64,000 nt of DNA from a virus (Duplodnaviria; Heunggongvirae; Uroviricota; Caudoviricetes), in IMG/VR virus record IMGVR_UViG_3300029522_000074, one strand, 5' to 3'. The position numbers and the translations under genes are program-made. This document shows positions 1 through 64,000 of this stretch, in pieces (position 1 is the first letter of the stretch; every line of letters begins with the position of its first letter). The notes under the pieces were generated by a model that made no database searches, had not been told where the DNA came from, and worked only from the letters and a program-made list of their open reading frames with translations.

Positions 1-197
1 TATGTAAATATTGTTAATAAAACAATCTATATAAACGCCCTTCTCAGGACGGAACATAGAGATTAAATCTATATAAAATCTATCTTCAACAGTGATTTTT
101 GAGCGCAAAAGCCCAAGGGTATGCTGTTCTTCCACCCATTCGTATATTCACTATTCAGTTTTGATTTTTTGGAAATTTTGAACTGAATTGTTCAAGA

Positions 198-590
198 CTA
201 ATCTAAGATATTTCCTGTTACTTCATACATTTCTAAATCGTTTAATTCACACCATGATTCAAAATTATCTCTCTGAACGTACCAACCAACATTCATTCCA
301 AGAAATTCATTCTCACCATTTCCATAAGATACTACATTATATAATTCTCCGTTTAGTATGTCGTTTTCAAAGATTAACTTGCCATTTTTATCATGGCTAC
401 CAGTACATCTACACAATGTCTTTGGATCTACTTCTTCAAAACCATCGGTTTCACCATGAGAATAGAATACTGTTGCTGGTTCAAATATTATATGAATTTC
501 TTTACCATACATATCTAAACCTTTTACATAATATCCACAAACCCATTGACCACTATTAATGCTCTTTGCTTTACATAGCTGCGTATCCAT
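198..590 (-). CDS. YopX-like phage protein
   Basis: N-terminal GQWVCGYYV motif and overall pattern resemble the YopX phage family; 130 aa; RBS GGAGG upstream. Confidence 0.45.
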   Translation of the reverse strand: MDTQLCKAKSINSGQWVCGYYVKGLDMYGKEIHIIFEPATVFYSHGETDGFEEVDPKTLCRCTGSHDKNGKLIFENDILNGELYNVVSYGNGENEFLGMNVGWYVQRDNFESWCELNDLEMYEVTGNILD

Positions 591-838
591 TTCTCACCTC
601 CTCAAAACCCGAATGAAACAGTGATTTCTTGCTATTCTTATATTCTCTGTTTCTTGATATTGATACTGTAAAACCCTTGATTTATAAGGGTTTTCAGCAC
701 CTCGTTTTTATTATTCTCTAAAAATCATTGAAAATTAGGGATTTTTGCTCGATTTGAGCATTTTTGAAATTTTTGACCTCTGAAACCCTTATAAACACTA
801 GGTTTGTAAAGCCAAAGAAATGTCAGTTTCCTTCGACT

Positions 839-1060
839 CTATTTCTTCACCGTTACATTGAAAACTGACCTTAAAATACAGATAATCAACCAAATACCAG
901 TTGCAATAGACCATTTAAATGTTATTCCAAAGCACATCGTAATAAGTTTGATAATTCCACATGTGACAATCCAACTAAGTCCATAGCACGCAGCTAAAAT
1001 TGTAATGACAATAACTGCTGTTGTGCCACCTTTTGTTAATTTTTCCTTCAAATTGCTCAT
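839..1060 (-). CDS. small hydrophobic membrane protein (two predicted TM segments)
   Basis: 73 aa, two hydrophobic stretches; position between blocks is compatible with a holin or membrane effector. Confidence 0.4.
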   Translation of the reverse strand: MSNLKEKLTKGGTTAVIVITILAACYGLSWIVTCGIIKLITMCFGITFKWSIATGIWLIICILRSVFNVTVKK

Positions 1061-1097
1061 ATGTACCTCTCTTTCTTTACTTTTATATTCTCTCTTA

Positions 1098-1343
1098 TTA
1101 ATATAATTTCATACTTAATTCAGAAACTTGTTCTTTAATTTCATCCACTTCTGTTAAACCATTTATATGTTCTAACTTGTGATTGATATCATTTATGTCA
1201 GATTCAATCTCGTCAATTATTTGAATAACAACACTTTTGGGAATAAATTCTTCCCTATCATCAAATTCATAATCAGTTAAATCACCATACTGATATGCTT
1301 CCTTGTCTATTTGTTCTCTATAATTTGTATTTTTATATGCCAT
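1098..1343 (-). CDS. hypothetical acidic protein
   Basis: 81 aa ORF in the dense minus-strand array. Confidence 0.35.
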   Translation of the reverse strand: MAYKNTNYREQIDKEAYQYGDLTDYEFDDREEFIPKSVVIQIIDEIESDINDINHKLEHINGLTEVDEIKEQVSELSMKLY

Positions 1344-1389
1344 TATCTTTACCTCCTCGCATGAAATCGAAATTTCTTGGTACTTTTAT

Positions 1390-1433
1390 CGCTATATATA
1401 GCGTATATTCATTTAGCGCACACTATATATAGT
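1390..1433. promoter_or_regulatory. paired palindromic sites CGCTATATATAGCG and CACTATATATAGT, centres about 31 bp apart
   Basis: Two near-perfect 12-14 bp palindromes sharing the core CTATATATAG, in an intergenic gap; same architecture recurs at 19710 and 27585. Confidence 0.45.
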
Positions 1434-1441
1434 ATCTTATT

Positions 1442-1735
1442 TTACTCTACCACGTCCCAATCTTCTGCAAGCATATCTGTCTGACTTGCAAGCCATCCAA
1501 TAACTAATTTATTGTCTGCTGTCTTCATATCAATATGTGGGCAAATTTCAATTTCGTCCATGCCTTTATCTTTACAAAAACTTCTTAAATAATTTGCTAT
1601 TTCTGGTTTCATTTCATCTAAATGAACAACACTTCCTGTTGTCATATACAAAAACATGCCCTTACCATTCCATCCAACTCTTGCTACCTTTTTACCGTTC
1701 TTTAAAGCTTCAATTGCCTGTCCAAAATTCATCAT
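1442..1735 (-). CDS. DUF2829 family protein, Tad2-like (candidate Thoeris anti-defence gcADPR sponge)
   Basis: N-terminal FGQAIEALKNGKKVARVGWNGKGMF and C-terminal GWLASQTDMLAEDWDVV match, as I recall it, the DUF2829 signature to which phage Tad2 belongs; 97 aa. Confidence 0.6.
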   Translation of the reverse strand: MMNFGQAIEALKNGKKVARVGWNGKGMFLYMTTGSVVHLDEMKPEIANYLRSFCKDKGMDEIEICPHIDMKTADNKLVIGWLASQTDMLAEDWDVVE

Positions 1736-1756
1736 TTTAAAATCTCCTTTACTTCG

Positions 1757-2122
1757 TTATCTCCAACTGATACTGTAATATGGTTCATTGTACTGAGTAC
1801 CAGTCTCGACTTTATAACCAAGTTCTTCTAATTTCTTTCGTGTTTCAGGTTTCAAAGAACCATCTTCACTAATTGAAAATTTGCCATCTGCAATCGCATC
1901 TCTAATTAATTTAGATAATTCTGCTAATTGTTGCGTAGTGCAGTTATCAATTGCGTTATTTGTCATCTTATTTGCTTCTGATGCAGACGGAATAACATTC
2001 TTTGGTGACTGAACTTCTGGCATAGGAATGTTGGAAGTAATAGCATCTTCACAACAATCTGCATCGCTACATCCTAAACAAAATTTATAACTTCTGTTAG
2101 TTATTGGGTACTTACAAGTCAT
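1757..2122 (-). CDS. hypothetical protein, Cys-rich N-terminus
   Basis: 121 aa; CxxC-rich N-terminal segment. Confidence 0.4.
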   Translation of the reverse strand: MTCKYPITNRSYKFCLGCSDADCCEDAITSNIPMPEVQSPKNVIPSASEANKMTNNAIDNCTTQQLAELSKLIRDAIADGKFSISEDGSLKPETRKKLEELGYKVETGTQYNEPYYSISWR

Positions 2123-2137
2123 TTATTCATCCTCCTT

Positions 2138-2575
2138 TTAAACCTGTTTATATAACTGATTTTGGAGCTTCCCTAATACCTTATTAACAGCAACCTTGCC
2201 CATTTCTTTATTCCATATTTCACCTTGTCTAACCCTTGCAAAGAATAAAGCATATTCTGAAATATTATTTTCCACATCTTCGTAAAATTTTTCGTCCTCT
2301 TCACTATCATCAAATTCAGATTTACATGAACTAATAATCATCACAGCTAAAAAATCTTTTGCAACCTGTATTAATCCGTCTGATGTCTTGATTTGATCAT
2401 TTAGAAAATCATTTGTTTCTATTGTTGATTTTTCTGGTACAGAAAAATAATATAACTGCTTAAAATCTTGCTCTTTTGTGTCTTCAATATGAATTCCCAT
2501 ATATTCTAATGTAAGTATAGTTTTAAGATTTTCTTCAATCTGTTTTGAATTATTCTCTAATTCTATTGGTATCAC
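2138..2575 (-). CDS. hypothetical protein
   Basis: 145 aa ORF, no recognisable motif. Confidence 0.4.
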   Translation of the reverse strand: MIPIELENNSKQIEENLKTILTLEYMGIHIEDTKEQDFKQLYYFSVPEKSTIETNDFLNDQIKTSDGLIQVAKDFLAVMIISSCKSEFDDSEEDEKFYEDVENNISEYALFFARVRQGEIWNKEMGKVAVNKVLGKLQNQLYKQV

Positions 2576-2842
2576 CTCCTACATTCCAACATATTCAGGA
2601 AATTTTTCATAGATTTTATTCCACTCTTCAATAATTCTTCTATTCATAATTTCCTGATCAATCAATTCTTCTACGATTTTTGCAGTAGCACACTGCGTCT
2701 GACTTCTAAGAATTTTACAAGCATTTTTCTTATACTCTTCTAAATCTTCTATAGAAACACTTGACAGCATTGTATTTTCATTTGTTAATCCTTGCATTAC
2801 TGATGGTGTTATCATTCGTTTCACCTCCACACGAAACCGATA

Positions 2843-3403
2843 TTACTTATTTTTTGATTCAAATTCTTCAAATGCTTTATAAAACTCACTGCCTTTTATC
2901 TCTTCAAAACCATTTTCATAAGGAGTTAATGAATTATAGCGATTAGTACTCATACGTAAGTATTGTTTTCCATTGTATTCAAAACTTGTTCTTGAATAGC
3001 CACCCATTTCCGTTTCTTCGAAGTAGTCTCCACACCTCAAAGGATAAGCATTAATAACTATCTCCTTTTTAATACATTCATCTTGAAATTGCTTTAATAT
3101 TTTGCAACCTTTTTTAAACTTTCTCATACTTTGACCTTCAAACATTTTAGGTTTGTTTAATTGATTACCAAATTTTTCACTATTTTCCTGCACATCATCA
3201 ATATACAATTCAATATTACTTTTTGTGTTTTCCTTAAACGCAACATTAACATTACCATCTCCACGCATATAATAATGATTTCCACTTATTCCTATGCGAT
3301 TGAAAAAATCTTTGATAAATTCTCTTCTGTTTTTTTCTATTACTTCATCACGATGTAACCCTTTTAAAAAATCTTCATTTGTTACAATATAAAATTTCTC
3401 CAT
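2843..3403 (-). CDS. hypothetical protein
   Basis: 186 aa ORF directly downstream of the AdSS-like gene. Confidence 0.4.
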   Translation of the reverse strand: MEKFYIVTNEDFLKGLHRDEVIEKNRREFIKDFFNRIGISGNHYYMRGDGNVNVAFKENTKSNIELYIDDVQENSEKFGNQLNKPKMFEGQSMRKFKKGCKILKQFQDECIKKEIVINAYPLRCGDYFEETEMGGYSRTSFEYNGKQYLRMSTNRYNSLTPYENGFEEIKGSEFYKAFEEFESKNK

Positions 3404-3445
3404 TTTTTACCTCCATATTTCCAAAAGAACGAATCTTTCTTGTTC

Positions 3446-4537
3446 TCAGTTCACATCATTATGTGTTTCACCATCTGAGTAATAAATATTCCAATCCTTG
3501 AATAACTCAATCAATTTATCATTATCCCAATCATATTCATTACAATGTGTAATGGTGATTGATTTTTTATCTCCAAAGTTTCCTATATCATTAGAGCATC
3601 TACTATATAATTCTCCTAAATCCAGTGTTCCATATCTCAATGTATCCTGGAATGGATTTGGCACATTTGTTTTATCAAACATATATTCGTTGATAAATCT
3701 CTTATTACATTCAGATGGGAATTTACCAGCACCATGTCTTGTTAAATAAGTACGCGATACATAACAAGTTTCAATATTTATCTCATCATTCCATTCAACA
3801 TTTTCAATTATTCTCTTGGGATTTTTAATACCTGTATTAGACGGTGTTAGATGTGGAAAATATTCTGTGTTGTTCTGATCAAGCAATAAACCTTGTGCAG
3901 CTTCAAATACAATATTGTCAAATTGATTTAAGAAATAATTATCTGATATAGCCAATGAGTGATTATTCATAAAATCCCAATCATCTAAAAAGTGTTCAAA
4001 TATACCATTATCAAGGAATATTTTTGACCATTCATCTGTTAATATAATATTCTCTCTTTCAAATTGTTCTAAGTAGTATTCCCTGATATGATTATCTACA
4101 TCAGTTATGCCAGCTTTATATCTTTTGATAGTTTCAAAAATTCCCAAGCCACAACTACCATGTTTATTTTTTCCACGATTTTCTTCTATAATCTGATTTG
4201 CCATCATATCAAAAGGTGTAGTCAACATACAATTTTGATTGATATAAACATTCGTAATATATCCTAATTTCATCAATTCATCATATTCCTGCTTAAAGAT
4301 AATTGGATTAACAATAAAATCCTCAGATAAATATGTACTTGCATGATTGAATGTTCCAGATCCAAAATGATGAAAGACATGTCTGATTCCATCAGGCGTT
4401 GTTACGGTATGTCCTCTCTGAGCACCACCATTTGAACAAACAACAATACTATTAGGTTTCTGTGAGAAATAATCTGTCATTAATCCCTTTCCACAATCTC
4501 CAAAGTTAGCACCTATTACAATCTTAATGTCTTTCAT
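3446..4537 (-). CDS. adenylosuccinate synthetase family protein, short form (PurA/PurZ-like)
   Basis: P-loop IVIGANFGDCGKG (compare GDEGKGK), GAQRGHTV (compare GHNAGHTV), EAAQGLLLDQNNTEYFPHLTPSNT (compare [22 protein letters not shown]), YLTRHGAGKFP (compare TTRVGSGPFP); 363 aa, the size of archaeal-type PurA and phage PurZ. Confidence 0.75.
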   Translation of the reverse strand: MKDIKIVIGANFGDCGKGLMTDYFSQKPNSIVVCSNGGAQRGHTVTTPDGIRHVFHHFGSGTFNHASTYLSEDFIVNPIIFKQEYDELMKLGYITNVYINQNCMLTTPFDMMANQIIEENRGKNKHGSCGLGIFETIKRYKAGITDVDNHIREYYLEQFERENIILTDEWSKIFLDNGIFEHFLDDWDFMNNHSLAISDNYFLNQFDNIVFEAAQGLLLDQNNTEYFPHLTPSNTGIKNPKRIIENVEWNDEINIETCYVSRTYLTRHGAGKFPSECNKRFINEYMFDKTNVPNPFQDTLRYGTLDLGELYSRCSNDIGNFGDKKSITITHCNEYDWDNDKLIELFKDWNIYYSDGETHNDVN

Positions 4538-4554
4538 CTCTTAAATCTCCTATC

Positions 4555-5454
4555 CTACCAAGTAATTCCTTCTGAGTTAGAAGGTGTAGTAACTGTATCT
4601 GTAACATTATTCTCTGCTTCACTAACAATAATATCTACAATCTCATTTGTAATACTATCCATAGTTACTCTTCTAAAGTGTGTATCATCAAGATACTTCT
4701 TGTAGGACTTCTCAATTTCTTCTTCATCCCATCTGTGACCGTGATTTACATCTAAATGATAAATGTTAAACTTCTGAGAAGCCTCTTCGTATAAATCCTT
4801 AGTCTCTACATCAGACTGAAGGTTATCACCTGTCACCTCTGATAAGCCATGACCTCTACTCTTAAATGGAAGATATGGATTTAACTGCTCATCACCCATT
4901 GTAATAATAATTCCTTTTCTTCTACGGTTTAAGCAATCAAGCTTTGTGTGACGAGAACCGAAATACCATGCTGCTGTGTAGGATTCATAACTATTTCCAC
5001 CACCGCCAAATTCAAAATAAATCTTGTCAAGCTGTTCAGCAATACGAATATCTGACTCAAACTGTGAAGCCTGAATTGGATAGCTATCACAAGCTAAATC
5101 ACCAATACCCATGATAAGGAACTCAACATCTGTAACCTTTTCATATAACTTAGTCATAATTACATTTAACTTCTTTGCCACTTCAACGGCAGCCTGTCCC
5201 ATAGAACCAGTTACATCAAGTGCAAGAATAACAGGAATTGTGTTTGGATGTTCCTCTGTATCGCAACACTCTCTAATAACATTCTTAGGATCAAGTGCAG
5301 AATCAATATTTCTTGCCTTAAACATGTCCTGATTAGAATAAGAACCTCTAATCATACCATCCGTTGAAACACTCATACCCTTTGTTGTTGAATAACTTAC
5401 ATAACTATCTCTTGTCCATGAACCGCATCCCATATTATGCCTCCTCCTCTTCAT
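4555..5454 (-). CDS. von Willebrand factor A (VWA) domain protein
   Basis: MIDAS motif ILALDVTGSM (DxSxS-type) followed by a VWA-like alpha/beta pattern; start may be an internal Met. Confidence 0.55.
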   Translation of the reverse strand: MKRRRHNMGCGSWTRDSYVSYSTTKGMSVSTDGMIRGSYSNQDMFKARNIDSALDPKNVIRECCDTEEHPNTIPVILALDVTGSMGQAAVEVAKKLNVIMTKLYEKVTDVEFLIMGIGDLACDSYPIQASQFESDIRIAEQLDKIYFEFGGGGNSYESYTAAWYFGSRHTKLDCLNRRRKGIIITMGDEQLNPYLPFKSRGHGLSEVTGDNLQSDVETKDLYEEASQKFNIYHLDVNHGHRWDEEEIEKSYKKYLDDTHFRRVTMDSITNEIVDIIVSEAENNVTDTVTTPSNSEGITW

Positions 5455-6052
5455 CTACTTCTGTATCATCGTCATCATTGCTACTCATATCAAAGTCGAA
5501 CATTCCGTCAAACATATCACCCATATTTCCACCCATCATCATAAGTGGTAACATAGAACTCATTCCACCATTGCCATTCATCATGCCAGCAGAACCATTA
5601 TCACTTTTCATCATCTGAGAAAGCATCATGTACTTAAAGATATTATTTGTACCTTTCTTACCTTTAATAACATCACTTCCAAACATCGAAACAATCTTTC
5701 CATAAAAATATGTATTGCCCATAAATACATGTCTTTCAGGAAGCACGGTTTCAATTGTTGAGTCCTCATAATTGATTACTGTAATCTTTGTCTTATCGGC
5801 TTCAATAACACATCTTGGCTTACCATTTACAAGAATGATGTCACCCTTCTCTACCTTATTAGTTGGAATAATAAAGAAGAATTCCTCTCCAATATCAAAT
5901 ACAAAGTTACTACAGTTTGTGAGCTTGCCAGTCTTGATGTTATATGTCTTATAACCACCATTTGTCTTAACTGCAATTCCACCATTCATAGAAAGTCTAC
6001 ACATTCCACTTCCTACCTTACCAAACATGCCATTTAAAAAATTGTTCATCAT
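5435..6052 (-). CDS. hypothetical protein with Met/Gly-rich region and poly-acidic C-terminus
   Basis: 205 aa; C-terminal MMGGNMGDMFDGMFDFDMSSNDDDDTEVDEEEEA low-complexity tail. Confidence 0.4.
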   Translation of the reverse strand: MMNNFLNGMFGKVGSGMCRLSMNGGIAVKTNGGYKTYNIKTGKLTNCSNFVFDIGEEFFFIIPTNKVEKGDIILVNGKPRCVIEADKTKITVINYEDSTIETVLPERHVFMGNTYFYGKIVSMFGSDVIKGKKGTNNIFKYMMLSQMMKSDNGSAGMMNGNGGMSSMLPLMMMGGNMGDMFDGMFDFDMSSNDDDDTEVDEEEEA

Positions 6053-6838
6053 ATTTATTTCCTCCTATGATATAAAATTATTGTTTACAATTACTTATTC
6101 TCTTAACTGCGACATTCTCATCAATTCTTCTTTGTCTGCTTCTGATAATGTCAATCCTGCTTTAATCCAAGCCTCTGTCTGTTCATCAATTTTCTTCTTA
6201 TATCCACCTTGAATTATCCCATTTTCACTTAGCAACCTCTTACAATTCTCATACTGAATATCATTTGTCTCATGTGCATTTCTAAGATTACTTTCTAAGC
6301 AGCGAATAATATCAATCAGCTCATCTTTTGTCATAGACTTTAATGTACTATCTGAATATGTTCTTCTTCCATCACCTATCGCCATGTTCAACCTGCTTAA
6401 ACAATCTAGCTGGAAATTCGTCTATATCGCCATCTTTATAAGCCTGTTCTTCACCAACCCAAACAATTTCAATTTTATTAGGATTAAAATTTGATCTACC
6501 AATAAAATAAGCCTTCTTACCTTTTTTATAAAATGTTGTATCCTCAATTAATTCAATAATATCTCCTCTTTTCATTCTTTTTCCTCCGATTTTTCATAAT
6601 ACTGTTTTATTAATTAGCTGTCCTATATAATTATTCTCCTATAACTATTTAAAACATCATTTATCTTATCAACTAATATTGTTGGATCACTTGACATACG
6701 ACATACAAATTCATCATTACAATAAACTTCATATACATCATCATATTCTGGTCTTCCCCAACAATCACATCCATTTACAACTTCAGTTTTCTCTATACGA
6801 AATATATTAATCACCTCCCAAGAAAGAAAAATTTCTTT

Positions 6839-7477
6839 CTATGATTCAAACTGATAATCCTTGTTACTTACAAATTTGTCAATTTTTCCATCTTTGAAAA
6901 ATACAAATTCTGCATAAAAATCATCTGTATTTTCTGACATTGCACACGAAACATACTCATCAGATTCCTCGTCATATTTTTCAAACCATCTCTCAACGCC
7001 ATCATCAACTGTTGTATTTTTAAAAACAAAATATGGAAATTCATTTTCGTCAATTGACAAAATATCATTTGCTATTTCGGTAAATCTTTCAATAATATGT
7101 TCTCTTTTTAATACTGGGATATTATCTTCTTCTGATACATCATAAGTATCATTTTGTTTTAAGAATTGCATAATAGAATTTGAAATAATCTGTTTATCAG
7201 ATGTATGAAAAATCTGTTGATTTGACATCTCCCAACAAATCCTATCAGGTGTGTTATCGCACTCATTAATGGATTTGTTAGTTCTTGTCCATACATCGTT
7301 TCCGTCCATTCCAATAATTCCCTTTTTAAAACCAAATGGTGTTTGAATGTAATCATGAATATATTTATCTGGTAAGACGCTCCAAATTATAGGAGAAAAC
7401 CACCATGAGTTTTTATATTCAAATATTTCTTCTCCTGTATAGTCTTTTCTTATTCCATAAATACTACTACTGCTCAT
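6839..7477 (-). CDS. hypothetical protein
   Basis: 212 aa ORF. Confidence 0.4.
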   Translation of the reverse strand: MSSSSIYGIRKDYTGEEIFEYKNSWWFSPIIWSVLPDKYIHDYIQTPFGFKKGIIGMDGNDVWTRTNKSINECDNTPDRICWEMSNQQIFHTSDKQIISNSIMQFLKQNDTYDVSEEDNIPVLKREHIIERFTEIANDILSIDENEFPYFVFKNTTVDDGVERWFEKYDEESDEYVSCAMSENTDDFYAEFVFFKDGKIDKFVSNKDYQFES

Positions 7478-7496
7478 TTATTCTCCTTTCTTATCC

Positions 7497-8258
7497 TTAA
7501 TCTAACCACCTATTATCCAAATAATAGAACCCAAATACCATTCCTCCGATTAAAATAACCCAAAAGATCCAGAAAATAATAATTGGAAAATCAGATTCTA
7601 ACCTTTCTATCGTCTCGTCAATAGTCGAATTATTATAAAATGATGTGTTATCAGAAATGGTTTTATCTCTCAAATCTGTAAAAATTGTTCCTTTATATTC
7701 AGTACCAACGCCATAATATTTATACCTTATATGACTTGATTCCTTGATAGTGTCAATATAATCAGTACCAGGTAAATCAATTTTATTACTTGTGAAATTT
7801 ACTCCACAAAATGATACTTCTTTACACTTAATATCTTCACTTCCGACTCTATCCCAAGTCCAATATGTTTCTGTTGTATAATAAGTTTGTGATTTGCCAT
7901 TAACAGTTCTTGTATGAGCTACTTGTCTTGTATGCATTGTGTATTGCTCTTTGACTTTTTCTACATACATATATTCTCCATCAATTTCAGGATATGTAAC
8001 TGTATCTACTGTTTTCAAATCACCATATACAAACGCATTACCAACATTTGTATCCATTCCATATTGGAACATTTCTTGACTTTCTATCTTAACAGCTTTG
8101 TTATAAATTTCATTTTTATCCATTTGATATTCTGAAATCTTAGAAGAAATCAGAATACCAAACAGAATCATAACTGCAATGATAGAAATACTAGCCAAGA
8201 TTTCACGTTTTGTTATTTCAAAATTGCCAAAATCAAAACCTTTTCTACCATATCTCAT
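7497..8258 (-). CDS. membrane protein with N- and C-terminal TM segments (possible TPM-like partner of LemA)
   Basis: 253 aa; hydrophobic segments near both termini; immediately downstream of LemA, as LemA-TPM pairs are arranged in bacteria. Confidence 0.4.
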   Translation of the reverse strand: MRYGRKGFDFGNFEITKREILASISIIAVMILFGILISSKISEYQMDKNEIYNKAVKIESQEMFQYGMDTNVGNAFVYGDLKTVDTVTYPEIDGEYMYVEKVKEQYTMHTRQVAHTRTVNGKSQTYYTTETYWTWDRVGSEDIKCKEVSFCGVNFTSNKIDLPGTDYIDTIKESSHIRYKYYGVGTEYKGTIFTDLRDKTISDNTSFYNNSTIDETIERLESDFPIIIFWIFWVILIGGMVFGFYYLDNRWLD

Positions 8259-8261
8259 AGA

Positions 8262-8813
8262 CTAATCCTCTTTAAACAAATCCTGCGGAGCATCAACTGG
8301 TGCATTGTAATCCAAATACTCATATTCCTGTACTTCATATCCAAGCAATCCAAGAAACTGTCTTGTAGGGAACTTTCTCACATATCGTTTGTATTCCTTA
8401 ATCTGTTTATTGTAATTGCTGCGATATTCTGCAATCATATTCTCTGTCATAGATAACTCATTCATAAGAGTCTTATAGTTCTCATTGGACTTCAACTCAG
8501 GATATGCTTCTGCAACTGCTGTAATAGCTGTTGTTACATTCTCAATATCCCCTGTTGATCCACGACCATCTGCAACCGCTGTCAATGTATCAGCTTCATG
8601 TTTGTCATACTGTTTTACACAATCAGCAAGGTTATATACAAGATCAACTCTTCGCTTTTCCTGTACCTTAATATCTGATGACGCTGTATTTACCTGCTCT
8701 TCAAGTGCAATAGCCTTATTCTGTGAACTCTGTACACCAAATACAATCATCAAAATAACTGCTAATACTCCTACGCCAATAATTACTGGCACTTTCCAAT
8801 TTGTGTTCTTCAT
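8262..8813 (-). CDS. LemA family protein
   Basis: N-terminal TM, then AYPELKSNENYKTLMNELSMTENMIAEYRSNYNKQIKEYKRYVRKFPTRQF matching the LemA signature. Confidence 0.7.
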   Translation of the reverse strand: MKNTNWKVPVIIGVGVLAVILMIVFGVQSSQNKAIALEEQVNTASSDIKVQEKRRVDLVYNLADCVKQYDKHEADTLTAVADGRGSTGDIENVTTAITAVAEAYPELKSNENYKTLMNELSMTENMIAEYRSNYNKQIKEYKRYVRKFPTRQFLGLLGYEVQEYEYLDYNAPVDAPQDLFKED

Positions 8814-8947
8814 TTAAAATCTCCTTTATATGTAATATTTTTATTAGTTACACTGTAATATTCTCTTATTTGTTGGGATTCCCATAGCCGAATGGCTTAG
8901 ATATGATTAAAAATTTTCCAATGAAAGATTGGTTTACTGCGAAACCA

Positions 8948-9259
8948 CTACTTACTCTTCTTTACAGAAGTATTATTAACTGACTTCTGAATATTCTTCA
9001 TAAGCTGAATATTGTCGTTAATCATAAGTGCTAATGCCTGATCCTCTGTAAATCCAACATTTATATATGCATCAAACATATTTTTCTTAGTTCTCGCCTG
9101 AATTGCAGGATACTCAGTATTCTCAGAATAATCCTTTGCAATGATCATAAGTTCCTTCAGAACATCATATATAGGCTCTTTATACTTTGTAATGTATGTC
9201 TTTACTACCTCTCCTAAACTTTCTGGGTTCTCTGCTAATAATCTTAAAATTGTTTCCAT
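8948..9259 (-). CDS. hypothetical protein
   Basis: 103 aa ORF. Confidence 0.35.
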   Translation of the reverse strand: METILRLLAENPESLGEVVKTYITKYKEPIYDVLKELMIIAKDYSENTEYPAIQARTKKNMFDAYINVGFTEDQALALMINDNIQLMKNIQKSVNNTSVKKSK

Positions 9260-9634
9260 GTTTAATATTCTCCTTTATAAATTTTTTGTTATTCTCCAAA
9301 CTCACAAGTATCACATGTTGAAAAATACTTATCGTGGTCTATGCAGCATTGTGGTCTGCTATCATCTTCATATTTTTCTTTCTTAAAATTTATATAAAAT
9401 TGTTCACATCTACAAGTCAACATAGACGCAATAGACATTCCGTGAATAATAGCCATTTTACACTGATTGTTATCTTTAAACACCGTGGAATCAACCATTT
9501 TATCAAATTCTTCTGAAGCGATATAATCCAATACTTTCTGTTGTAGTTCGGTTGAATCAATAAGTACTTTATAATTATCCATTTAGCACCTCTTTTCATA
9601 AAATCCAACGATATGTTGCTTTCTTATGAAATAA

Positions 9635-10372
9635 CTAATTGCAATATTTCTCAATACCTTGTTTCATAATATCTCTTAATTCATCTTCCTCATATGTAGT
9701 ACCAAACTGCGACCAACTACAACTATGTTCTGTATCATTGTGTACTAATGCAAGTTTAAATACACTGCCACCATAATTCCTATATGTATCTAATTTGATA
9801 GCGTTGATATGAGGAATTTCTAAATACCAATTATGCTCTTTGTATTCAAAGTAAATATTAGTAGCTTGACCAAAATTAAAGTCAATGAATTTAACATCAT
9901 TCATATACTCAATATCAAGAAGCTTTTTAATATAATTAACATACCAATCATATGTTTCCTTTTCTTTATATTTCTTTCTTTTATCAAGCTTGTTGCCATC
10001 AGTATCCTGATTTTTTGATAACATATTTAGCCATTCTCTACACATTTTAATTGTGGACGGCTGATCAAGCAGCATATACTGGATGTTCTCTTTATAAGTG
10101 CGAAATGCCTGTTGTTCAATAAGATCACATTCATTCTTCATATCATCCAATGCCTGCTTCTTTGCAGACAATCTTCTTTCTGCTTGTGCAAATTTATTTA
10201 ATGAACTCATTTCGTATTCACCATCATAGTTGTATGTCCCATTTTTATATGTTAAAGACATTAATCGTTCACCTCTTTTATCTTTCCTAATTATAAAAAT
10301 CATTGATTTTATTCTTGCTTTAATATTCTCTACTCGATGGTCAATTTCATGTTGCTTCCATGATTTCTCCAA
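9635..10372 (-). CDS. hypothetical protein
   Basis: 245 aa ORF; a better RBS (AAGAGGTGA) precedes an internal Met at about 10261. Confidence 0.4.
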   Translation of the reverse strand: MEKSWKQHEIDHRVENIKARIKSMIFIIRKDKRGERLMSLTYKNGTYNYDGEYEMSSLNKFAQAERRLSAKKQALDDMKNECDLIEQQAFRTYKENIQYMLLDQPSTIKMCREWLNMLSKNQDTDGNKLDKRKKYKEKETYDWYVNYIKKLLDIEYMNDVKFIDFNFGQATNIYFEYKEHNWYLEIPHINAIKLDTYRNYGGSVFKLALVHNDTEHSCSWSQFGTTYEEDELRDIMKQGIEKYCN

Positions 10373-10965
10373 TTACCTTCTTGCTTTTCCTCTTTGATTA
10401 GTGGAAACTTCAAATCAACCTTTCTAACAATATCTGTCAACTTTTTATTGCCTTTTAAAACTGAAATAGAATGGCTTCTTCGATATGTATTAATTTTCAA
10501 AGCTCTTTCTAAAATTTTTTCATCTGATTCATAATCACTATTATATACATAAGCAAAACAGTACCCTTCTTTTATATTAGTATTACCATAATTAAAATCT
10601 TCGAAAATTACTTTTTTCTTACCAAGATATAAATACATTTCCCCTTGAGTTGATTTGTAAATTCCACCCACTTCTAATTTACTTAACGGAATTGTTTTTA
10701 AATTTGCTTTTCGCTCTCGATCTTCTACTTCTTTCTGAAGGAGTATATTTATTTTATCTCTAATTTCCAACTCCTTTTTCGTTGGATTTTCGATCAGATA
10801 TGTATTGCTTGTACAACTTTTATTAATATATTCTTCGCTATATCCTAAATAAACAACTGAGCTACCTTGAAAAACTCCAATATGCATTCCTGGTGAATTT
10901 CTACCTATTGCCATTCCAATACACATATCACCATCTTTAATCTCTCTACCTAAAATGTCTTTCAA
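10330..10965 (-). CDS. hypothetical protein
   Basis: 211 aa ORF. Confidence 0.4.
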   Translation of the reverse strand: MKDILGREIKDGDMCIGMAIGRNSPGMHIGVFQGSSVVYLGYSEEYINKSCTSNTYLIENPTKKELEIRDKINILLQKEVEDRERKANLKTIPLSKLEVGGIYKSTQGEMYLYLGKKKVIFEDFNYGNTNIKEGYCFAYVYNSDYESDEKILERALKINTYRRSHSISVLKGNKKLTDIVRKVDLKFPLIKEEKQEGNWRNHGSNMKLTIE

Positions 10966-11298
10966 ATTTTCACCTCCATATTATAACCAAAAAACCTGAA
11001 TTTACTTGCCTCTACTTTCTATTAATCCATTCCTTAAACTCGTTAAAATCATCTTTTGTAAGCACAATATCAGAATAATAAAAATCCTTATTCCTAATAA
11101 TCGCCCAAATTTTCTTCAACTTTTCAAAGAATGATCTTTGCTGAGTATAAAAATTGCCATTCGTATAGGTCAAAAAAGCGTAATCTCCATCTTCATAATC
11201 GGCGATTTTAAAATGGATACCCTCATCACAACCGCATTTACAGCTTACGATTAATTCATCATCTTTAAAATTTTTAAATACTGCCATAACAATCTCCT

Positions 11299-11691
11299 TT
11301 ACTTACAATTCCCAAGTCCAACTTTGTAATCACCCTTGACATCAATACTTACTTCTCTCTGAAATTTTCCTTCTTTGTCATACAAAGATAAGTAATATCT
11401 ATTACCACGTTGTTCTAATACGACATCTTCATTCTCGAATAACTGTACTCGCTTCTGTTTCTGTACTGATTTATTCTCTACTTTTAAGTTATTCATTTCT
11501 TCCTTTGAATCGACAAAGATTGGTGATTTTAATTCTTCAAGGATACACCTAATATCATCATCAAGATTGCCATATCTGCTTGTGTGCCTATCAACTGCTT
11601 TAATAACATCATTCTCAAGTAATAATCTGTTTCCCATTTTAATATTCTCCTTTCCACTCTCCCAACTCATAAAAATCATTAATCTGGTCAT
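11299..11691 (-). CDS. hypothetical protein
   Basis: 130 aa ORF; likely true start at internal Met near 11637. Confidence 0.35.
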   Translation of the reverse strand: MTRLMIFMSWESGKENIKMGNRLLLENDVIKAVDRHTSRYGNLDDDIRCILEELKSPIFVDSKEEMNNLKVENKSVQKQKRVQLFENEDVVLEQRGNRYYLSLYDKEGKFQREVSIDVKGDYKVGLGNCK

Positions 11692-12178
11692 CTAATTTTC
11701 TAACTTGCTTTCTTAAATCATACTCTTCTTTCTTACTATCTGTTCTCTGACACTTCTTCCGTAATTCATCACGCTGCTTAGTCAGTTCATCATACTTTTC
11801 AGATACATCAATCTCATCCAAGACTTCAATCTCAATCTTCTCACCACAATGAGGACAAAACTGAATTGGATAATTGTCTGTCTGTACCCATTCGTCTTCA
11901 TATGATGTAATAACTTCTGTATATGAAGTACAGAATCTCGGAATATATCTTTCATCATCCCGACAATCATCACTATAAATTAAATCTTCATCTGTGAAAA
12001 TGATGGCTTTATCATTCTGTATTTCATCACAACAATGCGTAAATGGCTTGTACTTGTATGAATGTGCATCATTGAATTTTAACTTGATTAGCTCTATCTT
12101 CATATTTATTCTCCTAGCTAAATTTCCACCAAAAATCATAAATTTTATGAATATGTTGATAACCTTTGTGTAATTCAC
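11639..12178 (-). CDS. hypothetical zinc-ribbon protein
   Basis: 179 aa listed; RBS AGGAGA precedes internal Met at 12103, the likely true start; CxxC pairs present. Confidence 0.4.
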   Translation of the reverse strand: MNYTKVINIFIKFMIFGGNLARRINMKIELIKLKFNDAHSYKYKPFTHCCDEIQNDKAIIFTDEDLIYSDDCRDDERYIPRFCTSYTEVITSYEDEWVQTDNYPIQFCPHCGEKIEIEVLDEIDVSEKYDELTKQRDELRKKCQRTDSKKEEYDLRKQVRKLDDQINDFYELGEWKGEY

Positions 12179-12590
12179 CCTTATATCTGCGAATCGCTTT
12201 ATTGGACTGTCGCTTCAAATAACTGCTTCTTTTACCTCTATACCATCTTTTATAATATGGTTTTGGATTTTCAACATATCCCAAACCTTTAATCAATATC
12301 TTATCTTTATATGTTACAGCATAAGGATATCTACACGACACTCTTTCTAAATATTTGAGATGATTTTGATGCCTTAAATATCTCTCACGCTTATTCATTC
12401 TCTTTTTCTTGGAATGATTCTTATGCTTTTCTTCATCGTGTTCATACCAATCACTACAATGATCAAAAGAATAAACCTTGCCACCAACTTTATCGCACCA
12501 AACACAGTTCTCAATATCTTCTTCGTCAATGTATGATTTATATTTTTCAAAGTCTTCATATCCATAAAGGCAATCTTTACATTTCATCAA
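12114..12590 (-). CDS. hypothetical basic Cys-containing protein
   Basis: 158 aa, Lys/Arg-rich C-terminal half. Confidence 0.4.
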   Translation of the reverse strand: MMKCKDCLYGYEDFEKYKSYIDEEDIENCVWCDKVGGKVYSFDHCSDWYEHDEEKHKNHSKKKRMNKRERYLRHQNHLKYLERVSCRYPYAVTYKDKILIKGLGYVENPKPYYKRWYRGKRSSYLKRQSNKAIRRYKGELHKGYQHIHKIYDFWWKFS

Positions 12591-12605
12591 ATCACCTCTT
12601 TTATT

Positions 12606-12803
12606 TTATTCTCCTAATTTCCTTCCACACCAAGGACAATACGAAATATATTCTTTCTGATGAACAAATCCATCGTCATATTCATCCCATTCAGAAGTTT
12701 CAATATCCAAATAATATTCATTTGTCAGTGGATCAACATATATCTGATTGTCAGGTGAATCATAATTACAACGGTTACACATACACTTACCTCGCTCTAT
12801 CAC
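12606..12803 (-). CDS. small zinc-ribbon protein
   Basis: CxxC...CPWCG motifs; 65 aa. Confidence 0.35.
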   Translation of the reverse strand: MIERGKCMCNRCNYDSPDNQIYVDPLTNEYYLDIETSEWDEYDDGFVHQKEYISYCPWCGRKLGE

Positions 12804-13671
12804 ATTCGTTAAAATCTAAAAGCATCTTATATTTATATTCTCCAAATCTTTCTTTCCAACGCTGCTTTGCTTTATCAGTATCCCAACTAAAAGGCATCAT
12901 ATGGTAATTGATGAGGAAACATGTATCTAAAACAACATCAGAATTAACATGATACATAGCTGTCATGTATTGATATGAACCGTAACAATGATGCTGATAA
13001 TAATGAGCTATCCCATCTTCATCAAATGTTTGTGTACTCAATTTGCCTAAATCGTGATACAAAGCACCTATTCTGAATCTTGCAGGATAAGCATATTTTG
13101 TGGAAAATAATCTTGATGCATATTTGCAGTGTTCAAATAAATTCATTGTATGATGCGGACTTTTCTGATCAAATCCTCTCATATCTGGAATATCATTTGG
13201 TTCGTAATCATTTAATAAATTATGAATAATAATCTCATCGAATCCTTCCTCGTAGAACGGAATCTGAAATTTTCTAATCTGCTTATCCAACACAAAGTCA
13301 GGTACAGGATGTTCTCTATGTAGATTATCTTTTTTGCACTGTTCAAATGGCTTTGGAATAATTACACATACTTTTCTGACATTTAAACCATTTACTTTCA
13401 TCATAATTGCTCTGCGAGATTTCATAGTCAGATTAGTCGCATCTGCGATTACATTCTTTTTATTCTCCAAATTCTTACGGATTCTATCATGAAAAATTTT
13501 GAATACTTCTTCATTATGTTCTTGATTTTCGTAATTACCAGTCAATTCCTCACGAATTGCATCGGATGATACGATTATTGTATTTGGATTCTCATTGGCA
13601 ATCTGAGTGGCAATGGTTGACTTGCCACTACCACTCAAACCACACATAATATACAATGTAGGTTTATTCAT
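12787..13671 (-). CDS. P-loop kinase fused to HD phosphohydrolase (polynucleotide kinase-phosphatase-like RNA repair enzyme)
   Basis: N-terminal Walker A GLSGSGKST typical of PNK-type kinases; C-terminal HD signature ALYHDLGK...HYYQHH...D; 8-nt overlap with the upstream RNA ligase gene. Confidence 0.6.
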   Translation of the reverse strand: MNKPTLYIMCGLSGSGKSTIATQIANENPNTIIVSSDAIREELTGNYENQEHNEEVFKIFHDRIRKNLENKKNVIADATNLTMKSRRAIMMKVNGLNVRKVCVIIPKPFEQCKKDNLHREHPVPDFVLDKQIRKFQIPFYEEGFDEIIIHNLLNDYEPNDIPDMRGFDQKSPHHTMNLFEHCKYASRLFSTKYAYPARFRIGALYHDLGKLSTQTFDEDGIAHYYQHHCYGSYQYMTAMYHVNSDVVLDTCFLINYHMMPFSWDTDKAKQRWKERFGEYKYKMLLDFNECDRAR

Positions 13672-14983
13672 TTAAAGTCTCCTCGAATAACTCTTCAGCT
13701 TCTTCCATATCAGGCACATCAGATGTATCTTTAGCAATCCCCTCAATTACCTTAAATTCAAACACCTTATCCTTATAAGCTGTGAATGTTGCTCTATTAT
13801 CAATACGAACAACTACACCTTCAGCAACATGTGTCTTACCGATTTCATCTGCTGGCATACCATCAAGATATTTATTTACTCTTTCTTTCAAATCTTCTGG
13901 TGTAGTAAAAATAAACTTCTCTAAATCAGGTACATGCTTAACGCCCAACTTGTCACACCATACTTCTACAGTTTCCCAAGGCACTTCAACAACTGTTCCG
14001 TCTGCTGTTGTCATTGTCATTCGATATACATACATCTCATTTTCGCCTTGTTCACAGCCATATGAGAATGTTGTGGTGTCACCAAATTTCTTAGTAAATT
14101 CTTTTTCCTTAACTCCCTTATTAGATACTGAACCCATAATTGGTGTTGTTTCATTTACATATCCGACAATTTCATAGAAAATTTCAGCACCTTCAGGAAG
14201 CTTGTCTTTTAATAAATCGTGGTACTTCTTTCTAAATCCATTATCAGAATAATATCCATCATTCTTTGTCATATCCTTTAACACAACTCTTCTGCTACCA
14301 GATACAACAGAAACTTCTCTTATAACCTTTGGTTTCATATGTAAAAACTTTCTCAGCTTACTATTCTTCTTTGTAACCTTAACAGTCTTCATAGTACGAG
14401 CCGATGTTCCGTGGAGCTTACGAGTAATATAAATTGTATCTCCTGGCTTAAATGCTGATATATTATATGCAAGCTGTGCAGTATCTTTATGCTCCTCAAA
14501 AAATGGATATGATACTGTTTCTTTCTGAAACTTATTTTTCTTCTTTAAATTATTTCCATTACCTCTTGAACGATTTTTTCCTCTTGGAATATATTTTTGA
14601 CAAATCTCATGACCACCAAGAACTGTAATCTGATCGCCATCTTTTAATTTTGAAATATCTGTATACTTAGAAAGTGTTTCAACAGGTAATACAAGTCCTT
14701 CTGACTTCTCACCTCTAAGTCTAATAGCGGTTACATTTCTCTTCTCAGCATCCATATAACCACCAATGTTGTTTCCATTCTTATCTTTCTTTCTGACAAG
14801 GTTATTATCTGCTGCATACTCAAGTGATAACTGACCGTCAGATGGGAAGAATACTACTTTCTGTCCTTCCTGATAATTCAAATCTACAATTACATTCTGT
14901 CCAAATACCTCTACACACTGTAACCTATCAGCGTTACTATGTTTTCTTAATCCTTTTAATGTTGTGATATAAGCACAATACAT
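13664..14983 (-). CDS. ATP-dependent RNA ligase-like protein (N-terminal OB-like domain plus nucleotidyltransferase)
   Basis: Candidate motif I lysine in ITRKLHGTSA; 439 aa; co-transcribed with the kinase/HD gene as in phage tRNA-repair modules. Confidence 0.5.
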   Translation of the reverse strand: MYCAYITTLKGLRKHSNADRLQCVEVFGQNVIVDLNYQEGQKVVFFPSDGQLSLEYAADNNLVRKKDKNGNNIGGYMDAEKRNVTAIRLRGEKSEGLVLPVETLSKYTDISKLKDGDQITVLGGHEICQKYIPRGKNRSRGNGNNLKKKNKFQKETVSYPFFEEHKDTAQLAYNISAFKPGDTIYITRKLHGTSARTMKTVKVTKKNSKLRKFLHMKPKVIREVSVVSGSRRVVLKDMTKNDGYYSDNGFRKKYHDLLKDKLPEGAEIFYEIVGYVNETTPIMGSVSNKGVKEKEFTKKFGDTTTFSYGCEQGENEMYVYRMTMTTADGTVVEVPWETVEVWCDKLGVKHVPDLEKFIFTTPEDLKERVNKYLDGMPADEIGKTHVAEGVVVRIDNRATFTAYKDKVFEFKVIEGIAKDTSDVPDMEEAEELFEETLNE

Positions 14984-15053
14984 AAGTTCCTCTTACCTTA
15001 GTAAGTAGTGCGCACTTTATCCTATAGGAACTTTTCTATTTTCCCTTTCTTCT

Positions 15054-15710
15054 TTAATCTTCTAATTTGTTACCTTTTGCTTCATTACAAAGCTTACACA
15101 TTGTTTGATAGTTACTAATATCATCAATACCACCTTTTGAGCGTGGCATAATATGATCTTTTGTCATTAAAATTTCATCACCATTATCATCAACTGCATA
15201 CAAATTTAGATGATAACTTTTATCCTGTAAATGTCTTTCTTTTGCAAAATATTTTCCTTCAATTCCACAAACTACGCATTTACAACCTTTAGTAAAAAAT
15301 GTTTGGTATCTTTGGCTATTGCCCTTAATCAAATCTCCATCAAAATCAACTTTTGCAAGTTTTTTATCTTTCTCAAATAAAACATCCTTTACTTTATCTC
15401 TGACTTCTTCTATTGAATAGATTTCTTTCCTAAGTAATTTTGTAGGATTAAAATCTTTTAAAAGCGTTTTTACTTCACCTAATTTAAAACATTTTTCAAA
15501 TAGCGGTTGCTTGTGCCAAGTTACGGATAATAATTCCGTATCGTTTGTAGGTGACATTGGATTATTATTCTTAGGGAAATCGGTTTCTAAAAAATCCCGT
15601 ATTGTCTCAAACCTCAAAGACAATACCTTATCATCGACTTTGTATTGGATTTTAAATTTTTTATCTTTTCTTCGCATAAAACATATCTCCTTATAATTTA
15701 ATGTCGTCAC
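15054..15710 (-). CDS. HNH endonuclease
   Basis: C-terminal DHIMPRSKGGIDDISNYQTMCKLCNEAKGNK HNH motif. Confidence 0.7.
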   Translation of the reverse strand: MTTLNYKEICFMRRKDKKFKIQYKVDDKVLSLRFETIRDFLETDFPKNNNPMSPTNDTELLSVTWHKQPLFEKCFKLGEVKTLLKDFNPTKLLRKEIYSIEEVRDKVKDVLFEKDKKLAKVDFDGDLIKGNSQRYQTFFTKGCKCVVCGIEGKYFAKERHLQDKSYHLNLYAVDDNGDEILMTKDHIMPRSKGGIDDISNYQTMCKLCNEAKGNKLED

Positions 15711-15762
15711 CTATGTATTCTCTCTTATTTTTCCAAAACTCCAAAGAAAATGCTTCTTTCCT

Positions 15763-16113
15763 CTAACCATGAATATTCATATAAGGATATTTAACTCCCT
15801 TATATTCCTTATAACCCTTTGTTAATAATCTAAAATTCACATTCTGTTTATAATATCCTTTGTATTTCTTTACTAAAAACAAATGAGTACACCCACATTG
15901 AACACAAAATTTGCTATTTCGTTTGGCTTCATTTTTTGAATAATAATATCCTTGAATTCCACTACAACAAGGGCAGGTTGATACCCATACTTCTCTTGTT
16001 AAGTTGTGTATTTCTTCAAATGGAATTTCATGAAATATTAGACCTTCAGGAGTTACAAGATAATATTTCTTTTCACTAACATCTATACTTTCTGACTCAA
16101 CTTGACTAATCAT
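15763..16113 (-). CDS. hypothetical Cys-rich protein
   Basis: 116 aa with several CxxC pairs. Confidence 0.4.
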   Translation of the reverse strand: MISQVESESIDVSEKKYYLVTPEGLIFHEIPFEEIHNLTREVWVSTCPCCSGIQGYYYSKNEAKRNSKFCVQCGCTHLFLVKKYKGYYKQNVNFRLLTKGYKEYKGVKYPYMNIHG

Positions 16114-16396
16114 TTATTCTCCCATCTGATCTACAATGCTTTGTAACTTATCAACATATATCTGAGCATCCTTTTTATGTCTAAGCTGCTTAATATCAGC
16201 AGGTACAAAAGTCAATATTGCTTCACCAAAAACTTTATTGTCAGCGTATAAATTCATAAACTGACACATAGTCTCGACATCAATCCAATTTAAATCTGGC
16301 TGAAAACAAATCACATCACCCTTCTGTGGATGCAGTTTTCTAACCTTAATAAGTGTCTGTTTAAATAATTTCTTTCTCTGTCTCTTGTTCATATTG

Positions 16397-16792
16397 TTAT
16401 TCTCCAATTTCTATATATTCCAATATCCAACTGTCGTATTTATTTTCTTTGATCAACTGCTGATATAAATTTATCCATCCTTGTGCTGAAAGACCTTCGT
16501 ACTTCCAAACGCATTCTTTCCAATGTCTGTGTACAAAATGACCTCTTGTTTTTAACTCAATGCATTTCACACATTTATCGTATAATTTCTTGGAATACCA
16601 ATTCGATCTACTTCTATTCCAGCCCTCTATAAATGCTTCAGTCGGATCATACCTACTTCTCATATCAGTAAGAGTTCTGTCATACAACTCAGTCTTTGCA
16701 TTGTATAAACAATGAAGCAGAAAGTAGATGTCTTCATAATTATTTTCAAACTCCCATTCTCCAATATTTAAATCAAAATACATTATTCTCAC
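16397..16792 (-). CDS. hypothetical protein
   Basis: 131 aa ORF. Confidence 0.4.
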   Translation of the reverse strand: MRIMYFDLNIGEWEFENNYEDIYFLLHCLYNAKTELYDRTLTDMRSRYDPTEAFIEGWNRSRSNWYSKKLYDKCVKCIELKTRGHFVHRHWKECVWKYEGLSAQGWINLYQQLIKENKYDSWILEYIEIGE

Positions 16793-16856
16793 CTACTTTC
16801 ACAACCATAAGAAACGTGGTTTTCAATGGATTTTTTAACCTCTAAAAGCCTTGATT

Positions 16857-17174
16857 TTAGGGCATTTCAGAGATTGCTTTAAGTCGATAATAGAGATTAC
16901 TTACAAATCCTTCTATCTCATTATGAATATTTGCCGTATCATCTTTCATATACTCAACATATAAGTAAGATAATGTATCTTCTTTATCTAATAAGAACTC
17001 TTCAAATTTGTCTGATATAATATTCTCTGAAAAATAGTTAATAATTTCTTCTTTAATGCAATACTCATATGAATATTGTTTTAATAGTTTCTCACTTGAT
17101 AAGTCAGAATTGGTGACTAAATCACCAATCCAACTATTCATCTCTTCATTTAATCTTTGCGTTAGTTTATCCAT
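16857..17174 (-). CDS. hypothetical protein
   Basis: 105 aa ORF. Confidence 0.35.
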   Translation of the reverse strand: MDKLTQRLNEEMNSWIGDLVTNSDLSSEKLLKQYSYEYCIKEEIINYFSENIISDKFEEFLLDKEDTLSYLYVEYMKDDTANIHNEIEGFVSNLYYRLKAISEMP

Positions 17175-17782
17175 TTTAGTTTACTTTCACCTGTATAACC
17201 CTTTTCAAACTCGTACCACGCATAAGCGACCGCACTACCACCACCTGCTCTCATCTCATCAAAAAGAGCATTTTTTGCACATAAAATACGACTACTTGAA
17301 ACATAAACGCATTTTGGTGGATACTTCTTAAATAATTCCTTACGAGCTTTTCCTTCAAGGAACTGAACTTTAAGAAACATAAATACTCTGCAACCATCAG
17401 GAATTAATGTCATTGCATGTTCAATAAATTCTTTTGCATATTTGTATGGGGGATTTGTTAAGATATCGCCATTCCAAGGCTGATTATATGTAAGAAAATC
17501 AATTCCACCTTCGCCATAACCTCTATCAATTAGATCGGTGGAACGAACTTCATAACCGAAGCTCTTTAATCTTTCAGATAAATGTCCCTCGCCACAGGAA
17601 CATTCCCAGATAGGTTTGTCAAATGTGACATTACCATCTTTCAATAAAACATCAATTGCAATAGGATCTGTCGCATAATAATCTTCATTCTGTCTTTCCT
17701 TATCAGTATGATTACTTGCACCTAAAGTCTTAAAAATACTATTCTTATTGCCTGTCCAATCTTTTTCTGTATTATTACTCAA
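17162..17782 (-). CDS. DNA amino-methyltransferase (N6-adenine or N4-cytosine), NPPY motif
   Basis: GDILTNPPY catalytic motif IV; 206 aa. Confidence 0.65.
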   Translation of the reverse strand: MSNNTEKDWTGNKNSIFKTLGASNHTDKERQNEDYYATDPIAIDVLLKDGNVTFDKPIWECSCGEGHLSERLKSFGYEVRSTDLIDRGYGEGGIDFLTYNQPWNGDILTNPPYKYAKEFIEHAMTLIPDGCRVFMFLKVQFLEGKARKELFKKYPPKCVYVSSSRILCAKNALFDEMRAGGGSAVAYAWYEFEKGYTGESKLKWIN

Positions 17783-18350
17783 TTTTTGTTCACCATTAGT
17801 AGCTGCGCAGCTTTACTCACATGTGAACGTTTTTCCTTTCCTTAATTGTAATTACGTTATTATATTCTCTGTTATTTCTTTCTTATGTCCCATAAATAAG
17901 GGCTACTACATCCACAATTATGAATACCATCACCCAATACACATCTTCTACAGTCTTCATATTCTGCATGAGTTTTACAATATTCTTTTACAGTATTAAT
18001 AGCTTTTATGATATTTTCATCGACTGATTCTGGTGGAATATATTCTCTTAGTTCTACTCTCAAGTTTTCACCTCGCTACCTTCAAATGAAAGGTTTCTTT
18101 CAATGTATTATTTGAACTCTATCTTGTTTCTTTTTAATACCTTAACTGCCTTGTCATAATCGGTTTCAGCTACTTTGATATTTTTCATCTTAGTAGGCTT
18201 TGGTTTTATCCAATGGCGACATTCTGTAATATCTTCGTCATACCACATCAAACCACCTTCGCAATATTTATGATACTGGCAGTCATTGTTACCACATCTA
18301 CTCATTTATGTATCCTCTTACTCTCTTGCTCCTTTCAATGTATTATTCTC

Positions 18351-18725
18351 TTAATAGATCTCTGTCCATTCACTAATTTCTACTTTATTATCAGGATATC
18401 CAGATAAGCTCCATTCATTGTTGTTATATACTACTTTCCACATAGCATTTTCTCCATGTGGATTACCTTTAATCTTGCCATAATATAATCCTGAACATGG
18501 TGGTAATTCTTCTTCTGTTTTTCTCCAAATTGGTTTCTCATATACTTTATTAATATCATCTACTGCTTTTGCCAAATTTGTCGTAATTGTATCGAAATAT
18601 CCTTTTTCTAAATCAATCATTTCAAGTATGTAAGTATGATCGATCTTAAAAGAAATCCCAAGCCCAATAAGTACTCCTATACAAATCCCTAATAATCCAA
18701 TTAATACTGTTAAATAAATATCCAT
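18351..18725 (-). CDS. membrane-anchored hypothetical protein
   Basis: N-terminal TM helix; 124 aa. Confidence 0.4.
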   Translation of the reverse strand: MDIYLTVLIGLLGICIGVLIGLGISFKIDHTYILEMIDLEKGYFDTITTNLAKAVDDINKVYEKPIWRKTEEELPPCSGLYYGKIKGNPHGENAMWKVVYNNNEWSLSGYPDNKVEISEWTEIY

Positions 18726-18775
18726 ATCTTACCTCACTTTCTTATCATCCGAAGGAAACTTCGGTTTACTGTGGT

Positions 18776-19102
18776 TTATTTTCCATCATACAATTTAACT
18801 GTTCCATCTGAATTGTAGATAGGAGTGATTGCCATTGAGTTGTTTCCATAAACACATAAATACATTACCTTTGTATTCTCGTCATAAGCAACTACACTTC
18901 CATCATTCTTATCATAAATTTCATGCATTTTTATATATTTGTTATTAACATTTGAAAAATTACTATCTCCATCTTTAATATAAGCTCCACATCCAGTCAA
19001 TCCAAAGCACAATGTTAATCCTAATACAACCACTAAAATTTTCTTCTTCATATGATTTATTCTCCTATCTACCATACATAATATATTCATCACCAAGTTC
19101 AA
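18776..19102 (-). CDS. putative lipoprotein
   Basis: Signal peptide KKKILVVVLGLTLCFGLTGCGAY with LTGC lipobox (start probably the internal Met). Confidence 0.45.
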   Translation of the reverse strand: MNLVMNILCMVDRRINHMKKKILVVVLGLTLCFGLTGCGAYIKDGDSNFSNVNNKYIKMHEIYDKNDGSVVAYDENTKVMYLCVYGNNSMAITPIYNSDGTVKLYDGK

Positions 19103-19478
19103 GATTCATTTTGTAATTTCCATTGTTATAAACCTGAACTCTCATATTGTAAAATTTACTATCCTGCTCATGAGAATTTGGATCATAAGGATAACTAAAA
19201 CCTGCTCTTGTTAGATGTCTAAGAACACGTCTCTCTGTTGTCGCACGACTACATCTTTCTTCAAAAGCTAATTGTCCATTGTCGAGATTTACCAAACTAC
19301 AATATGTTGATGTACTGTCACCACCATATTTGTTTTTATTATCTCTGAACGAAATCACTAAATAAACACCTATTACATTGTTATTTTCTTTCTGCACTAC
19401 GACTGCACCATTTGTTAATTTGATATTTCTGTCTAAGTCTACACAATCGCAAACTCCTTTAATACTAATATTCTGCAT
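19065..19478 (-). CDS. hypothetical protein
   Basis: 137 aa ORF. Confidence 0.4.
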   Translation of the reverse strand: MQNISIKGVCDCVDLDRNIKLTNGAVVVQKENNNVIGVYLVISFRDNKNKYGGDSTSTYCSLVNLDNGQLAFEERCSRATTERRVLRHLTRAGFSYPYDPNSHEQDSKFYNMRVQVYNNGNYKMNLELGDEYIMYGR

Positions 19479-19709
19479 TTATTTACACCTCTTGTTATAT
19501 TATTCTCTATTATTTCTGCCACCAATGTTTCTTTTTATTTTCTTTATAAACATTACAAACATTTGGATAATTACAACTTTTGGTTTCTTCATTGTAATAT
19601 TCGCAAAAATATCCATCTTCACAACCAATATCGCATTCCATTTCAGTATATATTCTCATAAAACCCTCCTAAACTCCTCAAGAAATCTATGTTTCTTGGT
19701 AAAAATATT

Positions 19710-19752
19710 ACTATATATAGTGTCTATATTTTGCACAGACACTATATATAGT
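19710..19752. promoter_or_regulatory. perfect 15-bp inverted repeat ACTATATATAGTGTC / GACACTATATATAGT with 13-nt spacer (paired ACTATATATAGT palindromes)
   Basis: Seen directly; on the minus strand the hairpin is followed by AATATTTTT, so it could also terminate the nadE-containing transcript. Confidence 0.5.
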
Positions 19753-19759
19753 ATTTCAT

Positions 19760-20497
19760 TTACGCCTGATACATAAAACTTGGCATTGGCTGTAATTTAA
19801 ACAGATTTTTCTCATGCATTGAATCAATCTTAGCTTTTACTTCCTCATTTGGCTCAATTCCATCTCTGATATATGCATCTAATTCAGCATAAGTAAATCC
19901 AAGGTTATCTTCATCAGTCTTTCCGCAAAGACCATCGGTAGGTGTCTTATCAACTAATTCTGACGGAAGCCCCAACTCACGACCAATAGCTTTAACCTCT
20001 GTTACTGTAAGCTGAGATAACGGACTGAAATCACCAGCAGCGTCACCATATTTCGTGGCGTAACCCACCCAATCTTCGGAAAGATTACACGTATTTGCAA
20101 CTCGACCATTTACTGTCTGTGATACTGCATAAAGCGTAGTCATACGAATACGAGCAGGAAGATTTGTTGTTGTCTGAATTGATAACTCTTCATCTAATGA
20201 TGTTTTAATTTCATATTCAGTAACATTCACAATTGTTCCGACTGGAATAATAGTACGTGGAATGTCTAAAAAACTGCAAAGTTTACGACTATATTCGATA
20301 TCTCTTTGTCTTCCCTGTGGCATCATCACACCAAAAACTCTATCCTTACCAAGAGCTTCTACACATAATGCAGCTACAACACTTGAATCCTTACCGCCAG
20401 AAATTCCCACTACTGCCATACAATCTTTACCATTCTGTTCAAACCAATTTCTGATCCACTCTACGATTTCATTTTTTACTTTCTTAGCATCAAACAT
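19760..20497 (-). CDS. nadE: NH3-dependent NAD+ synthetase
   Basis: PP-loop VVGISGGKDSSV, ARIRMTTLYAV, DFSPLSQLTVTEVKAIGRELGLP; 245 aa like Bacillus NadE. Confidence 0.85.
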   Translation of the reverse strand: MFDAKKVKNEIVEWIRNWFEQNGKDCMAVVGISGGKDSSVVAALCVEALGKDRVFGVMMPQGRQRDIEYSRKLCSFLDIPRTIIPVGTIVNVTEYEIKTSLDEELSIQTTTNLPARIRMTTLYAVSQTVNGRVANTCNLSEDWVGYATKYGDAAGDFSPLSQLTVTEVKAIGRELGLPSELVDKTPTDGLCGKTDEDNLGFTYAELDAYIRDGIEPNEEVKAKIDSMHEKNLFKLQPMPSFMYQA

Positions 20498-20513
20498 TTA
20501 TATATTCTCCTTC

Positions 20514-21140
20514 CTACATTCGATTCATCACATCATAGAACCGAATTAAATACTCATATACATTTCTAGGAACTAATTCTTTTACCTTTTCAAATTCACT
20601 CTTTTCACATAAATCTCTAACCAAACTTGAAGAAGTATGATTTTCTGGTATCTGAATTTCTGTGAAGTGATCTTTATATTCCATAAGATTTGCTTCTCTT
20701 AAAGCAGTCTCAAGATTCTGACCTTCTCTCACACATGCTACAAAATTATATTCCTCAACAAACGGTTTCCAATTATACCAAGTTGTAAGTGTTTCAATAT
20801 TATCCATTCCTAAACAAATATAGTATTCGTTGAAGATATAATCTTTTTCATTCATATCTCTTATCTGAGTAATAGTATTGTATGTCCTCTGTGGAAAGAA
20901 GCTGGTTGTTTCAACTTCGGATGCCCACATATTATTTTCATCACAATTTGGCATTGAATTAATTAGCGATACTCGACAATATCCAGGTATCAAAGTCTTT
21001 TTCTTCGCAACATATGTATCATGTGCAGGAATAAACAATATAGCATCGGCATTAACCGCTTTTTTAGCAGTCAATGCCATATCAACATGGGCGTTGGTAA
21101 TTGGATTAAAACTTCCTGGTATAAGTAAAATTTTATTCAT
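20514..21140 (-). CDS. nadD: nicotinate/nicotinamide mononucleotide adenylyltransferase (NadD/NMNAT-like)
   Basis: Nucleotidyltransferase motif PGSFNPITNAHV (HxGH-type); adjacent to pncB and nadE. Confidence 0.6.
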   Translation of the reverse strand: MNKILLIPGSFNPITNAHVDMALTAKKAVNADAILFIPAHDTYVAKKKTLIPGYCRVSLINSMPNCDENNMWASEVETTSFFPQRTYNTITQIRDMNEKDYIFNEYYICLGMDNIETLTTWYNWKPFVEEYNFVACVREGQNLETALREANLMEYKDHFTEIQIPENHTSSSLVRDLCEKSEFEKVKELVPRNVYEYLIRFYDVMNRM

Positions 21141-22434
21141 GATCCATTCTCCAATTAATACATCTCTTTAGATAATCAACATAATCAGGGTTTTTACACA
21201 TGCCTTTGCCTTCTACATCAGACACTTTTGCAACATCCATACCATTACATTTAGTGGTTTTCATTACAATATTTAAAGCAGGAACATCTGTGTCATTACT
21301 CAAATAAGTACCAATTCCAAATGCAACGTTTACTCTATCATGGAAGTGTCTAAATAACTTATCAGCTCTTTCAAAATCAAGACTGTCACTAAACAGAAGT
21401 GTCTTTGTCTTAGGATTGATACCAAGTGACTCATAATGATTAATCATTTTTTCACCCCATTCAATCGGATCGCCACTATCATGTCTTACACCACTGAATA
21501 ATGTTGCATATGTCAACTGAAAATCTTTCAAGAAACAATCAGTTGTAATTGTATCTGTGAGCGCAATACCATTTAACACACCATACTCTCTAACCCATGC
21601 GTCTAGGGCATACCAGTTTGAATATGCTGGATTGTGCTTGTGATTACCCTGACCAGAACACATAATCCATTCATGAGCCATAGTTCCAACAGGTGTAAGG
21701 TTATATTTCTTTGCAAGATATACATTAGAAGTGCCAACAAACTTAGATGGACTATGCAATGTATCATTCAAATGTGAAAACTTCTCAACAACTAATTCCT
21801 GTGCTTCAGCAGAAAGTCTTCTTCTAAGACCAAATTCAGAAAATGTACCAGCATACCAATGACCGCTTCTGAGATTTTCATACTTTTCATCTAATCTCTT
21901 TTTGAAACTATTAAGTAATTCCTCATAGTTATATGCCATTCTGAAATATACTTCGTTTACAATCGCAAGTGTAGGAATCTCATACATAGATGTATTAAGC
22001 CATGTACCAAATGTTTCGATAGAAAGACCGCAATCTGAATCTGTTGTAATTTCAAAATCCTCATATCTTGGCTGCCATAATCTCAGAAAATCAACATACG
22101 AACCTTTCATCCATTTGATATTATCAATATAAGTAAGTTCATCTTCTGTGAATCTCAAACCACAATATAATTTAATCTGTCTGCGAATCTCTTCTACCAT
22201 TTCTGGTGTAAAATGAACATCCTTATTACGACACTTAAAACTCCAAGTGGTTTTATAATCACTAAACTGATGATAAATAGCCTGTCCCATTGACAATTTG
22301 TAAGCATCTGTCTCCAATAAACTTGTAATAATCTGTTTCATATTATTTTCCTTCTTTCTTGATTTGATTAAATATTGTTCTAATATCATATTCTCTGTTT
22401 TCGTACTCATAAAACAGATTAATATACTTATCAA
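21133..22434 (-). CDS. pncB: nicotinate phosphoribosyltransferase
   Basis: LLETDAYKLSMGQAIYHQF matches E. coli PncB LLDTDAYKLHMQQAVFHH; likely true start is the internal Met at about 22341 (about 402 aa). Confidence 0.8.
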   Translation of the reverse strand: MISILICFMSTKTENMILEQYLIKSRKKENNMKQIITSLLETDAYKLSMGQAIYHQFSDYKTTWSFKCRNKDVHFTPEMVEEIRRQIKLYCGLRFTEDELTYIDNIKWMKGSYVDFLRLWQPRYEDFEITTDSDCGLSIETFGTWLNTSMYEIPTLAIVNEVYFRMAYNYEELLNSFKKRLDEKYENLRSGHWYAGTFSEFGLRRRLSAEAQELVVEKFSHLNDTLHSPSKFVGTSNVYLAKKYNLTPVGTMAHEWIMCSGQGNHKHNPAYSNWYALDAWVREYGVLNGIALTDTITTDCFLKDFQLTYATLFSGVRHDSGDPIEWGEKMINHYESLGINPKTKTLLFSDSLDFERADKLFRHFHDRVNVAFGIGTYLSNDTDVPALNIVMKTTKCNGMDVAKVSDVEGKGMCKNPDYVDYLKRCINWRMDHE

Positions 22435-22909
22435 TAAAAGTTATGTCATTTGGATGCATTGCAATTGGCTTACTTTTCTTAGATTTCCACCATTTTAATT
22501 CCTTCTCAAAATTAAACGATTTACCATAATATGCTCTACCTGCTCCAAGATAATCACAAAACATTTCTTTTTTATACTTCGTTGGCATTTCAATAGGATT
22601 CCCACCATTATCAAAATTGTCCTGCCAATATTCGTAATGGTGCTTGTTTCTTCCTTTATGGTGCATCCAAGCTGCTGACCAACCATTCTCTTTCTTACAA
22701 GCATCTATTGGACTTGAAGTACCTTGATAATACTTAACACTCTCCCAAAATTCTGTTGGAGAAAATTTAGATAAATCATGTACTAACCCTTGAAATGGAA
22801 TTCCCACTTTACAGCAATAGTAGAACACCCAATGTTTATGCGTACAGACTTTCTTAAAATGTCTAAAAGTATTAATGATATAATTCTTATACTTCATTAT
22901 TCTCTCCAA
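22343..22909 (-). CDS. hypothetical His-rich protein, possible HD-type phosphohydrolase
   Basis: H...HDLSK...MHHKGRNKHH pattern loosely resembles an HD metal-binding signature; 188 aa inside the NAD cluster. Confidence 0.3.
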   Translation of the reverse strand: MERIMKYKNYIINTFRHFKKVCTHKHWVFYYCCKVGIPFQGLVHDLSKFSPTEFWESVKYYQGTSSPIDACKKENGWSAAWMHHKGRNKHHYEYWQDNFDNGGNPIEMPTKYKKEMFCDYLGAGRAYYGKSFNFEKELKWWKSKKSKPIAMHPNDITFIDKYINLFYEYENREYDIRTIFNQIKKEGK

Positions 22910-23411
22910 TCACTTCGATCTGACACATCTTCATAGTTGCTAATGCAGCCTTATGAGTATTAGGTGTGACACCCGCACAACAACTTGCGTCTACTGTAAT
23001 ATCAATTTCAGGATAATTTGCTCTAATAATAAGTGCATTTGAAACCACACAGATGTCGGTACATAATCCGCAAATCTCAACACTTTCAAATTTAAAATCA
23101 TCCCAATGAGTCCATCCAAAAGTAATTTTGTCAATCAGAATGTCATTATCAATATCAAAATCTAACTTATCTGAAATCTGCCAACCAACAGTATTCTTTA
23201 CACAGTGAATAACAGGAAGATGTACACCTTCATATGTCTCTAAATAATTCTCAGGGTGTGTGTCTCTTGTAAAGATTATCTGTTTACCAGCATCCTTGTA
23301 CTCCTTAATTTTCTTTGCTACATTTGATACAATCGCCTGTGCTTCCTTTGTACCAAGTGTTCCATCAATAAAATCATTCTGCATATCTACAACAATTAAT
23401 GTTTCTCTCAT
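22887..23411 (-). CDS. pncA: nicotinamidase (isochorismatase-family cysteine hydrolase)
   Basis: VVDMQNDF catalytic Asp, metal site TRDTHPENY...H, catalytic Cys in ICGLCTDICV. Confidence 0.8.
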   Translation of the reverse strand: MRETLIVVDMQNDFIDGTLGTKEAQAIVSNVAKKIKEYKDAGKQIIFTRDTHPENYLETYEGVHLPVIHCVKNTVGWQISDKLDFDIDNDILIDKITFGWTHWDDFKFESVEICGLCTDICVVSNALIIRANYPEIDITVDASCCAGVTPNTHKAALATMKMCQIEVIGENNEV

Positions 23412-23506
23412 TTTGCTACCTCTTTTCTTTTTTTATATGTATTTATTCTCTGAAACTCAGAAGAAATTCCGCTTTCCTGCGAACTTCATATTATGTTATT
23501 CTCTAT

Positions 23507-24856
23507 TTAATATTCCCAATCATCATTCCTAACTTGGAATACATCGCCACACTCTTCAATATCTGGATAATTATATGTGGCAACATTCATAGCATATTTA
23601 TCTATTTCGTATGCTTTATATGTAATATTTGTAAATCCCATTTTCTCCAAACAATACCTGCCAGTAGCAATACCATCATACAAACTTAGAACTTCAATAG
23701 GATAATCTCGTGGAACATTCTTCAATCCATGATTTAAAATGTGAATAATTACTTCTGCCGTCCATCCATTGCCAATTTGTTTATATCTCTGAGTAGCACT
23801 GTTTTTTGGTGCTGCTGTATAATTATCTGGTAATGTCTGTAGTCTTTCACATTCTAATGGTGTTAATTTACGGATAAGATAATATCCATCTTTTAGTTTT
23901 ATTGGGTATAATCCATCTTTATAGCCAATAAGACCGTCTTTAACAAGATAGATCATTTTCCCATCAACAGATAAATTTCCATTCTCATACCATTCAATCT
24001 TTTTATATTTGCTTAAATCAATTACTTCTATCTCTTCACACATAACATTGTATGGAACACCTTTATGCAGATTTGCCAATAGACACTGAGACTTGTCTTT
24101 GTTAGATACTTGAATATATCCAAAATCAAAATGATTTCTTCCACCTGCTACAGTTCTGACCATATATTCCATTTCTTTTTCACTGAGATGTTTAAAACTG
24201 TCTTCTGTAATGGAAATTGGTGTCATATACAAACCAGTTTTTGCACCTTGACCACCACCGTTACTTGTAAGATTTACACTTTTCCCATCTGAACTATATA
24301 CTCTATGAGCCTGAGCAGTTGTGTCTATATCACCAATACGAATAGGTTCATCACTTTCTGCAATATTAACAGGTGTAAAAGCTACTTGAGTATGATGTTT
24401 TTTTAAATAATCTCGTGCATTTCCTGCTTGATGTTTTAAACAATAGGCTTTCTCTTTATCAACAATTCCATATTCAAGTACGTCTTTTAAAAAGATATGT
24501 CGATCTTCTGGTTGTGGAACATTTGAAATATTTGTACAATAAATTCTCTTCCTCTGTTGTGCTGATACCAAAGCACTATTAATATGTAATAGTGGATAAC
24601 CCAATTCTTCACTAATCTGACTCTTTATTTCTTCCGCAGCGGATTCATTGTTTTCGTACAAAAAGATATCTGGTTTCCACCTTTCTTTCGCCACCACATA
24701 ATTTAAGAATAATTCCCATCCTTCTCCCTCTGCTTTTGTCTCACGATTTTTTCTTTGTGCAATAGACCAATGAGTGCATGGCGAACCACCTATTAACAAA
24801 CGTAATGGTTGTCCATTAAGTTCACAATAAGTATTTTTTTCTTTATTCTCTGTCAA
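23507..24856 (-). CDS. DNA cytosine-C5 methyltransferase with circularly permuted motif order (IV-VI-VIII-TRD-IX-X then I-II-III)
   Basis: GGSPCTHWSIAQ (PC motif IV), FLYENNE (ENV-like VI), QQRKRIY (VIII), RKLTPLECERLQTLPDNY and GNGWTAEVI (IX and X), then C-terminal SLYDGIATGRYCL (motif I FxGxG); probable TTG start. Confidence 0.65.
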   Translation of the reverse strand: MTENKEKNTYCELNGQPLRLLIGGSPCTHWSIAQRKNRETKAEGEGWELFLNYVVAKERWKPDIFLYENNESAAEEIKSQISEELGYPLLHINSALVSAQQRKRIYCTNISNVPQPEDRHIFLKDVLEYGIVDKEKAYCLKHQAGNARDYLKKHHTQVAFTPVNIAESDEPIRIGDIDTTAQAHRVYSSDGKSVNLTSNGGGQGAKTGLYMTPISITEDSFKHLSEKEMEYMVRTVAGGRNHFDFGYIQVSNKDKSQCLLANLHKGVPYNVMCEEIEVIDLSKYKKIEWYENGNLSVDGKMIYLVKDGLIGYKDGLYPIKLKDGYYLIRKLTPLECERLQTLPDNYTAAPKNSATQRYKQIGNGWTAEVIIHILNHGLKNVPRDYPIEVLSLYDGIATGRYCLEKMGFTNITYKAYEIDKYAMNVATYNYPDIEECGDVFQVRNDDWEY

Positions 24857-25007
24857 AATCCTTTAATCTACAGAGATTGCGCAATCATTTATCCTAGAAT
24901 TTACTGTTAAATCCTTTCTTCTTAATTATTTTGTTATAAAATCCTATGGACTTTGCACGTCTGCAAAAACCATAAAAAAAAAATATTTCTTGTTACTTTT
25001 ATTTGGA

Positions 25008-25052
25008 AAATTTGGCTGAATCGCCAAGATAGAAATTTCTATATTTGATTAT
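25008..25052. repeat. copy A of ~45-nt intergenic motif AAAATTTGGCTGA...TAGAAATTTCTATATTTGATTATT
   Basis: Near-identical second copy at 25409-25459; both lie between consecutive minus-strand genes. Confidence 0.5.
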
Positions 25053-25382
25053 TTACTCATAAATTGTTACTGTTTTTGCCTCTTTTTGTCTTACATGAAA
25101 TCCTTGAATTGGAATAATTTCATATGGTGCAATATCCATAACTTGTTTAATATTAGGAAATTCTGTTCCTCTAACCTGAACCCATCTGCCATGTCCTCTC
25201 ATTGCTTCTATTGTTGTCATACATCCGCTTAACTTATGAAAATATTCCTCTTCACATAGAAAATATTTTCTATCATAACTGCAACTTCCAACATCCTCAT
25301 AACTTTTCATAGTCACTACAACCATAGGGATATTATTATCCAAAACAACATCTCCTATTTGTGGAATATACTTTTTACTCAT
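25053..25382 (-). CDS. hypothetical protein
   Basis: 109 aa ORF with RBS GAGAGGTGA. Confidence 0.45.
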   Translation of the reverse strand: MSKKYIPQIGDVVLDNNIPMVVVTMKSYEDVGSCSYDRKYFLCEEEYFHKLSGCMTTIEAMRGHGRWVQVRGTEFPNIKQVMDIAPYEIIPIQGFHVRQKEAKTVTIYE

Positions 25383-25408
25383 TCATTTCACCTCTCTTAT
25401 TTATTAAT

Positions 25409-25459
25409 AGAAAAATTTGGCTGATCAGCCGTGAATAGAATTACTTCTATATTAGATTA
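25409..25459. repeat. copy B of ~45-nt intergenic motif; contains palindrome TTGGCTGATCAGCCAA
   Basis: 27-77 nt upstream of the start codon of gene 25053..25382; candidate promoter or operator. Confidence 0.5.
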
Positions 25460-25463
25460 TTCT

Positions 25464-25919
25464 CTACTTTTCAAATGGCTTATCCATGATACAATTATTA
25501 ACCATATCTCTAAATGCAAAAGGGGAATCAATTACTCTATCTGAATATTTGAAATGTTTTAGAAACTCAAGTACCTCATGTGCATCTCTATGTGATAATG
25601 GGATAAACTTCACATATTCAGGATGTCCTTTAATACACACAACTGCCCAAGAATGATCATCAGAATAAAAACCAATATCCGTTCCAACATCTATCATCGA
25701 GTTCATCATTTTGTGACAATCATCAATTAATTTATAAGAATTTTTATATGTAACGGTTGCGTCAGATAATTGAATATTGGCATATCTATATCTTTCCTCT
25801 GCATCTTTGCATTTTTCTATTGCATCTTTATATGATTTCTTGGCTGCTTCCACTTGAAACAAATCATCCTCCAATAACCAATGTCTTAATTTATCTCGTA
25901 TTTTGTCCTTTAATTTCAC
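25464..25919 (-). CDS. hypothetical protein
   Basis: 151 aa ORF. Confidence 0.4.
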   Translation of the reverse strand: MKLKDKIRDKLRHWLLEDDLFQVEAAKKSYKDAIEKCKDAEERYRYANIQLSDATVTYKNSYKLIDDCHKMMNSMIDVGTDIGFYSDDHSWAVVCIKGHPEYVKFIPLSHRDAHEVLEFLKHFKYSDRVIDSPFAFRDMVNNCIMDKPFEK

Positions 25920-25923
25920 TTTT

Positions 25924-26367
25924 TCACCTCTTACATACTAAAATCTCAACATCCGTATCCGCAAAAATGCTTTTAATCTGTTCTGAGACATCGTTCCAAT
26001 TCAGCCTATCTAAACCACAACCAATTACAGGCATTGCAATCTTTTTGATATTATTATCCAAACAAATCTGTTTCATCTTTTCAAGTGCAAATTTCATTGT
26101 GATAATTGTTGGCTTGTGAAAATATCTCTCTTTTGTAATAAGATTAAATACTCTACCCTCTAATAGACAGTCACCACCAATTTTCTTATGAGTATACTGG
26201 TTAATATAATCTGGATATTTTGTCTGTAATTTTCGTTTCATATCAAATCTTTTATTGAATTCAACTACAATTCCTTTACCCATTCCAAAATCTGCACTGA
26301 TACAATGTGCTAAATTGTAATCTTCTGAAACTGTAAACAAGTCTTTATTCTCTTCACTGTATGTCAT
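25924..26367 (-). CDS. macro domain protein (ADP-ribose binding or processing)
   Basis: LAHCISADFGMGKGI and IAMPVIGCGLDRLNW match macro-domain Gly-rich loops; 147 aa. Confidence 0.7.
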   Translation of the reverse strand: MTYSEENKDLFTVSEDYNLAHCISADFGMGKGIVVEFNKRFDMKRKLQTKYPDYINQYTHKKIGGDCLLEGRVFNLITKERYFHKPTIITMKFALEKMKQICLDNNIKKIAMPVIGCGLDRLNWNDVSEQIKSIFADTDVEILVCKR

Positions 26368-26377
26368 TTATTTCACC

Positions 26378-26920
26378 TCACTTATTCGTAATCATATCCA
26401 AAAACAACAACTCATCTTTCTTCAATGTAATATCATAATCTTTCCATTTTTCCATCAGTTCTCTTATATCAAATCCATGCTCTGCAATTACCGCATAGCC
26501 ATGAGGAGTTTTATGGCAGTCATTGTGAATACCTAATAATCCCAAATCTGTTCTAAATTGACCAAGTAATTCTTTGTCATCCACATCAAAATCAAACAGC
26601 CACTTACTCTCATCACGATTTTGTACCTGTAGTGCAACGGATGCCAATGTGCGATTAAGCTGTGTCACACTTGGCTTATCTCTCAACAGACGGATAATAA
26701 ATTCTTCTCTGATTTTCTCTTCATTCCTAGAATTAACTGATCTATATAATCTTGTCTGTTCACCAGGAACTCCTTTAGCTGCAAAATTCTTAAAAGCTTC
26801 AATTACTTTATCTTCGTTCTCTTTATATTCAAGGATTGTTTCGGCTCGCCCCTTAAAACTTGGAATATCCTTATTGTCTTTATTTCGAGAACGAATTAAA
26901 TATACATATAAGTTTGACAT
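26378..26920 (-). CDS. hypothetical protein
   Basis: 180 aa; co-directional with the macro-domain gene. Confidence 0.4.
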   Translation of the reverse strand: MSNLYVYLIRSRNKDNKDIPSFKGRAETILEYKENEDKVIEAFKNFAAKGVPGEQTRLYRSVNSRNEEKIREEFIIRLLRDKPSVTQLNRTLASVALQVQNRDESKWLFDFDVDDKELLGQFRTDLGLLGIHNDCHKTPHGYAVIAEHGFDIRELMEKWKDYDITLKKDELLFLDMITNK

Positions 26921-27584
26921 TGTATTATTCTCCTAAAATAAATTTCCTTGACTATCTACCATACCTTTGTAACCACACCATTTACATTTACAATGCATGG
27001 AAGCACCATCGAAACTTTCTAAAATATAATCTTTTTGATGACAATGCCATCCTATTTTGCAAAAGAACTTTTGTAATGGTTTAATATAATCTGCTAACAT
27101 GTATGTTACAAATAGCAAAATTAATAAAACTATTACAATTAAAATAACAACATATTTCATGTTTACCTCTTTACCTCACTTATCTTCTTTCCAATCAACC
27201 ATAATAAATGATAAAAATCCCAAACATGGCTCTATTAATAAAATTTTCCATAATTCAACTGGTTCAGGAAAAATAAAATTCATTAATAAATTTAATGTCA
27301 TAAGCCATATTAAAAATCTTATTGTAGATTTATACATGCTATTCTCCTCTTACTTATTCAAAACAATCAGAATGTTACTTAGATATAAAGCATAGAAGAC
27401 TAAATACCCACCACCTGCCAAGAATAATAATTTGAACACAAAGTTGACAACATTCTTTTTCGTCCATGTTATCCCAACAATAAGGTTAAAAAATTCCCAT
27501 AATTAATAAAATAATGTTTAAAATATTCATATTTCACCTCCAAAATTCCTGAAGAAATGTGCGTTTCTTTTTAATGTAAAATAT

Positions 27585-27632
27585 ACACCATATATAGTAT
27601 ATACTACTTATTTTTAATACTATATATGGTGT
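27585..27632. promoter_or_regulatory. perfect 15-bp inverted repeat ACACCATATATAGTA / TACTATATATGGTGT with 18-nt spacer (ATATATAG-palindrome family)
   Basis: Seen directly; third locus of the same motif architecture, upstream of the 27644 gene block. Confidence 0.5.
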
Positions 27633-27643
27633 ATTTGTAACGA

Positions 27644-28033
27644 TTACTCGCTTAACTCTGCAAGTGCCTTATCCAGATCCTCGTCAGACATGTTTTCAAG
27701 TGCTGCATCCTGTCTCTTAGCCTTGATTTCAAGCAATCTCTGTCTCATCTCTGCATTCTTCTTAGCGTCTTCTCTCTTCTTCTTTTCGTCAAGCTTCACA
27801 CCAACAATGTACTTAACAATTTCGATCTTATTAGAAATCTCTTCATCTTCCTTTGACTTAGTATTCAGAAGGCTTTCTTCCTCAGACCTTTTTACTTCTG
27901 CATTGAGTGTCTTAAATACTGAGTCCAGATTTGTGAGAGATAAATCCCACAAATCAATTACGTTAATCATTCCTCTGAATGGAAACTGATAGTTTGATCT
28001 TGTTGCATTGATAAATAATTCGTTGTTTGTCAT
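27644..28033 (-). CDS. hypothetical charged coiled-coil protein
   Basis: 129 aa, Lys/Glu-rich. Confidence 0.4.
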   Translation of the reverse strand: MTNNELFINATRSNYQFPFRGMINVIDLWDLSLTNLDSVFKTLNAEVKRSEEESLLNTKSKEDEEISNKIEIVKYIVGVKLDEKKKREDAKKNAEMRQRLLEIKAKRQDAALENMSDEDLDKALAELSE

Positions 28034-28054
28034 AATAATAATCTCCTTTTCTAA

Positions 28055-30112
28055 TTAAAACTTAATCTTCATTACACGCTCTGTTGCACCCTTAACCTTA
28101 ACAACTAAATCTGCTCTCTTTGTCATAGAGAATCCAATTCCTGAAAGCTGATCATCAGTATCTTCTACATGGCACTTAGCACCTAAAGCCTCAAATACTC
28201 TCTTGTGCTTTTCAAGTTCACTCTTCAAGAACTCATTGTAATAGCCATTAGGACTTTCGTTGTTCACACAATCCTTCAGGAAGAAGAATAAATGTCTATG
28301 ACCAATTCCATCCTGCTCGTCAAAATAGTTTGGACTATAACTGATTACTGATACAGGAACGAACTGATTTGTATTTACACCCCAAATCTCACGGCTTGAA
28401 ATAGAGGAATTTCCTGCTAATTTTTCCTTAATTGAGAAGTTTCCATTCTCATCGAGTGTTACTTCTGCAACCTGAACCTTTTCATCAGTTCTCATTGACT
28501 TATCGTAATCAAACTTGTAAATTTCTCCATTAAATTCAATCTCAGCTCTAAATCCATGCCTTACGCTTCCTGAATACTGATGTACAAAGAACTTATAAAC
28601 ACCTGGTTTCATTCTTGACAGGTCTTCCCAAGTAATATTCTCCACTGCAATCTTTCCATCTGGATTAATAATATCAACATCTAACTGACCGCCCATTATC
28701 GAAATTCTTGGTTTTCTACAATTACTAAAGAAGATTTCATTCTTATCTGGTTCAATACAATGTGCGTCAAGGTCGTAGTTATCATGACCATCTTCGTTCC
28801 ACTGAATAGAAAATCTAAGAACGCCATCAACATTACCGCCAGCCGCTTTGACATTCTGTTTCATATCTGAGTCTGTAATGTTTCCTGAATAAGCCCAAGA
28901 TAATCCATTGTTCCACTTAAACATTGTCTTAGCATCTGGATTAACTGGTGCAATCATAGATACAAAGTTCTTCTCATGCTTATTCTCTACAAATGCTTCA
29001 ATCTCCTTTGCAGTTGGAAGCACCTTATCAATAAAATCCTGTGCTGAAATCTCTTCAACCTTAGAGAATTTTTTAGGACTTACAGCAATATCCTTTTCCA
29101 TCTGACCAAAAATATCATCTGCACCAACCATTCTTCTTGCAGCACTCTTATTTGAGAACAGTACATTATTTACAGTAATATCATTCAGATTAGCAAATCT
29201 TCTCTGTAATGAATCCATATATCCAAGTTCTGTAATAGTCTTCTTTGCATCCTCAAGCATTTTCTTTGTAAAAATAGCCTTTGGTCTTTTATAGTTGCTC
29301 GGTGCTGTAATCTGCTCATACTTCTTAACTGCTGTGTCAAGATCCATATCCTCGCTTACATTAATAAGAAGTGTTCCAATAGAATGATTTCTAATTCTAC
29401 CGATAGCCATGCCTGATGTTACCGACTTCTCCCAAGCATATAAGTCCTTTTCAGTATCAGAAGTCAGCTTATCATATTCCTTCTTATACTTCTTGAACTC
29501 TGTGAGTACACCTTTCCACTCTTCACCCTTGTAAAGTGTATTTGAATTGATAAGTTCAAGAATTGTATCAAGTGCTTCCATAGTAATCTCATCAAGAGAA
29601 CGCTTAAATACATTTCTTGTGTCCCTGAACTGTCCCTTAACTTCCTCGTTTGAACGACTACTTCTATTTACGAACTTGCTTGGAAGCTCTAAGAATAAAT
29701 GATCCCACTGATGAGACTTTCCATTAATTTCCTCAAAGTTAAAATCTGTACCAATCTTAGGGAACTTGGTTGTATAAATATCTGTAACTGTATGAGCTTT
29801 TACAAAAGTATCAAGTGCATCACATACTGACTGATATGTTGTATCACCAAGATTCAGTTCCCAGATTGTGTGGATCTGATTATCCTTGATAGTGACAGCA
29901 GAACCAATATTCTTAATAAACTGTCTACAACAACTGCAATCATGCTCTCTACGTTCCCTGAAAATCTCATTTGTACCGGCAGGGAAGCTATCAAGATATG
30001 TATTCCATAATTCGTCCTTATCTACATTTACCTCAAATAAATGTGTTGCCTCTTTCTGCATTTCATCGAAGTGCTTCTGTAAAGCCTTCTTAAACATCAT
30101 AAATCCATCCAT
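28055..30112 (-). CDS. large hypothetical protein (685 aa)
   Basis: Longest ORF in the window; no recognisable catalytic motif by eye; strong codon continuity. Confidence 0.5.
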   Translation of the reverse strand: MDGFMMFKKALQKHFDEMQKEATHLFEVNVDKDELWNTYLDSFPAGTNEIFRERREHDCSCCRQFIKNIGSAVTIKDNQIHTIWELNLGDTTYQSVCDALDTFVKAHTVTDIYTTKFPKIGTDFNFEEINGKSHQWDHLFLELPSKFVNRSSRSNEEVKGQFRDTRNVFKRSLDEITMEALDTILELINSNTLYKGEEWKGVLTEFKKYKKEYDKLTSDTEKDLYAWEKSVTSGMAIGRIRNHSIGTLLINVSEDMDLDTAVKKYEQITAPSNYKRPKAIFTKKMLEDAKKTITELGYMDSLQRRFANLNDITVNNVLFSNKSAARRMVGADDIFGQMEKDIAVSPKKFSKVEEISAQDFIDKVLPTAKEIEAFVENKHEKNFVSMIAPVNPDAKTMFKWNNGLSWAYSGNITDSDMKQNVKAAGGNVDGVLRFSIQWNEDGHDNYDLDAHCIEPDKNEIFFSNCRKPRISIMGGQLDVDIINPDGKIAVENITWEDLSRMKPGVYKFFVHQYSGSVRHGFRAEIEFNGEIYKFDYDKSMRTDEKVQVAEVTLDENGNFSIKEKLAGNSSISSREIWGVNTNQFVPVSVISYSPNYFDEQDGIGHRHLFFFLKDCVNNESPNGYYNEFLKSELEKHKRVFEALGAKCHVEDTDDQLSGIGFSMTKRADLVVKVKGATERVMKIKF

Positions 30113-30212
30113 GTTTTGTACCTCTTCTTTCTTATATTTATTTTTTATTAATTACTTCTATTGTTATATTCTCCGTTTATAATCTAAAGGAAACGAAGTT
30201 TTACTGAGGAAT

Positions 30213-30587
30213 TTAATTTTCGTCCTCATCAAAATCCCATGCATCATATAATTTTTCTCCGTTACCCCACCAACTAGGTTTGTCAGAACCCCATTCAGTT
30301 TCATTATTAGTCCAACATTCAATTTCTTCACCATCTACATCTACAATTGGTGTAGCCCAATTTGAACAACCATAGACATATCCGTTATAATACTTGCCTT
30401 TTGCATAAATAAGACCACTCGTATTATTCCAATCTTCCATAAGTCCAGCGTAAATTATTGAATTAGGATGACTTTCTACAACCTCTTTAACTTTGTTCCA
30501 ATCCATAAATTTCATTGCACCAATAGGTTTTGTTGCTACTACACTTGCTCCCAAAAATCCCATTGCAAAATCTGTATAGCCTTTCAT
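30213..30587 (-). CDS. hypothetical protein
   Basis: 124 aa, Trp-rich. Confidence 0.4.
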   Translation of the reverse strand: MKGYTDFAMGFLGASVVATKPIGAMKFMDWNKVKEVVESHPNSIIYAGLMEDWNNTSGLIYAKGKYYNGYVYGCSNWATPIVDVDGEEIECWTNNETEWGSDKPSWWGNGEKLYDAWDFDEDEN

Positions 30588-31013
30588 GTAAATCTCCTTT
30601 CTAATTTACCAAAAAATTCCATTTACCGTCTTATCAATAGCTTCCCTCATTACACCACCAGTCATTTTATTCATTGTATCTGCAACAAGACCTTTAAATT
30701 CTGCTCTTATTCGCCTATTATGACGAGTACATGTTTTTGAACAATAATTATTCCTTCTACATTTTTCACAGTTGCCATTCAATTTCCACTGTTCATTTTC
30801 CTGAATCTGTTCCATAACTTAGCCTCCTCTTCTATCTAAAATCTTCTGAATAGTTTTCTTATCTTTATCAGATAAACTATCCCAATCCAACTTAAAACTT
30901 TCACAATTTTTATGCTGATTCCAACCATCATCACAATCATAAGAATAACGATACGCACAATAATCACATGCCATTTATATTCACCTCTCTTCTAAAGAAA
31001 TCGAACATTCTTC

Positions 31014-31307
31014 CTACCACAAATCTTCAGATATCATCTGTTTACCAAACATACTTTTATTCTCTCGTTCATCAATAATCTTCTCACATATCTGACCACA
31101 CATTTTTGCATGTTCGTATGCTTCTTCTCTTGTAAGAAAATTGTTCTTATGATCAATAAAACCTTGTTCAATTTCCTGATATCCTTTTCTTGGTTCAAAT
31201 CCTAGCTGCTCCAATTGAACGAATACATCACCATGTCTTGCACCACATAAAACAACATCTGAATCAGTTTTATCTATGTGATATTTAATAGCTGCTGCTA
31301 AAATCAT
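31014..31307 (-). CDS. hypothetical protein
   Basis: 97 aa with ILAAAIKY...VVLCGARHGDVF N-terminal motif that looks nucleotide-binding but is unassigned. Confidence 0.4.
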   Translation of the reverse strand: MILAAAIKYHIDKTDSDVVLCGARHGDVFVQLEQLGFEPRKGYQEIEQGFIDHKNNFLTREEAYEHAKMCGQICEKIIDERENKSMFGKQMISEDLW

Positions 31308-31362
31308 TTAAGTACCTCCATTTGAATCTAAAACCATTATTTCTCCTTTCTTTAATATTTAA

Positions 31363-31435
31363 TGTGCCATAAGGGACTTGAACCCTCAACATCTTGATTA
31401 AAAGTCAAGTGCTCTACCTATTGAGCTAATGGCAC
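31363..31435 (-). tRNA. tRNA-Lys (anticodon UUU)
   Basis: Manual cloverleaf: acceptor GTGCCAT/ATGGCAC, D-arm GCTC-AATAGGTA-GAGC, anticodon arm CTTGA-CTTTTAA-TCAAG, T-arm GAGGG-TTCAAGT-CCCTT, discriminator A. Confidence 0.8.
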
Positions 31436-31439
31436 ACAG

Positions 31440-31512
31440 CTAGGATGGTGGGATTCGAACCCACGAATGTCAGAATCAAAATCTGATGTGTTGACCGCTT
31501 CACCACATCCCA
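31440..31512 (-). tRNA. tRNA-Gln (anticodon UUG)
   Basis: Manual cloverleaf: U1-A72 acceptor TGGGATG/CATCCTA (one G-U), anticodon arm TCAGA-TTTTGAT-TCTGA, T-arm GTGGG-TTCGAAT-CCCAC. Confidence 0.75.
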
Positions 31513-31550
31513 TTAGCAAGGCGTAGAATTAACTACGCCCTTATTATTAA

Positions 31551-32420
31551 TTACTTGTCTGTTACAACTGTATTGTTAGTTCCAGAAATAGTAACCCAAC
31601 CAAATTTATTTCTTGCTTCGGCTTCCTTCATTCTTATAAGCTCATCTGTAATAGAAGAACTTAACTTATTATTCGCCTCTGCCTGTGCTTTGGCTTCGAT
31701 TAACTGTGCATCAGCCTTTGCTTGTGCTTCTGCCTTAGTTACTTCTGCATCAGCCTTTGCCTTATTAATAGCTGTCTGATTATTAATTTCCTGAGTTTCG
31801 GCTGCCTGCTGTGCTGTAATCTTTGCATTAATAGCTTCCATCGTATTTTCATCTACAGTAATATTAATAAGAGATACATTTGTAATATTAATTCCATATG
31901 TAGAAAATCTTTTATTAAGATAATCTGTTAATGCTGCATTAACATTTGCTCTTTCAGAACCGAGAATATCAGATACTTTATACTGCGCCACGACTTCTTT
32001 TGTCCAAGAAATGATATTAGGCTTAATAAAACTATCTCTTACTTCCTTACCAGATTGTCCTCTAAACCTTGTAAATAAATCAGCGACCTTTTCAGTGTTG
32101 TACTGATATGTAAATGTTAAATCTAATGTCATAGCCTTACCTTCAGATGAACTAGCTGAAAAACTATCATCATCTTTAGAGTCTCCGTCCTTACCTGCTG
32201 TAAGATATGACTGTTCTAAGCTTACAGAATATAATGTAGTCTTTACTGTGGGTGACTTGAAATGCCATCCCTGTGTTAATACGTCACCTTTGATTCCACC
32301 CGACATACTGTACTGGATTGCAACATATCCCGCTGGAACACGAACTGTTGACTTAAATAAAATTATTGCTAAAAATAGTATCACTATGGCAGATACAACG
32401 CCACCTACAACTTTCTTCAT
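31551..32420 (-). CDS. SPFH (band 7 / stomatin-prohibitin) domain membrane protein
   Basis: N-terminal TM, VPAGYVAIQYSMSGGIKGDVLTQGWHFKSP SPFH start, Ala/Gln-rich coiled-coil C-terminal region; followed by an unlisted ~50-aa TM peptide ORF at about 32420-32578. Confidence 0.7.
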   Translation of the reverse strand: MKKVVGGVVSAIVILFLAIILFKSTVRVPAGYVAIQYSMSGGIKGDVLTQGWHFKSPTVKTTLYSVSLEQSYLTAGKDGDSKDDDSFSASSSEGKAMTLDLTFTYQYNTEKVADLFTRFRGQSGKEVRDSFIKPNIISWTKEVVAQYKVSDILGSERANVNAALTDYLNKRFSTYGINITNVSLINITVDENTMEAINAKITAQQAAETQEINNQTAINKAKADAEVTKAEAQAKADAQLIEAKAQAEANNKLSSSITDELIRMKEAEARNKFGWVTISGTNNTVVTDK

Positions 32421-32948
32421 TGTTGTTTTGTCTCCTTTTCTTCTTCGTTATTTATTTCATCTGTTACAAGATCTTTTATTTTATTAATAGTAGAATTCCC
32501 TATTTTTTGAAAAAATCTTGACAGTAGAAACCATATAATCATTAATCCAACTGCAATTAATATAAAAAATACTTCCATTTAATTATTCTCCTTTTTACTT
32601 ATCATTCCATTCCATTTCCAATAGCTCATCATATGTAGCAGCATTATCAGACAGACTCTTTTCTTTCTCTTCCAATAACTTAATACACATCTCAACAAGC
32701 TTCGGTTTAGAATAATTCTGTAATTGTTCTCTTAATTCTTCTTTGTTCATATCGACACCTCGTCTTAATATTATCTATATCACTTATAAGAACATCTCCA
32801 CCCTTAATTACCCACATACACTGATAATCTTTCTCAGCACAGAGCTTGGTAAAATCAGCATATGATTGATACTTATCTGGCTTTGCCATAGCTCTATAAC
32901 ATTGTTTTCTATTCTGACAACTTTGGCTTGTACACATTGTTATATCCA

Positions 32949-34385
32949 TTAAGCAGCTCCTCCATTTGCATTGACGAAATTATCAAAACTTCTCTTCATA
33001 TATTTGAAATTGACTTCCTGCGAAGGACTGAGATTCTGCCACTTTCTTGACTGACAATTTTCAATCCATTTTCCTAATTCAACATCTCTATCGCATTTGT
33101 AAGCATAAGCAGTTAAAGCCATTAATGCTATAGAACACTGCTTGTATAATTCAGAATCAATGTTTACATATGAATCCATAAAATCCTGATATTCTTCAAT
33201 ATCTTCATTTGATACATCTTTTGAAACATTATTCTGAATAAATTCAAGCGTTGAATCTGATTCACACGACTTTGTATCAGACTCATTTATATTATTCTCT
33301 GTTTCTGAATTAGTTTCTTCTGTAATATGTAAATATTCCTTCATAAGCTGTTCGAGCATGTTAAGTTTTGCCTTAACAACTTTCTTATCTTTAGTTCCCT
33401 TACCATCATCATAAGTATCGAAACTCTTATTCTCATATTCTACAAATGTCTTGCTATGTAATGTTTTCTGAAACTCTTCAAGAAAATCAATAAATTTAAT
33501 ATCTTCAATTCCAAACTGTGTAAATGTATGAAAAGCAGCGAACCATATAAATGAATTTTTTGAATTAAACAATTTACCTACTGTGTCTTGATCAGTAATC
33601 TCATACAACCTATTGAGTTCATTCTCAAATACCTCAAATTCATCTTTCGTTGCATTTTCATTAAGATACAAACTCATTTGTTTTGATTTCTTCCAGTTAT
33701 CAAGATGAAACATAGTCATAATAGATTCACACACAATTCTGTTAAATACTTCCTTTGTATCTTCTTTTGGATTATAATTTCCACAATCCATAAAGAAACG
33801 ATTGCTGACGAGTTTTTTTATCTCAGGTGCTATCTTCCAAGCAACCAAAATATTTTTCTGATTTACATTCATACTTGTCTGTCTGTTATATCTTGCAATA
33901 TGATAGGCTATTTCTTCATCTGTACAATCAAGATGTTTGACTATATCAACAGCATAACTATCGAATTTTTCCTTTAATTCATCTGGTAAATCTTTGTATT
34001 TTTTACCTCTAAGATCATATTTAATAACTCCAACTTTTCCATTCTCATCAACTCCTTGATAGTACATAATTGGCATTTCAAGACTCTTCTTAATTTCAAA
34101 AGCATTATTCTTAAATGATTCAAGAACAGTTAATCTCTGCAATCCATCAATAAGCCAAAGAATGAACTCTGTCGAGCTTACAATCTGCTCACATATTTTA
34201 ATGGAATCAATATCCTCTCCTTTGATTATAGTGGCAGCAAGTCCTGACTTTGCCTCATCTGACCATTGATCAGGCTTTCTCTGCAAAGGATGATTCTTAT
34301 TAATCTGACCTCTTTTAAACTGATTAAGTAATGTTCCTAACATCATCTGATCTTTTTTAACTTTGTCTCTTCCCACCATTGTCAT
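32949..34385 (-). CDS. DUF262 (ParB/Srx-like, GmrSD N-terminal-type) domain protein
   Basis: Signature LIDGLQRLTVL (DGQQR motif) and upstream KGEDIDSIKI block; 478 aa. Confidence 0.6.
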   Translation of the reverse strand: MTMVGRDKVKKDQMMLGTLLNQFKRGQINKNHPLQRKPDQWSDEAKSGLAATIIKGEDIDSIKICEQIVSSTEFILWLIDGLQRLTVLESFKNNAFEIKKSLEMPIMYYQGVDENGKVGVIKYDLRGKKYKDLPDELKEKFDSYAVDIVKHLDCTDEEIAYHIARYNRQTSMNVNQKNILVAWKIAPEIKKLVSNRFFMDCGNYNPKEDTKEVFNRIVCESIMTMFHLDNWKKSKQMSLYLNENATKDEFEVFENELNRLYEITDQDTVGKLFNSKNSFIWFAAFHTFTQFGIEDIKFIDFLEEFQKTLHSKTFVEYENKSFDTYDDGKGTKDKKVVKAKLNMLEQLMKEYLHITEETNSETENNINESDTKSCESDSTLEFIQNNVSKDVSNEDIEEYQDFMDSYVNIDSELYKQCSIALMALTAYAYKCDRDVELGKWIENCQSRKWQNLSPSQEVNFKYMKRSFDNFVNANGGAA

Positions 34386-34402
34386 AACTTGTTTCCTCCT
34401 AA

Positions 34403-35044
34403 TTAAAATAATAATGATATGTATTCATATTTTCTTAACCCTGATAAACAATCATTGTATTCATTTGCAGTTATATGTAATATTTTCAATATCTCATCTT
34501 TTGTATATTGTTGAGATAATAACCTCGCTACCCTTTCCTGTTTTCGTGGTAATTGCTGTAAATATAACTCAACCTTGTCAGTATATTCTTCTGTGAATAT
34601 TTCTCTTTCTACATTCTCTCTTGAAGGTAAATTCTCTTTAATACTTTTCACCTCATCTGTATTAACATCCAATGAGACATTCATAATAATTTGAGGATTA
34701 CCCTTTTCATCAAGAATTAGTTTTCCATTTTCGTCCCTTAAGAGATTCTGACGCTTTAACCTATATTTGTTGTCTCTCATCCATGTGCTTGTCTTTCTTG
34801 CAATATTACCCGTCAGAAAAGTTTCAAAACGAGATTTATTTTGATCAAATGAGACTACTGCTTCCATAAGACAATCCATTGCCACCTCATATAAATCATC
34901 GTATTCACTAACTTCAACTTTTCCATGCCAAATCTTATGACATATTCTTTTTAATTTTTTGTTTTCGTTGTCTGAATAATCATTAATAATTTTCATCATT
35001 TCAGGATTATTGTTAATAACCCTCATCATCTCTTCATTAATCAT
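34403..35044 (-). CDS. sigma-70 family RNA polymerase sigma factor (phage-encoded)
   Basis: Region 2-like FETFLTGNIARKTSTWMRDNKY and C-terminal region 4-like HTH LSQQYTKDEILKILHITANEYNDCLSGL. Confidence 0.6.
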   Translation of the reverse strand: MINEEMMRVINNNPEMMKIINDYSDNENKKLKRICHKIWHGKVEVSEYDDLYEVAMDCLMEAVVSFDQNKSRFETFLTGNIARKTSTWMRDNKYRLKRQNLLRDENGKLILDEKGNPQIIMNVSLDVNTDEVKSIKENLPSRENVEREIFTEEYTDKVELYLQQLPRKQERVARLLSQQYTKDEILKILHITANEYNDCLSGLRKYEYISLLF

Positions 35045-35239
35045 TTCTTCTACCCGCCTTTTGAATTTCTTTATTCATATATTCCCCGAAAGACAATTCA
35101 GAATTCATAATTTTAATATGCTTAGTTTCTCTTTTACATTTTGGACACTTACAATATCTATTATGTCGATTTCTTTCTCCTGGTTGAAAACTCATAGTCT
35201 CTACCATAGGAATTAAACAGTTTCTACATATCACCATAA

Positions 35240-35908
35240 TTAATCCTCCAATATATCATTAGCCATTTTCCAATATTCCGTTCTTCCTTTGTAATCATCG
35301 CTAGTGACTTTACTAAGTTCTAATTTTATCTTCTCGATGTTGTATCCTTTGACTATCGCATCTTGCATAACCTGAACGTACCTTATACATTGCTTTATTC
35401 GTTTATGCTTATCTCGTATATCATCAAGTAAATATCCTATCTTTGCTACCTTATGAGCTTGTGGTTTCTTACCATTATGTATTTTCTTATATTTTTCTAA
35501 TGCATGATTAATATCACTCTCAGCACTATCACACTTTGACAACTCCGTATTTAATAAATTTTTATATGTTATAAGTTGATTGTCGTCCCAACCCACTAAT
35601 CCCAAAATGGAATTAGCTTCTGATTCAATCTTGTCTAATAAGGCATAATCAAAATTATTTTTATCTCCTATATAGATATCTGCATTTCCTCTATAATAAA
35701 GAGATTTATCAGACTTCTGCCCCGTATCCACATCAATAAGATTATATTTCTTAATCCATGAATACTTCTTTCTGCTGTTCTGTACTAATGACCTCGCTTG
35801 TTTGTAAGTAAACTCCTTTGCCATAGAACTCGAAGTCGTTATCATATACTCACCTGACTTCATAGGATTCTCCATAACATAATTTTTTCCATCTGTTAGA
35901 ATAAACAA
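35240..35908 (-). CDS. hypothetical protein
   Basis: 222 aa ORF. Confidence 0.4.
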   Translation of the reverse strand: MFILTDGKNYVMENPMKSGEYMITTSSSMAKEFTYKQARSLVQNSRKKYSWIKKYNLIDVDTGQKSDKSLYYRGNADIYIGDKNNFDYALLDKIESEANSILGLVGWDDNQLITYKNLLNTELSKCDSAESDINHALEKYKKIHNGKKPQAHKVAKIGYLLDDIRDKHKRIKQCIRYVQVMQDAIVKGYNIEKIKLELSKVTSDDYKGRTEYWKMANDILED

Positions 35909-36019
35909 AAAACATCACTCCTCTCTGATTTTTGACGCACTTTAATAAGCCTTGGGTATACCAAAGAAAAATTAAAATGCTATTAAATTGTTAAAATTTG
36001 GAAAAATTCTGCGAATGCA

Positions 36020-36048
36020 TTGATTTTTATATAATTGATATGTATAAT
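36020..36048 (+). promoter_or_regulatory. sigma-70-type promoter, TTGATT -35, 17-bp spacer, TATAAT -10, plus strand
   Basis: Seen directly at 36020-36025 and 36043-36048; near-consensus elements. Confidence 0.5.
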
Positions 36049-36054
36049 TTAAAT

Positions 36055-36143
36055 GCGTACTAGTCTTTTTCCCCCAAGAAATAGATTTTGTATGTTGCTT
36101 GACTAGAAAGTTGGTAGCTGGCTAGTCAAGCATTTTTTATTTT
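36055..36143 (+). ncRNA. candidate ~90-nt small RNA transcribed antisense to the dominant minus-strand orientation
   Basis: Bounded by the consensus promoter and by the intrinsic terminator GCTTGACTAG-15 nt loop-CTAGTCAAGC + ATTTTTTATTTT (36097-36143); only a 17-aa ORF inside. Confidence 0.4.
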
Positions 36144-36209
36144 CTTTTCCATTATATTACTCCGAACATGTGTTTGTGTCAATATAAATTCGAACAAAAA
36201 TTCGAGAAA

Positions 36210-36506
36210 TTATCTTAGCAAAATATCATGCATAATTCCCTTCTTAATAATATTTTTTATGTCCTGTTCGACATTAAATAGTTGCATATGAGGAATGTAC
36301 TCATCCTCATTCACAATTATTGTTTTTGATTTTCTAACTAATAAGCACCCATCATCAGGTGTTGCAATTTTCTTTGAAGAAGTATTATTATCAAAATCCA
36401 TTGTAAGTATTACTACATTCTTAGGATTTTTCCCTTCAGCTTTCAGCTTTTGTAATCTTTCAATTGCTTCGTCAATTGAGGTATAATCATATGTTTCTGT
36501 CTTCAT
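36210..36506 (-). CDS. hypothetical protein co-transcribed downstream of mazF (candidate cognate inhibitor)
   Basis: 98 aa ORF starting 19 nt after the mazF stop. Confidence 0.4.
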   Translation of the reverse strand: MKTETYDYTSIDEAIERLQKLKAEGKNPKNVVILTMDFDNNTSSKKIATPDDGCLLVRKSKTIIVNEDEYIPHMQLFNVEQDIKNIIKKGIMHDILLR

Positions 36507-36524
36507 GATATTCTCTCCTCTCCC

Positions 36525-36875
36525 TTATATCAAAGCCAAACTTATTTTCATCGCTTCCATAACCTTTAAACTATCTTCAGCAGATAATTCACCAATTTTA
36601 AATTGAATCCGATCTTTATCAATCGTTGTAATCTGCTCTAATGCCACAACAGAATCATATTTTAGTCCATTAAGCTCATCTTTATGTATTTCTACATGTG
36701 TTGGCAATTCTCTTTTAGACTTGGTTGTTATAATGGCAATTATAGTGGTAGGGCTAAACTTATTGCCAATATTGTTTTGCAATATCAGTACCGGTCTTTT
36801 ACCACTCTGTTCTGAGCCTTTAGAATCGTATTTAGTTATATCAGCGAAATATATTTCACCACGTTTAATTTCCAT
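36525..36875 (-). CDS. mazF: MazF/PemK-family endoribonuclease toxin (EndoA/NdoA-like)
   Basis: EIKRGEIYFADI...SEQSGKRPVLILQNNIGNKFSPTTIIAIITTK...PTHVEI...YDSVVALEQITTIDKDRI...ISLALI closely parallels Bacillus EndoA; own promoter TTGACA-17-TATTAT and RBS AGGAGGG. Confidence 0.8.
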   Translation of the reverse strand: MEIKRGEIYFADITKYDSKGSEQSGKRPVLILQNNIGNKFSPTTIIAIITTKSKRELPTHVEIHKDELNGLKYDSVVALEQITTIDKDRIQFKIGELSAEDSLKVMEAMKISLALI

Positions 36876-37001
36876 TATGTTAGCCCTCCTTTCTCTGTTT
36901 GTCCCTTTTGATATTTTATATAATACATCATATTATAATATATGTCAACATATATTATTGATTAATATATTATTTTTTACTATAATACAAATAAATAATA
37001 T

Positions 37002-37223
37002 ATGAAGAGGTGCTATATGTACAAGCTTAATGTAAAAAATCTTTTAGATGCAAAAGGTAAAACACAATATTGGCTTTCTAAACAAACAGGGATATCCGCA
37101 AATAATGTAAGCAAAATCTATAATGGAGAAACAATCAATATTAGACTTGATACAATTAATAAATTGTGTGAAGCATTAGAATGTACACCATGCGAATTAT
37201 TTATTAAGGACGATACAAAATAA
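37002..37223 (+). CDS. XRE-family helix-turn-helix transcriptional regulator
   Basis: HTH QYWLSKQTGISANNVSKIYNGE; promoter TTGATT-17-TATAAT and RBS GAAGAGGTG; start may be the Met at 37017; divergent from mazF. Confidence 0.75.
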   Translation: MKRCYMYKLNVKNLLDAKGKTQYWLSKQTGISANNVSKIYNGETINIRLDTINKLCEALECTPCELFIKDDTK

Positions 37224-37237
37224 CTTTGTATCATCCT

Positions 37238-38245
37238 TTACATATTGTTTAACACATCTTTCATCCCCACTGCACCATTTGCATAATTATTAACTGTTGT
37301 ATTTACATTACTATGTCCTAACTGCTGCTGTACAAATGCAAGATTTCCATTTCTGTTCATTATACTAGCATAATAATGACGCATCATATGTGGTGTTATA
37401 CCATTTCCATAATTCTCAAATATCTGTTTGATATTTCTTTCTGTTGTACGAGTTCCATTTTTATTTACAAACACAGCTTCTGTATCAATAATGTTACTTA
37501 ATGTGCTTCTGTATTCTAACCACTCTCTTATAGCTTTTAAAGCAGATCCGCTAAGATATACCATTCTATTTTGCATTTCTCTGTACACACCTTTACCAAG
37601 AATAGTAATATAAGGCATTTCTTCATCCAAATGTAAATCAGACAAATCTAAACCAGCAAGTTCGGACTCTCTTATTCCAGTTCCTCTTAACACTCGAAAA
37701 ATAGCAATATTCCTATTTCTTACTGGAATATCCTTTTTCCACATTATCTTCTCTTCCATGTCGTTAAGCTGCTTTTCTGTTGGAAGTTTCTTAGTCAAGT
37801 TATTCCCAGATGGAATTCCTTTATAAGACACATCTTTAAAGAATCCATCTTTAATTTCAGTTCCCTTTACTCTACTCATATAATCCCAAAAGCTACTTAT
37901 CATATGCTTTCTGGTTTCCAATGTGGTTGGTGACATACCATTCTGTTCTTTATTTTTCAAATATAATGTAACATCCTCTGCCATAATATCAGTAAAATCC
38001 GATGGCTTAATATCTGAAATATTTGTTTTGTCAATAAGTTTTTCTTCAATAAACCAATTGAGTAAATCTACAATAACTCCAAGATAATTCAACGCACCTG
38101 CCTTACTCTCTATTCTAACAGTGAAATATTTTCTCATATATATAGGAAGATTTAACTCATCCAACTTGTTATTAAGCTTTTCAGCATTTTTGTTTTGTAC
38201 TTCTATTTTGTAACACATAATTATCAACCTCGCTTTCATAATCAT
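37238..38245 (-). CDS. tyrosine recombinase / integrase
   Basis: C-terminal catalytic motifs HMMRHYYAS and LGHSNVNTTVNNYA (R-H-R-Y family). Confidence 0.8.
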   Translation of the reverse strand: MIMKARLIIMCYKIEVQNKNAEKLNNKLDELNLPIYMRKYFTVRIESKAGALNYLGVIVDLLNWFIEEKLIDKTNISDIKPSDFTDIMAEDVTLYLKNKEQNGMSPTTLETRKHMISSFWDYMSRVKGTEIKDGFFKDVSYKGIPSGNNLTKKLPTEKQLNDMEEKIMWKKDIPVRNRNIAIFRVLRGTGIRESELAGLDLSDLHLDEEMPYITILGKGVYREMQNRMVYLSGSALKAIREWLEYRSTLSNIIDTEAVFVNKNGTRTTERNIKQIFENYGNGITPHMMRHYYASIMNRNGNLAFVQQQLGHSNVNTTVNNYANGAVGMKDVLNNM

Positions 38246-38486
38246 CTATGTAATAATTCTCTCTTTTTATCTTTGCTGCTTCAAAAATTTCTTCATAAGA
38301 ATCACAGAATCTTACCTCAATACACTTCGTTACCTCTCCACACTTCAAACAATATAAATCTTTAACATGTTTTCGTTCTCTTTGTCTCTGTCTCTGAATT
38401 CCACTGGCTAACATATTTTCATTCATACATTTTAAACATATAAATCTACTTGTATGTTTTGGATTTCCATTCTTATATCTACTCAA
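38181..38486 (-). CDS. hypothetical zinc-finger protein
   Basis: CLKC...CLKCG pairs; 101 aa. Confidence 0.4.
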   Translation of the reverse strand: MSRYKNGNPKHTSRFICLKCMNENMLASGIQRQRQRERKHVKDLYCLKCGEVTKCIEVRFCDSYEEIFEAAKIKRENYYIDDYESEVDNYVLQNRSTKQKC

Positions 38487-38557
38487 AAATTATTCACCTC
38501 GTTTTCTGTAATAAAAAAGAAGCAGATTAACTCTGCTTCCCACTAAATTATATTCAA

Positions 38558-38932
38558 TTAAAATTCTAAAACAAGTCCTTGTGATAACGCCTGTGTGCCA
38601 TCATAACTTGTTTCAGATTCTTCAAATCCATAATTAACAATAGCTGCAAATAATCCATCAGCCTTATCACTTGGATCAAATTTCATATATTCCGTTTTAA
38701 AAATTCCACAAAGGAAATCTCTAAAATGTATTTCATCTTTCTGTGCAGCAAGTCTCATAGCTTCTTGTCTTCTTCCTGTTTTAAGAGTCTCACCTTTCAT
38801 ATTCTTAAATACATACCCAAGCCATAAGCCAGATACATAATACCACTCTTCAGCGGTATTAATCTTAAATTCTTTCTTATTTGCTTGCGCTTCAATTCTT
38901 TCTAATACATCTTTTATTTGCTTATCAAACAT
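38558..38932 (-). CDS. hypothetical protein
   Basis: 124 aa ORF. Confidence 0.4.
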   Translation of the reverse strand: MFDKQIKDVLERIEAQANKKEFKINTAEEWYYVSGLWLGYVFKNMKGETLKTGRRQEAMRLAAQKDEIHFRDFLCGIFKTEYMKFDPSDKADGLFAAIVNYGFEESETSYDGTQALSQGLVLEF

Positions 38933-39091
38933 ATTTTTTTATTCTCCTTTTTAATATTCCATTACTGGCACATCACATGTTAAGGTTTATCATTAAATGT
39001 ATTAGAAATAATGTAAATAAATTATAGCAAAATATGTACATTTTGTCTATTTAATTTAGCATTACAATAAGAAAGCAATTTTTCTTTAGGT

Positions 39092-39406
39092 TTAATATCC
39101 CAATTTTTTCATACTTTCTATATTAAATTTCCAATATGTTTCAACAATATTTCCATATCTCTTTATAGCAGCCTGTCTTAACTCATCATTTGTAAAAATT
39201 AACCCTGTGTTTTTTAAATCGCTAAATAATTTCTTGCTCATTCTAGGAGTTACTTTGTTGAATCCATGTCCAATTTTTTGTGTTACAATTTGATAACAAG
39301 CTCCATTATCAAGTATCAAATCATTTTCACTTATGTCTAATATATTTCTTCCAACTTTTAACTTAACCATAATATCATATCCTTTCTTTTGAAACAATTC
39401 TTTCAT
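39092..39406 (-). CDS. hypothetical protein
   Basis: 104 aa ORF directly downstream of the second DUF262 gene. Confidence 0.4.
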   Translation of the reverse strand: MKELFQKKGYDIMVKLKVGRNILDISENDLILDNGACYQIVTQKIGHGFNKVTPRMSKKLFSDLKNTGLIFTNDELRQAAIKRYGNIVETYWKFNIESMKKLGY

Positions 39407-39409
39407 TGG

Positions 39410-40210
39410 TTATTCATCTAACATTTTCTCAACTTTATCAAGCTGTGACTGATCCATTGACTTTCCAGTTCTATTGAGCATTAAGAAATATTTTAATACT
39501 GCCTTTCTATCTGCTTCTCTTACTTCTCCTTGTACAATATGATGGTTTAAGAAAACATTCTTATCTTTAGCCGATAAGTCATTGTAATAAACTCCATTAT
39601 ATGGAAATCTATTCTCATAAAAATCAATAATTGTGCTTAATCTCTGCTTTCCATCAAGTATTTCATATCCATTACCTGTCTCAGCCCATTTTTTATCATC
39701 CAAATGAATAAAAGCAAATTTACCTATATCAATATTATTAAAAATACTATCTATAAGCAACTGTTTGTCTTCTGATTTCCAAACATACCCTCTCTGATAT
39801 TCAGGATTCATATCTACTCCAAAAGCATAATACTTATGGATAAGAGATTCAATTATTGAATTATTAAAATTAATTTTTACATTCTGATTTTTACTAAACT
39901 TTGAATCCCCATTAGTAAGCGGTCTAACGCTAGTCCATCCAGCAACTCGATATACTTCTCTATCATAAGGATTTCCATAATTTTCTTCAGTAGAAATACA
40001 ATGTAATCCGTACACCTTCCCATCATATAACACTTCTTTTACTGTACAGTCTTTTAATGCACCATATTCTACCTTATCTCCTATTTCAAATCTATAAGTT
40101 GGTTCATTCAGATGTGGCACTTCATCTTTAATAAAACTTAATTCATTTTCTCTTTCTTTCTGTAACTGTTCTTCTATGGTTAATTCTTTATTTACTTTCT
40201 TTCTCGCCAT
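39410..40210 (-). CDS. DUF262 (ParB-like nuclease) domain protein, short form
   Basis: IDSIFNNIDIGKF and ILDGKQRLSTII (DGQQR motif); 266 aa. Confidence 0.6.
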   Translation of the reverse strand: MARKKVNKELTIEEQLQKERENELSFIKDEVPHLNEPTYRFEIGDKVEYGALKDCTVKEVLYDGKVYGLHCISTEENYGNPYDREVYRVAGWTSVRPLTNGDSKFSKNQNVKINFNNSIIESLIHKYYAFGVDMNPEYQRGYVWKSEDKQLLIDSIFNNIDIGKFAFIHLDDKKWAETGNGYEILDGKQRLSTIIDFYENRFPYNGVYYNDLSAKDKNVFLNHHIVQGEVREADRKAVLKYFLMLNRTGKSMDQSQLDKVEKMLDE

Positions 40211-40249
40211 TTAATCATCTCCTTCTATTTACCAAGAAATCGTCATTTA

Positions 40250-40591
40250 CTACACTGGTTTATATTTTTGACGATTTACTTTCTGTCTTTCTTCAATAAT
40301 AAGATTCAAAACAATTGTTAGTCTCCTCTTTTCACTTGAGGAATCAGTCTCTCCATATATCTTAGTCAGTTTACCCTCATATTCTTGTTGTAAGCTGCAC
40401 AATTCTCTTTCATATTCTATCAACTCTTTTAGTGTCATATTTATCATTATATCACCTCGTTTCTTCTGCTCATTAATCAAATCCAATACTTCACATACAA
40501 AATTTTTGCCCACATTGAGGACAATATGTATTTGTAGAATATACATTACTACCACAAATACCGCACTGATGTACAATTGTTGATTTTCCAA
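40250..40591 (-). CDS. hypothetical membrane-anchored protein
   Basis: 113 aa, N-terminal hydrophobic helix. Confidence 0.35.
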   Translation of the reverse strand: MENQQLYISAVFVVVMYILQIHIVLNVGKNFVCEVLDLINEQKKRGDIMINMTLKELIEYERELCSLQQEYEGKLTKIYGETDSSSEKRRLTIVLNLIIEERQKVNRQKYKPV

Positions 40592-41735
40592 ATAAGCTAA
40601 ATTCTCTTTTATTATTTGTTGGAAATCTCTTTTGTTTTCTTACACATTCTTCTATGGTATCAATATTAGCCATTAAATCTTCAATATCACCAACTGCAAT
40701 AACTCCATTTTCATTACTATATGCGATTTTAAATTGTTGTATGGATATCAATGCCGCATTTATTTCTTCTTCATACATTTATATCACCTCAATTTCCTAT
40801 TAACCAATCTCTTCCATCACAAGATTTGTGTTCTTGGACAATTTCATCAGTTAATTTTATATTTTTAAAAAGTCCACTATCAATTGCTGCACAACCATAT
40901 GAACAATATTTATCTGTAAACCCAGTTCTTACAACAATAATTGAATTTTCAAGTAATGACTTACCACATTTAGAACACTCCATATATCTTTCCATCAATC
41001 ACACCTCACTTCATTACTGACACATCAATAACATTTAATCCAGCATCTTCTAAATCCTGTTCAACACAATATCTCAATGTTTCTTCTGATGACTCATCAT
41101 CATAGAATTCTCCTTCAACTTCTACAATAAGTTTTGCTTTTACCTTATTGGGGTTATTCATTGTTTTTGACATATGTATCACCTCTTATCTTTCAGTTAC
41201 AATTAAATTTTCTATATCATACCTGCAATCAATCCAATGTTCATATAGTCCAATGTTTTCATCTGTTGGCTTCCTTGTTGCTGATGAAATATAATTATCA
41301 AATTTAACGATTGCGTTATACATTTTCTCAAGGTCTTCTTTTGTAATCTCGTCAGTATTTCTAAATTCTTTCACTATATCACCTCTTCCAATCTTCCGAG
41401 TAAATCATTCATTCATTGGCTTTTTAATTACAATTTTTCTTCCACAAATCGGACAATAACCAATATTTATCCTTTTGCTAAAAGCATCTTCTGCGAAATC
41501 ATATCCACAACAAAGTGTTACTCCGTCAATCATTATTGTTCCATTCTGCCAAATTGCTAATGTTTTCTCTTTGTCATCTAAAATTTTTCTTGCCACATCT
41601 TCATCGAAATTAGTAACCTTTAATACTTCTTCCACACAGTCTGTAGGATAAGAAGAATAATCTACTGCGAATTTTTCTATTTGGCTTTTTGTCATATTAT
41701 TACCTCCAAACTAAAGAAATCATCATTCATCATAT

Positions 41736-41850
41736 TGTGGGCGATAGGACTTGAACCTATTCTTACTTCTGTCAGCCTGGTTACTGATTTACGAGACTTG
41801 AACTCATTTGCTATCGTCATAGCAGCTCCTATATTAGCTACCCACAATAA
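41736..41850 (-). ncRNA. tRNA-like element (T-arm plus acceptor-like 3-prime end; non-canonical overall)
   Basis: Minus strand carries ATAGGTTCAAGTCCTATCGCCCACA (T-arm plus acceptor-like), a second TTCAAGTC T-loop-like motif, a D-arm-like AGCT-AATATAGG-AGCT, and long-range pairing TTGTGGG/CCCACAA; I could not fold a standard 73-76 nt cloverleaf. Confidence 0.3.
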
Positions 41851-42275
41851 AACCAATCTTTTACAACACTTTAAATTTACACATCGCAAATTCAAAAATT
41901 GTTCCTTCAGATAATTTACCGGGATTATTCCAATCTCTAAATCTGCATAATATTGGCTGCCATATTCCTACATTTTCTTTTACTCTATAAATACGTCCAA
42001 GTGTAAAATTTCCATTATCACTTGAATTATCAATACATTTGCACTGCATATATAATCATCTCCATTCATTCATCTTGTTACTAAACTTTTAATATCTTGC
42101 CAAAGCAAACATTCTGCATTTTTGTTCCATCTGACATAGTTGTTGTGGAAAGCTGTGCTATCTGTCCATGATTGCCAATCTCTTCATCAGGAAAAGATTT
42201 GTTAATCAAATCAATCAACTCTCTTTTCGTTAATGCCGTATGTACTACTGTTTCAATTACATTTCTATTTTCCAT

Positions 42276-42677
42276 TTATATTACCTCTTCTAATCTTCCT
42301 AATAAATCATTTTTCACTTCGATTATTGCATTCAACCTTGATTCAGTTGCAGTAACCTTACAGGCTTCTGCATTATAGGTCATTTGCTTTTCTAGGTCAG
42401 ATTCAAGTCTGTCAATTTCTGTATCAAGCTCACCGATATATTCTTTTATCTTTTCTCTCATATTAGGCTTATCCTGATTCATATTACCAAAATCTGTTCC
42501 CTTAAAATTTTCCTTAGTTAATTTCCTTCCACATTTAGGACAATAGTAAAAACGGTTATTATTATCAATTTGAAATACACTTCCTGATAAAGAAATTACC
42601 GCTATATCATCAAATCTTCCTATTTCAGTCATCCTAAAATCATATTTTCCACCACATAATTCGCAATTATTATTCAT
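42276..42677 (-). CDS. hypothetical zinc-ribbon protein
   Basis: CELCGG...CPKCGRKL; 133 aa. Confidence 0.4.
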   Translation of the reverse strand: MNNNCELCGGKYDFRMTEIGRFDDIAVISLSGSVFQIDNNNRFYYCPKCGRKLTKENFKGTDFGNMNQDKPNMREKIKEYIGELDTEIDRLESDLEKQMTYNAEACKVTATESRLNAIIEVKNDLLGRLEEVI

Positions 42678-42946
42678 TATCTTTCACCTCCAAAGGAAAG
42701 TTAATTTACTTGGATTTTTGTAATTGCAAAATCAGTTCCAACTCTGCAATTTCCGTTTTCAGTTTCTTCATGTATAACAATGCATTAATGGCATTGTCTT
42801 CATAATTTGATTGTTCAATATTTTTCATATCAATTCTGAAATATTCTTGTTGATTTTCCAAATCTCGCTTCTTTGCAGCTAATCGCTGTTCTAATGCTTC
42901 TTTCATATTATTCACTCCTTTTCATTCGATAGTAAACTTAGATTTC

Positions 42947-43273
42947 TTAGTCATTAAATAAGTAATCTCTTGCATATTCATCACCAAATTTCTCATACAT
43001 CCATCTTCTATAATCCGGTGTACAATTACCTGAATGGTGATACACTTTGACATCATAATCGGTAATTTCATAATCATCATCAATGATAAGTGTGGCATTT
43101 GGGTCTTCCTTCAATCTCTCTTCTTCAAATTCAGGAATTTCCACATATCCCTCAAGCCCAATAGAACGTTCATCTCTTGTAATATTTAGTTCATTGATTT
43201 TTCCGTCTGAATCAATAAATAAGCCATATATTTCTCTTAATTCTTCATCAGTTAATCTATTTGCATATTTCAT
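42947..43273 (-). CDS. hypothetical protein
   Basis: 108 aa ORF. Confidence 0.35.
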   Translation of the reverse strand: MKYANRLTDEELREIYGLFIDSDGKINELNITRDERSIGLEGYVEIPEFEEERLKEDPNATLIIDDDYEITDYDVKVYHHSGNCTPDYRRWMYEKFGDEYARDYLFND

Positions 43274-43847
43274 AAAATAATTCCTTTCTGTTTCAAAAGA
43301 AAACTTGGTTTCTTACTATCTTTCATAATAACTACATGGTGCTTCACATTCTCCAGATGATGTACATGCAGGATTTTTACCACACAATCCATTTCCTACC
43401 ATATATTTACACCCTTCTTTTCTTGTACCAATATTTCTCGAACCACAATTATTACAATGATATGATTTCTCTTTTTCATCATATCGAATATCCATATTTC
43501 CGCAATCTAAACAAATCATATTTTTATTCTCCAATCTTCTAACGAATTTGTTTCAATCTATTTAATTCCAGCTTCCTTACACAATTCTAAAAACTCATCC
43601 TGGCTAATTTGCATTTCTGGTTTAATAGTTGTCTCATAATAATGAATTGTATCTGCCGTAAGATCATAATTCTTATCAGACTTTGCAAGATCAACCATTG
43701 ATTCCAATGTGAATTTTACAATACCTATGTATGTTTTCTTATCTATTTTGTCCATTTATTTTACCTCCAATTTTCCAATGAATCTATTATTTATTGCTCC
43801 TTCCATTCTACATAATATCACCCAACAACTCAATTACTTCATTGCGT

Positions 43848-44399
43848 TTAATTGAATGGCATATAGTCTTCATCCTCTTCACCATTTTCCTTAAAAATAT
43901 CGTCATCTTCTCCATTATCAATACAAGTATCATAACCATCATTTCCAATTGTAAAATGTTGAAGAAAATCAACTTCAATAAAATTCGCCATTTCTTGAAT
44001 TTTTCTTGTGATATTAATATCATTTACACTTGCATCTTTTGAACCATTTGGATGATTATGAGCTACAATAAATTTATTCGCACCAGACAATAATAGAAAT
44101 ATTGCAAGCTCTCTCATTTTTATTATAGAAGTATCTGCTGTTCCATGTGATAGTTCAAATACTCCTTGTGGAATCATTTGACAATTAAATGACATAATAT
44201 AAACATATTCTTCTTCAAGATATTTCGTTTCAAATACTTGATTAAAAAAATCCACCATTTTATCATATGAAGAAAAATCCGAATTCCATTGAATTTTCTC
44301 TTTCTCTTTTAACATAGGTAAATTATTCTCTTTATTCCTAAATGTAATATATCTTTTAATCTCCATTATATATTCTCCTTTAAAAAATAGATTTTGCAA
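43848..44399 (-). CDS. RadC-like JAB/MPN domain protein
   Basis: JAMM-type motif FIVAHNHPNGSKDASVNDINIT; 183 aa. Confidence 0.7.
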   Translation of the reverse strand: MQNLFFKGEYIMEIKRYITFRNKENNLPMLKEKEKIQWNSDFSSYDKMVDFFNQVFETKYLEEEYVYIMSFNCQMIPQGVFELSHGTADTSIIKMRELAIFLLLSGANKFIVAHNHPNGSKDASVNDINITRKIQEMANFIEVDFLQHFTIGNDGYDTCIDNGEDDDIFKENGEEDEDYMPFN

Positions 44400-45399
44400 T
44401 TATATTAGCAGCCATATCATTATACTGATTTAAATTATTTTTCAAATATATCTTTGTTGTTTCGGTTCTAGCATGTCCTAATAACTGCTGAACCACATAT
44501 ATATTTTCATCTGTCTTTCCCAACATAATATTTGCAAACGAAGCCCTTAATTTATGAGGTGTTACTGAATATCCAAGAGCTTCCTTTGTATATTTTATAA
44601 CAATATCAGATAATGATCTTTGTGTCATACGAGTTTTTGATTTTGAAATGAATAACGCATCTTCATTTTTATCTATTATTTTTTCTCGATCACACATCCA
44701 ATCTAAAATAGCCTTTTCTAATTGAGAACTCATAGTAAAAGTCCTGTCTTTATGCCCCTTCTCAATTACACTTTTAATAATATGATTTTCAAAATCAATA
44801 TCTTCAACATTGATTTCGCTTAATGCTGTTTCACGTATTCCAGTTTGCATAAATAACATCATAATTGCTCTGTCTCTTGATTTCCATTTATATTGCATAG
44901 CAACTGACCTTCTATTTCCTGCTCCACATTCTACAGCCAATAGTACTTCTTTTAAATCATCTTCATCTAAGAATTTTCTATTAACAAAATCTTCTCCACG
45001 AACCCTTTTTATTTTATTCATAGGATTTTCAGTTATATAATCATTCTCCGTTAAGAAATCAAAAAAACTTTTTAATACACTATGATAACATTTCCTGTAA
45101 GATAATGAAGATTGTTTTTTATTTCCATTATTATCTGTTATATATTCTATTGAATCCAAAAAACGAGTAATGTCAAACTTTGTTATTTCAATAACTTTAA
45201 TATGTTTAATATCACTCGGATTAATGTAATATAAAAATTTTGCTATTTTTCTTATATATTCTCTACATGCTGTTGGTTGCCTTCCTGATTTAAATTCATA
45301 ATAATATTCTGTCACATATTGTGGTAATGAAGACAATATTTCTTTTATATTTTTTTCTATTTGTAATGAATGTTCTAATCTACCTTTCATTTTTATCAC
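44380..45399 (-). CDS. tyrosine recombinase / integrase (second copy)
   Basis: TPHKLRASFA and LLGHARTETTKIYL catalytic motifs. Confidence 0.8.
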   Translation of the reverse strand: MIKMKGRLEHSLQIEKNIKEILSSLPQYVTEYYYEFKSGRQPTACREYIRKIAKFLYYINPSDIKHIKVIEITKFDITRFLDSIEYITDNNGNKKQSSLSYRKCYHSVLKSFFDFLTENDYITENPMNKIKRVRGEDFVNRKFLDEDDLKEVLLAVECGAGNRRSVAMQYKWKSRDRAIMMLFMQTGIRETALSEINVEDIDFENHIIKSVIEKGHKDRTFTMSSQLEKAILDWMCDREKIIDKNEDALFISKSKTRMTQRSLSDIVIKYTKEALGYSVTPHKLRASFANIMLGKTDENIYVVQQLLGHARTETTKIYLKNNLNQYNDMAANIIAKSIF

Positions 45400-45405
45400 C
45401 GTCCT

Positions 45406-45786
45406 TTATAGCAGCATATTATTTAATTTTTCAATACTATTTAATAAGTTTTTTAAACTGTTAGTGGCATCTTCAATTGTTTTAGATAAATCTTCTACAT
45501 CTTCATCTTCTTTTTTATCAGTTTCCTTGTTTAAGCAGTCTTCAAAAACATGACCACCATTTTCAACATACATATTAAACAACATATCACCTGGAACTGT
45601 TTCAAATAATTTTCCATTATGATAAATCTCGTAATCAGGTACTTCATTTATAGGTGCTTTAAATCTAAATATACATAAAATAGCAAATTGCGTATCATCA
45701 TAACTGTCGAAATAATTTTTTTTCTCTGGTTTATCACTTGCAATATAACACCATTCTTTCATTATTTTATCTCCTTTATTTTTCAC
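45406..45786 (-). CDS. hypothetical protein
   Basis: 126 aa ORF. Confidence 0.4.
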   Translation of the reverse strand: MKNKGDKIMKEWCYIASDKPEKKNYFDSYDDTQFAILCIFRFKAPINEVPDYEIYHNGKLFETVPGDMLFNMYVENGGHVFEDCLNKETDKKEDEDVEDLSKTIEDATNSLKNLLNSIEKLNNMLL

Positions 45787-46537
45787 TTCGTCTATATTTT
45801 ACTCTTGCCTCCCCCTCATCTATAAATTTATCTTTTAAAGAGTCAGCCATTGGGCGTAAAGTTGTTTCGTAATATAATTTTTGTTTATACCACGTACTAT
45901 ATGGTTCAGCCATATGTTCATAATATTCTTTTACATATTTATGGAAGAATTTATTTATATCATTCATTAAAGCACCTTGACCTAGCATTTGTTCAATTGT
46001 TCCATCTGATAGTCGAATAATTTTCTTTGTTTCAGGATCAAATAATACGGAAAATGTTTGTTGACAAATTCCATAGCCAGACCACAAATGTAACATTTTA
46101 TAATGTTCTTCAGTAAAAATCATAGATCTCTCAACATATAATTTTCCTGCTTTAAAATCCTTATATCTAATTCCAGGGAATTCATCTTTTCTATGTTCAT
46201 TATCACCATATTTAATGTGCGTTCTATCACTTTCACCACGGAATGCTTTCGCCCTTTCTTCTTGATATTTTTGTTCAACTCTACTGGCTGTAATATTTTG
46301 AGTATATCTACCAGTTTGTGCATCTTTAAGCCAAACATCACCATTATAATCTCTCTCAGTTACCATAATATGATTGGTAGACAGGTCTCTTTTGTTCATA
46401 TTATGATCTAAATAAGTGTTAGTTTCATTGTTTCTGTATCTCGTCTTATGATCATTATCTTCTATAGCATTTTTTACATCATTGACACCTTTACAACCAA
46501 TTCCAAATATTGTATAAAATAATCCGAATAAACTCAT
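45776..46537 (-). CDS. hypothetical protein with N-terminal hydrophobic segment
   Basis: 253 aa. Confidence 0.4.
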   Translation of the reverse strand: MSLFGLFYTIFGIGCKGVNDVKNAIEDNDHKTRYRNNETNTYLDHNMNKRDLSTNHIMVTERDYNGDVWLKDAQTGRYTQNITASRVEQKYQEERAKAFRGESDRTHIKYGDNEHRKDEFPGIRYKDFKAGKLYVERSMIFTEEHYKMLHLWSGYGICQQTFSVLFDPETKKIIRLSDGTIEQMLGQGALMNDINKFFHKYVKEYYEHMAEPYSTWYKQKLYYETTLRPMADSLKDKFIDEGEARVKYRRSEK

Positions 46538-47731
46538 ATAATTAACCGCCTTTCTTATCTATGATTAATTCTATCTTTATAATCTTCACCAAAATTTTTT
46601 TTCATAAATTCTTCTGCATTTCTTTCTGCATTATTTTTTTCTTCTTTTTTATTATCTATAAATATTGCGATTGCAAACATTAATATTATTATACTTATAG
46701 CTGTACCCATAATCCATATCCTCCTATTTAACTATTCACATCTCATTATTACTATTCTAATTCTATCATATAATTTTAAATTTTGCACTATATATCCAAG
46801 TATTAAAATGATCCATAGTAATGAATTTTAATACATCCTCAAATCCCTTTATTACATCGGTTGCAAACAAAAATCCTTTACTGTATCCCTCGTAATTATT
46901 ATTAGGAATAATTGTAAGATATTTTCCTTTCTTATGTACTTCATGACCTCTCTTTTCCATCTCTTTCTTGAATTCTTTATAATCTATCATACTAAACACA
47001 ACCTTTCTTAATAAAAATAAAAGAAGTGAATAACCATATTGTCATCCACTTCTTTATTCTCCACTATGTATCTATTAAAGAGAAAAATGTTTATTCCCAT
47101 TCTCCATTTGTTTTAATGTTGTTAATCACAGGTATTGCTATTTCCTGCATAGTTTCTATTTTTTCTGTAGCTATTTCCTTACCTTCTGCAATAGTCATAC
47201 AAGAACATAATCTTGACCATGCATTATAAGCCGTGTTGAATATCATTACATCATACTTCTGATTGAATGAATTAATTTCCATTCCAGCCGTATATCTATT
47301 CACTATACGTATTTTTATTCCATTTACTCTAAAGTTTCTCATTACAATCACAACCTTTCACTGTAAATTATCCATTCCTTTCCATAAAAAATAAGAGACT
47401 GGATATTTTTCAATCTTTCCAATCTCTTAAATGTTCTCTCTAAATTATTCAATTATTACAAAATTTCATTTTGCTTTTCTAATAAAATTAATAATGCACT
47501 CATTGTCATTTTCTGTATGTATTCATCTTTATCCAATTCTTTTTCAGTTATTGGCTGATCTTCATCAATAAAATCATAATTTACATACAATGTAACTCCT
47601 GAATTATCCTTGCACCATACTGCAACAACTTTGTCACCACCAAATTCTACAATATCTTCTTTAAGCTCTTTGATTAATTCCGAACATTCATAACTAATTC
47701 CCAAACCTTGTTCATTTATAAATGCCATTAT

Positions 47732-48247
47732 TTATCCCTCCAAAATTTTTATAAATCTAAATCCGTTTGCCGTAGTTTTCTTTTTAGAACCATCCTTACG
47801 ATAAAACCAATTGCCTTTTATAATACCTTCTTCAATAACTTCTGTTACTACTGGATGTTTTCTAGTACCAGACCATTCTAAGAAAGCACATTCCCATCTT
47901 TCTTCTGAAGGCTTAGATTCCATTCTTTTCTCTTTTTTATAATCTAAAAGCAATTCCTCAATTTTATCATCTGTCAAATTTTCTATTCTATTAATATCAA
48001 GCGAATAGAATTCTGTTTTATTATAGTGATTACTTGTATGATGCCATGAAGAATATCTCAAGCAAACTTCTTTCAATACTTTTATAGGAAGTCTTCTTAA
48101 CTTCTCAATTGAACATTTCAATTCAATTTCTGTATCTTTAATTGTATCAAAAATATTTGCCTTTGTCCACTTACTTAATGGTTTCTCACCATCTTCATAA
48201 GCTGCAACTGCATTGTTGCTCATCGACCATCCATTATACCCCGCCAT
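47732..48247 (-). CDS. hypothetical protein
   Basis: 171 aa ORF. Confidence 0.4.
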   Translation of the reverse strand: MAGYNGWSMSNNAVAAYEDGEKPLSKWTKANIFDTIKDTEIELKCSIEKLRRLPIKVLKEVCLRYSSWHHTSNHYNKTEFYSLDINRIENLTDDKIEELLLDYKKEKRMESKPSEERWECAFLEWSGTRKHPVVTEVIEEGIIKGNWFYRKDGSKKKTTANGFRFIKILEG

Positions 48248-49355
48248 ATTATCAACCTTCTTTCTTATATATTATATCACACTTTATTTCTCATCCTCAA
48301 TATCTTCTAAGCTGTCAATTCCTAACTCATCCATAATATCATCACAAAGACAACTTCCATCGCATTCAGCTCCATCATACATAACAGTCATCTCTTCAAT
48401 ATTTAAAACATAACGACTTTCTTTCTGTTGCTTAAATAATTTTAGTACCTGTCTTAATAAATATTCTTTCCTATCCATAAATTTTACCACCTTTCCTTAA
48501 ACAAATTCAATGACAATTGCCTTATAAAATACTCCATCGACATTCTCAATCAATATTGTTTCATCCTGATCGCCTGTCATTATTATTATATCTTTCACAT
48601 CTAATTCAATTTCTTCATTATTAAATAATAAGTCTTTAAATCTAATTTTCATATAATTTACTCTCCGAAATGTGCTTTTCATCTAGTTTTATAATTCTAA
48701 TAAAGAATACGCAACTCTTTCTCTTAATTCATCAATACATTCATTAGGAGTTTTAAATTCTTTAGTTTTTAATCTTGTCCCATTTTTAATTCCACCACTA
48801 ACAGAATAAAGTTTCTGTCCTGTTTCCAATGTAATGATATTAATGGAAACACTCTCGTTTTTTACTTCAATAAAGTCTGTTCCAAATATATTTATCATAT
48901 TATTAACCTTCGATTCAATCTTGAAATTTCCGTTTCATCTTTTCTTAAATTTTTTATGTTCTTCTATCAATTCTTCTAAAATATCCAACGGAACAATATT
49001 TTTTAAATCATCAACATAAACTCTTATATGTTCAAACTTTCCATTCAGATAATTGTATCCACACTCAATACATGTTCCACAATTAAAGCCTAGTTTATTT
49101 TTACATATCGGACATTCCATTTTATCACTCCTATCTAAATTACAATTCCAATACTTACTTATAGTCTCTACATATATCCATTACTGTATCTATTACATTT
49201 AGTTTAGAATCAATTCCATAACCACTCATTAAGTCAAAAGAACTGTTATCTTTGGTATAAACTAAATCGCAATAATCAAATACATTTCTTTCATAATTGT
49301 TCCTTTTCGTTACTTATTACTCTATTGCTCATTATCTAATTTCTTTTCCAGTAAA

Positions 49356-49880
49356 TCATCGTATCATTGTTTCATCAAATTCAACATTATATTTTTCAGA
49401 AATAGATTTTGTAAGTTTCATACTTGTAATAATATTTTCAAACCCATACTCCTCATACAATGCTGTTAATTCATCGAAAAGTAAAGTTCTATCGCTATAT
49501 TTAAGTCTTCGGAAAGCTACCTCTTCAATTAAGTCTCCATTTTTATCTACTTTATCAAGATATATTTCTATATCAGTTGTAGAAGAAAAACAACCTTTGT
49601 ATTTTTGTATTTTTATTATGTTTGTTGTTTTGATTTTCTGCTTTTCGATTAATTCTGATTCATACACTTTTTTATTTTCATTGAGAACATTTAAGAATTC
49701 TTTAGTTTCCACAATTTTACGATTTACATCATCTAAAAGATTTTTTAATCCATTAATTGTTGCTCCCTGTAATTCTTCTCTTTTAACTGATTTCATAATA
49801 TTTTCCTCCAATCTTCCAAAGAAACTCTTGTTTCCTTGCCTAGTTTCTTTCATATTTATAATAGCTTCCGAACCATACAA
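49356..49880 (-). CDS. hypothetical protein
   Basis: 174 aa ORF. Confidence 0.4.
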   Translation of the reverse strand: MYGSEAIINMKETRQGNKSFFGRLEENIMKSVKREELQGATINGLKNLLDDVNRKIVETKEFLNVLNENKKVYESELIEKQKIKTTNIIKIQKYKGCFSSTTDIEIYLDKVDKNGDLIEEVAFRRLKYSDRTLLFDELTALYEEYGFENIITSMKLTKSISEKYNVEFDETMIR

Positions 49881-50278
49881 GTTTTGGATTCATAATCGTA
49901 CCAACATTTTCTTTAACCTGACCACTATCGTTAAATCCTTTTTCAGTCATTTGTTCTGCATGTTTATTACGCTCCTCTTCTGAATCATAATGGTATTGTT
50001 CTATCAGCTCTGTATAAGAGGTATGCTCTCCATTTTCATATGAATGTTTCTTGATAATACTTTCTTTTACAATCTGCATACTTCATCACTCCTTTACTTC
50101 TACATTTAATGTAATCTCATACTGTTCACCTTCAATCAACCGTTCATTTAACACTTCTGTTTCTAAGGGATAATTCATATCATCAATAGAAACTCCATTC
50201 TTATCTACAAAATCATAAACTCCATCTGCCTTATTCCAAAAATCTCTTAATGTTTTTGCCATAATTCATCACTCCATT

Positions 50279-50614
50279 TCATACTTTGCATTCTTTGTAT
50301 TCTCTTTCAGTTAATAGTCCTTCATCGCACATATTTTCAAGCGTTCTATATACAGCGTTTGCTCTCCAACTTGCATATGAAAAACCATCAAACTCTCCAA
50401 TAAGTGCATCTCTGTTTTCTTCACTTTGTTTTTGTAATTTTTCTGCTAATGAAAAATTACGAAAGAAATATGCTTTATACATGGCTGCTTTAATTCTAAG
50501 ATTCTCAATTTCATATTCCTGAGAAACTAATTTCTCTTGAGATTCTAATAACTGTAATCCCAGATTCCCCAATGAACTTCTTTCGATTCTGTTTCCAAAA
50601 TAAGTATAATTCAT
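50279..50614 (-). CDS. hypothetical protein
   Basis: 111 aa ORF. Confidence 0.35.
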   Translation of the reverse strand: MNYTYFGNRIERSSLGNLGLQLLESQEKLVSQEYEIENLRIKAAMYKAYFFRNFSLAEKLQKQSEENRDALIGEFDGFSYASWRANAVYRTLENMCDEGLLTEREYKECKV

Positions 50615-50872
50615 AAATCATCACTCCACTTCTATATTAATTCATCAACTTCAACTACATCAGGATTATCACTAAACCATGAATCATTCTCTGCAATTTC
50701 CTTTAACTCAATAAAATCTCTTTCAGAATCAAAGCAATCGTTGTGTTTCAAATAAGCTACTTTCACCTTTTCTCTTGCATCTTCATATGACTCTGCCTTT
50801 ACAATTCCAACAGCCAATTCTTCAATTCTGTATGCATATAAGTTTGTAATATCTAGCATAATCATCACCTCT

Positions 50873-51202
50873 TTATAATTTTATCTTTCCATAATCGGGA
50901 ATCATCTGAATAAATTCATCTGCATTTGTAAACTGTTTATTGATTTCAACCCAATACTGTTCGTTATTTGTATCTGTACAACAAGCTTCTAATTTAAAAT
51001 CATGCTGTGCGTAAATTGTTAAGCATAATTCTACTTTCTGAATAGATACACCTTCTGGAACTTCTTCAACTGTTGCGTACTCTTCCAAAAAGCTATCAAT
51101 TTCGCTTTCTTTTAAATCATAATTGTAAAATGCCTGTAATGGCTTGTCTGTGTCATCTAACTCATTGAATGTAATTTTTGTATAATCTAACATATTAAGC
51201 AC
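50873..51202 (-). CDS. hypothetical protein
   Basis: 109 aa ORF. Confidence 0.35.
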   Translation of the reverse strand: MLNMLDYTKITFNELDDTDKPLQAFYNYDLKESEIDSFLEEYATVEEVPEGVSIQKVELCLTIYAQHDFKLEACCTDTNNEQYWVEINKQFTNADEFIQMIPDYGKIKL

Positions 51203-51208
51203 TCCTCC

Positions 51209-51589
51209 CTATAATAAATCTCTTAATTTTTCCGCAAACTCTTTCAATGCATTTTCTTTATATTCCTCGTTATGTACTAGATCAACTACACCAGGAACAC
51301 CTTGAAATCCATTTCTCTTTGCTTCTAACATAAGATATGTTTCTTCCTCAACATCAAAGCCATCATAAAGTTCCCACATTTTTTCGTGTAAAGTCTCTAT
51401 TAATTCTTTCTTTGTCTTTGGATTCTTAATTGTAATTTCAGTACTCCAATCCTCATTGCAAGGGTTATCTCCCTGCATATATAACTCAACTTCACCATTC
51501 TTTATTTCTGATATTCTAAAATCAAAATCAGTTCCTTCTGATAACTCATCAAGATACTTTTCTAATTTATCTTTTTTCATATAAATCAA
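51209..51589 (-). CDS. hypothetical protein
   Basis: 126 aa ORF. Confidence 0.35.
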   Translation of the reverse strand: MIYMKKDKLEKYLDELSEGTDFDFRISEIKNGEVELYMQGDNPCNEDWSTEITIKNPKTKKELIETLHEKMWELYDGFDVEEETYLMLEAKRNGFQGVPGVVDLVHNEEYKENALKEFAEKLRDLL

Positions 51590-52675
51590 CCATCCTTTCC
51601 ATTTGAAATTGCTATTTCTTATCTCTAATCTTATCCAACTGCTTCTTTAATTTTCCATCGTTAATTTCAACCTCGTATCCTGATAGATAAGAAACAATGT
51701 CACTTGCTCTCTTATTACTCCGTGTAATACATACAGGAACACCATCAATTGCAATAACTGTTTTGTATGTACTGTTATATTGTTTTACTCTTGTCTGTGT
51801 AATTTTCATTTCCATCACTCCACTCTATGCTTCATAATCAAATTCGCTTAATCCTGTATCAGTTACATATGCCTGTACAGCTTCCACATATGTTCCATCA
51901 AAGTTTCCATTCTCTGCATTATAACTACTTGACTCTTCTTCAATTTCACAATCATAATGTAAGAAAATATTCGTGATCAAGTTTTCCATTGATGTTTTTG
52001 GCTCATATTTCTGTTCTCTGATCCATGCAGCCATACAATCATAGTCACACCATTTCTCTTTTGGATATGTACTATAATCTTTTTCTTCCGTCCATTTACC
52101 TGTCCACTGATCTACCATATTAATTACTCCAATCTTCTAATAACTCATACACTTCATCCTTATTGTCGTACATATACTGATTAAACGCTTCGTAATCTCC
52201 ATCTTTATCAGGAAATTCTTCAATAAATCTTTCCCACATTGCATCTGACACCACATTTTCATTGAATAATTTTCCCTTGTATTCAAGTTCTGCATCTGAC
52301 CATTCTCCGTGTGAAATATATCCAATATCTTCAATTCCGCAATAGTTTGGATATTCTTTCATTGGGAAACTTGCTACATCATTTTTTACTACAAAGTCTC
52401 TTTCTATTGTGCTTGTCATCTTCTCACCTCTTCAATTTAGATAAATACAAAAACATTACTATTCCTTTCCATTTTGTGTTATAATACTAATATAGGAGCG
52501 AGGACTTACACGGCTGTGTCACCAGCCGATGCCTCTTGTGTTAGCAATTCTCTTCTATGTATTCCCATGCTTCTTCTTCAGTTGGAAAAGCATTTGGACA
52601 ACCTGGTACATAGAAGTCGCCGTACATTTTGTAAGGTTTAATCACTCTAACACCTCCTCATATGTATTTATAGAA

Positions 52676-52703
52676 AAAGCAGAGATAATTAAATCTCTGC
52701 TTT
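52676..52703 (-). terminator. intrinsic terminator hairpin AAAGCAGAGAT-loop-ATCTCTGCTTT followed by U-run on the minus strand
   Basis: 11-bp perfect stem seen directly; downstream of gene 52776..53006. Confidence 0.5.
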
Positions 52704-53398
52704 AACTATCACTATTAAGTTATTCTCCATTATCTCTTAATTGACCGCCATTATAGCTGATAATATACTTAAACATTAATATCCTTCCAATCGTTTCCAT
52801 CCACCATTTTTCTGTTCCCATGCAGTCGGATTTAAGCCATACAAATCCTTTTTGAATAACTCGTCATATCTTTTGTCCATCTGCTCTTTGGTATTAAACA
52901 ATTCTTCGTGATCTAAGTTTCCTTTATCTGCACCAGACAACTTATATATTCGTAGTTTGTACATTTTAATCACTCTCCTCATCTTCATCTTTAAAGAAAA
53001 TCTCAAACGAAATATTGTTATCTTCTAATTTACTACCAATCCAATCTGCCATTGTTTCGCTATAAGCATCCTCATCCGTCCAATAAGTTTCTTCTGCTTC
53101 CCTTATAATTTTTTCTGCTTTTGAAAAATTTTCGTATATATCAATTACAATCATAAAATCAATCCATGTATTCAAATCTGAATAGACATGAAATCCGCTT
53201 GTAGGTTGTACCATTTCAATCACTCTCCTTTCAGATTAGGACATAAACCAAGTCCACCATCAATCTCAGGCACTCTTCTATAAGCGTTTCTGTGAATACA
53301 ATCTTCCTGATCACATTCAGTACAATCGCACTTTTTGTATTCCTCGTAACTCATTTTATAATTTGTCTCTTTAAATCTCTCTTCTGTCATCATATAAA

Positions 53399-53812
53399 TC
53401 ACTCCTTTAAACAATCACTATCAACTACTGCAAATAACTTAATCTCTTCACCGGCTTCGCTTTCATCAAGATCCAGATTATCAAGCAATTCTGCAAACGA
53501 TTCATCAGTAAAATCTTCCTTATATAAATACACATCATGTACTATTGGAGTACACCATAAATGCAATCTAATGAACTCTATTAGTTCAATCCATTCGCAT
53601 TCATTACATATCCGTCTTGCACACCTTACTAATGACTGAACAAAATCCTGTGTCATAAGTCCGTTACCTTCGAGCTTTTCAATCTGCTCGTCAGTAACCT
53701 CTTTTACGTTACTCATACCTTTATCCATAATGTAAGAAATAACTGCATTTCCCATTCGTGAATCGAACTCTTCCTCAATAATCTTTCCTATTTTTGTTTC
53801 GTAGTATGTCAT
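53399..53812 (-). CDS. hypothetical protein
   Basis: 137 aa ORF. Confidence 0.35.
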   Translation of the reverse strand: MTYYETKIGKIIEEEFDSRMGNAVISYIMDKGMSNVKEVTDEQIEKLEGNGLMTQDFVQSLVRCARRICNECEWIELIEFIRLHLWCTPIVHDVYLYKEDFTDESFAELLDNLDLDESEAGEEIKLFAVVDSDCLKE

Positions 53813-54064
53813 ATTACGCTACCTCCTAATAATTTTCATCAATACATTCATCTGCTTCACTATAATATTGACCGTCATATCCTTTTTCCATTAATTTTTC
53901 CCAACAATCATTACACACTAATCTAAAAGTGATTCCATGACAGTCTCTTGTGAAATTCATATCATTTCTTTCTACTTCCTTATTACATACTGGACAAATT
54001 CTAATATCTTTTTCTTTCATAATTATTGTCTCCTATTCTTTGTAAACAGTTCTTTCCTTTGGTT

Positions 54065-55072
54065 TTATGCAACCTCTTTTATTTCCTTTACTGTTTCTTT
54101 CCAACAACTATCAATCAGTCCATAAACTTCATCAATATCATATCCATGCATCTTACATCCCTCTACACAAAAGATTGCATATTTAATAGGAAGTTTAACA
54201 TCCTTATCCAGTTCTACTTCTAATACAGAACCACCGCCAGACCAAGAATCATATAACCCACACATTGTTTCTTTCCCAAGAACTATATAAGATTTTGATT
54301 TTTCATTCTTTCGTGGATCGTATTTCCCCTTTTCGTCATATTCTTTATTCTGTAATTCGATTAAATCAAATAAATCAAATAACGGCATTTTTACAAGAAA
54401 TGTTACAGTTGCCATATGTGATGGAAGATTTTCAAATTCCTGTATGCAGCTTTCAATAAATTTGTCTTTGTTTTTATCTCTATCTACATAATATCCATCA
54501 TCCCTATGTACCTGTTTACATGCCTTTCTTAATGCAGTTGCTTTACCTTGCGTCTTTGCTAACCACAGCATAGATGACTCTTTATCAATACTTCCATCTC
54601 CTGAATTTCCATACCAATTCAGAACATTATCGCAAACGCAATCGTAATTCCAATTACCACAATCCACCATGATATTTACTTTGACTTCATTATTAAAATC
54701 CTCTGCATTGTAATAAAAATATGTATTTTCTTTTACGTATTCCCATATCTCATCAAAATTATCTGTAAAATACTCTTCCTCTTCATCTGTCAGTTCTTTA
54801 CGAATATCCTTTTCAAGCTCATCTTCTCCGTACTCCATCGCATAATCCATAGCCCAATCAGCTAATTCATCATTAAATGCCTCCTTTGGATTATCATGCT
54901 TAAATATCTCTTTTAAGAAACTATCAGAAAGTTCTCTTTCTCTATAGTCAGTATAAATTTCGATGCCACCATCTTCATTTACACCCCACATTTTCTTTAA
55001 TATTTCATCTATTCTGATTTTTAATATTTCCATTGTCATATCAATCAACCTCGCTTTCTTCCCATAAATCAA
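54065..55072 (-). CDS. hypothetical protein
   Basis: 335 aa ORF. Confidence 0.45.
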   Translation of the reverse strand: MIYGKKARLIDMTMEILKIRIDEILKKMWGVNEDGGIEIYTDYRERELSDSFLKEIFKHDNPKEAFNDELADWAMDYAMEYGEDELEKDIRKELTDEEEEYFTDNFDEIWEYVKENTYFYYNAEDFNNEVKVNIMVDCGNWNYDCVCDNVLNWYGNSGDGSIDKESSMLWLAKTQGKATALRKACKQVHRDDGYYVDRDKNKDKFIESCIQEFENLPSHMATVTFLVKMPLFDLFDLIELQNKEYDEKGKYDPRKNEKSKSYIVLGKETMCGLYDSWSGGGSVLEVELDKDVKLPIKYAIFCVEGCKMHGYDIDEVYGLIDSCWKETVKEIKEVA

Positions 55073-55352
55073 TCAAACCAGGTAATACATAACCTAAGTC
55101 TATCCAGTTAAATTCATCAAACTCTTCAAGTTCTTTCAACTCATCTTCTGTTGGAATTTCAGCACCCATAATTCGCTTTACATCATTTTCTGTTCCACCA
55201 GCTTCAAGTATTCTATGTAATGTCATTTCTAATGCTCCAGAAATATCATCACTTCCTTTTACTGTGATTGCATTCCGTGACCAATATTCATTACAAAGAT
55301 GAAATGTCACAAGTGTCTCATTTTCTTCTAATAAATCTTTTAACTCAATCAT
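55041..55352 (-). CDS. hypothetical protein
   Basis: 103 aa ORF. Confidence 0.35.
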   Translation of the reverse strand: MIELKDLLEENETLVTFHLCNEYWSRNAITVKGSDDISGALEMTLHRILEAGGTENDVKRIMGAEIPTEDELKELEEFDEFNWIDLGYVLPGLIDLWEESEVD

Positions 55353-55539
55353 TTCGCTTACCTCCTACAATAATTCGTTTACATGTTTCTTTAACCATGC
55401 ATATGCCTTTACCATTGAATCAAATGGTTCAATTCCAATCCACATCAAAACACCATCTCCAACAACTGCTGTTGTCTTTAAACAATACTCTTCTTTATTA
55501 ATTTCCCATTTTCCATCGTATCGCTTTTCTACGACATAT

Positions 55540-55932
55540 TTACCTATTCGTGGGGTAATTTCTCCAAAACAATTCCGTGTAATCATCTTTACATTCTCCT
55601 TTCTCTAAACTTTTCAATTCATCGTTAGAATATTTCGCCCATTTTCCTGTATAAACACCGTTCATTCTTTCTTCAAAGGTTCTCTTTCTCATTCCGTACA
55701 TTTCTGTTGCAACTTTATACATGTCATAAACAAGATCCTTTTCCGTATCAATAATCATAAAATCTTTAGGATTTTTCAAATTATCCAATACATACTGCAT
55801 GAAATCTCTGAATGTAATTAGTTTGTTTGTCGTACACCATACAAGAATTTTGTTTTTGTCTTTGGTGTCTCTTGTTACAAATTTCATCAACTGCATCTCA
55901 CATTCTCCTTCCCAAATAAATAAGACAGACAC
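55540..55932 (-). CDS. hypothetical protein
   Basis: 130 aa ORF. Confidence 0.35.
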   Translation of the reverse strand: MSVLFIWEGECEMQLMKFVTRDTKDKNKILVWCTTNKLITFRDFMQYVLDNLKNPKDFMIIDTEKDLVYDMYKVATEMYGMRKRTFEERMNGVYTGKWAKYSNDELKSLEKGECKDDYTELFWRNYPTNR

Positions 55933-56270
55933 ATTTGTTTGCGTCTGCCTTATTATTCTCTGTATTAAACCTCAATTACTTCCCAAGTCCATTCATATTC
56001 TCCATCGTAAGATGAAAGATATGCTGAACCATCATCACTGATTGTAAAATCAATCGAATCCTTATCTTCTTTATTTGCATTATTCATTTCTTCTTCATAA
56101 GTATTCTGTGCATCCTTTTCGAGAAATGCATAAGCATCATCCTCATTATCGAATGCATCATGACTTGCGATTTCTTTTTCGTGTACTGCATAACAAATTA
56201 CTACATATTTTTTCATATAAATCACCCTTTACCTTTCTAAAATTTCACTGTAAATTACAATTTCCTTTGA

Positions 56271-56594
56271 TTACATTTCTTCATTATTATATGTATAATT
56301 GAAATCTCCATATTTTAATTCAGAATTAATAGCGTCTCTTGTTTCCGTTTTCCAATCCTGCCTAAACAACTTCGCTTGCTCTTTTGGAGTATTTTCTTTA
56401 TCAACTAGCTTAAATTCTCCATCAACATAATCGTATCTTGAAGTGATAGGTTTATATTCCATATTACCTTCTTCAATCTCCTTAGAAATTTTCATTTTTA
56501 ACTTCAGTTGGGATGTACCAATGAATAAAAGTTCCATGCTGGAATACTCTTTCCATTCATTGCAGCTATGTAAATAATATATTTGCTGTGCCAT
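56271..56594 (-). CDS. hypothetical protein
   Basis: 107 aa ORF. Confidence 0.35.
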   Translation of the reverse strand: MAQQIYYLHSCNEWKEYSSMELLFIGTSQLKLKMKISKEIEEGNMEYKPITSRYDYVDGEFKLVDKENTPKEQAKLFRQDWKTETRDAINSELKYGDFNYTYNNEEM

Positions 56595-56606
56595 AGTATC
56601 ACTCCT

Positions 56607-56996
56607 TTACATGTGTGTCTGAAAGAATTTCTCTTCCATCAACTTAACTCTTTCTTCAAATGGTAAATCTCTATTGTTGTCCCATATTACATAAAATGGA
56701 TTCATAACTCCACCATAGCCAATACTAGGAATATCTAACATATATTCACACTTCTGTCTTGTAGTTTTCTGATTCCATTTCTCTAAAAATTCTGCCTTGC
56801 TTCGTTCTGCTGTTTTCTTTATCTTTTCCATTGCATCGGCTGGAATATAATCTTCAGGAACATAAAACTTAATTACCCCATGATTAGAAATATGTGCAAT
56901 AGTTTTATAATCTCCATGTTCATATACTGCTTTATTACATACAGTAGTTCCATTACCCATACAACCCATAAATAATTCAAATTTCTGTGCTGCCAT
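56607..56996 (-). CDS. hypothetical protein
   Basis: 129 aa ORF. Confidence 0.35.
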   Translation of the reverse strand: MAAQKFELFMGCMGNGTTVCNKAVYEHGDYKTIAHISNHGVIKFYVPEDYIPADAMEKIKKTAERSKAEFLEKWNQKTTRQKCEYMLDIPSIGYGGVMNPFYVIWDNNRDLPFEERVKLMEEKFFQTHM

Positions 56997-57008
56997 TTGC
57001 GTTTTCTC

Positions 57009-57368
57009 CTATAATCCAAGTACAAAACAATCTCTCTGATGATTCCAAAAATGTGCTTTTAAATCTGCAAGAGATTTTGTTCCATTTTTCAATGCTTCAT
57101 AATCTGCCTTTACCATGTCTTTTGTATAGTCACCACAACTATAAATAGATGACCGAAATTTTTTACCTTTTTGTGAGTACCATCCTTTACCTTCAGGAAA
57201 AGTATTTTTAGCAACTGTACAAAATGTAATTATCATTCCGTTGTAATCAGGTAATTTATGCTCACCACTCAAGTCATGTAGTTCAATTTCCATTCCGTCT
57301 GGTGTAACTGCTTTATCAAGAATTTGCATATTAATCACCTCAATTCTTATATCTCTTATATCAGACAA
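57009..57368 (-). CDS. hypothetical protein
   Basis: 119 aa ORF. Confidence 0.35.
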   Translation of the reverse strand: MSDIRDIRIEVINMQILDKAVTPDGMEIELHDLSGEHKLPDYNGMIITFCTVAKNTFPEGKGWYSQKGKKFRSSIYSCGDYTKDMVKADYEALKNGTKSLADLKAHFWNHQRDCFVLGL

Positions 57369-58399
57369 TTATCATAATCATAAATATCTGGATAAGTCTC
57401 TCTAATTGTATATTTATTGCCTCTATTACTTGCAAATACGATACCTTCCGTTTCCTTGTTGATGAACTTACAAAGATGGTCAACATCCTTTCTGTGATAA
57501 TTTCTGTTAATAAGCACATCTGCCATATCAGAATATGATTTTTCATAACAGCAATCACAATTATAAAATTCATTTCCTGTTCTCTTCTTTACATAAAGTA
57601 ACTTATCCCATTTCTCTTTCATAGGAAACTTTTTGATAAGTGCTGCAACCACCTTTTCTCTTGCAGTTCTTTGATCATACATTGTTCCATAAGTCTTATC
57701 ATCAAACCAATTTCCAAGATACATATAAGACTGAATCCATGCTCTATCCTTTACCCAAGGTGTATCCTGCATTACATAAGGTGAATCAGTACATACAAAC
57801 TCGTACCACTCAACACCACAATATTCATGTTTATGTTTTACCTTCGTGAACTGATATTTATGACCTAAATACTCAAATTCTGTATCTGGAATAGGTTCAT
57901 ATTCAATTTCCTTTTCTGCCCAACATCCTGTCCAATTTTCGTCATAATCTTTTGCCTTTTCAGGATATAAATCTGGATCTTTATAAGATAACAACCACTG
58001 ATTTATTTTCATTGTGGTATCTCCGTTCCAACACTCAGCCCAAAAGTTCTTAGTCAAGTCTTCCACATTATACTGAAGCTTTTCCTTTACCTTGTTCCAT
58101 TCTCTTTTGATTATCGTTTCAAATTTTGGAAGTTTATTTCCATCCGCATTTGAATATCTGATTACTTCATTTCCATTTTCATCACAACAGATAAACATTA
58201 CATCATCTGCCATTGGTGCATTTAATTCACAGTAACCAAGCGGATCGCATACTGAATACCAAGTTCCCTCATTTCCATATGTATATCTTCCGTAATATCT
58301 ATGTTTTCCTTCAATTTCTTCAACTGTTTTCCAAAGTTCTACATAATTGTCATCTTCGCCTCTATATAACTGAACTTTAATTTCTCTCATACTAATCAA
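57356..58399 (-). CDS. hypothetical protein (Trp/Tyr/Cys-rich)
   Basis: 347 aa ORF. Confidence 0.45.
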   Translation of the reverse strand: MISMREIKVQLYRGEDDNYVELWKTVEEIEGKHRYYGRYTYGNEGTWYSVCDPLGYCELNAPMADDVMFICCDENGNEVIRYSNADGNKLPKFETIIKREWNKVKEKLQYNVEDLTKNFWAECWNGDTTMKINQWLLSYKDPDLYPEKAKDYDENWTGCWAEKEIEYEPIPDTEFEYLGHKYQFTKVKHKHEYCGVEWYEFVCTDSPYVMQDTPWVKDRAWIQSYMYLGNWFDDKTYGTMYDQRTAREKVVAALIKKFPMKEKWDKLLYVKKRTGNEFYNCDCCYEKSYSDMADVLINRNYHRKDVDHLCKFINKETEGIVFASNRGNKYTIRETYPDIYDYDNCLI

Positions 58400-60650
58400 C
58401 CTGCCTTTCTAATTTCCTTTAACATATTTGCCTTACACAATATCAGATTTTCTTTCATATCTTCAATTCGCATATCCATAAATTCTTTAAGTGCCTTATC
58501 AAACTGTTTTTCTGTAATGTCATGACCATAATTTGCAATCACAACATCCATAACTTCTCTATACGAAAAGCCATTAAATAATGTGTCGTTCTCATGTATT
58601 GGTGAGTTATAAGTAAACTCTTTTCCATTCCGTGAATCCGTTTCAGGATCATATAACCATCTACTCATATTAAACCTCCTCTACAATTCCGTTTTTTGCG
58701 TTACTCCAATGGTACTTCTTTCCATTCTCCACATTCTCAAAGATTACTGAATATGAAAATGTTTCAAATGGTGTGAACACTTCTCCGTTGCAAGTTGTCG
58801 GTGACTTCTCTGTATTCCAATCAATACCAAGCTTTCCATTATCTTCATGAACTGTAAATATAGTTCCATAGTTCCGTGTCTTAATCTCTCTGTTACATGT
58901 GTCATACATGTGCACTTTTACTTTGTCATTTACCTTCAACATTCTGTATTCCTCCTTGTAATAAAATAGGCAGCTAGGTATTTATTCTCCTAACTGCCTT
59001 TGCGGTTGCTATAAATTTATTGCATTTCCATCTTCATCATATTCAATCGGTGCAACATGAACTGCATAACCGATTTCTTTTTCTTTGTCGTAAATCTCCA
59101 TTGTGCCACCTGCACAAAATTCAAATGAGAACCGCTTATCATCCGATTCAATCAGCTTAATCAAGTGATCCGTAAGTTCATTTAAGTTCCGTGCATCTTC
59201 TTTTGACTTTTCAATACTTGTCATTTTGCTTCACTCCTTTTCATAAATCTCTAATTTATGTAACAAATCAAACATTGCTACATATCTACCCTGATTCCGT
59301 TCTTTGAGTTTATCATTGTCGTTCTGCATTGCATCATCATAATCTTTATTTACTTTTCTAAATTCCTCTGCAATAATTTCAAGAATTTCATCCTTTGTCT
59401 TTTCACATGTATATCTACTCATTTCCATCACTCCGTTCCCTATAATTTTCAAATCCAATTCCACCACTATAATTAATAATCATTTGTATATAATATGGTA
59501 AAAATTCCGTTCCTTTTTCAATCATATGTTCTTTCTCCTTCCATATCAAAAAATCTTAGTTTCATTCTAAATATCTTGTTGCTTCTATATGGTCAAACAT
59601 TTTAAAAATATCATCGGCTTTTGATTTGTCATCATTAAAAAAATCTCTTTCTGAAATTCTCATTGCAGAATAACATTCATTACAAACTTTAATTCCCTCC
59701 TTGAAATTAAAGTGCCAATTAGTATTATGTTTATCATTATGGCAACAAGGACAAATATCAAAACTTTTATTTGTGTACATAACGCCTCACCAATTTCCTT
59801 TCTAAAACTTATGAAATGCGAATTTCTTGTTTACAAATTATAACAATTTAATATCATCTGAAATGAATCGCTACTTACGTATTCTGCAATATCCTTTTCA
59901 TGTCTTCTTATTCTTTTTTCTAATAACTCCCTATTTTCAGGATGTGTTTGTAAAAATTCTTTATCTTGTTTATATCTTGCTACCAGATGCTTTAATGTTA
60001 CTCTTTCCATATTTACCTACCTTTCTAAACCAATGAAAAATGTGAATTTCAGACACTCATTATTCCATCTAAATAATCATTTAAGCCTTCAAAATAATCT
60101 TCGTTTGGCTGTTCCTGATGAACAAATTCCTCTTCGCACTGTTCTTCATAAGCTGCCTTCTGTGTCTCTTTATAAATAATTTCATCAATTCTATTCATTT
60201 CTCTTGCCTCCAACTCTAACAAACACGCATTTACTTTGCATTTACAGCTTCTACTAACAAATCATGATATAAACAACAATCAAAATTGTTATTCCAATCT
60301 AATTTTCGTCCTACCTTTTTCTCTGCATCTTCCCAAGATAAAAGATAAGAGTATTTACGTTCAAATTCCTGAAAACTCATTATTTTACCTTTACCTTTCC
60401 TTATGAATTATCCATTTCTAATTAATCATTGTTCCATTCACCATTTAACACTTTATTTATTTTTACTTTGTTTATGTCCTGGTCGTTAAGAGTAATAGAT
60501 GAAATGCCTTTAAATTTCTCAATTAACTCTTCTCTTGGCATAGTCCAATCAAACACTCTTAAATATGTCATTACATCTTCTTTTTTCACATATTCTCCGC
60601 TCGTGAAATCATCATATTTCATTTTATTTTCTCCAATCTTTCCTATGTTT

Positions 60651-61169
60651 TTACACATACTCATTGTTATACCAAACAGCTCCTTTCGCATCTTCATATA
60701 ATCTAGCAATTTGTATACAATCTGAATTTCCATAACCTTTATTAAGTTCCTTACAAAACTCTTCATAAGATAACTCCGTTCTACAGTTATCATCAAAGTC
60801 ACTCTCAAACTCACAATAATCTTTATAGGCTTCTCTTCTGTTTCCTACTTTGATAAATGTTGACATATCCATATTTTCATTTATCTTATAAATAACAATC
60901 GAAGTTTCAACAACCTGTGAAAAATTATCTTTTATGAACTTCCTTATGTATTCTATTTCCTTATCATTTTTATATCTTGTGTCGTATCTAATATCATATG
61001 AATTAGTGTTTGAATATCCCTTCTCTTTTTCAGTAACATTGAATTTTATTATCTTGCCATTTCCATACTGAAAACACTTGCTTTCACTTATTTCCACTGT
61101 TCCTAACATAGTATATTTTTCATCATTGCAATCTTTTCCGCTAAATTCTAAATTATATTTCATAATCAT
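60651..61169 (-). CDS. hypothetical protein
   Basis: 172 aa ORF. Confidence 0.4.
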   Translation of the reverse strand: MIMKYNLEFSGKDCNDEKYTMLGTVEISESKCFQYGNGKIIKFNVTEKEKGYSNTNSYDIRYDTRYKNDKEIEYIRKFIKDNFSQVVETSIVIYKINENMDMSTFIKVGNRREAYKDYCEFESDFDDNCRTELSYEEFCKELNKGYGNSDCIQIARLYEDAKGAVWYNNEYV

Positions 61170-61175
61170 TCTCCT

Positions 61176-61652
61176 TCATTCTTTCTCACTTTCTATGCTG
61201 TTTGCACCATCAGAGAACCCATCATCATATCCCTTATTGTACATAGGATTCTCGAACTTTGTGTTTGCTATTGGACTATCTTCTTCAATACCGAACCACT
61301 CTTTCTCTTTATCTGTCATCTCACAACAATTTTCGAAAAATTCAAACGCATTTTCTCTATCATCAGAAATAAGTCCATCTTTAAAAAGTGTTGCAAGTTC
61401 TTCCAATCTTGTCCGTGAAATATAATTCTTATTTACTTTTTCAAACAGCTTTTCAGTTGCTTTATTAAGTGCAACTAATTTCTCTTTGTCGTTTGAAAAC
61501 ATGTAATACACACCATATTCCCACTGTCTACCCCATCTTTGGGATGAATCATAACCGCAAGCAACAATATAATTATCACTTGTTTCAATAAGAGAGAACT
61601 TTTTGCCTTTTGTGTTTGATACCACTAATATTTCTCTATGATTTTCTTTCAT
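61176..61652 (-). CDS. hypothetical protein downstream of the HicA-like gene
   Basis: 158 aa; not recognisably HicB. Confidence 0.4.
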   Translation of the reverse strand: MKENHREILVVSNTKGKKFSLIETSDNYIVACGYDSSQRWGRQWEYGVYYMFSNDKEKLVALNKATEKLFEKVNKNYISRTRLEELATLFKDGLISDDRENAFEFFENCCEMTDKEKEWFGIEEDSPIANTKFENPMYNKGYDDGFSDGANSIESEKE

Positions 61653-61653
61653 A

Positions 61654-61860
61654 TCACACCTCCAAGTTATACTCTTTAATTAATCTCTGTCTTACCATGT
61701 CGTTTAAATCTTTATTAACAGGCATTATCCTATGCGTATTTCTGTTGATATATACGAAATGACTTCCCTTGCACCTTGTCGGCGTATAACCGTTCTTCCG
61801 TAATATCATATCAAAGTCACGCATTCGCTTTGACTTTCTAAAATTGTGCATAAATCTCAC
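61654..61860 (-). CDS. HicA-like (YcfA family) small RNA-binding or mRNA-interferase-like protein
   Basis: GYTPTRCKGSHFVYINRNTHRIMPVNKDLNDMVRQRLIKEYNL resembles the HicA GSH...IP...core; 68 aa. Confidence 0.45.
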   Translation of the reverse strand: MRFMHNFRKSKRMRDFDMILRKNGYTPTRCKGSHFVYINRNTHRIMPVNKDLNDMVRQRLIKEYNLEV

Positions 61861-61916
61861 TCCTTTCTGTTACCCGTATAGCCTGATAGTGCAGCTTTAT
61901 ATGTATATGTTCTCTC

Positions 61917-62849
61917 TTATGCTGTTCTCTTCTTGATAAATATAACCTTTGTACCTTCAATCACTCTTGACTGTTCAAGTCCAAGTCCTTCTACAATCAT
62001 ATCCTCAACATAAAGAGATACCGCTGTTCTAAAATCTAAAATAGGATATTTTGCACAAGCATTTGCCTTTAAATTTTCTGGTGTAATTTTTCTAAACTCA
62101 TTTGATAAAAAACTCTTTGTTTCGCTTCTATCCTGTGCATATAACTTATACATATCTCTTAATGCACGAGTTATATAACTTACATATCCGCTATGTTTTC
62201 TATCAAATCCAGAATCTCTTATTATGTCATATACATATTCTGCACAAGCTCCATTGTCGATTGAACAGAGACTCAATGCTTCTGTATATGAACCAAGAAC
62301 TCCACTTCCTCTATTACCTGCATTTTCTCTATACTCAAAGCCATAGATATTTTTCATTTTTTCAAGTGTTTCCGTTGCTGGATCATGTAATACAAGCATT
62401 GCACCATGCTTCTGAATTGGCGTTACCTTTCTAACTGATACACCCTGAAATGCATATAATTCAGCTTCAAATGCAACTCTTTCAGAATCTTCCGTTGGTG
62501 CATTTAAAATTAGTTGCACCTTTAAATCCTTATATTTATCCTTATCTACAATCTGACTTGCAATCCATCTTCCATAACCATCAACTATATACACTTTGCC
62601 TTCTTCCCAATGTGGTACACCAAGTAAAGGCATGAGCTTTCTTTCATCCCAATTATTAGTTAGATATTTTAAATCCCTTTCCGTTCTTTCGTCTGTCTGA
62701 TACCGTGAATCAACTTCCATTAACTCAACAGGTATTCTAATAATTGCAATGTCTTCATGTATATCAGTGTATGCCTTTGTAAGACCTTCTAACTTGTCAA
62801 CACTTCCCTTTGACTTTCTTCCTGTTACTACTTCAAACATTTTGCACAT
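61917..62849 (-). CDS. ParB-like nuclease domain protein
   Basis: N-terminal VYIVDGYGRWIASQ resembles the ParB/Srx GxxRxxA box; 310 aa. Confidence 0.45.
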   Translation of the reverse strand: MCKMFEVVTGRKSKGSVDKLEGLTKAYTDIHEDIAIIRIPVELMEVDSRYQTDERTERDLKYLTNNWDERKLMPLLGVPHWEEGKVYIVDGYGRWIASQIVDKDKYKDLKVQLILNAPTEDSERVAFEAELYAFQGVSVRKVTPIQKHGAMLVLHDPATETLEKMKNIYGFEYRENAGNRGSGVLGSYTEALSLCSIDNGACAEYVYDIIRDSGFDRKHSGYVSYITRALRDMYKLYAQDRSETKSFLSNEFRKITPENLKANACAKYPILDFRTAVSLYVEDMIVEGLGLEQSRVIEGTKVIFIKKRTA

Positions 62850-63598
62850 AATTAACTACCTCTTTTCTTTTAATATTTTTGATATGTATTTTAAGTAAAA
62901 AATAACGGCTCGCTTTCGCTTGCCGTTTAGTTACTAGACTTTTCAAACACTCCTGACTTGAGCATATCTGTTTTCCAACACTCAAAATCTGGATATTCTG
63001 TTTTGTCTACCATATTTCTGTAGACTTCATGCATTTGCTTTTCTGTAAATGTTTTGCATTTAAGTGGTTCTTCATATGTGATATACATTACACTTCACCT
63101 CTTTCTTTTAGATAATTTCTGTATTCAACTTCGCTTTCAAACTGCTGATATTTGCATATACTTGGCACAAATCCCATATAAGCAAATCCGTTATAATATC
63201 CCTTCATGTATTATCCTCCTTGCAAAATTCTTTACCTTGTCAATGATTGTTGGCTCGACTGCCTTCTGCCATCTCTTTTGCCTTTCTGAAAAATATAGGC
63301 TGTTTTCTACATTGATATAATCCATCATCTGTAGTGGTGTTAATGAGTTGTATGGAGTTGATAGAGTACTATCTATTATTTCAGCTCCGTTTGCCTTAAT
63401 GATTCTAAAATTAAATGCTTCCATTTTTTATACCTCCTTTAATCTTGCATCACGCATAATCCGTGAGATTTCATTTTCCGTTTTTGCATTATGAATCTGT
63501 ATTATTACTTCATCCGAATAACATAAATCTCTTGCTGTTGTGATTGCCGTTCTCTTGTAATTGTAGGTTTCTTTTGACATAGTTATATTCTCCCTTCT

Positions 63599-63934
63599 TT
63601 ATCTTACAAAACCTGAATATTGAGCTTTGATAATTGTGTCGTCATAGATGATATCTGTATAATTGTCGTGCATTATTAATGAACAGATATCTCCCTTGAG
63701 CCAATCTTCTGTGTTATCTGTGAATGTCCAAAGGTTTCCGTTGAAATCCTTGGCTGTTATTTCATTTCCGTTTACACACTCAATCACTGTTGATAGTGGG
63801 TATGTGTGATTGTTGTAAGTTACCTTTTGAACTGCTCTACCTATAAATAAGGCAGAAATTGAGAGTGTTACTGTTAAGGTTGCCATGAGCAGTTTTCTCT
63901 TTTCCTGATGTGTAAATTTGATTTCTTTTCGCAT
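63599..63934 (-). CDS. secreted or membrane-anchored hypothetical protein
   Basis: N-terminal signal/TM LLMATLTVTLSISALFIG; 111 aa. Confidence 0.4.
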   Translation of the reverse strand: MRKEIKFTHQEKRKLLMATLTVTLSISALFIGRAVQKVTYNNHTYPLSTVIECVNGNEITAKDFNGNLWTFTDNTEDWLKGDICSLIMHDNYTDIIYDDTIIKAQYSGFVR

Positions 63935-64000
63935 TACTTTAGTTTCCTTTCTTATGATATGCTTTTTGGGTATAAAAATAGCACCCTTTGCGTTTTGCTT

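Follow-up and report, generated by a model that had tools for sequence, protein, structure and literature searches.

A predicted short RNA gene facing a LexA-box promoter of a sigma-factor operon in a family of human-gut phages

The window, i.e., the whole 64-kb stretch of phage DNA analysed here, carries genes on the minus strand around positions 36020-36143, except for an HTH gene at 37002-37223. Within this array, we identified a cassette with a plus-strand promoter, P(+), a predicted small RNA with two hairpins (HP1 and HP2), and a facing minus-strand promoter, P(-), with two LexA-type boxes. The coordinates of these features and of the neighbouring genes are listed in Table 1. The 222-aa protein encoded by the first gene of the operon behind P(-) (Shine-Dalgarno sequence and start codon at 35926-35906) gave no Pfam or PHROG match and no sequence match in the PDB; its AlphaFold model had a pLDDT of 74, and Foldseek returned coiled-coil-like noise only. 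On the other side of the cassette, the mazF and 98-aa genes are without a terminator of their own, and their transcripts are therefore expected to read into the cassette. No ORF of at least 30 aa was found in 35909-36209 on either strand. An 8-codon minus-strand mini-ORF (MEKKIKNA, 36152-36126), hydrophilic and located upstream of the predicted P(-) start, was rejected as coding because its frame is not kept in relatives L008 and L218.

Table 1. Position and strand of the features of the cassette and of its neighbours in the window.
Feature	Position	Strand	Remarks
Operon behind leader	32949-35908	-	Synteny held in all relatives
GmrSD_N-like protein gene	32949-34385	-	
Sigma factor gene	34403-35044	-	
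66-aa zinc-ribbon-like protein gene	35037-35237	-	
222-aa protein gene	35240-35908	-	First of operon
5' leader of P(-) transcript, ~240 nt	35909-36147	-	First ~90 nt complementary to small RNA
Leader hairpin	35937-35980	-	Upstream of ribosome-binding site; predicted fold of minus-strand RNA
P(+), sigma-70/sigma-A-type promoter	36020-36048	+	TTGATT 36020-36025, 17-nt spacer, TATAAT 36043-36048; 10/12
Predicted small RNA, ~84-89 nt	36055-36143	+	Predicted start G36055, 7 nt after -10; predicted 3' end in U-tract
5' hairpin HP1	36055-36095	+	Apical loop CCCCAA 36072-36077; C5 run 36071-36075
Terminator hairpin HP2	36096-36132	+	11-bp perfect stem 36096-36106/36122-36132; 15-nt loop 36107-36121
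U-tract of terminator, TTTTTTATTTT	36133-36143	+	T-rich in every haplotype and type despite indels
P(-), sigma-70-type promoter	36154-36182	-	TTGACA 36182-36177, 17-nt spacer, TAATAT 36159-36154; predicted start ~36147
LexA-type box 1, CGAACATGTGTTTG	36163-36176	.	Inside P(-) spacer; present in 13/14 representatives
LexA-type box 2, CGAACAAAAATTCG	36191-36204	.	Just upstream of P(-) -35; present in 12/14 representatives
98-aa partner candidate gene	36210-36506	-	Upstream neighbour
MazF/PemK toxin gene	36525-36875	-	Upstream neighbour

The promoter/terminator cassette is single-copy within the window, and for this reason a PeSL-like mobile promoter-stem-loop cassette, known from T4-type phages, was rejected. 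A scan of the whole window with Rfam 15 revealed two tRNAs only, a permissive scan of 35850-36260 gave chance-level matches (E above 2), and tRNAs only were detected when five loci with other RNA types were scanned. Nucleotide searches of INPHARED phages and PLSDB plasmids gave no match, and no copy was found in the GTDB representative genomes by a DNA-pattern scan and a sigma-protein scan. Searches of IMG/VR with anchor patterns of 14-17 nt yielded mostly chance matches and one new variant, L076.

A previous annotation made from the letters of the window (hereafter the sequence-only reading) had proposed TTGATT-17-TATAAT at 36020-36048 on the plus strand as a promoter, and our analysis confirmed the hexamers and their spacing. 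Both hexamers are near TTGACA/TATAAT and lie within the 16-18 nt spacing of sigma-70/sigma-A promoters, as expected of a predicted promoter of this class. Promoter-like hexamers are common in this AT-rich genome. We found 64 promoter-like sites in the window vs. 69.7 expected in shuffled sequences, i.e., no excess; because such sites are no commoner than in shuffles, the P(+) hexamers alone are weak evidence. For 120-nt plus-strand stretches of the window, a site scoring at least 10/12 has p = 0.061, and one scoring at least 11/12 has p = 0.004. The decisive support for an RNA gene is comparative, since a single promoter-like site means little in AT-rich DNA. Both P(+) hexamers are kept in 62 near relatives and are invariant there, save for T/C at position 5 of the -35 hexamer, while the spacer is 17 or 18 nt long and differs at five or more positions. 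At the corresponding locus, more distant gut phages and prophages carry at least nine further sequence types. In each of 10 types, a promoter of 9-11/12 is the best one found on the plus strand at a suitable distance, with five types at 11/12. These sequence comparisons indicate that P(+) is conserved as a promoter, with its hexamers kept and its spacer free to change.

The 89-nt RNA predicted to be transcribed from P(+) folds at -31.6 kcal/mol (z = -7.07). Its 5' part forms the hairpin HP1 with a clear preference for one strand: the folding energy is -11.0 kcal/mol for the plus strand (z = -5.6) vs. -3.7 kcal/mol for the minus strand (z = -0.5). This fold is kept in 19 of 19 haplotypes, and the 3' arm of the hairpin does not vary within the window family. 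Members of this family are too similar for independent covariation in HP1, and covariation within the family, with one compensatory pair, was too weak to be informative. The C5 run in HP1, already singled out as unusual in the sequence-only reading, is indeed rare, as CCCCC occurs twice in the 64 kb vs. ~25 times expected from composition. The absence of a credible ORF was claimed as well, and it held: the longest plus-strand ORF has 17 codons (MRTSLFPPRNRFCMLLD) and lacks a Shine-Dalgarno sequence, and a 1-nt indel carried by relatives disrupts its frame. It was rejected as coding because the frame is not conserved.

Downstream of HP1, a strong intrinsic terminator had been proposed, and the stem, the 15-nt loop, and the U-tract at 36096-36143 bear this out. 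Ten base pairs of the HP2 stem are formed by GCTTGACTAG (36097-36106) with CTAGTCAAGC (36122-36131), directly followed by ATTTTTTATTTT at 36132-36143. With the U36096-A36132 pair, the stem has 11 bp at -19.8 kcal/mol, and TTTTTTATTTT begins 1 nt after it, as in intrinsic terminators. The effective loop is shrunk by an inner 4-bp stem. The terminator is predicted to be unidirectional because the minus strand has no U-tract (AACAUACAAAAUC). A terminator consensus scan missed HP2 only because its loop exceeds the 8-nt limit of the scan. Covariation across related phages, which the sequence-only reading had suggested following up, was analysed with nine homologous terminators of different types, over 18 base pairs of the stem, against 500 shuffles and slid controls. 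Among the homologous terminators, 89.9% of cells were paired vs. 71.6% in the shuffles, and the slid controls gave 38-50%. Double changes were present at 14 of the 18 base pairs vs. 5.9 expected, and none of the 500 shuffles reached the observed values. A compensatory change of U-A to C-G in HP2 was also seen in variant L076. The terminator thus covaries strongly, and its pairing is maintained by compensatory change.

The same palindrome could be read as a site acting at the DNA level (a recombinase target, a cruciform, or an origin-like element), the inverted loop then being a trace of site-specific inversion. The 10/11-bp arms are perfectly inverted repeats of each other, relatives have the 15-nt spacer in either orientation, and a tyrosine recombinase gene lies 1.1 kb away. 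However, a tyrosine-recombinase core has arms of 11-13 bp and a spacer of 6-8 bp, whereas arms of 10-11 bp and a spacer of 15 bp were found here; such a spacer is too long for this core and too short to invert by synapsis. Moreover, integrase alleles as different as 40% and 99% identity are found together with one and the same hairpin variant. The stems of other types differ, are imperfect, and contain G-U pairs, which can form in the plus-strand RNA only, and they still have a promoter before and a T-run after them. We consider a DNA site highly improbable.

The promoter/terminator pair was checked in related genomes, and its architecture is kept across many related phages, while the RNA sequence itself is replaced between types. 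In every type, there is a sigma-70 promoter, an RNA of 73-131 nt with at least one 5' hairpin, and a long hairpin with a T-run (the terminator ends of the types were set by hand for this comparison of promoters and RNAs). The terminator with its T-run abuts P(-) in each of them, at 6-31 nt from the P(-) -10 hexamer. Most of the predicted RNAs begin with GC(G/A) where a start 7 nt after the -10 hexamer is expected. In 12 of 13 representatives, the plus-strand version of the whole RNA is the stabler one; type H has no strand asymmetry (-36.0 vs. -36.6 kcal/mol). In type M, box 1 is missing and the U-tract is weak. In place of HP1, the other types carry an unrelated 5' hairpin, which is swapped wholesale between phages with flanking genes 75-95% identical. 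The cassette block is 84-100% identical even where the genes on both sides are swapped. Judged by these comparisons, the cassette behaves as a unit, and the minus-strand leader, rather than the RNA, might account for some of the block's conservation. The relatives are on contigs 0.27-2.3 Mb long, where the cassette adjoins integrase and HTH genes, as would fit temperate elements, and the family consists of large (~90-220 kb) human-gut phages and prophages, presumably of Firmicutes. We conclude that 36020-36143 is very probably a real gene for a non-coding RNA of ~85 nt. The plus-strand non-coding unit of ~85-90 nt with its own sigma-70-type promoter and intrinsic terminator, as first proposed, is the best reading of the locus.

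The sequence-only reading had also offered a role for this RNA as an antitoxin or decoy of the adjacent MazF endoribonuclease. A MazF/PemK gene does lie ~400-700 nt upstream in every locus examined, and the ~35% mazF allele has no obvious adjoining protein partner. Yet the window-type RNA is found with mazF alleles of ~90% and 41% identity and types E and F with the ~35% and the 75-86% alleles; alleles of ~90%, 41%, and 35% were also noted for a single RNA type, and one allele may be accompanied by different RNA types. With such free reshuffling of RNA types and mazF alleles, the link to MazF is unsupported. A likelier partner is the 98-aa protein, whose gene co-occurs strictly with one mazF allele (it always accompanies the 75-100% allele). 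Tandem repeats of the ToxI kind are absent, no repeats having been detected in 35800-37100 except for a 16-nt run inside a gene, and the RNA, unlike that of type III systems, is encoded downstream of mazF on the opposite strand. With RNA type and mazF allele assorting independently, the antitoxin or decoy role was dropped as very unlikely, and a type III toxin-antitoxin system was rejected on the same grounds. A type I system was rejected as well, because no hydrophobic toxin ORF lies opposite the RNA, in line with the lack of ORFs of at least 30 aa in 35909-36209.

On the minus strand, P(-) scores 10/12 in the window, matches the sigma-70/sigma-A hexamers, and is a predicted promoter. It lies only ~10-20 nt beyond the terminator. 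Its score is 10-12/12 in 14 of 14 representatives, and its hexamers are conserved while the spacer varies. Conservation stops just past the P(-) -35 hexamer where the upstream gene differs. Only three LexA-type sites with at most one mismatch were found in the 64 kb, and two of them are boxes 1 and 2. The B. subtilis LexA consensus is CGAAC(n)4GTTCG (PMC4551915), and the clostridial operator has the form GAAC-N4-GTTT/C (PMC4234289). Boxes 1 and 2 match this Gram-positive LexA operator consensus (Cheo box or dinBox) at a promoter. Box 1 has the clostridial form (GAACnnnnGTTT). In one haplotype, CAAAC replaces the CGAAC half-sites. From this similarity of motifs, P(-) is predicted to be bound and controlled by LexA.

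The leader predicted to be transcribed from P(-) contains a hairpin with a variable loop, and the changes in its stem (35937-35980) are G-U compatible on the minus strand only. No terminator-like hairpin with a U-run is visible in the minus-strand leader. A long-range pairing of the A-rich 5' end of the leader with 35963-35981 was rejected; it is probably low-complexity A/T complementarity and is absent in other types.

P(+) faces P(-) from a position ~100 nt downstream of where P(-) transcripts are predicted to start, and the two predicted start sites are ~92 bp apart. Because P(-) heads the leader face-to-face with the RNA gene, the small RNA would be cis-antisense to the 5' end of the leader, and it is perfectly complementary to about nt +5 to +93 of the predicted leader. 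The suggestion that the RNA is antisense to minus-strand transcription was therefore retained in part. Its main target is more plausibly the 5' end of the P(-) leader than the 3' end of the mazF operon, as the latter assignment had overlooked the conserved P(-) with its two LexA-type boxes. In our opinion, the short RNA is probably, on balance, a brake on the LexA-box-driven sigma-factor operon, acting through its complementarity to the leader. Like a cis-antisense RNA, it has its own predicted promoter on the opposite strand inside the transcription unit of the target. Counted against a brake are three features of the locus: the RNA at 36055-36143 overlaps no ribosome-binding site, start codon, or attenuator, the ribosome-binding site of the first gene is ~130 nt away from it, and the leader has no visible terminator that pairing might induce.

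Head-on promoters could also work with a functionless RNA, the unit then acting at the level of DNA and polymerase, either by interference of the convergent promoters or as an insulating terminator that shields P(-) from stray plus-strand transcription. The constant position of the terminator next to P(-) is what is expected of a collision guard, and the ~92-bp spacing of the start sites is within the known range of promoter interference. A strong terminator before P(-), however, removes most collisions with P(+) polymerases, and interference is therefore left possible in one direction only. Furthermore, a stable strand-specific 5' hairpin is present in every type despite its free sequence, which argues for selection on the RNA. 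A purely DNA- or polymerase-level function appears quite unlikely to us.

An RNA acting in trans was considered too: with unpaired C/U-rich stretches like the CCCCAA loop, it would bind Shine-Dalgarno sequences in mRNAs of the host or the phage, in the manner of RsaE/RoxS-type sRNAs of Firmicutes, and its head-on position would be incidental. It is favoured by the rarity of the C5 run placed in the apical loop, by C/U-rich unpaired stretches in four of the first five types (e.g., CUCUCCUUU in type H and UUUCCUUAUUCCUUUCCCU in type G), and by the invariant 3' arm of HP1. An identical 16-nt copy of this arm was found at 49398-49413, and the minus-strand mRNA of ORF 49356-49880 is consequently complementary to it; the match is borderline (E = 0.004). 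The proposal of a host-targeting sRNA thus kept its C/U-rich single-stranded motifs and was weakened by the hypervariability of the 5' hairpin among close relatives: the seed-bearing hairpin is replaced wholesale between phages, whereas a host target would constrain its sequence. In addition, no G5 targets occur elsewhere in the window. RsaE and RoxS are C-rich-loop sRNAs of Firmicutes, and the RNA described here resembles them in exposing a C-run in a hairpin loop of a ~90-nt terminated sRNA. It differs from them in that it has no Rfam match to RsaE/RoxS or any other family, and its C-rich loop is not conserved across the sequence types. We regard a trans-acting sRNA as unlikely by itself, and such a role could coexist with the one in cis.

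For the antisense brake, we propose the following course of events. In the quiescent (lysogenic or carrier) state, the host LexA would hold P(-) low, and the constitutively made antisense RNA would pair with residual leader transcripts, including those that read through from the mazF operon. Pairing probably begins at the exposed loop of HP1. The duplex may inactivate the leader transcripts by cleavage and decay or by altered leader folding, and a threshold would be set in this way. Upon DNA damage, LexA would be lost, and P(-) would fire and out-titrate the RNA. Polymerases from P(-) would then cross and occlude P(+), the switch would flip, and the sigma-factor operon would be expressed. The hypervariable 5' hairpin might, in addition, be the specificity determinant of an RNA-based immunity, in which the RNA of a resident phage blocks the sigma-factor operon of an incoming phage of the same type. 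Pairing in trans with the incoming leader would proceed by kissing hairpins, and phages of a different type would escape (heteroimmunity), by analogy with the antisense-RNA incompatibility groups of plasmids. We treat this extension as rather unlikely. If true, it would account for the presence of at least 10 unrelated 5'-hairpin sequences in the otherwise conserved cassette of close gut phages and for the shuffling of hairpin types against the neighbouring genes.

If the antisense brake exists as proposed, a widespread family of gut-Firmicutes phages controls a sigma-factor operon by the host SOS repressor together with a short antisense RNA. The combination of antisense and SOS control of a sigma factor would then be a common design, and many natural RNA variants would be available for tests of specificity. 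Judging from the LexA-type boxes, DNA-damaging drugs should induce these uncultured phages. The cassette of two facing promoters, a terminator, and two boxes may also serve as a compact marker for the switch region in metagenomic contigs. The mechanism itself would not be of a new kind, and what we propose past the anatomy is inferred.

Antisense RNAs of phages include P22 sar/ant (immI), lambda OOP, and P1/P7 c4. The sar RNA overlaps the ribosome-binding site of ant, and c4, a processing product of a longer transcript, has a nearby target site on which it acts in trans. The RNA described here is similar to sar in being short, terminated, non-coding, and folded into two hairpins, with its promoter facing a promoter of lytic functions in the control region of a temperate phage. 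Unlike sar, it overlaps no ribosome-binding site, and there is no sequence or Rfam relationship to sar, OOP, or c4. In Anti-Q/prgQ of pCF10, the promoters are convergent and the antisense RNA pairs with the sense leader. The same arrangement, with pairing to the sense 5' leader, is given for RnaG/icsA of Shigella flexneri (PMC2879508). Convergent promoters (~100-220 bp apart in these two systems) and pairing with the leader are shared with our cassette. RnaG and Anti-Q, however, work by causing an intrinsic terminator to form in the nascent leader, and none is visible here; RnaG is also 450 nt long vs. ~85 nt.

With regard to LexA, the lytic promoter of the Bacillus thuringiensis phage GIL01 is held directly by the host LexA via a 14-bp box and a second, weaker box (PMC4551915). 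P(-) is likewise a phage promoter with a CGAAC(n)4GTTCG-type box and a second box, LexA binding being predicted in our case. GIL01 has gp7, a small co-repressor protein, and lacks an antisense RNA; its boxes are downstream of the start, whereas the boxes described here flank the -35 hexamer.

To our knowledge, sigN of pBS32 is the only sigma-factor gene for which antisense control has been studied experimentally. In Bacillus subtilis, pBS32 sigN (zpdN) has a LexA-repressed sigma-A promoter, and cis antisense transcripts raise the threshold of its expression; the authors of that study regarded it as perhaps the first case of antisense control of a sigma factor (PMC10601692). The antisense promoters of pBS32 are downstream of sigN and read back through the gene in long transcripts. 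In our cassette, the RNA is short and terminated and spans no more than the 5' end of a long leader, with two genes between this leader and the sigma gene. Nor are the sigma proteins closely related, no tblastn match having been found in PLSDB. We consider pBS32 sigN the closest functional analogue: an SOS input and an antisense brake, the two inputs proposed for our cassette, act there on the sigma factor of a prophage-like element.

The predicted small RNA is a plus-strand transcript of about 85-89 nt (36055-36143) that begins downstream of the promoter P(+) and ends in a terminator hairpin with a U-tract. The promoter, the perfect 10-bp stem with its 15-nt loop, and the tail are present exactly as the sequence-only reading had claimed. 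The longest plus-strand ORF within the RNA unit has 17 codons and no Shine-Dalgarno sequence, and its frame is broken in relatives differing by a 1-nt indel, which agrees with the earlier statement that no credible ORF exists. The C5 run is unusual, as had been noted: CCCCC occurs twice in the 64 kb, compared with about 25 occurrences expected from base composition. Taken on its own, P(+) is little evidence. A consensus scan of the window found 64 promoter-like sites versus 69.7 in shuffled sequence, and the chance of a site of at least 10/12 per 120-nt plus-strand stretch of the window is 0.061 (0.004 for at least 11/12). Folding of the predicted 89-nt RNA gave two hairpins at -31.6 kcal/mol (z=-7.1). 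On the plus strand the 5' hairpin, HP1 (36055-36095), folded at -11.0 kcal/mol (z=-5.6), compared with -3.7 (z=-0.5) for the minus strand, a difference that comes from its several G-U pairs. The cassette block is single-copy, with no second copy within the window. No Rfam family matched the RNA, and a nucleotide search of INPHARED phages and PLSDB plasmids returned nothing similar to the element. Its features are not those that define a type I antitoxin RNA, a type III antitoxin RNA or a recombinase core site. The short palindrome adjoining the -35 of P(+) (36009-36019 and equivalents) varies in sequence by haplotype and stays palindromic (TGCGAATGCA, TTGCTGATATGCAA, and ATATGCGAAGTGCATAT in RNA type H); possible roles are binding of a protein or formation of a small hairpin in the minus-strand leader.

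Features of the cassette and their positions in the window
Feature	Sequence	Position	Strand	Basis or remark
P(+)	TTGATT, 17-nt spacer, TATAAT	36020-36025, 36043-36048	+	sequence
Terminator stem	GCTTGACTAG / CTAGTCAAGC	36097-36106 / 36122-36131	+	11 bp counting U36096-A36132
Terminator loop	15 nt	36107-36121	+	then stem arm, then ATTTTTTATTTT
P(-)	TTGACA-17-TAATAT	36182-36154	-	promoter scan
Shine-Dalgarno sequence / TTG start of 222-aa gene		35926-35918 / 35908	-	3' end of leader
Leader hairpin		35937-35980	-	conserved; just upstream of ribosome-binding site of 222-aa gene
Mini-ORF	MEKKIKNA	36152-36126	-	good Shine-Dalgarno GGAG 36163-36160; end falls within hairpin arm
Box 1	CGAACATGTGTTTG	36163-36176		within P(-) spacer; motif match
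Box 2	CGAACAAAAATTCG	36191-36204		just upstream of P(-) -35; motif match

An exact-stem pattern identified 43 IMG/VR loci, a second pattern added 18 human-gut metagenome loci, and anchor searches added one variant. The contigs carrying these 62 window-type loci are 86-372 kb long. The RNA core occurs as 19 haplotypes, all of which share the two-hairpin fold. The P(+) hexamers are kept (-35 TTGATT or TTGACT, -10 TATAAT), and the spacer is 17 or 18 nt with several variable positions. One variant carries a compensatory U-A to C-G change in the terminator stem. The ~270-bp block bounded by the downstream gene's ribosome-binding site and the P(-) -35 is 84-100% identical among relatives, and this identity persists where one flanking gene is swapped for an unrelated one. 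The terminator loop was found in two orientations between fixed flanks, window-like in 23 loci (AAAGTTGGTAGCTGG) and inverted in 39 (CCAGCTACCAACTTT and variants), a count that covers L001-L043, L076 and L209-L226. One locus, L020, matches the window from promoter to tail with a flipped loop as the sole difference. This looks like small inversions between the perfect 10/11-bp arms; flip-flop of this kind is known from chloroplast hairpin loops. The window orientation is probably ancestral because the homologous terminators of other types carry it. Such flipping implies that strand-specific selection does not act on the loop orientation.

Distant loci came from a search with the sigma protein and a later one that used 222-aa protein homologues, which form a family with at least 655 members in gut phages and prophages (some are prophages, as they lie on contigs of 0.27-2.3 Mb). 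The shared gene order is integrase, HTH, MazF-family, (small gene), intergenic region, 222-aa or other gene, 66-aa gene, and sigma / GmrSD_N. The window-type RNA sequence was not found in these distant loci. Their intergenic region contains first a plus-strand sigma-70-type promoter (9-11/12, five at 11/12), then a 73-131-nt stretch with one or two 5' hairpins, and then a long hairpin with a T-run, which directly abuts a minus-strand promoter (10-12/12) at its -10. The order and orientation of these elements are identical to those in the window. The 5' part of the RNA falls into 10 sequence types; most predicted RNAs start with GC(G/A), seven nucleotides past the -10, and for 12 of 13 representatives the plus strand gave the more stable fold of the two strands. 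A GCGG...CCGU 5' hairpin is common to three types, with A-U, U-A or U-G as its fifth pair. In the terminator alignment of nine representatives, 89.9% of the cells were paired versus 71.6% in shuffles, and slid controls gave 38-50%. Both sides had changed in 14 of the 18 pairs, compared with 5.9 expected, and 0 of 500 shuffles attained the observed values. This retention of the architecture while the sequence is replaced is the strongest argument for P(+), the RNA and the terminator as a selected unit. The comparison, in which the 62 close loci and 10 sequence types keep the promoter/terminator pair and the terminator covaries, supports well the earlier core reading of a small-RNA gene with a predicted transcript.

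The facing promoter P(-) keeps its hexamers in relatives and varies in its spacer, and similarity ends just past its -35 wherever the upstream gene differs. A few nucleotides separate its predicted start, ~36147, from the point where the plus-strand U-tract ends, so that the two promoters stand face to face with ~92 bp between their starts. Approximately the first 90 nt of the ~240-nt minus-strand leader are complementary to the small RNA. The sequence-only reading had placed it in an all-minus gene array, antisense to the 3' end of the operon downstream of mazF and to read-through into gene 35240..35908. The neighbours are minus-strand genes, except for the HTH gene at 37002-37223. The mazF-98-aa operon upstream lacks its own terminator, and its read-through therefore passes through the cassette as well, but the target and context had been mis-assigned, as the RNA faces the P(-) leader. 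The 222-aa protein (35240-35908) has no Pfam, PHROG or PDB relative; its AlphaFold model (pLDDT 74) has long helices after a small beta domain at the N terminus, and it gave no significant fold match. Downstream are encoded a 66-aa protein, a sigma factor (Sigma70_r2; PHROG 351) and a GmrSD_N-like protein. The leader hairpin has a variable loop, and the changes in its stem (G-C to A-U, C-G to U-G) preserve pairing on the minus strand only. As HP1 is plus-specific and this hairpin minus-specific, each strand appears to have an RNA structure of its own, and the two structures do not overlap within the cassette. The mini-ORF is probably non-functional: its frame survives a 3-nt indel in some haplotypes and is broken in L008 and L218, and GGAG is missing from several other types. 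In four distant relatives (L277, L278, L279, L283), the part of the leader that separates the small-RNA gene from the first protein gene contains one or two tRNA genes. The cassette of L273 is interrupted by an IS605-family TnpB element (2679-3779), which splits the RNA gene from the 3' part of the leader.

The two boxes flanking the P(-) -35 are putative Gram-positive LexA-type (Cheo/dinBox) operators, judged by consensus sequences from B. subtilis and clostridia. For B. subtilis LexA the consensus reads CGAAC(n)4GTTCG (PMC4551915); for C. difficile, the clostridial operator form GAACnnnnGTTT/C has been used, with GAAC....GTTT at lexA, recA and ruvC (PMC4234289). With one mismatch allowed, the whole window contains three such sites only, including these two. 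Of 14 representatives, 13 have box 1 and 12 have box 2, with several perfect 14/14 matches. The neighbouring phage HTH alleles are 36-100% identical while the boxes stay constant, which makes a conserved host protein a likelier binder than the phage HTH. The putative boxes, kept in nearly all sequence types of the cassette, predict SOS induction of the sigma-factor operon.

The idea that the RNA is an antitoxin or decoy for MazF was also considered. A MazF/PemK gene is nearby in every locus and has no upstream antitoxin gene (window 36210-36875 and relatives). RNA types and mazF alleles come in mixed combinations: the window-type RNA occurs with ~90% and 41% mazF alleles, types E and F with ~35% and 75-86% alleles, type G with a 36% allele, and type H with a ~90% allele. 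Neither tandem repeats around the RNA nor a toxin-like ORF opposite it were found. The idea is therefore unsupported. The likelier MazF partner is a 98-aa protein of unknown family encoded downstream of mazF and strictly tied to the 75-100% mazF allele; the ~35% allele has no adjacent small gene.

The anatomy of the cassette is established. In our proposed model, a LexA-type promoter is controlled by a switch of two facing promoters in which the RNA serves as the antisense arm; we infer the transcription, the binding of LexA, and the sign and route of the effect. With P(-) repressed, the RNA would soak up leader transcripts. Upon SOS derepression, P(-) would overrun the RNA, and its transcription would also occlude P(+). 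The weakest link is that pairing at the 5' end of the leader would have to affect genes at least 130 nt downstream. Cleavage of the duplex could strip the 5' hairpin and open the mRNA to 5'-3' decay; alternatively, the leader could refold. In the window type only, UUUUUCC (complement of 36000-36006) can pair either with a G-rich stretch that lies opposite the C-rich loop or with the Shine-Dalgarno sequence. This arrangement is not kept in all types, and we give such switching little weight as a silencing route. A 16-nt exact copy of the invariant HP1 3' arm (36077-36092, GAAATAGATTTTGTAT) lies at 49398-49413 in the minus-strand ORF 49356-49880 (E=0.004), whose mRNA, encoding a 174-aa product, is therefore complementary to the small RNA. 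This borderline match may be a trans target or chance.

The window has ~31% G+C, and almost all genes are on the minus strand. A 685-aa protein shares ~60% identity with proteins from Bacillus myoviruses of ~155-165 kb, e.g., Tsarbomba and BCP78. A Firmicute host would be consistent with the strong Shine-Dalgarno sequences and sigma-A-type promoters. The window also encodes a short (363-aa) adenylosuccinate-synthetase homologue (3446-4537), whose PurZ-like size suggests that the DNA might contain 2-aminoadenine; a PNK-like AAA_33 protein beside an RNA ligase (12787-14983), which could serve tRNA repair; NAD synthase and NAPRTase (19760-22434); a C5 cytosine methylase (23507-24856); tRNA-Lys and tRNA-Gln (31362-31512); and a second tyrosine recombinase (44380-45399).

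The element is a newly described, widespread regulator of an already known kind. Nearest in logic is sigN of pBS32, which encodes a toxic sigma factor that activates its own expression; its promoter is repressed by LexA, and cis antisense transcripts lift its threshold (PMC10601692). Unlike in the cassette described here, the antisense promoters of pBS32 lie downstream of sigN, and SigN and the window sigma factor are not close relatives; the sole match of the latter in a phage-collection search was a 30%-identical gene on a fecal phage contig. GIL01 provides a precedent for host LexA controlling a phage lytic promoter (PMC4551915). RnaG/icsA has the same convergent-promoter antisense design and differs in what the RNA overlaps. 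The same design is known from P22 sar, lambda OOP and pCF10 Anti-Q, in which the overlap of the RNA also differs from that found here.
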